This document shows, piece by piece, positions 1-64,000 of a stretch of DNA of 64,000 nt. Origin of the DNA: Blasia pusilla. Taxonomy: Eukaryota. The number at the start of each line of letters is the position of its first letter. Position 1 is the first letter of the stretch. The notes beneath the pieces are model-generated. The model saw only the letters and a program-made list of their open reading frames with translations, had not been told where the DNA came from and did not search any database. The position numbers and the translations under genes are program-made. The stretch lies in contig CM114271.1 in NCBI GenBank assembly GCA_050084515.1, positions 26,412,001-26,476,000 of the forward strand, in the 5' to 3' direction.

Positions 1-757
1 TTAATGATGCTACACACAAATTGATTTTTTTTTTTGTGCCGTAGCATGTGAAACATTTTCTTGTTGCCCAGTTACCACATGTCATATAGAGAAATGTTTG
101 CAAATCAAGAAGGCACTCTCCTATAATAGTATAGATGTCAACTAAGAGATTTGAAACGCTATATGACAACACATAAGTTGAGTTGGTAGATCAAAAAGCT
201 CCCCTCTTTGAAATCATTGAAATGCTACAACAATTAAGTAATAAGGGAATGACTTCTACAATTCTCCTTGGCGATGATACAGTACTTCACATCCCCAGCT
301 GCATCATTGAGACTTTTACTTTTCTTGATGTACATAGTTAGCCCATCACATAAGCCACAAAATTTGAGAAATTAACTTGATGGTATAGTAAGATAGATAT
401 AGACCCAACAAGTGAATCATCAATATTTTCACTAGAAATTCATCGAATACGAACAGATCAACCTAATATATTCGTTGCAATTTCAATTGAAACTACATCA
501 ATCATTGAGAGTGTAAGAAGGAAAACATGCTCTTAAATGTTGTAGAATGATGAGCCACAAAGAAGGAAATCGTGAGATAGAAGTGAGAGTATTATGAATT
601 CCTTCGTTAAAGTTCTAAAACATATAAGTGAGAAAAAGGTCCAACAAGAACTCCTAGACAAGAAGTTAGAACTTATGTCTTGAATGTTGGAACTTTGCTA
701 CATGGAGCTTGAGTTGGAGGAAGAGAAGCTCCAAACACTATTATCTTCTACTTCTAA

Positions 758-2035
758 TGTTGAGAATTAAGTATGAAGAATAGATTTTTAATATCTCTAA
801 TGAATCAAGTAAGTATATATATCGTACAAAGTTTTGAATGAGATCGTCGATATTGATTTATCTATACTTGTTCTTCTCTTATCAACTAGAGATCCTAGAA
901 GTAAATGGAGAACTCTAGCAATCAATCTCTTATCCACATTATTGACTGCATGTGATAAGGATTCTCTATGTAAGATAACTAAGTTATCTAAGATTCCACA
1001 TGCAAGATTCATTTTAGATATATTTTCGGACCCCCGCATCGTCTTGGTATATCAGGGGCTGCGCCCCAGGACCCCCGCGATGCAATATAGGGTTAGATAA
1101 TCCTAGTAACACTACTCCATACACCACCTACGTCATATTACTATGATTCCTTTGACGTCTAAGTCGGAACCATCAATCTAGGCTTCTCCTCATTCAAGGG
1201 GGCCAATCTGATTAATGGTGCTCAGAGAAGTGGATGTTGAGAATCCAACAACCTCCCCCCCTCCCTCTCAATATCCACTCTCATATGGACTACCGTCTTG
1301 GACCAATGCCAAGACCCTTCAAATATCGGTAAAGATGATCTCCACTCAAAGCTTTCGTGAAGATGCCTACACGGTTATCCTCTGTTGGACATAAGATATC
1401 CATTTGCATCTTCTCCTTCAATAACTCAATCAGCTTGGGAATCATCGCTCGTGGTACTAGTATGATTCCTAAGCTAGTTTCTTGAGCTTGTGCTTAGGTA
1501 CTAGCTCAAAACCTCTCTCTCGATCAACTCATGAAAAAAATTATATTGGATCTCTATGTGCTTCGTACGAACATGAAACACAAGATTATGTGTTATGGCA
1601 ATGCAACTCTGATTGTCATACCACATTACAATAGCACTTTTGGTGCTTCTCCTATGTCCTTCAATATCCATCTCAACCATACTGCTTCACAAGAAGCATG
1701 ACAAGTTGCCTTGTAATCTACCTCGATAGAAGAAAGATCCACTGCAGGTTGCTTCTTGCTGACCCATGACACCACATTTGATCCTACCAAGAAGCAATAA
1801 CCCAAAATTGATCTTCAAGAATGTGAATCTCATGCCCAATCCGAGTCACAAAAGGCTGTCATTTTCATTCCTGCTCCATAGGTGATGTTGTACTTGATAG
1901 TGCCTTTGATGTACTTCAACACACACATCCCTGCCTTCATGGTTCTCACGAGGCTTAGTTGAGAACCAACTCAACACTCCCACATCGAAGCTAATGTCTA
2001 GTCTAGTGTTGCACAAAAATATCAAACTGCTTATG
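758..2035 (-). mobile_element. 3' part of a related Copia element (RT end, RNase H, PPT, LTR 758-1250)
   Basis: Reverse complement matches 29710-30550 (LIFLCNTRLDISF; TGTTGGATTCTCAACATCC LTR start). The LTR is bounded by TG...CA. Confidence 0.85.
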
Positions 2036-2257
2036 GTGGAAAATAAGGTAGGAGAGGGCATGGCAATAAGGAGGAGGGAATGGATATGGGGGAGGAAGAA
2101 ACACGAAAGTGTGAAACATTGAGGCAAGTGGGAGGAATGAGAAAGAAGGGGGAGATGGGGCCTACATGGACAAGTCCTTCTATATGACAAACCTAAGTCC
2201 ACGGATATGGACATGTGCATATGAGTAAACAAAAACTTTATCCACATGCAACCTTGG
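2036..2257 (-). mobile_element. Partial hAT MITE of the same family, abutting the Copia relic
   Basis: Reverse complement matches 55634-55850 and ends ...CCACATGCAACCTTG. Confidence 0.7.
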
Positions 2258-3466
2258 GTAACCATGAGGATGATCATAGATGGTCTTATAAAATACATCA
2301 CTAGGAGGAAAGATGATATAAAGAAAGCATCTCACTTGATCAATATGGGCGTATTCCCTAACTACCATGACAACGGAGGGATCAAAATCCATATCTATCA
2401 CCTTAATACAAGAGTATTTTTAAGGCCAATATGGCCATAATTGAAGATAAAATATTCCATATATTAGAAAGAACAATATATTTAAACACTAGAATATATA
2501 ACCATGTATATTTTTATGACTAGAATTTATAACTAGAAAAATCCTAGTATGAAAGGACTTGGTGTATTGGATGTCTAATTATAAAATAACACATCAACAA
2601 TACTATGTGGATTTGGTGATGCAGATGATAAGAATGATTTAACACTAGAAGTAAAGCATATAAGCTAAGAGGTGGCACATAATATGAAGCCTAAGAACTA
2701 TGACACATAGACATTTAGTTTTATATTAGTGATAATGGAAAATTTATCGTACAAATTTTATTTATTCTTTGATTTCAAATGAATATTTTTCATAATTTTA
2801 TTTGATCATGTTTTGGTGCTGTCAACTTACATCAGGATAGTAGATTATCATGGTGTATTTTGGAGATTGAGCGTGATTTAGGAATTGATGTGATGTCAAG
2901 GTATAACAATGACAACCATTAGGATGAGCTCCATAAGGAGTTGCAACTAGGGTCGTGGCGATTTGTGTCACTGCCCCCTCCCTTGCCCAATTTTCTCATG
3001 ATGAACTACATTGCATTTCTTGATTAATTTCTTGTCTAATACATAAGAAGTTCTACGACAAAAATCAATCTCCTTAATATTGGCAAAACTCCCAAAAATT
3101 TGGCAACATCGCTTACGCGTCCAGCGTTCACATCTAAAATTTACAACTAAAGAAGATAACTAATTAAACCTCCATGACACTCGTATGGGTCTTAACTTCA
3201 CATACAGAAGTTCCTAACAGTAAAATAATTTCCAAATGTTCATGCGCGCTTCCACTCTAGAGGTCATGAATGACACAACCATATATCTCAATAGTCCCAC
3301 TTATTCTCTTTTCAAAAATTTGAAATACATCAATACTTTCCCATCATAAAGCTCTCTATTGTGTCAAATCAAACCCACTCTTATAGTGAGAGGCTTAAAA
3401 CTCACAAGGCAAGGCATTATAACTCCGCTCCCTCATGGAACCAGGTTCCTTCTTCCGATCTCTTCC

Positions 3467-3598
<132 letters not shown>

Positions 3599-5649
3599 TA
3601 GAGCTCAGACTCTATTCTGTTAAACCTCTTCGCATGAGGCTGCGGAGCTATGACCTTCCTTGAATTTTGAGTAATCCAACCCTCTCATTAGAAGAGTGGG
3701 TTTGGTTTGACACAAGAGAGAGATGACGTTTGTTTGCATATTATGAGACCTTTTGAGTCTTTGTAATTTACAAAGAGAGAATAAGAGATTGAGAGCTCTA
3801 CAATGCAGAAACTCGCTAGTGTCTCTTTATTGTTGCAAGTTGGGGACCATTTTTTCCATTCAGAAGCTTATGGGGGTTCTCATGGGAGAAAGAGCCGCTC
3901 ATTTGAGTGTTGTGTTATTCAATTTTTTGTATGGGAGAGTGATGTTGGTGGCGCGGGGAAGTGCTACTTAAAGTTTTGATAGAAATTGAGTTTGGGGGCA
4001 AGGTTCTCTGTATTGGTGCTCTCAAAGCACCTTGTATCTTTGTGGATTGATTTTGTAAAGGTTTACAATTTTTGTGTGGAAGAAATTAGCACAAAAGTAC
4101 AGCCAAATTTTTCGTAGGAGTTTAGGCCATGGACTGCACGATAATCACGGCCAATGTGAGTTGGAAGGCCAAATGAAGGATCTAATATACCAATGTTGTA
4201 AATCAAGAAGTCATGCATGATATCAAAGAAATGGTGCACAATTTCAACATTAGAGCTCCAAATTGTGGTTATTCTTGTGGGGCTGCCATAGCCAAGGCAT
4301 GAAGGTAGAAAATTTGAAATCTTGTAACTCCTTTTGGTAAGGTTAGAAAAGTAAAAATGATTTAACTTTATTGCAAAGGAAAAGGGGAAAAATTATTTGA
4401 GGATGAAGTCAATAAATTTTTTTTAATTAATGGGTGTTGACCCACTAATGGGGCTTAGTGGAATATAAGCCAAAATTGATATAATTTTAGTGAGTTGATT
4501 CTTTTTAAAGGGTTAGTGGAGTTGGAAAGAAAAAAAAGACATAATTTTGAATAAGGTTAAAATAGATCCATATTTACCTATGTGTGACATGACATAATTA
4601 CCATTGATCTTCACCGAACATCTACCGTTCAACCATCGTCGTCTATTTGACGACTGCCAAACTACCGCTCGTCGCTACTCGGCTTTCATCAATGGATGGG
4701 GCTGAGTTTTGAAGTATGGTCTACCATGCATAGTGATTGGTAGCTTCCCAAAAATGATCGAGTAATATGCCGTAATGCCCATAGCCGCAACATGCCTTCG
4801 ATTTCCTTGCCGTGTCACTTGTGGCCGCATCGCACCATCTCAATCACAGAGCCGCACCAACATTGACGAGCATAGTATGTATTTCCAATAGAGGATGGAA
4901 TGCCATTGATTGTTGTATCCCATCATCAAGTGACATGTCATGTTCTGCCGTTTGTAGCCGTTTTGTGTTGCCAATGGTGCACCATACCAATATATCCACA
5001 CCGTATATCGAGGAGGTTTGAGTATCGTCAACATCGAGAGATACGACTTGCTGATTGGAGGAGTTTGTCTCCATAAAGGGGTTGGGATCAAGGTTTTAGG
5101 GAATCGACACCTACATTTTTTATTAGGTGATCCATTCTGGTCTTTTGCCCTACACGTGCGAGCAATTTTTGGATATTGGGTAGGTATTTGGGATACTTGA
5201 GTTTATGTGGATGATTAGAGCATCATATACCTATGTGGTATGGGGACATAGAACTATGTGGGACATCCACAGTTGAGGTTTTGCTATGTTGATGAGACGA
5301 TAAACCAGTGCCAATTTGTCGCACCACGCTGCTTGTTGCCACACTATGCACATCTCATGAGATATGTGTAGGGCGGTCCATGATGAAATCTCTAGAGTTT
5401 GTGGCCCTCTTTGTGTCACGCCAACTCTTTAACTTTGCAATGAAGTCATGCATAGTGGAGAGTGAGTGTTGTATGTTTAGTCTAAGTGATTACTCAAGAG
5501 ACTGAGAATGATCATCTCGGTTCGTGTGAGGGGCCATGAGGGTCATCATGGCGTCCTTTTGGGACTTTGGTATGTCTAAGAGTAGCCCTAAAGGTTCTCA
5601 AACAAGGGGAAGTGCATAGAGGATATTGTTAGTGCATAACCACACATGT

Positions 5650-6940
5650 TTGGGCATACGAGATGGATGATCGGGATAGAGGAATGCGTGGGTTTTTGGG
5701 AGTTGTGGGTACTGTAGAGTTGCATGATTTCATTGCAGAGTTAAGGTTTGGCGTGACACAAAAAGGGACACAAAATCCTGAGATTTCAGCATGGAATGGG
5801 ATACTCCAACACTTAGAGGGGACGCCCATGGACGATTAGTATGAGTTCTCCCATAGGTATGCAACCAAGATTGAGGCTTGGAGACTCTACTATGACCCAC
5901 ATTACATGTCATGGACTGAGCCATTTCCAGATGAAGAGGAGGATCTAGGGGAGGCTACTTCATGTGCCACTAATGTGACTTAGGGAGGGGTGAGTTGGAA
6001 TGAACTAATTGCACCATCAAGTCAGGTTCGTCCTAGGTTCAACCCCGTAGTTGAGTTCTTTGTAGAGTTGCGGAGGAACTACCAAGGGGTGCGGTCTTAG
6101 AAGTGTTGGAGCATCCACGACTTCCATAAGTGCATAAGGGAGAGTGTTATTGAGATATTCACTTGCTTGCATAGTTTGATCAAGGTCACTCAGGGAGTGT
6201 TAGAGGCCCAGACTGTTCACGCATGATATAAGATGCTAGAATGAGACTTGTGGAAACATATGAGGGATGCGGTACTATTGATGTTCACCTTATCTACGTT
6301 GAGAAATGCCTTTGAGATGGTAGAGTGCATTGAGTGCAACATGGCCAAGGAGAGTGTTGCAACCATGAGTTACGCTCAAGAGCAATCATGATTGTCTATA
6401 CCACATGTGTAGCAACCTAGTTTTGAAGAGAGGAGTGTGGCACCGTGAGCTCAAAGAGTCCATCATGAGCATGTGCAATAGTTATTAGTTACCCATGCCA
6501 TCATCTGCGGGTTGGTAGTAGTCGCAAGGAGTTATTTTTTGGGGCATGTGATGGAGCCCATTATCAACAAGATTGCACCCGTCAAGGTAGTGAACGTGTG
6601 ACTTAGGCCAGAGGAGTAGATGGGCCTACACAAGGAGTATATTAGTGTGATCATTTTCAGCCATATGGTTACACGTGCACTAGGTATTTTAGCTTTCACC
6701 CTTGGTTACTCCCGAATCAAGGGCCAAAGAGGGCACTAGAGGAAGTTGGCAGTCCGGGTGGGCTTAGAAGTTGTGCACCAAGTGGTTATGTAGGGGGACA
6801 TAGGGTCCTATTTTCACGTGGGGGTGGTGGATATGCCCCTAGAGGAGGTAGAGGTCCGTCACCTAGACAAGTCGAGGGAGACTTGGGGCATGAGATTGCA
6901 ATGGTTGCTCACATAGAGCAGTTACAGAAGTAGATTTCTG
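5650..6940 (+). mobile_element. Degraded gag of a relative of the DNMT-Gypsy element
   Basis: Recognisable similarity to 34255-35510: EMDD..GMRGF.GVVGTVELHDFI, QHLEGTPMDD, RDAVLL..TL..AFEMVE.IE.NM, two zinc-knuckle relics, HIEQLQ. Confidence 0.75.
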
Positions 6941-6944
6941 AATG

Positions 6945-7280
6945 AATTCCAAAGCTCTCTCGCCTTGGATTTACCCCTTCCCTCGCCCAAATATCTCTTC
7001 TTGGTAACCTATGCTTGTAGGGCACCTCCTTGGCTCTTGATCTATGGTAGGGGATCAAGGGGTGCTTCCAAAAATACAAAGTCAACAACGCTCATGATAG
7101 GAATTTTCCCAAAGTAGTATGTTCCTCAAGATGGCTACATATGAGCCAAAACAAAGGAGGAATCTGCTCTCTTATGTTATCCTAGGCCTCAACATGTCAT
7201 CCTTGACCTTCTGAGGTTGTCCTTAGATCTCCTTGAAGGCTTCCTATGGATACTCGTCGATCCGTTCTAAAAGACATCAC
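6945..7280 (-). repeat. Inverted fragment of the 30555-31386 LTR family
   Basis: Reverse complement matches 30690-31010 (GATCAAGAGCCAAGG, AAGCATAGGTTA, GAGGGAAGGGG). Confidence 0.75.
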
Positions 7281-7299
7281 ATTGGACAAGCAATCTATT

Positions 7300-9600
7300 C
7301 CAAGATGTGAATAATGCATAATTGAGAAGGCTCATTGGTTTCCGTTTTGAAACCACACAAGGGTACCATAGCCATCTTGGAAGTGTTCACCTCTGGTCTT
7401 GGCTACTCCAATTTATCAAGTCTTAGTGTAGCTTGGTGGCTTACAAATTTATTGATGAGTTTTCTATCATTGATTGATCTTTACCCAATTATGAAGACTT
7501 ATCCATGTTCAAGGTGTTTGTCACGTGCATATGACTACCCCTTCCTTTATATTCGTATGGTATTTATGGAATCAAAGAGTGGTCTTAAATAGATGATATG
7601 CACTATTTTTGAAGAGTTTGCACACTCCTATAAGATGCAAAGCTTGCTTGTAGGTACTAGATGTATGTTGAGTAGTGTGGACACACATGAGGGCTCCACA
7701 TCTATTTTGGGAAGTAAAACTCTCCATTAGCTAATTTTATGGTGTGAAGCCTAGTCAATCTTTTTTTTTCCATCTGTTCAAATGTCTTTTATGGTACCAG
7801 ATTTTGAGGGAGAAGTAGAAAACATTTGACGTGAAAGCAAAGAAGGATATTCTTTTTGCCTATTTTGAAACCTTGATCTAAAGCATGTGAATTTTTTTCT
7901 AATTGGGATCCCAAGTGTGATACTTATTAGGGATGTTATCTTCACATAGTAGAAACTTCTTAATAACTTTGGGATTCCAATTTTTTTTTCTTCTAGTAGC
8001 AAGGCATCTAACCAATAGAGGAGAACAAAGTGAAAGGAATGTCATTCCATTACTTAGGGATCATGACAAGATTGAAGAGCTGGAGGGTGAAACATGAACA
8101 AAACTAGGTCTTGAAGAAGATTGCCATGTAGTACCAAAACTACAAGGTACCCTTACAACCACTTTTCAAAAACCAATAAGAAGGGCGAGCTTGATTTGGA
8201 AGTAAGTTTGTCACATCCACCTTAAAAAAGAAGAAGGAGCTTTTCTTCTAAAAATATTTCTAGGGGTCCATGCCAAAATTTTACTATATGGAATAGAGGG
8301 GATGGGTTCATCTCTTATAATATATCTTCTCCAATGGAGACAACTTTAATGAATGGAAGCTCTTGATCGTGAGCCTAAGGCCAAGACAATGCAAGGGGAA
8401 ATAGAATCACCTTTTGGTTTTCATTGGTAGAAGGCAATGTAAGAGGAGCTTGAGTTGCACAAAGCTCATGGGACTTGGGAGTGTCATTTTCCAAGAAAAC
8501 AGAAAGCAATCCATTTTAAAAGGGTTCTCAAAATAAACTTGCTAAAGACGGGAAGATTGAGCGATTCATCCATAGTTTTTTTTCCAAGGAATACTTGCAA
8601 ATAAAAGGTATTGACTACGCCAAAATGTTTGTACCAGTTGCATAACTTTCCACAATGCATATATTTGTGTGTATAACAACCAAAAATATATTCCCTCATA
8701 TTTATAACCCTCCCTGCACTATGAATTTTTGGTCATAATTTGTAATAGATATTTCCTTAAAATTCATATATTTGATGGTTGTTTGATAACCAAGGGAAAG
8801 AACTTAAAACTAATTGCGAAGTGCAAGGAGGAGTTGAAGAATGTGTGAGAGATGAAGGATCTCTTGAAATTTCCAATTATCTTAACATCGCATTCCCTTG
8901 TGATGAGAAAGTTGGCACCATTTGTTTAAGTGAGGAAAATTAGGTTTGTGAGAACTTAGAGAATGGGGGTTTGAATATGTAAATATTGGATCCACACTAA
9001 TCAAGGCAAGGCATATGTGGAGAATTTGAACAACTTATTGTTGGATAGTAAGGGTAAAGAGCTTTTCAAAAGTGCACTTGGTTCTTCATTATACCTAATA
9101 AACAATACCATGTATCATACATCATTTTCTTGTAAAATTTTTGCATAATATATCAGATGTCCAAAATTATAGCATTGGCAAGGAGTGAAACTTATTTTTT
9201 GAGATGAGAAAAGTATATGGTTATGAAATGCGATGATCTCTTAGGGATTTACATAGTCAAAGTGCCGCCTTGAGTCTTTGGTTGCATTATTTGTATCAAC
9301 ATATTCCAATTTTGTAGAGGAAAGGGATCTTTTTTTCTTTTTTCTTGAACAAGACACAAGTATGCCTCCTAGAAGAAATATGTCCCCCCCTATAGAGCAA
9401 AGAGAATCCCAAAATGCACCTCAATCTCCATCAAAGTACCTAACAAGCTCCAAGTTATGTACACATTAAGTCCTCAATTAATTTGTACCATGAATTACGA
9501 GAATCTCTATGGAAGCACTCTTGATAAGAAAAACCTTTGATATGCCTTCAACCAAACTTCTCACTACTCCATGGCTAGGCATGAACTTAAATGAAAATAT
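7300..9600 (+). mobile_element. Highly degraded Copia pol remnant
   Basis: Scattered motifs: RDVIF (~7930), QIKGIDYAKMFVPVA (~8600), EMKDL (~8850). Boundaries are approximate. Confidence 0.6.
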
Positions 9601-9670
9601 CATTTATGTTGCCAAAATATCATATCTATTGTCCCCTTAGCTACAAACAAGATTGTCTTTTTTTAACAAC

Positions 9671-10400
9671 CAAGGTTGGATGTGGACAAAGTCCATGTTT
9701 GCGGACATATCCATGTCCGTGGAGTTATATCTGTTCTATAGAAGGCCTTGTCCATATGGACCCCACCTTCCTCTTCTTTCTCATAATTGCAAAAAAATAG
9801 ACAAGCTCGTCCTTAAGACGATAATGGATGGATGAGTCTGGACATGTCCACGGATATTACTTATAAAATGTGGGGCCCACACTTATAGCTTATGATGGAA
9901 GGTAGGGCAAGGGCGAGTATGGCAATAAGAGGGGAGGACGTGGAGGTGGAGGGAGGAAGAAACGGGAAAGTATGGAACATGAAGGGAACTAGAGGGAATT
10001 GGAAAGAAGGGGAAGGTGGGATCCATATTGTCCCGACCCTCACAACCAAATGAACATCAAACAGACACCAAACGGAAAATCAGAACTTTAGTGGACTCAC
10101 GCTACATGATCGCACTTTGGAGAGGTCTCTTGGAAAAGTCCAAGAGACGAAACGTGGAATAGAGTTTGTGCGTTTCATATGTTTATGGTCGCGACTAGGG
10201 AACCCGGACCAAACGTGAACCAAGAGTTGAGATGAGTTGAAACGTGAACCACTTCCTCCTCCCTTTTTGCCCAATTCGCTCTTGCCCTACCTTCCATCAT
10301 GAATTATAAGTGTGGGCCCTACCTCTTGCAATCCATGTTCGTGGACTTGTCCGTCCATGTCTTTCCTAGGGATGGACTTGTCCGTTTTTGTGCAACCATG
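9671..10400. mobile_element. Rearranged copies of the same hAT MITE family
   Basis: Starts CAAGGTTGGATGTGGACAAAGTCC and ends TGCAACCATG. Contains an inverted internal piece at ~9830-10030. Matches 55634-55963. Confidence 0.7.
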
Positions 10401-12230
10401 GTAAGAAAAAAATTGCTTCAACATAGGAATTTTGAAATCTCCACCTTGATCATCAAGGCTTAAAGATGGGTTGAGTTGTAAGTGTTTGTATGCATGGAGT
10501 ATAACTTAAGGTTAGTCGATGTTGATGATCGACACTTCCAAACTCTACACCATCTTGGGATCAATTAGAGAGTTACAGACTTTAGGTCGCTTGACTATTA
10601 ATCACCAATATCTAGAAAGGGAAGCTCTAGATAAAAGTTGAGTCAATATATTCATGGTGCCCTCCGGATTCCCCGACTTAATCACCAAAATTGTAGTCAT
10701 CCCATAGCTTTTGTTTCAACTTGGATGGCATTGGCTTGAAAAAATTGGAATTTTTTTGGCACCAAATATGTCATCCATCATTGTAATATGTTTTTGAAAG
10801 AAATGGATGGAGCTTGTTATGCTCCTAATAATGGAACCCTTGAACTACATGTGTCTCAAAAAAATCCTTGATATAGTTGCTTGACTTTGGTTAGCTGGAC
10901 ATTTGTGATCATGTGATCAAATAAATCTTTGTCCTTGCAAAATTTGAACGTTGTTAATTTTCTTCATTATTGACCATTTCTTTGTCTACATTTTGTGTCC
11001 AACTGTTTCTGGTCCATTTTGTCATTGCAATTTTATTTTATTTTAACTCGGAATAAATTCCTCCTAATATACTATTGTTAGGGCAAAGCATTTGGGTAGG
11101 CTTTATGAGTAATTCCAATCATTCCAATCCACACTAAATTAAGTCTCGATTGAAGATTACACCAAATCTTATGGCGAGTAAAGAATGGGAGGCAAACTTC
11201 CCACTTTTTTCTATGTCTAGGGTTCTATCCACAAAGATTTCCCAGACGGAAAACAAGGTCCCATTTTCTTATGTGGATGGAGGAAAACGTACTTGGAAAT
11301 ATTTTGGGGCATTGATTTCAACTTAAGAATTTTATTGGAAAATAGGAATATTAAATAATAGATTTTTAGAAACGGAGAGATTTTTGGGGATTCGGGAAAT
11401 ATGTTGACATGATATAAAATAAGAATATCTCATTTTTTCAAAATATGATATAAAATACATCAAATAGTTTGAAAACCAGGGTTTCGGAAAAGATTCTGAA
11501 TTCGTAAAAAATCCATCTTTAATATTTATGAATAGAGAAAGAATATCGGAAATCGTAACATATAATTACCCAATTATGAGCACGAATATAGGTCCACGAT
11601 TTCAGGGAAAGGTGATTTTGAGTAAGGGAGTGGTTTTGTCTCCAAAAGCGAGCTCAAGAAATAGTGAGCTCCAAACACTTGCATCACAAACAACGTCATA
11701 TAGAGGAGGGAGTGATATCGAAGAATTTGAGTGATTCGAATGAAACTACAACCATCCAAAATTCGGTTTCCTTCGATCCAATAAGTGGGATCGTAACCTA
11801 TGTCATGTTTTGCAAATATCGATGAAATTGATCCTTGTGGAGCGCTCATTTAAAACCTCACCAATATTTGGAACAGTTCTATGGGGTTGGAATCAAATGG
11901 CAAGATAATGGGCCCACTCTTTCGACCACAAGATAGCCGAGGGCTCGTCCCAAGGAGTGTTGGTTTATTTTCTTTTGTAGATTCCTATAGCTTGCAATCA
12001 GCTCGAGTTCGTGGGATCTAGCTCTATATGTCCCAAATTCTTTGGGTTGAATGATTGAAGTGTACCGGTGCTCTTAATAGAGGGAGGACTAGAGTTGTTG
12101 TTGTTTTAGAACTGGTCCCATTGGACTTCATCTGCAAGAGGAGAGGATGTCCAAAGTATAAAAAAGTAAATTTACTGGAATAAGCTAGTGACTGGAGCGT
12201 AGTACCAATGGGTTTAGTATCTTATTCTTA

Positions 12231-12483
12231 TTATTATTCTTTTGGTGAACTTTTGCATTCGAATTTGAGGGGTAGGGGAGAAGGAGGGTTTGGGGAATTT
12301 AGTGCGAGTTCGTTGTGGAGGAGAGGGGATGGCTTTGCGATTTGCATGCATAAAATAATTATTATTCCTATGGTGAACTTTTGCCTGCGAACTCGAGGGC
12401 TAGGGGAGAAGGAGGGGGAGGAGGGTTTGGGAGTTCGTTGTGAAGGTGGGGGGATAGCTTTGCGATTAGCATGCATAAAATAA
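12231..12483 (+). repeat. ~125-bp tandem duplication
   Basis: TATTATTC..TGGTGAACTTTTGC...TAGGGGAGAAGGAGGG...GCATGCATAAAATAA occurs twice. Confidence 0.8.
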
Positions 12484-15422
12484 GAGCATGTTTTTTTGTT
12501 TGTTCGGGTGTGTGAAAGCGAAGGAAGAAGGGGGTCGGATCGAAGTTGTGTACGGGAAGATTTATAGCATTACGATCTCCAGTGGTGGATATTGCGAAAA
12601 GTGGTTGAAGAGAACACAAAATAATAAATAGAAATTTCCAATTAAAAAGATTTAATAATTGTGGAATTCATAATATTTTCGGAGGTGTACGGGCTTTACA
12701 TTTAATGGAGGGCAATTAAATAGTACAGCGCTAAGTAGGGTCAAAGCGGAAATGAAGAGAATTCGATATGGCAATAAGATCCGATATGAAATACTTTCGA
12801 ATCAAGAATAAGCAGTATATATTAATGGCCGTGTTCTTGTAAAGCACGCCTCTTTGGCCTTCCAACAAACACCACCTGCTTCTTGTCTCCGAGCACAGTC
12901 AGGGTATTTTCCCCGGGCGTGTTCCGTTATGCTCGTGACCGTCGATGGTCGGCGATCGCGTCTCTCTACGCTACTGCTGGCGGTGGCGAGTGATCAATGA
13001 AAGAAACACTTTCCACAATAAAGAAAAAGAAGCGCAATGATAGCGAATCGTCGGGGGCGAGCCTTTTGGTTGCGGGACGGGAGTCGGGAGTCGGGAGCGA
13101 AGGTAGTAGGCTCCCTCAGGTAGCTTCATGGCTACTTAATTAGTAGCCTCCGAAGCGGAACGACAAAGAGGAGGTGTACTAGCTGCCCGCTTTGTCTGTC
13201 TTTCTCTCTGGAATGTATGCGGGCGTTAAGTGCCTCGCTCGCTCGATAATTCGCCATTAAGGTGTACTTTACTTTCTCCTCTCTCTCTCTCATATATCCA
13301 TCCGTCTTCTCCCGTCCGTCCGTCCGTCCGTCCGTCCGTCCGGCCGGCCGTCGCTAGATAGGGTCGCGCTCTGGACTACTGGACCGGTCCTCTGCCAGCG
13401 CCTCCTTTTTTAGATGCGTGAAGTAAAGTGGAGCGGTAGTGGGACAAGCTGCCCGGGGCCGAAAGGGACAAACTGCCCAGGAAGAAAAGACGTGAGCGGA
13501 GACGAAAGGCCATGCAGAGAGAGAGAGAGGGACGGGCGGCCGAGCGGGCGGGGTTTTGTCGATCCTTTCCGTGCAAGTTACCGCTGGCAGCAGTAGGAGG
13601 AGGAGGAGGAGGAATCTGGTGGGTAGGTGGGGCCCGGTGGGCAAGGAGGGGAACAGAAGAGCGGAGATGCGATGCGGAAGAGCATTTGGGAAAAGTTAAA
13701 ACGCACGCATTCCGGCGCACCGTGACGACCGAATTCGCCTGGAATTTTCTGCCGGGCGCAGAAGTCGATAAGAGCGGGCGCGCGCGCGCGCGCGCAATGA
13801 GAATCCGACCATCCGCTTGTGCTGCTCAGGACATGGCAGTAGGTTGCAGGGCCGATGTTCGCGAATGGAATGCGATGGGATGGTAATCTCATGGACGCAT
13901 GGGCAGCTCGTCTCGATCGACGGACGCAGGAGGGCCATTGCGTGTCATGATGGGACAATGGACGGTGGCAGCGGGACCGCGTTTCCTGTGATGTAAAAGT
14001 CCGTCGCCTCCCCCCCGACAGCCGCAGCGTGCTGCGGATGGGGTCATTATCTTCTTTGACACGCTCGGCCCAGGAGTCCGGGACCCGGGTCCGGACCGAG
14101 GGACAGACAGGAAGGGGAGAGGAGAAAAAGAGAGAGTGAGACAAACCCCATCAGTCAAACTTTTTCCTTTCCTTTCCTTTCTCCTCTCCTCGTAACGTAC
14201 AGTGGATTACTCTTTCCAAGATTGAGTATTCCATTCGCGATTGTACAGCCTCCTTTTTTAAATCGGTGATTGATTAAATTAGAAATAAAAAAATTTACGC
14301 ACTCGTTGAAACCCCCCCGAGTAAAAAGCCCTCCCATCCTTCCGCGATCAACAAATCGTGAGCTCCTGCTACAGGTCATAATTCTCCGGGGGTTAAAGGG
14401 GAGGAGGAAACAAAATGGCTCCACGAAAATCGCGTCGAACTTAATAGTCCGCGATTGTTCCGCATCGGGCGAGCGGAGTAATCGCGAATAATCAAGTCTT
14501 CCGCATTAGGCATGGAACGAGTTAATCCCGGATTCCCACGGCCTGATCCTCGCGACGTTAAAAGTGGAAAAATTCCCCGCTCGTCAAGAAGAGTGAGTAC
14601 ATCGCGTTAAATTCGGAAGTCTTCCGCATTAGGCATGAACAGTAATGATGGGCCTTGTACTTAGAGATCCTTATTAAGGGAAGAAGCGTCAACTTGCCGT
14701 GTAGTGGTTACGAATCCGGCGACTTGTTAGGAAGAACACACGTGAAGAGATATTTCCGCGAATGGAACATCCGAACGGGACCGGAACAAACATCGTTTTG
14801 AAGGCTCACTTACCCCATGTGTGCTTGTCTGCCGACCGACCCGATTCCGAATGTCAGTGGTCCCCACAGTTGCATCCGTTATAGGCGATGCTGCTGCATT
14901 CATCGTTCGCAGGAAAATTTGCATGCACTTAAAACAGACCGAGGCTGGATAATCTGACCCTAGAAAGCCGGGCTGACAAATGTGCATTCACGTATGTGTG
15001 GTCCTTGCATACATCCGACATTCAATCACCTACCGAAGGCACGGAAGCGAGGGAAGCAATTGCACGTCGAAACTCCTTATCTTTGAATATGCCCGAGGGC
15101 CTGGTCAGACCGACCGAGATCGGATCGGTGACCAACAATGTTCCAGAGGATGAACCAACTCGTTCGACTCGATTGCTACGAGATTTCCTTCTCACCAGTT
15201 CCTCCGGTCGCGTTACTTTTCAGTCGCGACGGAAGCTGGACGAGAGCCCTATCTGCACTTCGTAGCCTCACATTTAGGCGAGCTGTTCTAAGAATATGAG
15301 TTCGCACCGGCACCGGCACCGACATCTACATCGAATGCACTCTGAGAGAGAGAAGGTCGAATTTTCGCGGCTCGGCGACAACATACTCTATCAGCTCCAT
15401 CATCTGCCCGCGATTAGCAAGT

Positions 15423-18400
15423 CTATTCCGCCAATGATATCGCCACGGCCACTCCCATTCCCACCATCAACGAGCTCATTTGCATCAGAGTGGTTTTCAA
15501 CGAGGAGCCTTGCGAGTGCAGATCCGGCATCACTGAACCTACGGCTATGTAAATAAAGCCGCCAGCTGTAAAGCCCTGAACAACAAGACGCGCAGTGTTA
15601 GTACTTTCATCCCTACATTGCAATACTCAAATCGAATATGTAAGACATCGAGTTACCATCTCCACGGCGTACAACAACGAAGACGACGAAGATAGTAGAG
15701 CGCAATGAGTTAGGGTTTACAGCAAGGGGGAGTAAGTGTGAAGATAAACTCGCTTTCAAAAAGCTCTGCACTGCAAACTACCCAGTACCACTCACACGAG
15801 ATACGAGACAAGTATTCGGAAAAGCTTCAGGAGGATTCAAGTTTTATATAGGTTTCACTCGAGCGTGCAGAAGAAGTTCACTAACGTTTCTGCTGTTCAC
15901 GTCAGTTGCTTGAATTAAATTTGAATATCTGAATTTCACCCGATGTTTACTGCTGCTTCAGAGGGGAGAACGAGCCACTCTCGGCTAAAAATATGGAATA
16001 AAGCCAGGATATCGTGCATCCCAAGGGAACCAGTTTGAAACTGCTATAATTCCTGGTTATCCAGAGCTGACAAAGCAGAATGAGCATCTGTCCATATAAA
16101 CAATGCATACGATGAATGAAACCTTATCAACAACCCTCTCTGAATTGTGTTTGTCACGACTGCCCTTACACCCGGTGTACGACCCAAAGAAAGTCATGTA
16201 CCGCAGTCCAACGAAAGTGCGAAAATGAAATGATGTAAAACATCTAACGAGAATAGATGGAGTAGAGTTGTTATCACCTCAATCAAAGACGAGTTCCCTC
16301 CGGTTCCACCCAAAAGCAGAGCCTGATCGCAACGCAAAACCAATTGCAGCATAATCAGAGAGGCGGGATCCGATTAGATCCGAATTATGGAATTGCTTCA
16401 GAGGACTAGAAAAAAAAAAAGTTCATTTAGGTCTCTCACATTCGTCATACATGCAAGTGATCGTTCCTACTTGGCATTCTTCTTCCTGCATAGGATGGGA
16501 AACCGTTTTCGAAAGGGAAGCAGTCTAGTTTCTGTAATCCGTAGCCATGTCAGACATGCAACTCGAAAAATAACGAGAAACAGTGAGCGTGTGCACGTAC
16601 CAAAGCAGTGCCAGCAAGTGCTACCAAAGCTGACAGGAAGTTGAATGCCAGCGCTGTAAATACACCAAATCCTGATCTCACGAGTATACCGAAGTCCCCG
16701 ATCTGCAATATTTCAAAAGATAAGCGAGTGCTCGACCATGGCGTAGGTAGACGAAGGCTGGTTGGTATACGCTCCCCCAACTTAATTCCCGAAACACTAG
16801 GATTCTCTTTAGCTGATGGAGGCTTTGGAGCAAAAGGCCTGATTCGATGCGGACAAAGTGTTTGATGTAGAAGGGAAACGAGCGAATTGTAACTAGTGTT
16901 GACCTAAAGTGGGATTTCTCCCCATGTATTCTTGCATTCAAGCGGATAAAGAACCCTTCACTACTTCATGATCCGGATAAAGTTCCCGACTGTTGTAATA
17001 AAGTGTTCATTCACATCGACGACATGAAAGGTGACAGTCGCTATCATCCATTGAACTTTCCTTGCATCAGACGCTAATGGCTGCGAGCATTCAACCATTG
17101 TTTATTATGCCCTTGCAATATGAGATTCGGGGCTTGGGAACGGAGCACGAAAAGTAATGCTAACTTGCTCAACAGCGACTTCTCTCTTTTCTGTCTATCA
17201 CAAACTGCAGGGGGAACTAAAAAATTGACCTAGACGTCAGAAACCACAAATAGATGGAGGGAAATTGGTATACCTCTTGTGGGAGTTCATGAGCAAGAAG
17301 AAAAAGGGTGCGTGACCAACCGCCAACTGTCCCATGCAACAGGAATGCCGATCCCAACGCCATCCCGTCAGTGAAGTTGTGCTGGACAAAGCATTTTTAA
17401 TTAGAAAAAGGGCACCGGAGGAATTTGGACAAAAGGAGCTTCATGGTTTCAGAGTACAGTACTGCAGAAACCTTGCGGTCACGTCTACTAAGGGGAGATG
17501 TGATATTCCTGGTTAATTTTCTCTGGATGAATGTTGACAGATCCTCTGAACAAGCTTCTCACCTCTCAACCTCTAGTTCACCAACTAACATCACGGTCTG
17601 GCCAGATTTAGATGTACTTCATGGGATTCGGAGTTGTAACATGGAAAGTTTTTCTCACTAAATGGGAAGTCAAACTGTGTAGACTTTGCGGTTTGGAGGA
17701 GCTGACGAGGAAAAGAGAGCTATCTTTTCAATCGTAGCTTCCATGAGAATATTAGCAGGGACTTCACTAGACTGTTCCAGACGCTTGACTGCCGAGTGCT
17801 TTCCTGTCGTCTAATAGCAGCTTAGTTCAAAGAGCTCAGTTTACATCAGTGTATGTGTGTTAGAAAAACGAGAACATTTGCCTTCCAGAGACACCACTGG
17901 TGTCCCTTGATGCCACTTTCTTAATCTCGTATGATTTGGCCTACCTAAATGCTGCAAGTCTAGTGATTTCAAGTCCCATGAACCCATGGGTTTCGGTCAA
18001 CAAGAAATCAGTTCTTCATCCATCCCAGTAAAGGTCATCTTGACGATGATTCAGTTCAGGGTTTAGGGTCAGATCCACAGAGCATACATGACAATCTGCT
18101 AGCCATAAGAATCGGTCCAGTTAGAAGGCTTATATCGATTGACGACACCAAGGAAGACCTAGTGGGACTCATCAGCTGAGCTGCTCGACAATTGTCACAG
18201 AGCCAGGCGGGTCACTAAACAAGTGAGTGTGAACACATTAGACAATCCATGGAAATAGGAAAATTAGTTCGTAGACTAATGGATTCCCTAAATCTAGAAA
18301 CCTTCAGTCTTGCAAGAACAAAATTAACTCGTTCATTCACTGTCCACAATTCAACTGAATAACACACTAGGCCTTAACGAGTCAGCTGACTTCCCAATCG

Positions 18401-21400
18401 TAAGACACTTCCAAGTGAAGTTTGATGGAGAAGCAAATTAGTTCATAGGGGATGCTACAAGGAAACTTCCCCTGCCTTTGGCTAACATTTGCCCAATCTG
18501 TAACTGTAAGAAATCTCCTCACCAATGAACTTGGTGTTGCAAACAAAGCGACCACGCCTGTATCTCCTGAAAAGCTCTTCTGTACATACTCTATTTACTC
18601 TAAACAAGGATTCGGACATTCAAAACGCAGCCAAGGAACAGGTAACAATAGAACTCAACAACGCCCCCCCACAGTTTGCTTTGATCTTCGTCTCAAAATA
18701 TACATATTTCTATCGCTGCATGAATCATATGTTGATTTCTTATGAAGAGGAAGGAGAGATCGAAATAGAGTCATTGTTTCAACCCCATCACAAGCAACAA
18801 ATAATGATACACACACATATTGAGCACAGAGTCTTAAACAGACGGATATGTAATAAAACATACAGCAGGTACTCTTACCACAGCATCAGAGAAAAGGTTG
18901 AGGTAGCCTGACACTAGCCTAGAAGCTCCGTCCTCCTCAGCAACCATCTCATTCGTCTCTTTCCCATCATTGTCAACCTTCTCTGCCATTTTTGGCTCAG
19001 AGCTTTTGACGGAATTGCTGACGATTTCTCCATCTGCAGGAGTCTTCTCATCAACTCCCTTGACAATTCTCTGCACTCGATTCATATTTAAGAAGAAAGC
19101 ACAGTTAGTCAATATTACAGCAGTCGGGGACTCGACAATTGGTTAGTCACATAGGTATGAAGGGTCTGTGTATTGAAACAGAAACAGAAGCAGAAGATCA
19201 ATCAAATTCCGCTTTTATATTCCACACCACTAAATGAAACATCGTATCACAGACTTCCAAATTACAGCAAATTATTTATCACCCACCATGGGTGATTAAA
19301 TATTTTGACACGAGGGGAAAAGCATGAGGCAAAGTTTTTTTTAATTAATGAGCGCTTTCAAAGACCACCATCCTAAAATTGTGATGACAACTGAGTAACC
19401 TCAATGGATACACAAAATTTCAAAGACATTGACTACTCGATGCTCAACTCTGTCAGATCATCCCCCAAATTCTCCCCGTATTGCACAGCCCATAAATCCT
19501 CAAGCAATGACCCTGCATGAGTCTCTGTTGTAATGATGAAAGGTTCACATAGATTAGCTTTTGCAGGACATATTCACATCCTCTGCTCTACCTTCTCACT
19601 GTTGGCGCAAATAAATTCCTTTCTTCTCCAGGAAAATGTTCCCTGAAGGTTTCACAAGGATAAATAAGATAGAAAATCCACAAGAACCACCAAACTTAAG
19701 ATAATATCTAATTGTACTCGCTAGAAGTACCACATTTATGCTGAGGCCAACTGAAATTAGCCTGTTGCCTTAATCTTGTAATTCTCGCAGCTGACTGCTG
19801 GTCTGTTAAATCAACATAAATGTCGGGCTGACAACATCCTAGTCTTTGATTCAGCTTGCAGCAGAGGTCAGATAATGATGGAGATTGCCAAGACGATTGG
19901 GTATCATTGGCAAGGAAGAAGTCGAGTAGATATCCATCATGCAGACGAGAGAATCTATGAGCCAATGTAATATGAACAAGATAATGGGAGGGTTTTAAGA
20001 ACACTACCGGCATGGCAGAGATCGTCTAAGAAAGACCCTTAGAGGCCTAAGAAGCACAATGGCTAAATTTGAGCTCAGATGTATAAAAGCTGTTGAGATG
20101 AAGTAGGTCAAATGCTTCAACTTTAAGCATACATCCATCATATGCATGACCTCGGACACAGTGCTGGTCATACATGTGACAAGCATCCATACCCACATCG
20201 TACCTTTTTGGCATCAGAATAGGAAAACGAGGTCCAAGGGGCACTAAGGAGATCCAAGCTGATTGTCAAGAGCTTTTCCCTTAATCCTACATGAGCATAG
20301 TACGTCTGGTTTGAGATCCAAACTTGAGGGTCAGTACTTTTTCGATTAAATCATCCATGAGCATAACAAGTCAGTCTGGTTTGGGTGTCGAACTAACCTT
20401 TCTGAGACCATTGCTTACTTCTGATGATACAGTACTCTGATCCAGAGATACATCATCATCAATAGAACCTTGTAACTGCTTCTCTTCTTTTAATTTAGGT
20501 ATATCAGTCTTGGAGCTGTGATGGTGGTGGTGATGGTGACTGTGGCCAAAGGGGGTTCCACGTCCTGATAGCTCTTCAGTTCGTCTCACAATCTTCTCGA
20601 CTAAAAAGAACAACAGTATTCCACCTGTTGTACAAATCGAGTTATAACTTGACCCAGTCATGTCCTCAATTACCATTCTAAAACTACTCAGACAATAACC
20701 AAATAAACAAGCAGACAATTAACATCTTGTTTGTTTTAACAAAGAGTTTTGAAGGTGTTCGTCCTTCTGTCAGGTTCCTAGTCGCCACAACACAACTTTG
20801 ATATATTGTATTCGCTTTCTCTCAAACAGAAGCCTTGCAACCTATGAAGGCTATGATTGTATGCCCATCATAGCCTTCATGATGACTGTATCAAAAGAAC
20901 GTTGATAAATGTAGTCATTCTCATAAACTCAGGACCCTTGAAGTTAGTGTGAACTGTGAGCAGACTTTTGTCCAATAGTGGTATTTGTTTTTTACTCTCA
21001 ACGTTCTCCAAACTGCCACCAGCTTATTTCACGTTGTTACATTCAAAGTTTTCTTCTTTCAAAAGGTCAGTATCCTGAATCGACATTCAGATGAACAATT
21101 ATGGACAGAATGAAAAACGATCAACCTTATATATCACATCCCTCATGAGGTTTGTGACTTCAACTTAAGGGTACAGTTATTTCAACATTCACAAACACAG
21201 AAGAGTTGATGGGTAAGGAAAAAAATACCAAGGACAGCAAGTCCAGCAGCAATGTCATTTAAAGAATGCCCATGTGACTCTACATGTGAGTGACCTCCAC
21301 TCGATGTGGTGTCATGTTTGTGCAGGTGACCATGCGCATCATGTGGAGTTTCACTATGGGAGTGGCCTCCAGACCCACCTGCAAAAGTCGATAGAGTACT

Positions 21401-24400
21401 TTAAGAAAAGAAGGGTTGAATTTATAAATGTTAATAACATTAGGCACACCCATTGTCCTAGCCAACTGCATAATAATTTTCCTCTTAAGGCAGACATCTT
21501 TCACAACAGCATGCTTCAAAAGAAAGGATATAGTAGACCCTAACAAGATCCAAACACTGGGTGATATGCTTCAAAACGTCTACAGGTATAGACCAGAACC
21601 ACTAAAATGTTGTTGGAAGGATTACCAAATGCATGGGGGAGCTGGTGCAGAAAGGCATCACCCAACATTGTTCCTGCCTGTCCACCAATGCCCATCACTG
21701 AATGATCAACTCAACATCCTTTCCAGAGCTGAAACATGCTGAAGGTTGCCTAACCTTTCTAAAGTAGGGTAGAGGATGTCAGATGGAAGAGGACAGCATT
21801 GATGTTGCACCTGACTAAGAATATGCTAATGAACTGTGCAAATAACTCCTACAATCTAGTTTTCCCCCATAGGATACTAGGGAGTTAAATTAGCCCCTCG
21901 ATAGTACGGCAACATCTGCTCTTTAGATAACTTATCCTGTTCTTGCCCAACTCTTAGCTGGGAAAGTAGTGGCTATGTTATAAGCATTCCTGGTATGTTC
22001 CAGCCACAGGCAAACTATATATGGACAGAATGGGCAGAACTCAAGGGCGGACAAAGCTAATGGAAGAAGGATCAAAAATCCCATCTAGGAAACACAAAGG
22101 AGAACCCATCTGAAACAAATAAGACTGGTTGTAGCCCAGAGGATGGTGGGGAGAGGCCCCTAATAGGTTCCCAACAGGATATTCAAGAATTGAGGGAGGG
22201 CTCAGTCTTAACCATACCTCTGTGTTATTTTGGTGTATGTTCTTCGATACTGGGCATAATTAAATATCTGGCAGAACATTCTCTTTACATATGTCGATGA
22301 CAAAACAAGAGATTCGTATAGTTGAAAATGAAAAACAAAAACTGAAAGGATCATAGCTTAGCGCAAGGGCTTGTCTCACAGAATTCACTTTAGACATACT
22401 TCACTGTAATGGTAAAGGCTAGGTGGATAAGAATTTTGCTAACTTTGGCAATTCAAGATAATCTTGACATATACCAGCTTCAAGATCTTCTCCTTTACCA
22501 GAATACTGTATGAGGGGTCATTTTCAACCAAGGAAAAATCCTAAAATTTCTAGTAAATCAGAATGTCGTGTATAAACTAGAAACTCTTTCTTTTCATATG
22601 AAACACTCATCGCGCATTGTTCAGCAATATAAAGAGTATCCTGACAAGACAATGTAGCCATGAAATGTAAATAATAAATTTTCTCAACTAGCAATTAACC
22701 AAAACAGGGTTTTGCTTTACATCAGCAACGCAGTAAAGAAAGGTTTTAATATGGCAGTTTGGAGAAGTACAACAACTAAACAGAAGAGCAAAGAAGAATA
22801 TTAAATATTCGTCTGAATTGAATAGCTGCTGTCCACAATAGTTTAGTGATCTGCTTGACAGACAGTAACTCAAGTACCACACCTGTGAAACTGGATTTAC
22901 GTTTGGGAGGACTGCCCTCAATCTAGGAGAAGAGTACATATGGACAGAATCCTTCCCAGAGAGATTCCCAATCCAACTACACTACTTGGATTGGGCCATG
23001 GCTGTCAGACTTAAACATGTTACAAGGTTGCTGACTTGGTTAACACTTCTTACTGTGAATATTGCGGATTCAAATTACAGCACAGCAGATTTAGCACTTG
23101 TTAAGGTGATGTCCAAGGTCTTGCAAAGGCTGTTATGCATTGTCTCTAGTGGAAAGACAGAAATGCAGGTATTATCCACCACAAGGCAAGGATTTGTTAA
23201 GATGTAATCAATCTTAAGATCCCCTGCTTCTCTCAATTTCCTTCACGTGTTACTGTATCAAGACATTGTACCATAGCTTGTTGCCATTATATTTCTTCTA
23301 TACCACTAAATTTTCTGGACCAGAATGGGAAAAATCCTTTTCAAATTGGCTTGTTTGATGGTCCTGGCTGGGTGCGATGGAAGAGCCACAGAAAAACTCT
23401 CCTTGTCTGCCGAGGAAATTCAGCGGATGTAGTTATTGGTGTGCCTAATAGATTCTGCTCCTCCTTGATGTAACTCTAGTAGCATCTAATTTATTGAAAG
23501 CCGTTCTCTGTCTTGCTGCCCTGCAGGTCCCTTAGATCGAGATAGTTTGACAGGATGTAAATTGGACTCCTCTAATGAGGCTAAATGACTGGACTATCTA
23601 CAAGTGATTGACCGCTCACTTCTCCTCTGAGAATCTGGATAAATTAGCTACATGTCTAAGAAGATGATGAGATACTTATGGGGCTCTTGATAATGTCCCC
23701 TAAAAAACCTGAGTAAGTTACTCACACAAAGCATGAATGCTATACAACATATGTTTATTTGACAAAGCTAACGAGACATTTTCTCTGCATGTGCCTGATA
23801 TGAATTGCTGCCACTGTATACTCCATTTTTCCAGGGGCCCCTAGTTTAAATGCCTACGATTTGTCCTGGGTATGTGGGTGATGGGTTTCGTTTGATTGGC
23901 AAGCTCCCCTTGGTGCAGATGAGAGGACTGAGGCAATAGGTGATAACAGAAGAGAGTTGTGATCGATGTGCAGTGCATATGTGGTTAAAACAAGTTCACG
24001 ATTGCAAAATCTACCAATCTCCATTCACCAGTCCAGTTCTCTGTCTATGTCCTTCAATCACCATAAATTCTAGCGTTTCTTCCATTCTAACAAAGCTGAA
24101 CACTCTGCAATGCACTCAGCCTGATTCAGCTCCCAAAATCTATAAACTGTCAACAGAAAGCAATATTATAGGGGTTCATGAGATAATGGCCAAGAGTTTA
24201 CCCCAAAAGAAGCTAGAGCATCCACCACCCCCTTTGATGGCTGACCGTGGGCTTCACAGACCAAACAGGATAGGAATAAGTAGAAACTCTTTTCTCCTGG
24301 GCTCCCGACATCCAAAAGTCAACCATCTACTTGAAAGAAAAATTGCTTGTCCCCGTAACCCTAAGAGTGTCCAATGAATCATATGAAATCTGCATTTCAC

Positions 24401-26290
24401 CCTACTGATTAGCATAGCACCCAAAACAAAATTGTGCACACACTAGGAGTAGCTGCCAGCTTCCAACTTCTGCTGAAAGCTTTGACTGACTTGCACATCA
24501 ATGTCATGTACATTCACAGAAAGTTTCTGTTGCACGACTAGAATTTGCACCAGTTCCAAGCAAGCCACCTAAGATGAGTACAAAGACAGTTCTACTCTAA
24601 TTTTGTAAGCCTCGATATCGTGAGGTTACCCAGGAACCATTGTAAACTCGTGAACTGCCAGAAACTGCCGTACAACCAACCGTGGTATATGTTCATCCCA
24701 AAATTGGCAGTTCCCACTTCTGGATCATTACAGTAATGACTTAAGAGAGCAAGTGGAGCACGAGGGGTTTAGACTTACAAACGATTAAGGGAAGAATTGT
24801 GAGGCACACCAAAGAAGCCGAGCTCACTAACAGAGAACTCCCCATTGCCTGCAACCATAGTGCTGCATCCACGACACAACTTGTCAAACATCTCTAGAAC
24901 AATGGCACTATACACTCTTACAACCTTTCTCTGCTTACCCTAAACATTCAATAGCCTTGATTCATTGCCCAAAGCTGCTGCACTGGTAAGTAATGTCTAG
25001 TGGGGATCCCAATCAGGTAAAGTAGATGGTGTGGTGAAGAGTTTCTTGGTTGACACTTGGAAGCTCCGCACTCACACGTTGTTTGGTCAGCACTCACACT
25101 ATATGAGAGTGTCTCCCTCCTCTCATATATGTCTCCCTCCTTCACTTCTTCCTCTCTATACTCCCATCGCAGTCTCAAGCACTGTCCAACCAGGGCGCGG
25201 GATCTATGGTCGCAAGGCTACGACAGGCACTACTTAATGAGTACCGTCTGGTTACTAAATTGTTAAGGTGATGACGCAGTGCCTGGGTCTCAAGTAGCAT
25301 GACAGCCAAAACATATCACGCTCGTGAATGCAGACTATGACACAATGGGGAAGCTGAGTTAATTCTGATATGTCAAGGACATTTACCGAAAGGAGTTTCT
25401 GTACGACACAAGGAAACTCGATACCAAACAGAAAAGAATGTGGAACCACCTGAATTAGATTAATGCAGCTCCAGGCTTAGAAAGAAATGGATTATTTTGA
25501 GATAGGCATGTGCCTTGACTTGCTTTGGTGTTGATGGAACCGGTGCCGGGTTAAAAATTATGTCACATCTCACTCGGATTGTTGCAGACTCTCGTTCGTT
25601 GAATGAAACTCGACCATCTAATTGCACCGGTGATGGCCCTGACTAATGTAGAGATGAAAACCGATACGATGGTTTTTTAGCTCACCCGAGACCAATGCCA
25701 AAGGGTTTATGCTCGGTACTATTTCAAATATAGAATTGATCTTTCCGCTCGGTCAAACCTACGGCCATCCCCAGCAAATGCGACCCGTTGGATATGGATG
25801 GAATAAGACAAGCGAGATGCAGAGGGGAATGAGAATTTGGAGGCGATTTTCGGGGAGATTGTGTACCGGTTTTTGAAAGAGATCCATGGTCATGATGATC
25901 GTGATCTTCATGATGATGGTGGGCATCAAAGCCATACATTTCCAATTCTCTCTCCTCATGTATCTCTTCTGAAAGCCTGAATTCTTGTTTGCCATGCGCG
26001 TGCTTGTCTGCAGCTGTGTGCGAATGGTCGCCGTCGCGGCCATGGGAATGATGGTCGTGACCGTGAGAATGTCCGTGATGATCTCTTACGCCGTGGTCAT
26101 GAATTTTGCTCGCCTCTTTTTCGGACTGCGTTTTCTGATCACCGTGGTGGAGGTGGTGGTGGCCATCATCGTGGTGCGCATGGCTGCACTGCTGTGCTCG
26201 AATGCTCCACCAAAGCGTCAAGAAAACGAACGCCGCTAGCATTCTCCCACCGATTTCCGAGTATCCCGTCCTCGCACGCTCTGCTCCCAT
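15423..26290 (-). CDS. IAR1: ZIP-family metal transporter, IAR1/ZIP7 (LIV-1) type. Exons: 26290-25867, 24862-24779, 24251-24202, 21677-21626, 21378-21229, 20624-20398, 19070-18879, 17381-17274, 16702-16601, 16322-16278, 15575-15423
   Basis: Manually spliced with GT-AG junctions in consistent phase. His-rich N-terminus, then LWLQAMGSSLLVSSASLVCL, GQPSKGVVDALASFGAGTMLGDAFLHQLPHAF, GYLNLFSDAVHNFTDGMALGSAF, LLAHELPQEIGDFGILVRSGF and GFTAGGFIYIAV. The start ATG could be at 26290 or 26242. Confidence 0.93.
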
Positions 26291-27431
26291 CGCCGTTCGC
26301 GCACACGAGCAGTAAACGTCGCGATTCCAGTAAAAGCTCCTCACTCTTCCACACCGCACCACACTACATTGGCATCGACTACAGCGGAGAGGGACTAGCT
26401 CCGTGCGGGAGACAGAATTGCGCCCGATCTCACAGCTTTAGTGTCAAGAGTCAAGACCCGCGCCCGACACAGAAGTACCGAACATGAAAAGAAGGAAGTG
26501 GGGAGCGCATTGGAAGCAAAGCGACCCTCTCTGCTTTGCGAGCGCTGACAATTTGGACCTGCGACTTTCTTCATCCGATTGATTAATTAGTGTGCCACAC
26601 TCGTAATCACTTTATATGGACTCTCGGGTGTACGACACGTGGCAAGGCAAGGCTCAAAATGGTATGTTTCAGCGACACCAACATAACATACGAATGTTTC
26701 CAGATTGTGTGCAATTTGAATATTCCTAATTTAGTTATAAAATCTAATTATACATTTGACTTCTACATGTACTATACTAATGGATGTCATATGACGAGAC
26801 AGGTTTGCTCTAACTTAGTTAGATATAACTAGCTAATTAGATAGGACAGGTGCAGAAGAGGAGGTCATCTTAGAGGGAAGGTGTCCATATGGAAGGTGTT
26901 TGTTGTTGACGAGTGAAGGAATGTTTTTTAACCTCTATGGCAAAAAAACTTTGTTTGAAAAACTAGGGCAAAGTTTAGCCTTGCAATAGAAAGGAAACTA
27001 GCTTAATGGCTAGAAGAGGAGTTTAGGGAAGTTCGAGAGAGGAAAAAAAAGTGAAAAATGAAGGGTCTTGAAGGATAAGTGGAATTTATCGTGCAATTTT
27101 GCGTCTTTACGAATGCTTTATGAGGAGTTCTTTCAAGTCCTTTGGAAAGTTATTTGTGAGTTCAAGGACTTGCGAATTAGACTTGCAATGTACTCCTAAT
27201 TTTTGGGATAATTTGCGAGCATTTTGCAAGTCGACTCTTTGAGCCCCCCTCTTTTGTACTCCCGATGGGTTTTTCTACCACCCGCTTTATATTGAGGCTT
27301 TCTTTTGCAAGTCTCCATACTCTCAATCACAATTGATTCAAACTCTTTCTCCAATCATAAGTTAATGTCAAGTGCAAAAAAATTGACAAGTTAGAGATTC
27401 GCAAAACATTCTCACAAAGTGCATTCAAAAC

Positions 27432-30400
27432 TTTTGGATACTTAACATCCACTTCTCTCCGCATCATCAATATGATCGGCCCCCTTATATGAGAAGAAGC
27501 CTAGATTGATGGTTCTGACTTAGACGTCGGAGAAATCATAGTAATATGACGTAGGTGGTTTATGGAGTAGCGTTACTAGGATTATCTAACCATATTTTGC
27601 ATAAGATGATGCAATATAATCCTATATTGCATCATCCTGAAATAGGTAAAAATAGGTTAAAAAAACCCTAGTTTCCCGAGTAGTGAAGTATTCGGGAGCC
27701 GCAACGGTAGCGCATTCTCGTATGTCGAGTTATCTCTATGTTTAGGTTCCATCGAAGCTCTTCTGTGAGCCACGAAAGGACTAGGCCACTTTATATCTCC
27801 AAGATTTATAACATATTTCACTGATTTCTTCACATTCTATTTTCTAACATTGTATCATAGCTATAGGTTTTCCAATAATTTGTATTTGGCGATCTAGTGT
27901 GTTTGCACAAATTCTTGAGAGATGGCTACTTCTTCGTTAGTTCTTGCTCGCCCTCGTCCGTTGGATGAAGGGAAGTTAGATGGGTCTAACTATACATTGT
28001 GGAAGTTCAAAATGAGAACTGTCCTCGAATCATTTGAGATGTGGGAGACGGCCATAGGGGTCTATTCAAATCCACAAGCTACTTTGAGTTCTGCACCTTC
28101 ATCTTCATTTGGTGATATCAATCATGTTGTATTGCTGGCGTGGAAATGTAGAAACGCTAATGCTCTATATGCTATTGTCACGAATGTGACTGATTTTGTC
28201 ATGACTTCATTCAACATACGGCCATTATTGCCGAGGCGTGGAACATTCTGAAGAACCAATATGAATGAGACTTGGATTCAGAATCTGGAGAATCACCTAA
28301 CGTCGGAGAAATTTTCAGAAAGAGAAAGCGCGAAGCAATTTTTTACAAGGATAAAAATTCTTCAAGATCAGATGGCGTCCGTAGGAATTTCAAAACTAGC
28401 AAAGATTTGGAAAGTCGATGCATAAGGATTTTGCCTCCAAGGTATGATAGTTTGGTCAATGCATTGACTACTCAAGTAAGACCACGGCTCATACACCGCA
28501 ACAAAATAAAGTTGTTGAGTGTAAAAACCGTACAATAGTGGAGATGGTAAGATGTATCACAAAAGCACAAGGTTTGACATAAGGATTTTGGGCTGAAGTT
28601 GTTAATACTACCGTTTATATTCTAAATAGAAGTGCTACCAAGTTATTGCAAGGCATGACTCCTCATCAAGAATACTCAAGTAAGATACCATCAGTCCAAC
28701 ACTTCAGGACTCTTAGTAGTGAGTGCTTTGTACATATTCTTGATGCATCTAGGACCAGGTTGGAGTCCAAGAGCAGGAAGTACATCTTTATGGGATATAG
28801 TGATTAGTCTAAAGCTTATCACCTATGATGTCCTAAGGCAAAGAAGATGCTTCTGAGTCGTGATGTGGTGTTCTAGATACAACATCGTCAAGTGGCAGAT
28901 ATCAATGGTTCGTCCATATTATCCTGAAACGAATAGATAAGCCACCAGAGCACATAATCAATGTTTACACTAGATAATCAAGAAGAAGAATTTGGTGATG
29001 ATTACAACGAGCAGCCTGATCTTCCACTACGGTCGTCGTACCCTAAGTGGATAAAGCAGCTCTTGGATGGTAAGGATCCACCAGCAACTGATGAAGTTGC
29101 TACACGTCCAAAGAGACTAAGAGACTAGAGGAACATAAAAGAGCTTCCGCACATCTCGTCAATATGGCCTTGATGACATAGGTCTTGAAGGTGGAAGATC
29201 CATCATGCTTGGAGGAGGCCCTTGCTCATTCTCAATGGAGAGAGGCCATGTAGGATTCTTTGAATAGCGTCCATTGTATGGATTGAAGCAAGCCCATAGA
29301 GTAAGGTATCAACGAATAGACACCTTCTTCCGAGAGAGAGGTCTCATCAAGAGTCCATCAGAAGCAAATCTGTATGTGTTTTGCAAAGATGGGATGTATA
29401 TGTTGATAGTCCTTTATGTGGATGATCTTATCATCACAGGAGACCAGAGCAAGAAAATAGAGGAAATGAAGGAAGTGTTGAAATCTGAGTTTGAAATGTT
29501 AGAGTTAGGTCTTTTGCACTACTTTATAGGTATGGACATTTGGCAACAGTCAGATTCTAATTTTCTCTCTTAGCAAAAATATGCTAGAGAAATCTTGAAG
29601 GTATTCGGGATGATCGAGTGTAAGGTAGTGGTCTCGCCAATGGAGGTAGAGTTGAAACTTTCAATGGAGGATGTTTCACCATTGGTAGTTGAAAAGTTGT
29701 ATAGAAAGCTTGTGGGCAGTTTGATATTTTTGTGCAACACAAGACCAGATATTAGCTTCGCTGTAGGAGTATTTAGTAGGTTCTCAACGAAGCCTTGTGA
29801 GATTCATCATTGGAAGGCAAGGATATGTGTGTTGAAGTACATCAAAGGCACTATCGAGTACGACATCACCTATGGAGGAGGGATGGAAATGACATCTTTT
29901 TGTGACTCGCATTGGGCAAGAGACTCAGAATCTCGCACATCTGTTTCAAATTATTATTTCTTGGTGGGATCAAGTGTGGTATCATAGGTCAGCAAGAAGC
30001 AACCTACAGTGGCTCTTTCTTCTACCAAGACGGAGTACAAGGCGGCTTGTTATGCTTTTATGAAGCAATATGGTTGAGATGGATTTTGGAGGACATAGGA
30101 GAAGCACCAGAAAGTGCTACTGTAATGTGGTATGACAATCAGAGTTGCATTGCCATAGCACATAATCTTGCGTTTCATGCTCGTACGAGGCATATAGAGA
30201 TTCAGTCTTATTTTATTCGTGAGTTGATTGAAAGAGAGGTTTTGAACTTTGTCAATTTGTCTCTTGTCCAATAGAGGATAACCATGCGGATATCTTCACC
30301 AAAGCCACGAGCAAAGATTAGCTTCAACGACATCTGAAGGGTCTTGGCATCGATCTAAGACAGTAGCCCACATGAGAATGATATTGAGGGGAGGTGTTGG

Positions 30401-30550
30401 ATTCTCAACATCCACTTCTCTAAGCACCATTAATCTAATCGGCCCTCTTATATGAGGAGAAGCCTGGATTGATGGTTCCGACTTAGATGTTGAAAGATTC
30501 ATAGTAATATGACATAGGTGGTTTATGGAGTAGCGTTACAAGAATTATCT
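27432..30550 (+). mobile_element. Internally deleted Ty1/Copia retrotransposon. 5' LTR 27432-27849, degenerate iMet PBS at 27850, PPT 30386-30394, truncated 3' LTR 30395-~30550
   Basis: Gag KLDGSNYTLWKFKM. Integrase end HTPQQN..E.KNRTIVEM. RT LYGLKQA, LYVDD, YRKLVGSL..TRPDI. RNase H ARTRHIEI. The two LTR copies match. Confidence 0.9.
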
Positions 30551-30554
30551 ATTT

Positions 30555-31127
30555 TGATACTCGATCACCTCGATGTTTAGATGTCATGAGTTAGTATGAT
30601 ATCTTATATGTTTGTGTGTGTATTCGATGACAACAAGGTATGTTGTGTAGCGATGTGAATGCGCATGATAACTATCACGTCTTTTAAGATTGATCAATGA
30701 GATTATAGTAGGGTGCCTTCGAAGATATAAGAGGATGGCTTGAGGAGGTCGAGGATGACTTGCTGAGGCCATGGGTAATTTGAGAGAGCACGTTTTCCCT
30801 TTGTTTCGGCTTTTTTGGAGCTACATAGAGAAACTTGCTATTTCAGCTAAGTTGCTATTTTGAATAGATCAGAATTTCCAATTTGGGAAGTGGCCCCTTA
30901 AACCCTATATCAGATCAAGAGCCAAGGACGTGACCTGTAAGCATAGGTTATTATAGAGAGAGCTTGGGAGAGGGAAGGGGATATACCCAAGGAGATAGAG
31001 AGCTTTAGAGTTGATTCTCTCTTTGTTGAACCTCTTAGCATGAGGCGGCGGAGCCATAGTCCTCCTTGTCTTATGTTTAACCCAAACCTCTCATTAGAAA
31101 GAGTATGTTTGGTTTTTTTGTTTTTTT

Positions 31128-31216
<89 letters not shown>

Positions 31217-31386
31217 GTGTGCACATTGAGAGACCTTGTTGAGAGAACCTTGATTTATTGGAGATATTTTGGTACTCAATCGTCTTGATGTTTAGATTTC
31301 ATGAGTTAATATGGATATCTCGTATGTTTGTGTGTGTATTCGGTGACAACGATGTATGTTGTGTAGCGATGTGTATGCGTGCGACC
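30555..31386 (+). repeat. LTR of a related Gypsy family with ~120-bp duplicated ends and an internal (AG)n tract
   Basis: Ends 30551-30670 and 31265-31386 are direct repeats. Their last ~40 bp (CAACGATGTATGTTGTGTAGCGAT..GCGAC) match the 41400-42155 LTR, and both share AACCCTATAT. Confidence 0.65.
31131..31214. repeat. (AG)n microsatellite
   Basis: Perfect dinucleotide run inside the LTR. Confidence 0.95.
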
Positions 31387-33198
31387 CTCACTAGAAGAAA
31401 TATGTGGTTTTTATTACTTAACTTTAAATAACCACCCGAAAGAATAATTCGAACTATGACTAAAATAGTTTAGTCATTGATTTTGGGGTTGTGCTACTCA
31501 TCTAGTCATTTTTCTATGACCCAAGTAGTTAGCAACATCCTTTAGTCCTAAAAAATTCATATTTCCTCACTTGTCCAAGATTTGTGAGTTATGAACAACG
31601 ACTTATGTTTTTAAGGATTTCATCCTCTAATCATATAATGTTTCTCATTTATCTTGGGATATAATTTGATTTAGGCATTTCGTTGTAATGAAGCATTAAC
31701 GCATTATTTCACTAAGACCCTAACACTTTCCATCACAAACCATCCATATATGGTCATACCAAGATTTGGAAGAATGCCCACATGGAATTTAGTACCACTT
31801 AAAATCTTTATATATTTTTATAATTTATTTTTATAATTTAATTTATAGTTGAAATGTTCATTTTCCCTTTACAATTTTATTTGGTGGGAAAACGTCCATA
31901 TTTCTTGTTAAAATTTCACCTTCATCTTAAAGAATACGTATGAGAATTTTTTTTATGATTAAGTGTCTTAAAACTACTTTGAGTGATGGGGCCAATAAAC
32001 GAGGAAGATCAATAACGGTAATGATCATTGTCTTTGAATGGTCATATCATGAGTATTCTTCTTTGCATTTTCTTCATATTGAAGCAACATTAGTTCCTGC
32101 CATTGGATTGAGTTGAAACTTGGAGGAGTGAATTTTTGTGAGATCCTCTATCACTTCACTAGATCAGATCTACCATTTAGTCTTCTATGATGAAACCATA
32201 ATTAGGAGACCACATTTTGGGTTTACCATTTTTTATTTCCTCCATCGACGATCATTTCAATATTTTTCATTCTGGCCTTGGATCCTAAAACCAAAGTGCA
32301 TATTGGGACCAAGTGGCATGATTTATGAACTCTTGGTTGAAGAGAAAAGTCAAAAAAGAAGAGAGAATGCAAACAGGAAGAGGAGAATATTAAGTGGAAA
32401 TATTTTAAATGTTCTTAACATTTTCATATTCATTTTAAAACATCATTTATTCCCACCATTGGATTGAACTAAAAGTTGGAGGACCTGATGTTAGGAAGAC
32501 CTCTCATTTGAATGGTTTAGATCTTCTATTTATTCTTCCATGATGAGACAAGAACTTGGAAACCAAATTTAAAGTTCGTGATTTTTATTTCCCTCTTTGG
32601 ATGGTCATTTTGAGAGTTTATTTTTGGTTTGGTTCTTGAGACCCAAGTACATATTGTAACTAAGTTGCATGATTTATGCATATGAATGATTTAATTATTA
32701 CCATATTTTATCAATTATTTTAAAAATATTTAAAATCATATATTTATTATTAGATGTATGGATTTTTAGCTCCTTAAAGACTTAAAAATAAAATAATATA
32801 AACATAGGAATTATTTCAAAAAATACAAAAATGAGTTTTAAAAAGTAAAAATATGCAAAAAAGGAAAATTCTTATTTTTTGTATTTAAATTTGTTACATA
32901 TTTACATACAATAATGTGTGGGCTAGTGGTAGGAGACTCCACTATGGGCCTAATGGTTCAGATTCGAATCTTGCCCAAGACGTGTTTTTGCAAACCAAGA
33001 TAATGAATATAAGGTGGAGTGTAGAAAGAAAACGTTGAGAGTTTGTAGCCGCCAAGGCTAGGGTTGCAAGGACGGCTAGGGCTAGGCGCGGCTACGTTTA
33101 GGACGCGGAGGCGAACAGGGTGCGGAGACGCACCCCCTTCCCCGCTCTTTGGGGAGGCCGTAAGGCCCCCCGCATTTATTCCCCCCCCCCCTTCTCCT

Positions 33199-33390
33199 CC
33201 CAACACTTGGGAGGCGCGCATTGGGTCACGTGCCCCCCCTACACAGGTGCATAGGGACATGGGCCAAGGGCGCGACGCTCCCCCCCTCTCCTTCCAACAC
33301 TTGGGAGGTGCGCATAGGGTCACATGCCCCCCCTACACAGGTGCATAGGGACGTGGGCCAAGGGCCCGACGCTCCCCCCCTCCCCCCCCT
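33199..33390 (+). repeat. GC-rich ~95-bp tandem repeat (2 copies)
   Basis: CCAACACTTGGGAGG...CCTACACAGGTGCATAGGGAC..GACGCTCCCCCC occurs twice. Confidence 0.85.
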
Positions 33391-34138
33391 TTGGGACGTG
33401 GTTGGCGCCTCCCACAAAACGTGGTAACCGGGTAGGGCGTACGTGGTAGCAATCAAGGAGATGTGGTAGCACTGCAGACAATGTGGTAGGCGGGCTGACA
33501 TGGTTGAGTTTTGACGGCGTTGAGTCAGGTTACATGCTGCGTGTGGGGATAGGCGGAGAGGTTTGCGCGACATGATGTTTTTGGGCGTGACGGGAGGATC
33601 GAGTTGATGTACGAGTAGATGGTTGTGGTTCGGAGGTTATCGTGTCACATGGAGGAGTGAGTGTTGACGGTGCGTAGGTTGGAGGACGTGATCAGGTTAC
33701 ACATTCAAGTCCCTTTTCCCGCACTTGTCATGTGTGATTGAGAGAGTTGGGTATCGGGTAGTAGATGGTGCTAGGTGGGTGCTAGGTGGGTGGAGTGATG
33801 GTGACGATTGTAGACTCTTTTCATGTGTAGCATGTTAGTGGATATACGGCGGTTGCCGCGTAGGGGTCGCATGTATGACCCGAGAGGTTAGGTGAGTGTC
33901 GCTAGGTTAGGTGAGTCAGTTGGGAGGCTCATGGTGAGCCCGAGTGTTGAGTGTGCATGAGGCCGGGTGTGTCATCACGGGATTGACGTTAGCATAGGTA
34001 AGCTAGTGAGGAGTGTGGGAGACTCTCGATGAGTTTGAGTGCTTGAGCGGGTGAGACAAGGTTTTCATCACGGCGTTCTTCTAGGGTTCGGAAGAACGGG
34101 GTAGTGCGAGCAGTAGTAAAGGAGTGACATAGAGAGGA

Positions 34139-35639
34139 GTGAGATACCGAGGAGTTACGAGTGAGGAGCTACCTCGACATCCATCCGTGGCTAGATCGTC
34201 ATCACTAGACACTAGGTCTGGTGACGAGATCGCAGATGGAGGCAGTATCACTTGGGAGGAGATGGACGATATGGGCTATGGAGGCATGCGTCGTTTCTCG
34301 GGTGCAGTGGGCACCATTGACTTAGATGATTTTATCCAGGAGTTCGACACGTGGTGCGACTTCCAAGAGATACGGACCTCGATACGGTTCAACCCTTTCA
34401 TGGCACGGAAGGGGTTGTTCCAGCACTTGGAGGGTCCTCCGATGAATGATTACATGGAGTTTCGATCACTATATTCAGTAGAGATTGATGCCTGGGAGGA
34501 TGTATTGGGCTCCAAGGTATGTGTCCACTAGTGGTCGCTAGGCATATGATGGGACTGTGAGAGGAGAGAGACCCACACCAATAGCCCGGAGAGTAGATGG
34601 AGAGAAGGGCAATGAGACAGGGGATGTGGCAGAGACCTCTGGTGGTAGAGGGCCACCCAACTTCAGTCCCACAATGGAGTTCTTTCGACAGTTGGGGAAG
34701 ATTTACCAAGGCGTATGCACCAACAAGCTGAAGAGTCTACATGATTTTCAACGACGATCGGGTGAGAGTCTGAGAGAGGCATTCACACCCATGAGGAGGC
34801 TGATCATTGCTACGTATGGAGTGACTGAGGTGCAATCAGTCCACTATTGGTACGGGGTTCTAGACGGAGAACCACGGGGGAGAGTCCGAGATGCGGTGTT
34901 GATTCACGCAACGAAGCCCACATTGAAGGTGGTCTTTGAGTTGTTTGAGCGTATTGAGCTCAACATGAGTGAGGAGCAAGTAGTGACCGTTGGATTTTCT
35001 CAAGAGTCGACGGGTCCATTTGGCGACGGTGACCCCACAGTGCCAAAGAAACACCATTACCATTCACAGAGCGGGCGGGGTGTGCCTAGAGAGCAGGGCG
35101 GGTACCGTGAGCCTATGAGGAAACGACCCGTACCTACATATGTTGCCCAACAGGGACCGATGTGGTCTTGTTGGACGTGTGGATGGGCCCATAGGCAGAG
35201 AGACTGCCCACAGCATGGGAGAGGACCACGAGCGCCTCCGATTGCTCAAGAGCCACAGAGGATGGTCCCACCACAGCCCCAGTGTGACTATTGCCACATA
35301 TATGGTCACACTAGGGATAGATGTTTTGACCTTCGCCGAGAGGCACGTCCAGAGGTAGGCCGAGGGCCTGGGGGCGGTCGTCTTGGAGGAGGTCCGGGAG
35401 TCCTTCCTCGACGTGGTGGTAGAGGACCACCACTAGCCAGAGGAGATGGAGCAGGAGCACCAGAGCCGACACTTCTCTCATGCATCGATCATTTGGAGCA
35501 GAGGATTGCTGCCATGACGATGATGCAGCTTAGGGAAGGCACGAAGCTGGGAGGAGGTAGTGTGACTCCAACTTCTACCTCTTACCATGACCCGGGTGAG
35601 GATCTTGCCAGTATGGGGTTTATGTGTAGTGCAACCTAG
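34139..35639 (+). pseudogene. gag: Gypsy gag, frameshifted near 34500-34560
   Basis: FSGAVGTIDLDDFIQEFDTWC, a QRRSGESLREAF major-homology-like motif, and two zinc knuckles CWTCGWAHRQRDC and CDYCHIYGHTRDRC. Confidence 0.85.
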
Positions 35640-36199
35640 GTTGAGGCAGCTGCAATGGTGACTCGGGATGCTGCGAGAGGCACTAAGCCATCGAGAGATG
35701 GAGTTGAGATTGACCCACCAGAGGGGACCGATGGGCGGCAGGCCAGGGTTCCACAGTCATTCACATTGTCGGAGGCAATATACACACCATCGATGGTGCC
35801 TCGACGACCAGCGGTGCCTACAGCTCAGGCACATATGTTGACTTCACGAGGAGTTGGAGTGATAACTCCTATGCCGGCTCGAGTGGAGTAAGTGTCGACC
35901 ATAGTGTTGGAGGTGGCCACCAGAGTGAGTCAGACTCCACTATTTTCCACCATAGAGTTGGCGACGTTAGGAGTTGGACCAGCTGAGGTATTCTGGCTGG
36001 CCGCCATATTGTGTGAGCGTGGAGAGATGACTGCTTCTTGTTCAGAGGTAGTTGAGGAGGTGGTGGACTTGCCCTCAGAGCCAGTGCTCGGGACGTTCCC
36101 CACAAAGTCATGGCATGCGGCGGCGGCGAAGTTGGTAGATATGCTAGCTCGACCGGCCATAGAGCGAGCAGTGGTGACACATGGAGTAGTGTTCTGAAC

Positions 36200-36600
36200 C
36201 GAGCTGGAGTATTTTTCTTGGTTAGTCCGACGGGGACAGTATACCAGCCGCAACGCGTCCTACTTGATTCAGGAGCACAACCTTTGATGTTAGGGAAGGC
36301 GGCGTGTTTAGCGTTGGGATTACGGAAGGCCGACATTGAGCCTTGTCCCTTCTAGATACAGACCTCGATTGGGGGCATGTCACCCATGTAGTATATGACT
36401 CGACAGGAGATAGTTGTCGGAGTCCAGCCAGAGCGTGCGACGGATAGTGCTATGGTGCGCACACGTGCGATTACAACACCAGCTGAGTCGTGCGATTATA
36501 ACACCAGCTGAGTCGTATGATGTGTTGGTAGGGAGTACAATGTTATATCCCCTAGGATTCATCCTTGACTTCTGGGAGGAGACCGTTGCTTATCGGCCAG
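36200..36600 (+). pseudogene. Retroviral-type aspartic protease domain
   Basis: RVLLDSGAQPL active site and downstream YDVLVGSTMLYPLG. Contains a stop at 36353 and a ~25-bp tandem duplication at ~36465-36516. Confidence 0.8.
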
Positions 36601-37007
36601 GATGGCGGTCAGGTGACGGGCGGATGAGTTAGTTACCCGTGCAGTTTGCGAGACGAGGTGGTCGATCACGAGGCAAGTGTGTGACCACGTTGGCAGCTTT
36701 CACAGGTAGTGTTAGCTGGCCAGGAGAGTTGTTGGATGGGAACGCACATGCGGAGGATGTCCCAGTAGCGGAAAGTCCCACGGAGAGACAGGCCATGGCG
36801 GATGTCTCTTCCCATGTTGGCGAGACCTCTTCACCATTGTGGGGTACGACTCGAGAGTTACAAAGGAGTACTGACGACCTCGTGAGGAAGGCGTGGAGTC
36901 ATGCTTTTATCCCGGAGCAGCGAGAGTCACGTGGCGATCGGGCTCTTGGAGTGGAGACGTTGACCCCACTGGATATCGCAGCCGTTGTGTGGCAGTGCCC
37001 AAAGGAG

Positions 37008-37960
37008 GGTATTAGGGCGTTAGATCTCTTCGGAGGGATTAGCACCGGATTGGCTGGAGTATTGCAGGCGGGCATACGGGTGCATTAGTACCTTTATGTG
37101 GAGAGAGATGAGACCACGCGGCGAGTATCATTACGTCACGTGGCAAGATTGGTCCAGAGATATCCTGAGTTGTTGCCGGTATCTGTAGTACGGGGATATC
37201 AACATACACTACCCGCCGACATCTCTTTGGTGGGGGTGCAAGATCTAGATAGAGTTGGCACCAGTCATTTGGTGATTGCTGGATGGCCATGTCAGAGTCA
37301 TTCACCAACTGGCCGAGGATTTGGATTGCAGGATCCGAGGTCAGGGATGTTTTGGGAGATGCTGCGAGTAGTACGACAATTGCAGGAGAGTCAGACATGT
37401 TCTCCAACGTATATTTTGGAGAACGTGGCGTTGTTGGGAGACACTCGTGCACGTGTCATGACGAGTGTGCATCAGGTGAGGTCCTGGTTGGGACGTGCTA
37501 TGTTGTTAGATGTAGCAAGAGTTGGATCACGTGCCCATCGTCCACGATTGTGGTGGACGAACCCGATACCATCATAGGTACTGAGTCAAGCAGACGATGG
37601 AGTCCAGAGAGCACCACATCTCACAATGGATTCTATTTTGGGCTCAGGGCATCGATCTCAGGTGGTGACATGGGATAATAGACCAACGTTGGCCATGGCC
37701 AATAGGGTGGGGAGTTGAGGTCATCCTTACCAAGGTTGGTGAGCTTCCCAGCATCCCATGCCTTTTGTCAGGGAGGGCCATGCATGATTTGGGATGAGGT
37801 GACTGGAGCATTGGAGGAGCCTACAACAGATGAGCGCGAGCGCGCCATGGGGCTCGCTACTGGTATTACGGTGGTGCCAGGGATGATTGAGGCATCCCGG
37901 AGACAAGTGTTGGGGTAGGCGATGGACCTCAACTGTCTCACATGGATAATCATCCTAGGT
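37008..37960 (+). pseudogene. DNMT3-like C5-cytosine DNA methyltransferase catalytic domain inside Gypsy pol
   Basis: Motifs in canonical order: I IRALDLFGGISTG, II YVERD, IV LVIAGWPCQ (Cys codon 37290-37292), VI YILENV (ENV 37419-37427), VIII DVARVGSRAHRPRLWWTN, IX DERERAMG, X RRQVLG*AM. Three in-frame TAG stops and one frameshift near 37710. Confidence 0.9.
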
Positions 37961-38379
37961 ATGGCTGAGCAGAGATGGATGCGAGTGTCATCCATGCCGT
38001 CACGTCCACGAGTTGGACCATTGCCTACAAGGTCTGTACAGGCATTGGTTGGGGACGAGACGAGGAGAGATAGGCACTCATGGACTTCCTGGGACGTCGT
38101 TCAAGCGGAGAGTGCGAAGGCGGCGAGAGTATCACATGTTCATTTTTTGGATGTGGAGCATGGTGTAGGAGGTCAGAGTGGAGTGGCTGTTGCAGAGGTG
38201 GCTAGGAATGCTACATAGCAACCAAAGCCAGAGGTTGCGTCCTCTCCAAGTGAGGTCACGATGGAGACTTGGGAGCATGGGATAGGTCTCAAGTTGATAG
38301 GAGGAGAGCGACGGCGAGTTCATAGGTTTCCGAGAGGGCATGTTAGTTGTTTTGCCTTCAGTATGAGAGACTTGGGTAC

Positions 38380-39700
38380 GTTGAAGGGTCCCGGGATACG
38401 GATTGAGTTGGCTAGTGATACGCCGATCTTTTGTCGACCCTACAGGTATTCTGATATGGAGCGAACCTTGATTTAGAGCAGGAGTCAGGACTTGTTGGAG
38501 ATAGGACTTATGGAGTTATCACATGGGGAGTATGCATCTACCACAGTCATGCTGGCGAAGAAGGATATGTATGGCAATTGGACGGATAGGCGGATGTGTG
38601 GAGATTACCGTCCTATCAACCGACAGACGAGGTCAGATCGATACGCCATGCCTACTCCTGAGGAGATCTTTGATGCGGTAGGGCATGCAGAGATCTTCAA
38701 TACTTTAGATCTCCGTGTTGGATATCATCAACTTCCTATCAGGTTGGAGGACAGGGAGAAGACAACATTCTGCGGGATAGATTAGTTCGGGAGAGATTGC
38801 TTATATCAATGGCGGTTCTTACTATTTGGGTTGAAGAATGCGCCTGTAGAGTTTCAGAGAGTGATGGATAGGATTCTGGCTGGCTTGGAGTTTGTACGAT
38901 GTTACATAGATGATATTCTTATCTTCAGTTCCACGCTTGAGGAGCATGAACGACACCTGGAGGAGGTGTTTGGGCGATTGAAGTTACATGGACTGAAGTT
39001 ACATCTAGGCAAGTGCAAATTCTTTCAGGAGCGGATTGAGTATTTGGGACACACCATATACCCGAGTGGGTTAGGCGTTCAGCAGACAAAGGTAGAGGCT
39101 ATTGCGCAAATTCCACGCCCTACAGATGTGAGTCGAGTCCGAGCGTTTCTTGGACTGACAAACTTCTATCGACGATATGTCAAGGGTTTTAGTGCGATCG
39201 CAAAGTCTTTGACCTTGTTGACGAGACTTGATCAGGTTTGGTTGTGGGGAGATGATGAGGAGCGAGCATTTCAGGAGCTCAAGGACACGTTGAGCTTCTC
39301 ACCCATTTTACAGAGATCGGTTAGGGGTCGCCCATTCCAGTTACATACGGATTGGAGCATGTTGGGTCTAGGAGCAGTGCTTACTCAGAGGGATGACGAG
39401 GAGAGGGAGTTTGTTGTGGCTTACGCGAGCTGATCGAACAACATTGCAGAGGCGAAGTACAGTTCCTATGAGGGAGAATGCTTGGCTATAGTGTGGGTCG
39501 TGGCACATTTCAAGTGCTATTTATTCGGCAACCCTTTCACACTTATCACTAATCATCAGCCGTTGAGGTGGTTGATGGAGTCCGACAAGCTTACGGGAAA
39601 GCTTGCTAGGTAGGCTCTATTACTACAAGAGTATGAGTTTGAGGTGGTTCATAGGCCAGGCCGGCTGAACTAGGATGCAGATGGGTTGAGTTGTAACCCA
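38380..39700 (+). pseudogene. Gypsy reverse transcriptase and RNase H
   Basis: RMCGDYRPIN, LDLRVGYHQ, FGLKNAPVEFQRVMD, YIDDILIFS, YLGH, FQLHTDWS..GLGAVL, VVAYAS. Same reading frame as the 3' part of the DNMT domain. Confidence 0.93.
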
Positions 39701-40048
39701 TGTCCGAGTCAGAGAGATGACACAGGAGCTCGATGGCACGGAGAGAGTGATGAGGAGATGGTGCCCGCTTGGCATGTATCTGCCTATCTTTGTTGGTTGA
39801 CTATGGCAGGTCAGCCACAGGTGATGACTCCAGTGGTGGAGTTGGATGATGAGTCTTTGGATCCAGAGGTCAGTGAGGAGGCGACAGGTGGTCGTGATAT
39901 CCATGACGACGTGGAGGTTGTGGAGTTCTTGCGCACCCGCGTCATACCGAGCATAGTGAGTGCTAGGGAGCGGGATCGGATCCTACAGAGAGCCAGGAGG
40001 TTCAAGTGGGAGGGGACTCACATTTTGGGGGGAGATGGTAGGATATGA

Positions 40049-41130
40049 GTGGTACCTCATCCTTCCCAGCGAGCACGTGTAGTGCGACATGCCCATGAGG
40101 AGTTGGGATATTTTCGAGTAAAGCGTACTTACAACTTACTCCAGGTTCAGTATTGGTGGCGTGGCATGCATACTGGGGTAAAGCAATTTGTGGCCAGATG
40201 TATGGTATGTGACAGAGTGCGAGCATCCTTCATTGCTCCCACTCCGCAGTTACATCCTTTGCTGATTATGGGTTTAGGTTATCGGTGGAGTTTAGACTTT
40301 GCGGGACCTTTACCATTGACGGGGCGTCATCATAGGTACGTGTTGGTCATGGTGGAGCATTTCTCCAAGTGGATAGAGTTGGTGGCACTACCGGAAAAGG
40401 CAAGCGAGGGAGCAACTTATGCGTTTCTAGATCATGTGATTAGTCACTTTGGTGCGCCAACGAAGGTATTGATTGACCAGGGTCCCGAGTTCAAGGGAGA
40501 GTTTCAGGCCTTGTGTGGTCATGCGCTGATAGATCACTGCACCACATTCAGAGATCATCCTGAGGCGGATGGGTTGGCGGAGAGAGTGGTACACACGGTG
40601 AAGAGAGGATTACTCAAGTATGGCTTGCAGCAAGGACACTTGAGGGAGTGGGACCTACAGTTATCATGGTTGGCTATGGGTTATCGCTTTAGTTGGCATG
40701 CATCTTTGGCGTCATTTTCACCGTACTTTTTGCTCTCTGGGAGAGAGCCATATTTACCTGTAGCCATTCGACGTGACATGGCGGAGGTGTTAGATCTTGA
40801 TGATCCAGATGTGTGGGTACAAGCATGTTCTCAGAGGACGGAGGTTTTTCGTAGAGTTATGCCTATGGCCTTTGAGAACTTAGCTATTGCTCAGCATAGA
40901 GATACATTGAGGTACGCGACCATTCGTGGAGGAGGTTATCGTCCAGGGATTAGGAGGTTTCATCCTGGAGATTACGTGTATTTACAGTAGGCGGCACCCA
41001 CGACGCTAGATGTCACTGCAAGGCGCACGATCCTACGTGTGCGCGAGGTATTACCGACCGGAGTCCTCAGGTTGGAGGGACGGGATGGTATGGTTTGGAA
41101 GGATCATGTGCGCCATGTCATCTTCCGAAC
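40049..41130 (+). pseudogene. Gypsy integrase (degenerate HHCC plus DDE core)
   Basis: HEELG..YWWRGM..CMVC, WSLDFAGP, IDQGPEF, HPEADGLAERV, SPYFLLSGREP, FHPGDYVYL. Confidence 0.92.
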
Positions 41131-41179
41131 GTAGACGATAGTGGATCCGAGCTTGGCAGTGGTACCTGTAGGCTTGAGG

Positions 41180-41316
41180 TATATGTTGTGCGGATCTGCA
41201 AGGGATGGAGCCACCATGTTGGTATGTGATGGTTGTTCTCGAGGGTGGCATATGTCATGTCTGACCCCCCCCCTCTTGATGTGGTTCCCATGGGATGATG
41301 GATGTGTCCAAGATGT
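41180..41316 (+). pseudogene. PHD finger at the C-terminus of pol
   Basis: (Y<C)MLC...MLVCDGCSRGWHMSCLTPPL. After a 1-nt slip in the C-run near 41265-41273 it continues DVVPMG*WMCPRC, completing a C4HC3 pattern. Confidence 0.85.
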
Positions 41317-41399
41317 GTATAGGGTAGTAGGTCATGTCAGAGAGATATGATATTTTCTATCTTGAGTTTGGGGGATCCAACTGCCAACTAGGGGGTGGT

Positions 41400-42155
41400 T
41401 GTGTGATCTCCATGTATATGTAAGAGTTGATTTTTGTACATGTGTGGATCGACCCGTGTGTGGGGAAGATCGATGTTGTGTGGTGTGGATGTGACCAACG
41501 ATGTATGTTGTGTAGCGATATGTATGCACACGATAGCTGTCACATCTGAGTAGCCAGTAGGCCGAGATCTATCGTGGATAGGCCGTAGGAGCCAGCGGAC
41601 TATCTTGAGTGTAACTTTGTCCCACGGTGTCGGATGAGGTTGAGGATAGGTCCATTGTGTCAAGAACGTCGTTTCTGACAACTTTTATGTTGACGATTTC
41701 ACAGCCGGGTGACTTGTTGACCAGGTCACCCATCCCTGGTAACCTGTGCACGCAGGTTACCAAGGGGATGGCTATTTTTAGGGGAAGAGCCTTTTGGCTC
41801 TTTCCAACCCTATATAAGAGAGGAAGATGGCTTTCCTAAGCCATCTTTCTCATGTTGGGCCGTTGGAGCATCTCTCTTGTATGTGTGTGAGATAGGACTA
41901 GGGTGCTAGCATCCGGATTCCTTGATAGCACAGGGTGGACGAGGCTCGATATGCCGATGTAGATTGAGGAGTGGAGTTTTAGGACAGGTGTGCCATTTTT
42001 ACTACTCTTTATTTTTGTTGTGTGATCTCCATGTATATGTATGAGTTGATTTTTGTATATGTGTGGATCGACCCGTGTGTAGGGAAGATCGGCGTTGTGT
42101 GGTATGGATGTGACCAACGATGTATGTTGTGTAGCGATATTGTATGCGCACGACA
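41400..42155 (+). repeat. 3' LTR of the DNMT-Gypsy element, with ~136-bp direct repeats at both ends (41400-41535 and 42019-42155)
   Basis: Follows the PPT, starts TG and ends CGACA. Internal TATA-like CCCTATATAAG at ~41808-41818. Confidence 0.7.
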
Positions 42156-42269
42156 GAAGGAGTTGATGGATGGATGGAGGGTGGGGCGCATGAACACATG
42201 AGTTGAATGAATGGATTAAGAATGGAAAACAAAATTGATGGACGGATGGAAGATGGAAGGGATACGGAT

Positions 42270-42395
42270 AGAGGGTGCGGCACATAGATAGAAGTAACAG
42301 ATGGAGAGTGCGGCATATGGATAGAAGTAACAGATGGAGAATGCGGCACATGGATAGAAGTAACGGATGGAGGGTGCGGCACATGGACGGAAATA
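42270..42395 (+). repeat. 33-bp minisatellite (about 3.5 copies)
   Basis: Unit GATGGAGAGTGCGGCACATGGATAGAAGTAACA. Confidence 0.85.
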
Positions 42396-44668
42396 ATGGA
42401 TGGAGGAATAGATAGACGGATGGAAGATGGGGCACATGGTTGGATGAAAGTTTTTGTTATTTAGTCGATGTCATCAAATCAGTTGCCACGTCATCTATAT
42501 GATATGGCAGTCATGTTAATATGATTCATATTTTCAAGCCATGTCAGCAAACCATGCTAGTCATTCAAATTATGTGGAAAATATGACTTGAGTTTTGTGT
42601 CTCTACAAGTAACTCGTCATTTTTTGTCCTTCATGGTGATATATGACTCATATGAGTCATAAAACCAAGGATTTCTTCTAGTCACTTTAGATCACATAAG
42701 TTGGATCAATCTGAACCTCAATCAAATTTATTTTCTGCAACTAATAACCTAGCTACTGTTGTAGTTTTGTCTTCTTATTTTATTCCACCTATGAAATGCG
42801 TCCTTACGCTTTGTAGTCCAGCTTTTGTTACGACATCTCAGAAGTATGACGTTTCATACACCATTTCCAGCAATTTGAGCGTGTTTTGTGTAGCTTCCAA
42901 TGCATGTACCTTCATAATTATGTCTTTTAGTATTTATACGATGCTATCATTTTTCGGATCATCAATGAATTGCATATTTTTACTATTTTGGCTTATGCTT
43001 TATTATTTATATTTATGTCCATATGCGTGTCTTTTCAAATTTTGTACGCGTTGGCTGCTTCAATGCATTTCTTAAGTCTGATCTGTATAAGAGATTTTGC
43101 TATTGCTATATTTCATGGTTGGGCTATGTTGTGCAAAAAAATAGCGGGTTGCACACTCCACTAACAATGATTATCGGACACCCTTAAAGAAAAATGCCAC
43201 TCTTTTCCACAAGCAACATAAGAAGGAGAAGTTGAAGGAACATCCCAATCTTCTTGGACATGGTAACCATGGTACCATGTTGGTCCAAATTTCCTGCCGG
43301 GTATACCAGTTCATATTTTTGACGTTGTTGTTTAACTCAACTCTGTCAATCTAAGGTACGATACAACACATTGCGTGACGTATAGACATATATTAGCCAA
43401 GATGAATAGAGTCACATCACCACAATTGCAGAGGTTCGAGAACACATTGATACTATTTCACTTAGGCTTCTCAGCTTACGTAAGTACATTGTTGATAACT
43501 ACACAAAAGACACATCTATTGTTGATGAAGTTTTCCATTTGCAATTAGTTATTCATGTTTGTAAGTTGATTTAACTTGCCTCTCTGAATTCCCAGCTACC
43601 TCTTTGAGCTTGTATGTACAATGTAGAGTGCATCTATGCTTTTTTACTTATAAAGAGAGTACAAATGAACATGAATATGGTTAGCATGTTCTAGGCAGTG
43701 TTTCTTAAGGGTGTTTGAGTTTAGCATGGAAGAGACCTGCTACTTTTTTTTGTGAACCCACACTTGTCTCGGCAACTTTAGTATGCATGCCTCTACCAAG
43801 TTAACTAATTTTCAGTAACACACACAAAATTTTGTGGCTTTTCTATGTGAACTCACTTCCCACTACATTGTGGTTTTTGTTCCAATCCCATCTAATGTAT
43901 GTCTTTGGAGTCATAGCAAGAGCATAATGAATGAAGTGTATCAACTTAAGCTTAAATCTATATATGTGTATGATTCAAATCTTTCCCACGGTCTCAGCCA
44001 CTATGCACTTACTATTGTATTTTTCCACTTTGAATGTTTTAACTATACTGTTGTTGATCAAGCGTAAGTATACATCACTTCATTTGAGGCAACTGTGAAC
44101 AACAACGCCAATACATTGTTCATCGTTTACTCTCAGGAACAACAAGTTACACAAAATGTACCCTAGACAATAACTACAGAGAGTCACAACGAAGCCATTC
44201 ATATTGCAACGTGCACTATAACATTTGTATACTACACATTACTTGTTGAAATAACATTTCTTTTCAATGAAACCAATATATATGGGTATTGAATTATTTC
44301 AATACATACTTCAATAAAGAATTAGATTTCTTACTTTAGGCTAACAATAAATAATTACCCCACCTATCTTTATTTTAAAAGTATGGCGCTCATTTTTAGA
44401 TATTTATAACAAATGAAAATTGATATGTTTTAATACAATTACAACCTTTTGTTATCTATATTCTTATTGGAGAGTGCGTTCTTGATGTAATCACATATAT
44501 TCTTGCCATGTGACAACTGGGTAGCAAGAAAGTATTTCTCATACTATCGACAACAACAAAAATAAATTTAATTTGCGTGCGACATGATTAGTCCCTTCAC
44601 TCTCATGCATGACATGAGTTGTACACTAGTTTGAACTAATAGTTCCAACTAAGATTTTAGTTTCCACC

Positions 44669-45078
44669 TCCACCTCTATGTGCTATCTTATTCTCGTTGA
44701 ATTCACTAAACCACGTGGGGCCGCATACATATTCCGGCACTTTCATACACTTCCCATTTTTTCCCTCTCCATCTAGACAATCCACGTATTCACTAATTAC
44801 GTTCTCTCCCACCCCACTCAATGGGTGGTTTCAGTGGTATAGGCCCTTCCACAAGAAATTGAATATTTGGGTATCCACCTCTCTGTGCTATCTTATTCTC
44901 GCTAAATGCTATTACTTCACGAAACAACATGGGGCGGCATACTTAGTAGAGCACTCTCATACACTCCCCTTTTCCTTTCTTTTTCATCTAGATTATCCAC
45001 GTGTTCACTAATTACTTTGTCTCCCATCCCTCTCAATGGGTGGTTTTAGTGGCACCGGCTCTTCCACAAGAAATTGAA
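44669..45078 (+). repeat. ~205-bp tandem duplication
   Basis: TCCACCTCT.TGTGCTATCTTATTCTCG...CTCAATGGGTGGTTT..TTCCACAAGAAATTGAA occurs twice. Confidence 0.8.
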
Positions 45079-47570
45079 ATGAAATTCGCTGTAAAATCTA
45101 TATTACTAAGAGAGGATGGAATTTGAAAACCCTTCCTCTTGTAAATGTAAGACACATGTAAATTTTTGCCTCTCTAGTGCTAACACGTGTAGTGTTAAAA
45201 AGTCACTCATAGGTTTAGGTAACAAATGGTTTAACATATGATGATGTGCACTTTCAGTATACTAGTATTAAATTGGGAGGGTAGAGATGTCGCCGGGAGC
45301 TCGTCAAGCTACTTCGAGGTTAGGTCGAGTGAAATTGCTATGTGCTTCTGCAATGGAGTTCGAACTTAGTTTCCGTCCATGGTATTTGAATGCAACTGGT
45401 GCGTGACCCTGAGATTGCGACTTCGTGATGGTTTGGGGGAAATGGGGTGGCGAGTGGTCAGCCCCGGGGGTCTGGTCTCCGCCGACATGCGTGAGCTACT
45501 GTGAAAGAATGAGAAGCTTCGAAAGGAGCTTTTGTGTTTGCATTGTTTAGGTCTAGGTCTTTAGACAATTGCAAACACCGAATTGGCTGATAAATGAACG
45601 GGCCGATTTTTCGACATACCGGCCTCTAGCAATATCCACGACTCGCAGACACATCTGCATATCTACCAGAGAGAAAACCTGGACTGCTCCGATCCGAGAT
45701 GAAGACAGTCTTCTAAACGAGTGAAAACTGATTCTCGGCTCTCGAGTCAAAACCGATTCCGCGTCTTGATGATGTTCGAATTTTCTCTTCTTCGTGTGTT
45801 GTGAGATCCAAGGTACCGGTAGTCGGGAAATTAGGGCTTTGTAAACTTTTCAAATCACGATGAGTGCAGCGAAAGGATTGGAATTACACTGAAGTAAGGA
45901 CGTGCGGATATCGTCCACCTCGCGACAAGGGAAAGAAGAACCTCAGGACATTCCAAGCAGCCGATCGCGCATAGCGTCCGAGTGTCATATTCCCGCCAGA
46001 AGCGCACAAGCCGACGTATGTAACTTAGGCTCTCTCTGGTCTGTGTGAGTGGTGCATGATCGGAATAAGACTAAACGAGTGACATTCTCCAGGCATTCGT
46101 CGAATAATCTGACGAGGACACCACTAGGAATGCGATACCGCGCTGAAGTCCGCACTTGGAGCAGCTAATGACAAGCACAATTTTGCGAATTTGACGTTTC
46201 CCTTGGGATTTTGAGTCTATGGAGAAGCTGCATAGAGACTTGAAAGGAAAAGAGCGTTAGGAGAACCACTTCATAGATACTCCAGACCGCGCAATCGGTA
46301 ACGACAGCCCACGAGGTACTGTAGTTAACACCAGCCCCACGAGGTACGGTAGTTAACACCACCATAGAAACGCTAAACGTTATTTTAGAGCAGTCCAAAT
46401 TAGGAAATCAAACAGCAGATCCAAAGTTTCCCTTTCCACTTCTGAAAAGCGTGTCAAGAACTATTTGTTGTTGTTGTCGTATTGGCGTATGCCAAGTCTT
46501 TTGTTCTCTTAAGAACCTCGGTCGAAATTGCGGGAACGCAAGAGGCGGTTGGCTCCTCTTGGGGCCTGGGGCTGGGGTAAGGTGAAGTGTAGGATGTACT
46601 CTAGGCGACATCCGCGACGACTTCCTGGAGGAATTCGTGTCCGGCAAGCTGGACTGGTGACCGAGTCTGTGGAGAATTGGAAGGTGTGGGGTGGTGATAC
46701 TTCTGAGATTCGATCCGGGGTAGGAGGCGTGAGGAGAGGAGGTTGGTGTGACCGAGGAGATTGAAAGTTGGTTGATTGACGAAATGGTTGATTGCGGTCG
46801 GGGATTGCTGTGAATCCGACGTCCTAAACGGTAGTGAAGGAGGAGGACATACGGGGGCTGCTGCCATGATTCTACTCGCGCTGGAGGTTTAGACCAGGGA
46901 AGATGAAGATCGGAGTCGCTTGGGTTTTTGGGGTTGGATGTTAAGATGGGCCGGTAAAGTCGGATGTCACGACTCAACGTAAAGAGTTTCGTTTCCTTGG
47001 CACCAACTCCTGCGAATAGAACCACTGCTTATTTGATGGAGTCTCGGACATGTAGCACGGTGCTGGAGGAGAGGTCGTACATCATTGGTTTGGGTGTTGC
47101 TACATCCAATGATCGCCACGAACTTTGCAGATGATGTGAGCAAAGCGCCGATCCTTGCAGTGCCTTTGAACTGGACATGTGAGGATCGATTGGAAAGCAT
47201 ATGTGTTTTTGTTATCTCTCTTCGTGGTGCGTGTCTGAAGCGACCAAATAGACGATAGCAGAGTTAGCTGGATAGTACAGTAATTGCGGCAGCAAAACTC
47301 GTGCTGGTAATAGAAGGCGCAGACTCTTATCTTGCGGGTCATCATGGAGGACGGACGATCTTATTGAAATTGACTTCTTTGTAACTCGTATCTGAAGTGA
47401 TCTAGTTTGGATCTCTCTATTTCCCCGGTGCTCTGCGACTCAAAACCCCAATCAACGTTGAAATCACACGTCTAAAGGCACTTCCGCCGTTTAACAGGGA
47501 TTCGCCTAGGTCATCATTGACAGCATCAACTGCCCACGCTTTGAATCTACAAGGCGTGGAGGCGGCCACA

Positions 47571-49662
47571 ATGAGCAATGGTGCGGTTGAGTTCATGACA
47601 GGAGTGGGGCCTGGAAGTGTAGAATTGCAAGAGAGGAATCAAGAGGCGGATTATGTAAGATTAGGGCGCGCAGAAGATGACTTGGAAATTGAGGAATTTG
47701 AGATTTTGGTACCTGATGAAAATTACAAGTATAAAAGGTGGTGGTGGTGGTTCAAGGCTGTGAGCCTGGGTGTGATGATGCTGGCTGGTGGTGCGGCATT
47801 TGCTATCTGGGGTGTTCCATTTCTCCTCGATAAGGTTTGGCTTCAATTTGTTGCACCTACAACTTACCCTGTATAGTATTCTGTTGATTCTTTCCCAAGC
47901 TCGAGAAAGTGTCGGATCACAGAACAATCAAAATCTAATCTACGCGAGTTCCGTCTTGAGAGCAAATTTAGGGTTCGTATATGTGCCTTGGATGTCAAAG
48001 CAAAGTCGACATGGTTGAACCGTCTAATTTTATATCCTGAAAGGAAAATTAGCTCTGTGGAAACCAGCATCATGTATCTTAAGAAATGTGGGATCTCATC
48101 GACTTTAGTGTGATTACCAAAACCACCATCATGAATATGTTTTACCCTGAGATGTCTCCTTGTGGTCAGCCTTTCGGTGTTTTTTATGACCATGTTTGAC
48201 GTGTTGGAACAATCTGGCTGAGTGGTCATAATAGCAGAGGTCTGTGTCCCACAAAAATCTGGCATGTCCGGGGCTCGCAACACTGGTAAGCTGGATGCAT
48301 TAGACGTCCTAGACAAAGAGCAAGTAATTTTGATTCTTGTTGGTCACCAACGAAGTGTTTTGTGGACAATTCCATGCATCTATTTAAGGAGCTTGAGGTT
48401 CCCCTGTTGTGTTAGGAACACTGTCTCTTGGCTTACGTAGTGTCAGGTGATTACTGATTGTCGAATGCACAACTGAAGGTTCATGTCTCCATGATATTCT
48501 GCAGGTCGTCATCCCCATGATGGTTTGGGAAGCTACAAAATTCAGCAAACCGGTGTTGGCAATAGTTCTTGTTCTTTCTCTTGCTATCTTTCCGGTTTTC
48601 ATGTTCCCATCTGGACCATCAATGTGGTTGACAGGGATGATGTTTGGATATGGGAATGGCTTTATAATTATCATGGCTGGAACGTTTTTCGGTCAGACAA
48701 TTCCGTACTTTGTCGGTCGATGGCTGCTGCATGACAGAATACAGGTAAGTTGGTATCTGGAGCTGTCATGTGATTGTTTTTCAAGGGTTCTTTTACATCA
48801 AATGACTGTTTCTTTTAAGTGCTCAATGGGCTATTAAAGGGACATCTTGAGTTATATCGTTTTCTTGTATTTGCACGAGGTCTGTCAGTGTAGAGATTTT
48901 GGTATACGATTGACAAGAATGTTCGTTGAGCTCGTTAGTCACTAAATTCTTGACATGTGAAGTACTTGGTATTTTGCAAAGATTTTCTGGAGGGATTTCA
49001 TTCTGTTGTTGTTCACAGGAATTTCTGAGTAGATGGCCTAAGAAAGCGGCAGTGCTCAGGATAGCAGAGCAAGGAAGTTGGTTTCAACAATTCCGTGCTA
49101 TTGCCATTTTGAGAGTCTCTCCATTCCCCTATCCTTGGTTTAACTATGCCATCACTGGGACAAATATCAATTATGGCCCATACATTGCGGGCTCCATGGC
49201 AGGAATGGTGCCAGAAGCATTCATCACAATTTACAGGTCGGGTTGATTTTTCAATTCTTTTTAGGTGTTGAGTACATCTAGGTTCCACACCGTCCACACT
49301 TTTTCTTAGATTGATCGACATCTAGACATTGTTTCCTGACCAAGGCCGTTTTGGAAACATGCAGTGGAAGGTTGCTGAAGACTTTGGCCGATCTTAAAAA
49401 CAGAGAGCGGCCGGTTACTTGGCCAGAGATTATTTATTACATGGTGGGTTTTTCTGTAGCGACTACGATTGCAGTGACAGTCACCATATATGGTCGGAGG
49501 GCTCTACAAGACATGGAATTAAAGGAGGCAGCTGAAAGGGAAGCCTTGGAAGGGCAAACATTTGATCTGGAGGAGGTTCTGGATGAGAATGGAAACAGAA
49601 CATCAAAGTTGTCACCACCATCATGGGATGATGAACAAGGTTCTGATCCATCTTTTGGATAG
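47571..49662 (+). CDS. SNARE-associated Golgi protein / TVP38-TMEM64 (DedA superfamily) membrane protein. Exons: 47571-47834, 48505-48744, 49019-49236, 49365-49662
   Basis: Spliced frame with GT-AG sites: KRWWWWFKAV, LAIFPVFMFPSGPSMWLTGMMFGYG, GQTIPYFVGR, LRVSPFPYPWFNYA, GSMAGMVPEAFITIYSGRL. Confidence 0.9.
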
Positions 49663-51806
49663 GGGACTCGATTCTGAATGAGAGTGGAAACAGGATACTG
49701 AAGGTGTCACCACCATCATGGAATGGTGAACAAAGTTCTAATGACGACTGGGATTGCACCTGCAATTAAAGTTTCCCTATGGAACTCCATTGTCCTCACT
49801 AGGTAAATTGCCTTTACTTTCTGTTGTCAGACATCCCTGTAAGGGAGGACACAGGGCCATTTTTTTTCTAGAAAACTACCCTTTCAACACAGTGTAGATC
49901 ATTTACATAGAAAGAGCGCTCCTGAAGCAGTTGGATAGGTGAAGATTGACTGGTGTATTATAGGGCAGGATCAGTAGAAGAGTAATAATCTATGAAAAAG
50001 TCTAGTTAAGGCCACTAACCACTACATCACCTTGCGTCCGAATCTATTTTGAGAGCTCTCATGGTTCTTCTCGAATCCTGGCACATACACACCCATTGAA
50101 GGAGTATATTAGGAGACCTCTCATCGTTCGCCTTGAATACTAGTACATGCACGCCCACAGAAGTAGTCTTTTATGAGAGCTCTAATTGTTCTTCTTGAAT
50201 ACTAGTACGCCAACCGAGAAAGATTTTGGTTGCCACACAAAATCTTATCCGATTAAAAGACTGTCAAGAAAAGAAAGTAGATATGTAGGTCTTCAATTTA
50301 CAAGGTTTTAACTGAAGAGGAAAGGGAGTTCTTATGTTTTTGCGGAGTACTTATCTTGCCTTGCCAACGTAGACGGGCGGTCAGCCACGTCCAGTCTTCT
50401 TCACTAAGTTTTTCGTTTTCTTCGTTGGGAAAGATTTGCAAACACTTCTTTGTTTGACACATGATAATGAAGCCCCTAGCAAATGGTCATCCCACAGCAA
50501 AATGATTTGGGTGGCATGATTATTGGCGCCCAGGGAAGGCACTCGCCTCCTCGCCAGTTAAACAAGTGCAGCTGAATGAATTGTGCAAGTGGCCATTATA
50601 CGTAGTTGCCGAACTCCCATGGTTGCCCCAGTCTGCAAGGCTCGGAAGTTCTGCGTACGAAATGGCAACGGCCGTTCGTTTAGAATCAGATTGGGTGTGC
50701 GCTTCTGGCATCGATTTTCACGAGGGTCGTATGCGGCAGACAGCTGCAGAAACGATGGAAATCCACGAAGTCCACGACCACTGCTGTCGGTCGTCGGTAA
50801 TTCCATTGATAGGACATGGACACCACAAGTAGGGTTTCCATCTCGGTCGAAGGTCCTCGAAGACTGGCCCACGCCTGTGGGCCAGTCTAAAATTGGGCTT
50901 CTAGGGATTCCAATCGAACCGTCCTCGGAAGATAATCCCTCGCTCATTACGCGCAGGCATCGTCTTCTGGCGAGGACACCTCAGTCTCTATTCTAATGCC
51001 AGCGATGTCTGCTGGCGAGGAAGCGGTCGATCTCTTCCTTCACATCCTCTGACCCGTACCGGAACTTCCGAGTGTCCAGGGCACAGTCGTGCGTTGCGCG
51101 GAGTCGGTCATGGAGGACTCTCGAAGGACACGACCACTTTCTTCCCTCACCTCGTCGCCCCAATCGAAAGTCCTCAATGACTGCGGGTTAATTGAGGCAC
51201 GGCGGCGGAACAGGTGATCGAGTATTCTCGTCATCTACCAAGACGACGTCGTCGCAACACCAGCGACTTTATCATTTCCTCCCGTCTCTCGACATGACCT
51301 CGCGCTAACCAAGCTATGGAGAACTAGTAGGTATAGGTAGGTAGGTCGGACGGTCGGTCTTCGAGCGATCTCGCCACAATCCGAGAGTCCAAGGAGATGC
51401 CTACCACCCTCGACCTGAAGTATGCGATCTCGGGTCACGGGCTTTCGGAAACGTCGCGGTGCGAGCCTCCATGTCCATTCCGAGCGCGTGGGCAAATTCA
51501 TTCGTTCCTCTGCTCCTCACGGCGGACGATAGAATCCTGTTCAAATCAAGCAAGCAAGCAATTCTCGAAGGCCGTGGCACCACGACACAAGAGCGCCGTG
51601 TCCAAGAGGAGAGTACCCGCTTCGCAGCAATCCGCACCTCGCGCTCTGGACGCGCGATGGATGTATCGCTTCGCACAGCTCGCGCATGTTGGGAACGGTG
51701 TGCGAACCAACAACAACGGACGATGAAGCACACACAGATTCTAAGCAGGCTCGAATCGAAAACACTTCGGTCGCGCGCTGAAAGGTATGCCATTAGGTGT
51801 GCCCAG

Positions 51807-52132
51807 GCTTTATTACGAATAATTCGTTTTTTAGTATGGGACAGGTTATATTTTGAATAATTCGTTTTTTATCTGGGAGTGTACAACTCATTTTAATTGT
51901 TTGACAAAATAATTTAAGACTATGAAGGGAAAAGAAAATAAATTTTATAATTAAAAGAAGATGGGATTCGGGTTTTATTACCAATAATTCGTTTTTTAGT
52001 ATGGGACAGGTTATATTTTGAATAATTCTTTTTTTATTTGGGAGTGTACAACTCATTTTAATTGTTTGACAAAATAATTTACAGTAAAAGGGAAAGAAAA
52101 TAAATTTGTATAATTAAAAGAAGATGGGATTC
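51807..52132 (+). repeat. ~163-bp AT-rich tandem duplication
   Basis: AATAATTCGTTTTTTAGTATGGGACAGG...AAGAAGATGGGATTC occurs twice and is nearly identical. Confidence 0.9.
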
Positions 52133-52319
52133 TAGGAAATATTATTGTGTGTTGACATTTGTCTTGTGAGGGTTTTTATGATGTTGACACTTATGGAAGT
52201 TCAACTAAGAGGAAACAATTAAATTAAATGAGGAAGTGAAAGAAAAACCATAAACTTTTTAAAATTTGGAGATCACTCTAGTTTGTTCTTGTATGGAATT
52301 TTCTTTCTTTGGCAGATTT

Positions 52320-53400
52320 TAAATGACTTGCTGGCTTGATAAAAGACCTAATAGGGCTTCTTCATGCGGCGGAGGAAGTACCAAACCACCGGTAGGAATA
52401 TCATGAAGCAACTAAGTCATCTAAAATCTGGTGTTTTTTTTTCCTCTTGTAATTTCATTGATGTTAGAGGTCAGTAGTAAATCTTCTTGCATTAAGAGAT
52501 TTTTGGTCATGCAAGTACTTGATGGGACTCCTAATAGCGCTTCTTCATGGACCATAGGGTAGTGCGACAAGTCCTTAGATTGTAATAGTGTGGTTCAAAT
52601 TAATCTATCGATTTTGGGACCATGCAAGGTTCAAAAGTCACTATATTATAATAGTGTGGCGAAAGTCAATAGATTGCAATAGTGTCGTTTAGAAATATGA
52701 ACCGTACTATCACATTCTAAGGACTCTTGCTTCACTGCTCCTCGCCATGAGGAACAACTATTAGGAGTCTCATCAAGCAAGTAGGTCATCCAAAATATAA
52801 ATTTGTTTTGCATGGCTTGTAATCTCACTCATGGGAGAGGTCACTTGGAAATCTCCTTGCATTTGGAGAATTTCAATCACGTATTTGCTTGATGAGTCTG
52901 CTAACAATGCTTCCTCAAAGAGGGTAGTGCGACAAAAGTCCTTAGATTGTAATAATGCAGTCCAGAAATGTGAATTGCACTATTTCAATCTTAGGACTTT
53001 TGCCATACTACCCTCTACCTCTATGAGGAACCACTATTAGGAGTCTCATCAAGCAAGTAAGTGATAAAAAATCTGGTCTTTTCTTTTTTTTGGCTTGCAA
53101 TTTCACTCATGGGAGAGGTCACTGAAAAAGATTCTTATACTTTGATATTTTTCAATCACGTATTTTCTTGATAAGACGCCTAATAGTGCTTCCTCACCCA
53201 GTATAGGGTAGTGCGACAAAATTCCTTAGAGTGTAATGGTGATGAATCACATTGAACTTATGGTGTTGTGACCTTGGAAGTCCTTATATTATAATTGTGC
53301 GGCCAAAGTCATGAGATTGCAATAGTGTAATTAAAAATGGTGACCGCACTATTAGAATCTAAGGATTTTTTTCGTATTGCCTTCTCTCTCTGCGAGGAAC
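52320..53400. repeat. Array of direct and inverted copies of a ~100-150-bp unit
   Basis: CTTGATGAG.CTCCTAATAG..CTTCCTCA...AGGGTAGTGCGACAA.GTCCTTAGA recurs in both orientations. Confidence 0.75.
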
Positions 53401-55533
53401 CGTTAAGAAGGACATGCCCATAAGAAATCAATTTAAATCTTTAAAATACCATATTCCAAAAAGAAGATATGTGAATGCCATTTTATTATGGACGGTTTTC
53501 AATGCAAGAGGAAATGGAGATATTTCTTCTTGAAGAAAGGCTCGTATGATTTTAATAGAATATATAGATACTTGGAGAGCTTGTAATCGAAGACTCTCCC
53601 CATAGGAGGAACTTCAAAACCCATGCCTCACTATGTGGACTTTTTTCCGCTTGCAAAATGGGCATCTCCTTAGATACATGTTTCATTACAGGAAGCTATT
53701 TCCTCCCGATGTTCACAATTCTATGTAATTTCCTTTGGAACTCGGTATATAAATGTCCCGCATGAAGTAAAATGAGATTGATTAATTCTTTGCTAATCTT
53801 CCGTGCGGGCCTTTTTAACATGGGGATATTTCCATCTTCCTAAGCTAACTTCTATACATGGAGTCTTTGACTTCCCCTAATCTCCCTCAATAGTATGATA
53901 ATGGATTCACAAAATAAGCATCAACTTCCAACAATAATCATTGGAAGGAGGAAGAAGCAATACTACTTTTGCACACTCTTCCTCCCCAAAAATAATTATG
54001 TGAATACTCATTCATATTTCCTCACCTCCATAGTTCACTCTCTTTCTATCATGAAAGTTTTATTCAAGTTTTAGAGGATACAATTGTAGATTATAGATCT
54101 TATATATTAGTTGTTTGGCACTTGTCTATGTTAGTCTCTAGTTAGGTGCGGTATGTTTTAAAGTTTTTAACTTTTTGGGTTCTTATTGCAATTGTACAGG
54201 AAGCCATTAAAATTCATCTTTTATTTCCAATCGTGTTTTTTCTGCCGGAATTTCTCCCTATGACCAGTATTTATAGTGGGTTTTTTTTTATGTTCATTTC
54301 ACTTTCCACAAGTTCCTAAATTATTTTGTGTCCATTTATCCATATTCAAATTATTTTTGTGGATTTTTTCCTACAATCTAAAGTTCAAATTTGTGATTTT
54401 CATCTCCAAAATCTCTCCCAATTTCTTTCCTTTTCCATTAATATCCTTATTTCTCGTTTCTATCCTCGATTTTTTTTGTTCCCATGCATCACAAAGGTAG
54501 AAATTATTATGATGTTCTTTTTCACAATTTACTATTATTAAATTTACCTAGTATGTTGGTGAAATGTCATTATAAATCTCAACAAGTGGCCACATCCCAC
54601 AAAGGTAAAAGGACATATGAATATCAATATGTTATAAAGGGCTTCAACCCCATAAGAAAGAAAGGCTTTTTCCTCTTTCCTTTTTCACAAAGAATCCTAT
54701 TGTTTTAATAGTATAGACTAGCATATCCTCGTTTTCTTTGATGCTTCCCATAGCCATATCCTTGTGAGCAACTCTTCTTCAAGCTTATTACCTTTTGGGG
54801 TATAGTGTTTCTTTATGAGAGTCATAATTATTTTGGCATGAATAGATTTCTTGCCTAGAAAAATATAATAAAATATATAGCCTATTTTCCAGTGTATGAT
54901 AAGATATTCAATAGACATTTAAGAAAGTTAGCTTTATCAAAGCTTTGAATTATAACTTTGAACTTTTCATCTCAAACCTTTTGGGCCATTTCATAAATGT
55001 TTCTCTCCATAGGATACACTAGTTGGAATGCCCATGCAATATCAAGTTTTTCTTTTAAATTTACTAATATTTTATTTTTCAATTTTCAAATCCTTTTTTC
55101 CATGAAAAAAAGAAAGAGTCTAAAATCATTATTTTTTCCAGCAATGTGGATGCCATTTTTTTAATTCTAGGGAAGGCTTTTTCTTTTCATACAACCTACG
55201 CAAGATTGTGTTTTTAATCCATACATATTGAGCCATGTTCATAAGAAACCACTTTGACACATCTAATAAAACTCATAATGTTTCATATGTAAATTTCAAT
55301 CCACTAAGATATGGATTTCCAAAAGAGAATTATACACTATGATCACATTTTCACAAGGGTAAAAAAGTAAGCCTTTACTATAAATATACTATAATCAAGA
55401 TATTAAATCATGCCCAATCGTGCTCACAAGAATCGGTGCATTTGTAAGGCTTATAACAATGTTATATCTTTGAGCGGATAACTCAATACATAAAATTTGA
55501 GTCTCTCCACTAACATGATAGAGAGCACACACC

Positions 55534-56217
55534 TAGGGTTGCACACGAACAAAGTCTCTTTCCGTGGACATGTTAGTGCGAGCGCGGGTCGGCGAATGCC
55601 CGCACCCGAGTCTGCCAAGCCCGTAGCGGGCACCAAGGTTGCATGTGGACAAAGTCCGTGTCCGTGGACATATCCATTTCGATGGACTTATGTCCGTCCT
55701 ATGGAAGGACTTGTCCATATGGGCCCCACCTTTCCCTTCTTTCTCATTCCCCTTACTTGCCTTCGTGTTCCATACTCCCCCATTTCTTCCTCCCTCCACC
55801 TCCACTCTCTTCTCCCTCATTGCTCCTCTCATCCTTACCTTGCCTTCCATCATGGACTAAAATTGTGGGTCCCACCCCTTGGAACCCATTTTCGTGGACT
55901 TGTCTAGAATTTTCCGTCCATGTCCGTCCTAAAGAAGGACTTGTCCGTTTTTTAGCGACCATGGCGGGCATCCCGGGCCCGGGTTGGCCGAGCCCGCATC
56001 GGTTTTTTGGCCCGCCCAATGGGGGCCCAATCCGCCATGTGTGGGGCCCTGCGTTGGCCCAAGCCCTCCCTATAGGTCTGGCCATGGGCAACAAAACGGG
56101 TGCATGCTCGATCAATAGGATTTAGCACGAGTGTCTGCTACGGGCTCAGCAAGCTTGGATGTGGGCCGTAGGTACTCGGGCGGCATGTCCGTACTTGTTC
56201 GTTTCCGTGCAACCTTG
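55534..56217. mobile_element. hAT-type MITE containing a nested hAT MITE (55634-55963)
   Basis: Outer TIRs TAGGGTTGCAC and GTGCAACCTTG with a perfect 8-bp TSD CACACACC. Inner element CAAGGTTGCA...GCGACCATG with TSD GCGGGCAC/GCGGGCAT. Confidence 0.85.
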
Positions 56218-59200
56218 CACACACCCTTTTGATCCCTCCAAGGTCATATGTATGAAAATTTCACCACTCCAAAAATAGGTCATAAAGGTATATAGTACCG
56301 TATCTCTACAACTCCAACTTGTGATCCTTTAATAAGTAGAAAAAAAAAATTGTGCATACTTTGCAAGGAAATTTGTGTCCACATTTTCAAATTTTCCTAT
56401 AAATTTCTATAAATGTCTTATGAGTTGAACAATCATCATGAGTCTTAGTGGCTCAAAGGAGTGCTACAAGAGTGTTCCTTTGTAGCGTCACTCGGAGGAG
56501 TGTTGATACTAGGCCAAAGGAGTAATTTAACACTTGTAGGGCACCAATCTTCAAGACGTCAACACATGAACAAAATTGGCAACACATAACTTACATAAGC
56601 CCACTATGAAATTTAATGTTATGTGTGTTCCCATCATATACATAGAAACTACAACATATCATTACTTAGTTCAAGAAAAAACTTCTGTAAAAAGGTATCA
56701 ACGCAAGGGTCCATCCAAGGCTCTAATCATTATTTTTAATCCTTTGGTTTTTATAAGGTGGAATAAGGACATTTGTTTCCTCCCAAATGTGCTAGTCACT
56801 TCCTTGAGCATTGAGAAACAACTCTTCTTCAAACATAGATTGCATAAATTAGATAGTTTTATTGTGGAAGGACACAAGTGATTTTCCTTCCCATCCCTAC
56901 TAAGACATTGTAGAAGTACACTTCCTATGCCATGTCGTCCCTCCTAGCCCTAAATGATATATTGATGGTGACTCACCTCATAAATTCCAGTTTTCTTCAT
57001 CAAGGTCTTCACTTGTAGGCGACCAAATTTACGACCAATATATACGAGGGTAGTCAACTTTCAGAAGTTCAAAACTTTGGACAATTTCCATTCCAACCGT
57101 TTTAGATTTTGGCTAGTAAAATAAGCTTTCAAACTGGATATCTTGAAAAAGTGATGAGGATCTTACATGATTCATAAGGGTGGTGATATGTATAATAGTA
57201 GTTCTGTACATATTATAAATCATATCGTATTTTGAGTCTTTAGTGTTTCTTTCATGTATTGTTAAGATAACATAGCACTTCCTTCGCAAGAAAAGGTCCT
57301 TCCTCTTCAATTCAAGTCTTTTAAAATTAAAGAAGAGCCTCAAAAGATCTATGTATATTCTTTCCTTTTTAGGATATTTTTTATCATGTTTTACTAAATT
57401 TTGGAATTTTTGCGTATATTAGTATTGTTACAATCACTCGGAGCACAAAATTTTCTGTAAAAATGATATATTACATAACAACAACCAACTCCCAAGTACA
57501 TTTTTACCTCTTTTCCGTGTACGTTTTTACTCCTCTTATGCTGGCAAGTATAGTGTTTAATAAATGACTTAACTGGTTTAGGCGTAAGGGTGCACATCAA
57601 TTCACTTCCAAAGAGAAGTTAATAGTTTCCTACAAATCATTTCGAAAAGAAGAAAACTACAATAACACGTCCCAAGAGTGGCAAGTGAGAGAGTGCGTGG
57701 TCCTGGACGGATATGTAGACCGACTTCTTTTGAAACTTCCCGGCGAACATCTCGACGGCCCAATGGGTTTCGTGGGATCCAAAAGGCGGAGCTGCAGCAG
57801 TAGCTGCCGTTTTTGCTGCTGTGGCAGGAGGCACGCGAGACAGAGAAGGTGGGGGCGACTGTTCCCCATCAATTGCTTCTGATCTGTGGGCAGTGGGGAC
57901 TGATCTCATCAGAAGAAAAGACGAGAGAACTCTACCGTCGTCGCTCGCTCCGGTCCCCATTACGCCGCGTGATTCTCCACTGCCGCCCTCGCTCATTACA
58001 ACGCATCCGCCATTCCGCGTTCTCGCTCAGGAATGCGCAAATTGGAACTCGGAGGGGATCGGAGTAAGTCTCTGTGTGTGTGTGTGTCTGAGTGTGTGAG
58101 AGAGGGGGTCGGGTACGATGGAAGAAGCCCGACGGAGGAGCAAATGATGTCACGGTGGAATCCTGCGTCGCCAGATGAGGTTAATCATGGCGTCAATCCT
58201 ACATCATCAGTGTGGTGTTGGGAGCGATGGAGTACGAGGACTCGATGGTGTACGCTTTTACCATCCGCTTGTGAGAGGGTAGTGACGGGTTCTCGTCATT
58301 GGTTTGTACAATCTGAGCAAGCGAAATGACGAATCGATGGTGTTGAGCACTGGAAATCTTCGTCGCTCGGTAATCATCGAGCTGCCCTCCACTACGGGGC
58401 TCATCATGTAAGACATGGGGAACGGAGGTAATAAGTCGCTGTCTCGGAGGAGATACGGACGAAATTTAACCCTCACAAGGACACGAGACATTAGTACCTT
58501 GCCTATTGTCATAATGATGACACCGAGAACATCCTGTGCAAGCACTTCGACTCCCACAGCGATTCGACGCTCCCGCATCACAAGATTCACACCTAGCGTA
58601 GGTTTTTCAAGGATTGCGTCTCGTAATCATGAGAAGCGCCCTAGCTTCGTGGATCTTGCCCAATTCGCACTTTGGATGTACATACATGTTTTCTTTCCTT
58701 TCCTCCTTCCATCGCAGTGCCTGTCTGCAAGCACAGGGACTACGTAGATGATAGCTAGCTACCTACGGATCTCGATCCCACGAGAATGCTCCGCTCACCG
58801 TTCTCTACTCGCCGATTCTGTCGGACTTTCGGCTGCTCAGAATCTCAGTTGCGCAGTGTGCTTTCAGTGCTTCACCTTTACGGCTACTATGGGATCCAAC
58901 CGAACTCCCTAGCTACGTTTCCGATTCCACGAGATGAGATGATGGCGGCTCCGACTGCGGTTTTTGTTTCTCCCTCTCCACGTCAGATCCAGTTGGTTGC
59001 GTTCTAGGAGTTTTCTTCTCCTGTCATTCATTGGTTCGATTCGTTTCCCTCGCGAGGTCCGGCTGGAACGAACCCTCTCTCCTCACGGATCTGCTTTCTC
59101 CGGACGGACTGGTGGCAATTCCGCTGCGCCCACGCGGTGAAATAGACAAATTTCTTGATGATCCGTGGGGAGAATTCCGAGATTGGTTACGTGTGTAAGC

Positions 59201-60346
59201 ACCATGTTTAATGCTCGCAATGGGAGTGTGTGATCACCGTGTTTAATGCCTCTAGGAGAATTGAGGGGAGGAAGCGTCGCCTCCACAGCACGCGACGGCG
59301 TTTGTAGAAGGTTTCTGGAAATGGGACTCGTCAGGCTTGGAGATGCAGAATTCAGTCAAGCGCGAAGTGGCCAGCGGAGCAGCGCATTGATGTTTCCCGA
59401 GGGGAAAAGTGGTAAAAGTTGGGATAAAAGTTCTGCTGACATCGCGCAGAGCCTCGTGGAGAATGTGATAGTTCCCAGGCGGCAGGAGAGTTACCGAGAC
59501 GTTCGCCGAAATTCATGTCGCCACGGCACAGGAACAAGGAGAGCGGAGGGGGAAGCGACCCACAGAGTCGGCGACGGAAAGCGAGGCACGTCCCGTTTCC
59601 CCATATGTTGAGCCGCCCGGGCAATCGCATCTCGCCCGAGACGCGATGCTCCTGTTCCGCGACCCGTAGCGAGGCCCTCGACTGCGAAGATAGTGCACGC
59701 GGCGCATGAGACGTGAGAGATGGAGAACAAGCAGTGCGCTCTCATTAGTAGATTTGAGCGACAAAGAAAAAGCTGTATAGACAGCAGGTGGTTGGGGCGG
59801 CGGTACGCAGGCAGCGGCAGCGGCTGCACGGCGGTGCGCAGTAGTCAGTCAGCTCGACAATGGCAGTCGCAAGGATATCACACTCACTGCTGGCAAGCAC
59901 ATCGTTCAAGCTCATATATTTTAAGCAAGAAGAGCGAGCACATGAGTCCGGCCTATTCCTAGTTTTCATATATGCATTGAAGCAGGAGCAGTAGTTCCTG
60001 ATCCACTCCTTGTAAAAACTCAATGCCGGAAGAAACTAGTTCACCCCTAGGTAGTCGGAATTCTCTCGAGGATCATGACCATGTGAGTACGACGCTGTGC
60101 TTCTCCGAATAAAGGGCTACTTACGTAGTATGATCATCCACAGTTATGGTACAAAGCTTCCTTTTGACCCTACAGCCACTACCTTTCTCATGTGTTTCGG
60201 GGGGAGTATGTACACATTTCATGGAAGAAATGACTGACCTCCATGCGCAGAGGAGAGGAAGAGCCTAATTCTAAAATCCTACAGCTTGATTATCCATCCG
60301 GAAGGGGGTTTGTGGTTATTCCTCCGCTCGCTGATGGGAACAACCT

Positions 60347-63300
60347 TCACACGAACCTCACTCGATAGCTGGATTCGTTCGGAGCTGCCGCCTTCCGCCG
60401 AGGCTGGGCTTCCGAGAGCATCGTCACGACGTCTCGCATGGACGGGCGATCTTTCGGCAGACGACTGGTGCACAGCAGAGCGATCCTCAACACTAGAGTC
60501 ATCTCCTCCTGGACGGAATAGCAACCAGAGCCCACATCCGGATCCAGCACCTCCAACAAACCCTCCTTCACTTGCATCTTCCTAGTCACCCACTCCACGA
60601 TGTTCACGGATTCGCCGAATTCCGTCGTCTCCACGGGCTGCCTGCCGGTCAGGAGCTCCAGGAGAACCACTCCGAAGCTGTAGATATCGCTCTTCTCATC
60701 GACCTTGAGGGTGTACCCGTATTCTGCAAGAAACCAACCTCGGAAAGTCAGTCATCCCGTCGTAAAGCGCGAGCTTGCTCGATTCGAGGAGGAGGTAATA
60801 ATCCGAGCTTCTAGCGTTTCACATCGTTCTATGAGAAAGTGAAGGTCGTCGCATCTGAAGACAAAATCTACTAGCATTCGACCGGAGACCGTTGCACATC
60901 GGGGCTTACATATGATGACTAGTCCCTCGGCATTCGCGAGGGAAGCGATGTAAGGCGAGAGCCCTGCGGAGCTAAAGATTAGATCAATGTTCAGATTGGA
61001 GGTTTTCTCAGATAGGCGTCTTGCGTCATCGCGGTGTCAAACACGCTCCGCACTCTCGACGTCGACCGACACTGAAGAATGACGACGCGATGTAAGTCCG
61101 AGCGCATTGATCGAGGTAAGGTTTCGACGAGCGTACCTGGAGCGATGTACCCGTAAGATCCGGCGACCAGCGACATGGACTGGTTGGTTTCGAATAGCTT
61201 GGCGAGCCCGAAGTCGGCGACTCGCGCGTCCATGTTGCTATCGAGGAGAATGTTGTTGGATTTGACATCCCTGTGCACGATAGGGGGAGAACAGTCGTGG
61301 TGCAAGTAAGCGAGCCCTTGCGCAACTCCCATGCCGATGTTGAACCTCGTCAACCAGTCGGCGAGGATGTTCACTTTCTTGCCCTCTTGTTTGGATCCAT
61401 TCTTCCACCCGTGCAGAAGCTCCCCAAGACTTCCGTTGGGCATGTACTCGTAGATCAGAAGATTAGTCTCATGATTGGAACAGAACCCCAAGAGGCGGAC
61501 GATGTTCCGGTGCCGAATGCTCCCCAGCAAATCGACCTCCGCAGAGAAGCCCTGATCCTTGCCTAGATGCACCTCGGGCTTACGACTCCCCCACAGTCTC
61601 TTGACCGCGACGATGTCACCTCCAGGAAACTCGCCCTTGAACACGGTTCCGGCCCCACCCATACCGATGACATTTTGGTCCTTCAAACACTCCACGACTT
61701 CATCGGCCGAGAAGTTGAGCCTTTGAAAAGTGGTCAAAATCCATGGCCACTCCGTCGGGATATTCCCCTTGAGCACACGGCGTATCTGCCAGCGGTACTG
61801 CTTGTAGAAGCAGCACACTCCGATGATGAGAACTCCCATGGCTACGAGAAAGATGCCCGCGATCATGAACGCCACAGGGCCCCCACTCTTCCCCTTCTTG
61901 GGCTCGCCGCTGCAAAGCCGCAGCACCTTCAGCCCGCACAAGCCTGGGTTCCCCACGAAGGAGCTGGCGTTCAAGAATTGGAACACCCCGGAGGTGGGAA
62001 CCGGGCCTTCGAGCTTGTTGTAGGAGACGTTGAAGGCGTCCAGAGTGGACAGGTTCTGCAGAGTGACAGGTATCTCACCCGTCAGCTCGTTCCTCGAGAG
62101 GTCGAGAGAAGCCAAGTCCATCATGTTGCCGAATATCGGTGGAATCTCCCCGTTCAGCCTGTTGTTGCTCAAATTGAGATTGACGAGCCTCGAGCAGTTG
62201 GACAGGGAAGGCGGAATGCTGCCCGAGAAGAGGTTTCCGGAGAGGTCCAGTACGCCGAGCGAGGAGACATTCCCGAATTGAGGGGGTATCTCGCCATACA
62301 AGCTGTTCCCCGTCGCGTAGAACTCCTGGAGGTTGTAGAAGGTCCACACGCTCTCTGTGGACGGGAAAACCCCCGAAATGCGGTTGAAAGACAGATCCAC
62401 AAAGGTGAGCTCGGAGGCACTTACGATGTCCGCAGGCAGACTCCCGTTCAGCAGATTCCTCGACAAGTCCAGGAACGCTAGGTAAGGCAGGAACCCAAAT
62501 CCAGGAGGTATAGCACCGGTGAGCTGATTGTTCTGCAGTCGAACTCGGTACAAGCTGGGGCAGCTGGCCAAGCCCGGGGGTAACGAACCGCTGAAGGCGT
62601 TGTTGAATAGGATGAGCCTCCAGAGCGCTCCGGACTTGCACAGCTCCGGAGGTATATCTCCCGTCAGGAGGTTGGACGAGACGTCGAGGTGGCCGAGGCT
62701 GGAGCTCAATCCCAGTCGCCGCGGGAGGCTTCCGCTCAGAGAATTGTTCCAGAGAAGAAGAGTGAGAAGATGCGGAAAATCCCCGAACGAAGGGGGGATT
62801 TCACCTGTGAGATTGTTGCCCCAGAGACTCAGCAGCCTCACCTGCTTCATGTCACCCAGCTCAGCCGGGATGGACCCGCTCAGGCTGTTGTTGGACAGAT
62901 CAAGACTCCAAACCGTAGACAAGTTCCCGATCTCTGGCGGTATGGACCCGGAGAGCTGGTTGTCGAAGAGGAAGAGAGAATTCAGTTTGGCGAGCTTCCC
63001 GAGCTCCGCAGGGATCTCGCCGGTCACATTAGCCCACGAAAAATCCAAGTAGGTGAGCTCTACGAGGTATCCGAGCTCGCGGGGGAGTGTGGTGGTGAAA
63101 CTATTGTATCCCATCTCCAGCCATGTCAAGGAAGTGAGACCTCCGATAGTCGGCGGAATCGACCCGGTCAGCTTGTTGCCCGCAAGGTTGAGGAACACGA
63201 GCTTCGTCAAGTCCCAGTAACTCGAGGGGATCTCACCGTGAAACGCATTTCCTCCTAAATGCAGATACACCAGCTCCGTCAATTTCCCGACCTCCTCGGG

Positions 63301-63825
63301 TAGAGCGCCGGTGTAGAGGTTGTCGTAGAGATCGAGCTTACGCAATGATCTGAGGTTCGATATTCCAGGGGGGAAGCTGCCGTTCAGATAGTTGGACGTG
63401 AAATTTAGGTAAGTCAGCGAGCTGAGGTTCGTAATTCCTGCGGGGATCTGCCCTGAGAGGCCGTTACAATTAAGATCGAGGCTTTGCAGGTCCGTGAGGA
63501 GACCGATTTCTTCCGGGATCGAACCCGTCAAATTCTTGTTCGAAAGGTCCAAACCCGTAACAATGCTGGAATCGTTTTCGGAAGCAGATACTTGGCTGCA
63601 GGTGACGCCTATCCATGTGCACGGAGACGGGTTGGAAGCAGTCCAATCGCTAAGCTGACCTACGGTGTCGCCGAGACCTTCCTTGACGAGCAAAAGATTC
63701 GCAACCACCTCGGACGTCGACAGGGCTGCCGCGCAAGAGATGTATGCGCACAGCAAGAAGTTGAGAGCGACAACGGACGACTTCGCGGCATGAGGAAGCC
63801 GCATTGCTCTGGAACTGCGCGGCAT
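60347..63825 (-). CDS. TDR: LRR-XI receptor-like kinase, TDR/PXY type. Exons: 63825-61137, 60723-60347
   Basis: Signal peptide, LRR N-cap (CTWIGVTC), about 20 LRRs, GNPGLCG and a TM helix. Juxtamembrane [21 protein letters not shown] is typical of PXY/TDR. Kinase motifs [53 protein letters not shown] with the canonical LRR-XI intron position. Confidence 0.9.
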
Positions 63826-64000
63826 TGCTGCTATCCAACTCGACCTCCCTATATTCTTCTCCCTAAACCGAACCTCTCAACGGCCCCTTCGCATCTATGA
63901 GTCGCACCCTCTGGACTGCCGCGTTCTGCCACTCTCTCAGAATTGCGCTCTAACGAAGAGAACACCGCGCGCATGGAATGCTGATTTCACTAACATACTC

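Follow-up and report, generated by a model that had tools for sequence, protein, structure and literature searches.

Can a retrotransposon in a land plant carry its own DNA methyltransferase? Cytosine methylation is the chief means by which plants silence transposons, and a transposon with a de novo methyltransferase of its own contradicts the usual picture of silencing. The question is raised by a locus in the liverwort Blasia pusilla, where a Gypsy-like pol appears to encode a C5-DNA methyltransferase (DNMT). The window (the whole stretch of 64,000 nucleotides analyzed here, from contig CM114271.1) very probably holds a decayed, non-autonomous copy of a high-copy liverwort family of Ty3/Gypsy type, in which a single gag-pol frame contains a DNMT3-type methyltransferase between protease (PR) and reverse transcriptase (RT) and, after the integrase (INT), a PHD finger.

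Layout of the element and state of the window copy

The coding region is of Ty3/Gypsy type and extends over approximately 34.26-41.32 kb of the + strand, from gag through protease, C5-DNA methyltransferase, RT, RNase H (RH), and integrase to a PHD finger (Table 1). PR, RT, RH, and INT lie in this order on a single strand with gag 5' of pol, the arrangement that marks Ty3/Gypsy elements. In read-through translations Pfam recognizes, again on one strand and in order, DNA_methylase, RVT_1, RT_RNaseH, Integrase_H2C2, rve, and PHD; this order and the LLDSGA protease bear out the Gypsy-type pol proposed in the first-pass annotation of the locus, and a complete, collinear C5-methyltransferase domain does lie between PR and RT.

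Table 1. Features of the element, with positions counted from the first nucleotide of the window.
Feature	Position	Strand	Details
gag-like region	34262..35639	+	frame 2 until 34495, frame 3 thereafter; two Cys/His knuckle-like strings; in-frame TAGs 34539, 35637
aspartic protease region	36191..36496	+	frame 2; LLDSGA 36260-36277; two in-frame TAGs
stretch joining protease to DNMT	36495..36989	+	conserved
DNMT3-like C5-methyltransferase, N-terminal part	36990..37712	+	frame 3; motifs I (LDLFGGISTG, ~37020-37049), IV (LVIAGWPCQ, 37266-37292), VI (YILENV, 37407-37424), VIII (AHRPRLWWTN, 37527-37556) and start of target-recognition region; in-frame TAGs 37086, 37575
frame change within DNMT	37708..37712	+	frame 3 to frame 2
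DNMT3-like methyltransferase, C-terminal part	37709..37993	+	frame 2; motifs IX (ERAMG, 37838-37852), X (RRQVLG, 37898-37915); in-frame TAG 37916
reverse transcriptase	38585..39058	+	Pfam RVT_1 E 6.9e-28, P0002 residues 336-493
RNase H, RT-RNaseH type	39245..39634	+	RT_RNaseH E 7.5e-31, RT_RNaseH_2 E 1.8e-28, P0002 residues 556-685
integrase (H2C2 zinc domain and core)	40061..40546	+	Integrase_H2C2 E 8.6e-14 (828-882), rve E 1.5e-12 (901-989)
PHD finger, C-terminal end of pol	41186..41319	+	Pfam PHD E 3.8e-6, 27.3 bits (cutoff 24)

The less familiar parts of the polyprotein are recognized through relatives. Marchantia proteins P0281-P0287 are collinear with the gag-like region from 34262 onward (tblastn), where Pfam gives only a weak zinc-finger match under the cutoff (E 0.0025); zf-CCHC lies 5' of DNMT in relatives P0024 and P0314. 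The protease region is bounded by frame changes at ~36190 and ~36495 (tblastn frames of P0289), and Pfam recognized no family in this piece; relatives P0301, P0329, P0330, and P0350 carry the aspartic protease PF13650 in precomputed annotations. No Pfam domain was found in the stretch that joins protease to DNMT, which forms part of tblastn blocks with 54-57% identity to liverwort proteins (36477-37712 for P0280, 36489/36495-37712 for P0286 and P0289); the corresponding part of the AlphaFold model of P0280 is of low confidence, with pLDDT mostly <60. Collinear alignments to Marchantia proteins reach from gag through DNMT, and that of P0289 extends into RT-RH. The PHD finger has decayed and changes frame near 41265 (tblastn switch at 41266); a PHD is also found in relatives of both domain orders described below.

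Within the methyltransferase, all six motif strings quoted in the first-pass annotation are present in the translation, the catalytic motifs that it listed are all kept, and the 3' half of the domain shares its reading frame with RT, RNase H, and integrase. We take the motif numbering to follow the standard nomenclature, with the catalytic Cys in motif IV (PCQ), ENV as motif VI, and RxR in motif VIII, followed by IX and X. The domain had been placed correctly at 37008-37960, although its extent is wider, at ~36990-37993, and the frame change inside it had been misplaced: the list of open reading frames implied 37577-37706, whereas in tblastn alignments frame 3 continues to 37712, reading through the TAG at 37575.

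The window copy is dead. Its coding region is interrupted by 19 in-frame stops (TAG in 15 cases) and by five frame changes; since the DNMT domain itself has three of the stops and one of the frame changes, this copy is unable to make the enzyme. The switch of frame at 37709-37712 appears with 12 of 14 tblastn query proteins, and at 37708 the length differs by one base in 595 of 943 genomic reads, so that the break is private to the window copy or its sub-lineage. There are 602 sites where 20% or more of the DNA reads disagree with the window; the window has A/T against G/C in the reads at 303 of them and the reverse at 132. The element has a CpG observed/expected ratio of 0.70, compared with 0.95 for the neighboring kinase gene. 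The copy would have been killed by transition mutations, as is typical for methylated plant repeats.

The ends of the element are less distinct. No convincing LTR pair around the coding region emerged from self-BLAST or from searches for direct and inverted repeats, and the locus showed neither a clear primer-binding site nor a target-site duplication. The best local alignment of one flank with the other scores 470 (270-335 in five shuffles), and the flanks share just one motif of 55-85 nt, which lies at 30.6/31.3 kb and again at 41.5/42.1 kb. A candidate primer-binding site may be present in a string at ~33403 that begins with TGG, and a separate repeat ending at 30551 may mark the 5' border.

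Affinity of the methyltransferase domain

The N-terminal part of the domain alone scores 33 bits with PF00145, where the gathering cutoff is 22 (E 5.7e-8), and relatives score 25.6-45.5 bits; the Pfam check suggested in the first-pass annotation thus leaves its reading standing. The best PDB match in phmmer is DNMT3A (E 4e-6, query residues 125-310), and a protein search among 1.84 billion representative proteins returned 1657 matches at E<=1e-3 and 442 at E<=1e-10. The DNMT match is far above chance. By itself the C-terminal piece found nothing meaningful in the PDB (E 1.1), and it is recognized solely through a profile built from 24 family sequences, in which motifs IX-X align to DNMT3A residues 245-286 (chain 2qrv_A).

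This family profile places the nearest solved relatives among DNMT3 enzymes, as the wording of the motifs had led the first-pass annotation to claim: DNMT3A (E 3.7e-26), DNMT3C (2.4e-24), and DNMT3B (3.6e-23) reach 84-95 bits, with DNMT3A at 95, followed by DRM at 43-51 bits (tobacco DRM 51 bits, E 1e-12; DRM2 E 2e-10), M.HhaI at 34 (E 1.5e-7), and DNMT2 at 18 (E 0.01). No DNMT1 or CMT chain appeared among PDB matches at E<=1. Unlike in the permuted DRM enzymes, the order of motifs is linear, the profile being collinear with residues 10-49, 67-218, and 245-286 of 2qrv_A. For the Calypogeia relative P0280, which is 66-68% identical, AlphaFold models the DNMT part with pLDDT 83-97, and a Foldseek search with this model fills the top 50 ranks entirely with DNMT3A/B/C chains; the best match has a target-normalized TM of 0.83 and E 2.6e-17 over ~283 residues at 22-24% identity. 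By sequence profile and by the predicted fold of this relative, then, the domain is closest to DNMT3A/B/C. Pfam scans of the window and of 11 relatives gave no PWWP or ADD match, which is compatible with DNMT3 membership because these companion domains are not conserved among DNMT3 orthologues (PMC12344493).

Across 102 aligned DNMT domains, FGG, PCQ, ENV, HRxR..WTN, ERE..G, and LG are at least 90% conserved, and the window copy retains them; ERERAMG and LG.AMD are conserved family-wide in the C-terminal part.

A multicopy family with relatives in bryophytes and green algae

The host is a land plant, as had been claimed, since the LRR receptor kinase that neighbors the element has close liverwort matches (80% identity to a Marchantia paleacea protein, 77% to Calypogeia fissa). 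The same domain order recurs in relatives from Marchantia polymorpha, Calypogeia, Sphagnum, and Closterium, and a sister branch in chlorophytes has the order RT-RH-DNMT-INT-PHD. One Marchantia gene model, P0292, has INT directly after DNMT in the sequences of the DNMT tree, which we take as a putative gene-model artefact.

Might the methyltransferase have come to lie here by chance, as a fragment of a host DNMT3 gene or pseudogene beside, or split by, an ordinary Gypsy element? Stops and frame changes interrupt the window copy, which has no recognizable LTRs, and for these reasons continuity in one open reading frame is beyond proof at this locus alone. Elsewhere, uninterrupted frames of the same order exist: P0314 encodes CCHC, DNMT, RT, RH, and INT in one ORF of 2138 amino acids, P0350 (2358 amino acids) has PR, DNMT, RT, RH, INT, and PHD, and P0322/P0036 and P0369 run uninterrupted from DNMT through RT to INT. 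Among 223 proteins having both halves of the DNMT, 19, all of them other than host-type DNMT3, have RT next. Read depth is also against a chance association. Summed depth in DNA run X18 is ~950-1115 for the six bins over 36540-38003, 830-1100 for gag and PR, and 1200-1650 for RT-INT, so that the DNMT part matches gag and protease at roughly 500 times single-copy depth. Finally, the Marchantia host DNMT3, Mp5g09290, is a different gene and is absent among the matches of the element DNMT search. Chance juxtaposition is hardly credible in light of these observations, and the read depth and the uninterrupted homologous polyproteins likewise dispose of a one-off capture, a possibility that the first-pass annotation had proposed to check.

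A separate idea, that Marchantia has no host DNMT3 and that transposon copies are its only DNMT3-type genes, was rejected. Five Marchantia methyltransferases, DNMT3 not among them, are listed by Schmid et al., 2018, but MpDNMT3b (Mp5g09290) exists and is described as a host DNMT3 under study (10.1101/2021.02.12.428880).

Only 97 of 66265 X18 reads on the element are at least 99% alike to the window, a number that corresponds to ~2x depth for the window locus; the family therefore amounts to several hundred copy-equivalents. It is also transcribed. Three RNA runs each placed 1154-1268 reads on the element, with the first mate nearly always on the - strand, which given usual stranded libraries indicates sense RNA. 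Just 3-6 RNA reads in each run reach 99% likeness to the window, so that the sense-strand transcription can be credited to related copies but not to the window locus itself. RNA reads cover the DNMT bins at a depth of ~3-10 compared with ~20-45 over RT-INT, four to five times lower, whereas DNA depth differs between the two regions only 1.2-1.5 fold. Since the drop in RNA exceeds that in DNA, transcribed copies may be diverged in the DNMT part or partly without it.

The low RNA coverage of DNMT relative to RT-INT and the death of the window copy would suit a decaying passenger, captured once by an ancestor, carried along in a burst of transposition, and now neutral in the liverwort family. The distribution of the domain speaks against this. 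DNMTs with intact catalytic motifs and 35-68% identity occur in liverworts, Sphagnum, Closterium, and chlorophytes, and a neutral domain would be lost over such divergence. Near-identical Marchantia copies, on terminal branches of 0.003-0.1 in the DNMT tree, retain the domain. Mean identity to the window across 111 polyproteins is 34.9% for the N-terminal part of DNMT, 36.6% for RT-RH, and 43.2% for INT. We consider a passenger very improbable; conservation of motifs and identity suggests instead that the DNMT domain may be under constraint, and it is about as conserved as RT-RH.

Known counterparts and possible functions

The element's methyltransferase shares the order of catalytic motifs and the fold of host DNMT3 enzymes (animal DNMT3A/B/C and plant proteins such as MpDNMT3b) and differs from them in being without PWWP, ADD, or introns and in being embedded between PR and RT. 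Its chromatin reader is also placed differently from that of host DNMT3: the PHD finger is far from DNMT, 3' of the integrase. In this respect the element resembles chromoviruses and PHD-bearing retrotransposons, which have a histone-tail reader behind the integrase, a position generally believed to let the reader guide integration. Chromoviruses carry a chromodomain, whereas here a PHD finger and a writer of DNA methylation are combined in one polyprotein. The nearest solved relatives of this PHD are, we presume, mostly readers of unmethylated H3K4, and PHD and DNMT could form a writer-plus-reader kit comparable to animal DNMT3 with its catalytic and ADD domains. PHD-bearing retrotransposons are mentioned in PMC6673714.

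Retrotransposons that carry DNMTs have been reported in dinoflagellates and in the charophyte Klebsormidium (de Mendoza et al., 2018), as the first-pass annotation stated correctly according to PMC5890265. Among known elements KnitGypsy-Dnmt3 of Klebsormidium nitens comes closest, a likeness drawn from its published description, no K. nitens protein being among the named matches. It is described as having an intron-less, non-rearranged DNMT3-type domain in a Pol ORF of Gypsy composition, with Ka/Ks <0.2 and few copies in the genome (PMC5890265). Like the Blasia family it thus combines a DNMT3-type domain with a streptophyte Gypsy Pol and keeps the key catalytic residues. The two differ in several ways: the host there is a charophyte, whereas the present family lives in a liverwort and has relatives among Marchantia, Calypogeia, and Sphagnum; the K. 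nitens family is low-copy and the liverwort family is not; the liverwort family has a C-terminal PHD, a term absent from the main text of PMC5890265; and KnitGypsy-Dnmt3 is described with a DIRS-like arrangement of repeats, whereas no repeat pair was found at the Blasia locus.

More distant counterparts occur in other eukaryotes. SymbioDIRS-Dnmt3 and SymbioLINE-Dnmt of Symbiodinium are likewise retrotransposon-borne C5-methyltransferases, theirs reported to be under purifying selection (PMC5890265), and the Symbiodinium elements, too, have two domain orders side by side, comparable to the difference between our streptophyte and chlorophyte branches. They differ in being DIRS (tyrosine recombinase) and LINE elements from another eukaryotic supergroup, reported as independent acquisitions. 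EpiLTRs, LTR elements with DAM, DNMT, and chromodomain (bioRxiv 10.64898/2026.05.21.726589), similarly pair a methyltransferase with a chromatin reader; their DNMTs are described as grouping with DNMT4, they occur in Euglena and Colponemidia-type protists, and they carry an adenine methyltransferase in addition. The same preprint refers to "streptophytes (Gypsy-DNMT3)" as a separate, earlier case.

What would the enzyme do? In intact copies the methyltransferase would be made within Pol and is probably a catalytically active de novo cytosine methyltransferase. It would, as proposed earlier, be packaged with the particle, and a tentative candidate for its target is the element's own new cDNA or the insertion site. 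A somewhat more doubtful suggestion is that the integrase-linked PHD might steer integration, or the enzyme, toward silent chromatin. The domain could alternatively be kept for another role, such as RNA methylation, action on host DNA that disturbs silencing, or service as a DNA- or SAM-binding module of Pol. The position of DNMT varies from PR-RT in streptophytes to RH-INT in chlorophytes, which implies tolerance of context and agrees with such a role. However, the residues for DNA C5 methylation are all conserved (the Cys in PCQ, ENV, RxR, and GN-type motifs), and the predicted fold matches the catalytic domains of DNA-bound DNMT3A/B over their full length, with TM 0.79-0.83. DNMT2, the RNA-methylating relative, matches the family profile far less well than DNMT3A (E 0.01 vs 3.7e-26). 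Experiments on other elements fall on both sides: the SymbioLINE DNMT that was tested is reported to have given no DNA methylation in yeast, and an RNA substrate was proposed, whereas the nearest tested analogues, the DNMT3-type enzymes of SymbioDIRS-Dnmt3, are reported among the retrotransposon DNMTs that methylate CG de novo (PMC5890265). Another role is unlikely overall, and de novo methylation of DNA remains the reading that we prefer.

A search of the main texts of freely accessible papers and preprints found no prior description of a DNMT-bearing Gypsy element in land plants, and the sole streptophyte case in the literature searched is the low-copy Klebsormidium family. The present family brings this rare type of element, known before from an alga, to land plants: it is abundant and transcribed in a liverwort, has previously unnoticed relatives in bryophytes, and is accompanied by a sister branch that fills chlorophyte genomes. 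A broader proposal, which we regard as rather doubtful at present, is that DNMT3 Gypsy elements are an ancient lineage found throughout Viridiplantae that joins a DNMT3 writer to a PHD reader of the unmethylated-H3K4 type, with streptophyte and chlorophyte branches of which the former reached land, is abundant and transcribed in bryophytes including Marchantia polymorpha, and perhaps adds to host de novo methylation. If that were true, methylation derived from transposons could, speculatively, enter the host methylome, for example in Mpmet mutants, in which transposons are reported to be released and non-CG methylation to rise (10.1101/363937). Since relatives occur in transformable species with knock-outs and methylome maps, the activity of the enzyme, its target, and its influence on the host methylome can be tested in practice. 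The relatives in Marchantia polymorpha, Calypogeia, and Sphagnum are annotated as "hypothetical proteins", and annotators should be warned that PF00145 matches in bryophytes include transposon genes.

The element and its host genome

A retrotransposon coding region occupies about 34.26-41.32 kb of the + strand, as outlined by stop-to-stop open reading frames and by read-through translations with stops written as X. In the latter, Pfam recovers DNA_methylase, RVT_1, RT_RNaseH, Integrase_H2C2, rve, and PHD, in that order. The first-pass annotation had claimed, from the sequence alone, a Gypsy element carrying its own DNMT3-like cytosine methyltransferase (DNMT); the observation is confirmed, and the reading is supported by Pfam order, a profile search of the PDB, read depth, and relatives. 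All six motif strings quoted there occur in window translations, the catalytic cysteine (PCQ), ENV, and RxR are intact in the read-through translations, and the DNA_methylase match exceeds its cutoff.

The annotation's placement of the element in a land-plant genome is borne out by a neighboring LRR receptor-like kinase gene, which best matches Marchantia paleacea (80%), Calypogeia fissa (77%), and Riccia (69-71%), with seed plants and ferns at no more than 50%. From these matches, the contig is nuclear DNA of a liverwort other than these three. Seed-plant relatives of the kinase are named MIK1/PXL/TDR-type, and its kinase domain is cut at the C-terminal end, probably by an intron.

Features of the element and the neighboring gene, in window coordinates
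Feature	Position	Strand, frame	Basis
Gag-like region	start ~34262	+	tblastn with liverwort homologues
Protease signature LLDSGA	36260-36277	+	ORF translation, upstream of DNMT
DNA_methylase (PF00145)			Pfam E 5.7e-8, 33 bits, cutoff 22
RVT_1			Pfam E 6.9e-28
RT_RNaseH			Pfam E 7.5e-31
Integrase_H2C2			Pfam E 8.6e-14
rve			Pfam E 1.5e-12
PHD			Pfam E 3.8e-6
Frame segment 1	34262-34495	+, frame 2	tblastn
Frame segment 2	34497-36188	+, frame 3	tblastn
Frame segment 3	36191-36496	+, frame 2	tblastn
Frame segment 4	36495-37712	+, frame 3	tblastn
Frame segment 5	37709-41275	+, frame 2	tblastn
Frame segment 6	41266-41319	+, frame 1	tblastn
LRR receptor-like kinase gene	60991-63876	-	961-aa open frame; LRRNT_2, many LRRs, kinase domain

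The methyltransferase domain and its relatives

The top PDB match of the window's N-terminal DNMT part alone is DNMT3A (E 4e-6, query 125-310). Run against the PDB, a profile of 24 family members matches DNMT3A (E 3.7e-26), DNMT3C (2.4e-24), and DNMT3B (3.6e-23), compared with 1e-12 for tobacco DRM, 2e-10 for Arabidopsis DRM2, 1.5e-7 for M.HhaI, and 0.01 for DNMT2, and finds no DNMT1 or chromomethylase chain at E<=1. The profile is collinear with DNMT3A from motif I to X, and the domain is therefore without a DRM-like permutation. For P0280, a Calypogeia relative whose domain shares 66-68% identity with that of the window, the AlphaFold model has pLDDT 83-97 across the domain, and a Foldseek search with this model places DNMT3A, B, or C at all of ranks 1-50 (best 6f57_D, E 2.6e-17, target-normalised TM 0.83). 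DNMT3 affinity is thus the best by both profile and structure, as first proposed. Pfam found no PWWP or ADD domain in the window or the scanned relatives.

A full scan of 1.84 billion representative proteins yielded 1657 matches at E<=1e-3; 442 of these reach E<=1e-10 and 20 reach E<=1e-30. Many of the matched proteins are 1000-3400 aa long with the matching part mid-protein. Longer proteins, sought through a word index, gave 30 matches at E<=1e-10. Fourteen are gene models of Marchantia polymorpha, at 46-64% identity and mostly covering 97-99% of the query (examples are Mp_4g09160, Mp_8g17980, Mp_6g11220, Mp_8g15430, and Mp_2g26090); the others named are one Calypogeia fissa, two Sphagnum, and two Closterium. 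No vascular plant appears among these 30, which speaks only weakly for absence from that group. A profile search returned 194 proteins of 1321-3770 aa, those named being from Scenedesmus, Haematococcus lacustris, and Chromochloris zofingiensis. Two relatives are intact single ORFs: P0314 (2138 aa; CCHC, DNMT, reverse transcriptase [RT], RNase H [RH], and integrase [INT]) and P0350 (2358 aa; protease [PR], DNMT, RT, RH, INT, and PHD). At least 14 Marchantia polymorpha "hypothetical protein" models (within P0281-P0298) correspond to gag-PR-DNMT(-RT) portions of the element family, and one bears the UniRef name "DNA (cytosine-5)-methyltransferase".

The domains of the family come in two orders. 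Of the 223 retrieved proteins with both DNMT halves, 142 fit RT-RH-DNMT-INT (119 complete, 17 DNMT-INT, and 6 RT-DNMT), 19 fit DNMT-RT(-INT), the window's order, and 62 are the DNMT domain alone. We built a maximum likelihood tree (quick search, LG+G4, midpoint root, no outgroup) of 102 non-identical domains whose BLAST match reached both domain ends over 250-420 residues; Sphagnum rows failed this and were left out. All 10 DNMT-before-RT rows fall in one half (36 rows), with the window, liverworts, and Closterium, and 50 of 51 RT-RH-DNMT-INT rows fall in the other (66 rows, including Scenedesmus). P0292, a gene model of Marchantia, is the sole exception, and SH-aLRT support for the split is 90 in this midpoint-rooted tree. 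The window lies in a clade of 14 with Calypogeia and Marchantia (support 100); ten further look-ups identified the well-supported clade next to it as all Closterium. The Marchantia models P0281-P0298 differ little among themselves (end branches 0.003-0.1), which suggests recent amplification.

FGG, PCQ, ENV, HRxR..WTN, ERE..G, and LG are kept at >=90% in the 102-row alignment. Across 111 polyproteins holding DNMT, RT-RH, and INT, identity to the window averages 34.9% in the N-terminal DNMT part, 36.6% in RT-RH, and 43.2% in INT, with DNMT similarity at least equal to that of RT-RH in 31. A functional domain would be expected to show such conservation, judged by identity rather than dN/dS. The family encodes a complete DNMT3-type domain within Pol, its catalytic residues kept over deep divergence.

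Possible roles and described elements

A PHD finger lies 3' of the integrase in the window (Pfam) and in relatives of both branches. The nearest PDB entries to the intact finger of P0350 are the PHD fingers of KDM5/Lid, KAT6A, CHD4, PHF12, DPF2/3, BAZ2A/B, ATXR5, PHF21A, UHRF1, and AIRE, most of which read the H3 tail with unmethylated K4. By analogy, the element's finger might do likewise, a lead rather than a result. Intact copies could release, or carry with the particle, an active de novo methyltransferase that would methylate new cDNA or the insertion site, and the integrase-linked PHD finger might direct the complex to chromatin without H3K4 methylation. de Mendoza et al., 2018 (PMC5890265) propose several possible benefits of a retrotransposon DNMT: the element might avoid being recognized as foreign DNA, be shielded from deaminases, set the chromatin state where it inserts, or restrain itself and spare the host.

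The nearest described element is KnitGypsy-Dnmt3 of Klebsormidium nitens (PMC5890265); a 2026 preprint (10.64898/2026.05.21.726589) calls this case "streptophytes (Gypsy-DNMT3)", and a 2025 paper (PMC12344493) also cites de Mendoza et al., 2018. Retrotransposon PHD fingers as such are already known (PMC6673714). Searchable full texts, including Marchantia and bryophyte epigenetics but excluding subscription journals and supplements, yielded no description of land-plant DNMT-Gypsy elements or of these Marchantia models. Three features may be new at the family level: the high copy number, the PHD partner, and two domain orders that parallel the streptophyte/chlorophyte divide.

Copy number, transcription, and decay

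Reads from one genomic run (about 1% sampled) and three RNA runs with the same species label were placed on 34100-41400 at >=85% likeness. Summed genomic depth is about 950-1115 over DNMT (six bins, 36540-38003), 830-1100 over gag and PR, and 1200-1650 over RT-INT. Only 97 of 66265 placed reads (about 2x depth) are >=99% alike, and therefore the family amounts to several hundred copy-equivalents. A one-off capture would leave the domain absent from other copies; its depth is on par with gag and PR, so it is present in most. The RNA runs placed 1159, 1154, and 1268 reads, with first mates nearly always on the - strand, which, assuming the usual stranded protocol, indicates sense transcripts; since most are 85-95% alike, they come from copies other than the window locus. 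The family is thus abundant and sense-transcribed. RNA depth is 3-10 over the methyltransferase versus 20-45 over RT-INT, a steeper ratio than in DNA.

A sub-family differs at 37178-37267, a variable stretch between motifs I and IV: 130 genomic reads, along with a handful of RNA reads, skip or replace about 88 nt, and loose ends at 37267 occur in 424 genomic reads. In the part between RNase H and integrase, 119 nt (39606-39726) are exchanged for 25 other letters in 1-3 reads of each RNA run and in no read of the 1% genomic sample, a difference that may reflect a variant copy or transcript processing.

The window copy itself is dead, because its six collinear tblastn segments imply five frame changes and contain 19 in-frame stops (15 TAG, 3 TGA, and 1 TAA); the methyltransferase part has three TAGs (37086, 37575, and 37916) and one frame change (37708-37712). 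It is a fossil whose value is the family it reveals. Two breaks are private to it or close kin: at 37708, 595 of 943 genomic reads have a one-base length difference, and the first two positions of the TAG at 38783-38785 differ in 406 and 430 of 475 reads. Its decay resembles the pattern seen in methylated repeats of plants: of 602 positions where >=20% of genomic reads differ, 303 have A/T in the window versus G/C in reads and 132 the reverse, and CpG observed/expected is 0.70 in the element versus 0.95 in the neighboring gene.

Repeat searches and flank alignment within the window found no flanking LTR pair. A 94-nt tandem duplication (33186-33385) lies just 5' of gag; just 3' of the PHD finger are a 140-nt direct repeat (41398-41536 and 42017-42156; copies 94% identical and separated by 619 nt) and tandem repeats of 33 nt (42264-42428). 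All of these could derive from repeat-rich LTRs. The flanking repeats (41.5/42.1 kb) share a 55-85 nt motif with 30.6/31.3 kb, the only stretch in common. Of an unrelated dispersed repeat (1094-2030 versus 29716-30551, inverted, and 27434-27588; 82-88% identical), one copy ends at 30551, which may mark the insertion's upstream border. A second gag-like fragment (5678-6406, +) shares 36-39% identity with the N-terminal portion of these Marchantia DNMT-Gypsy proteins, and tblastn detected neither methyltransferase nor pol adjoining it; it is probably what remains of a different element of the wider group.
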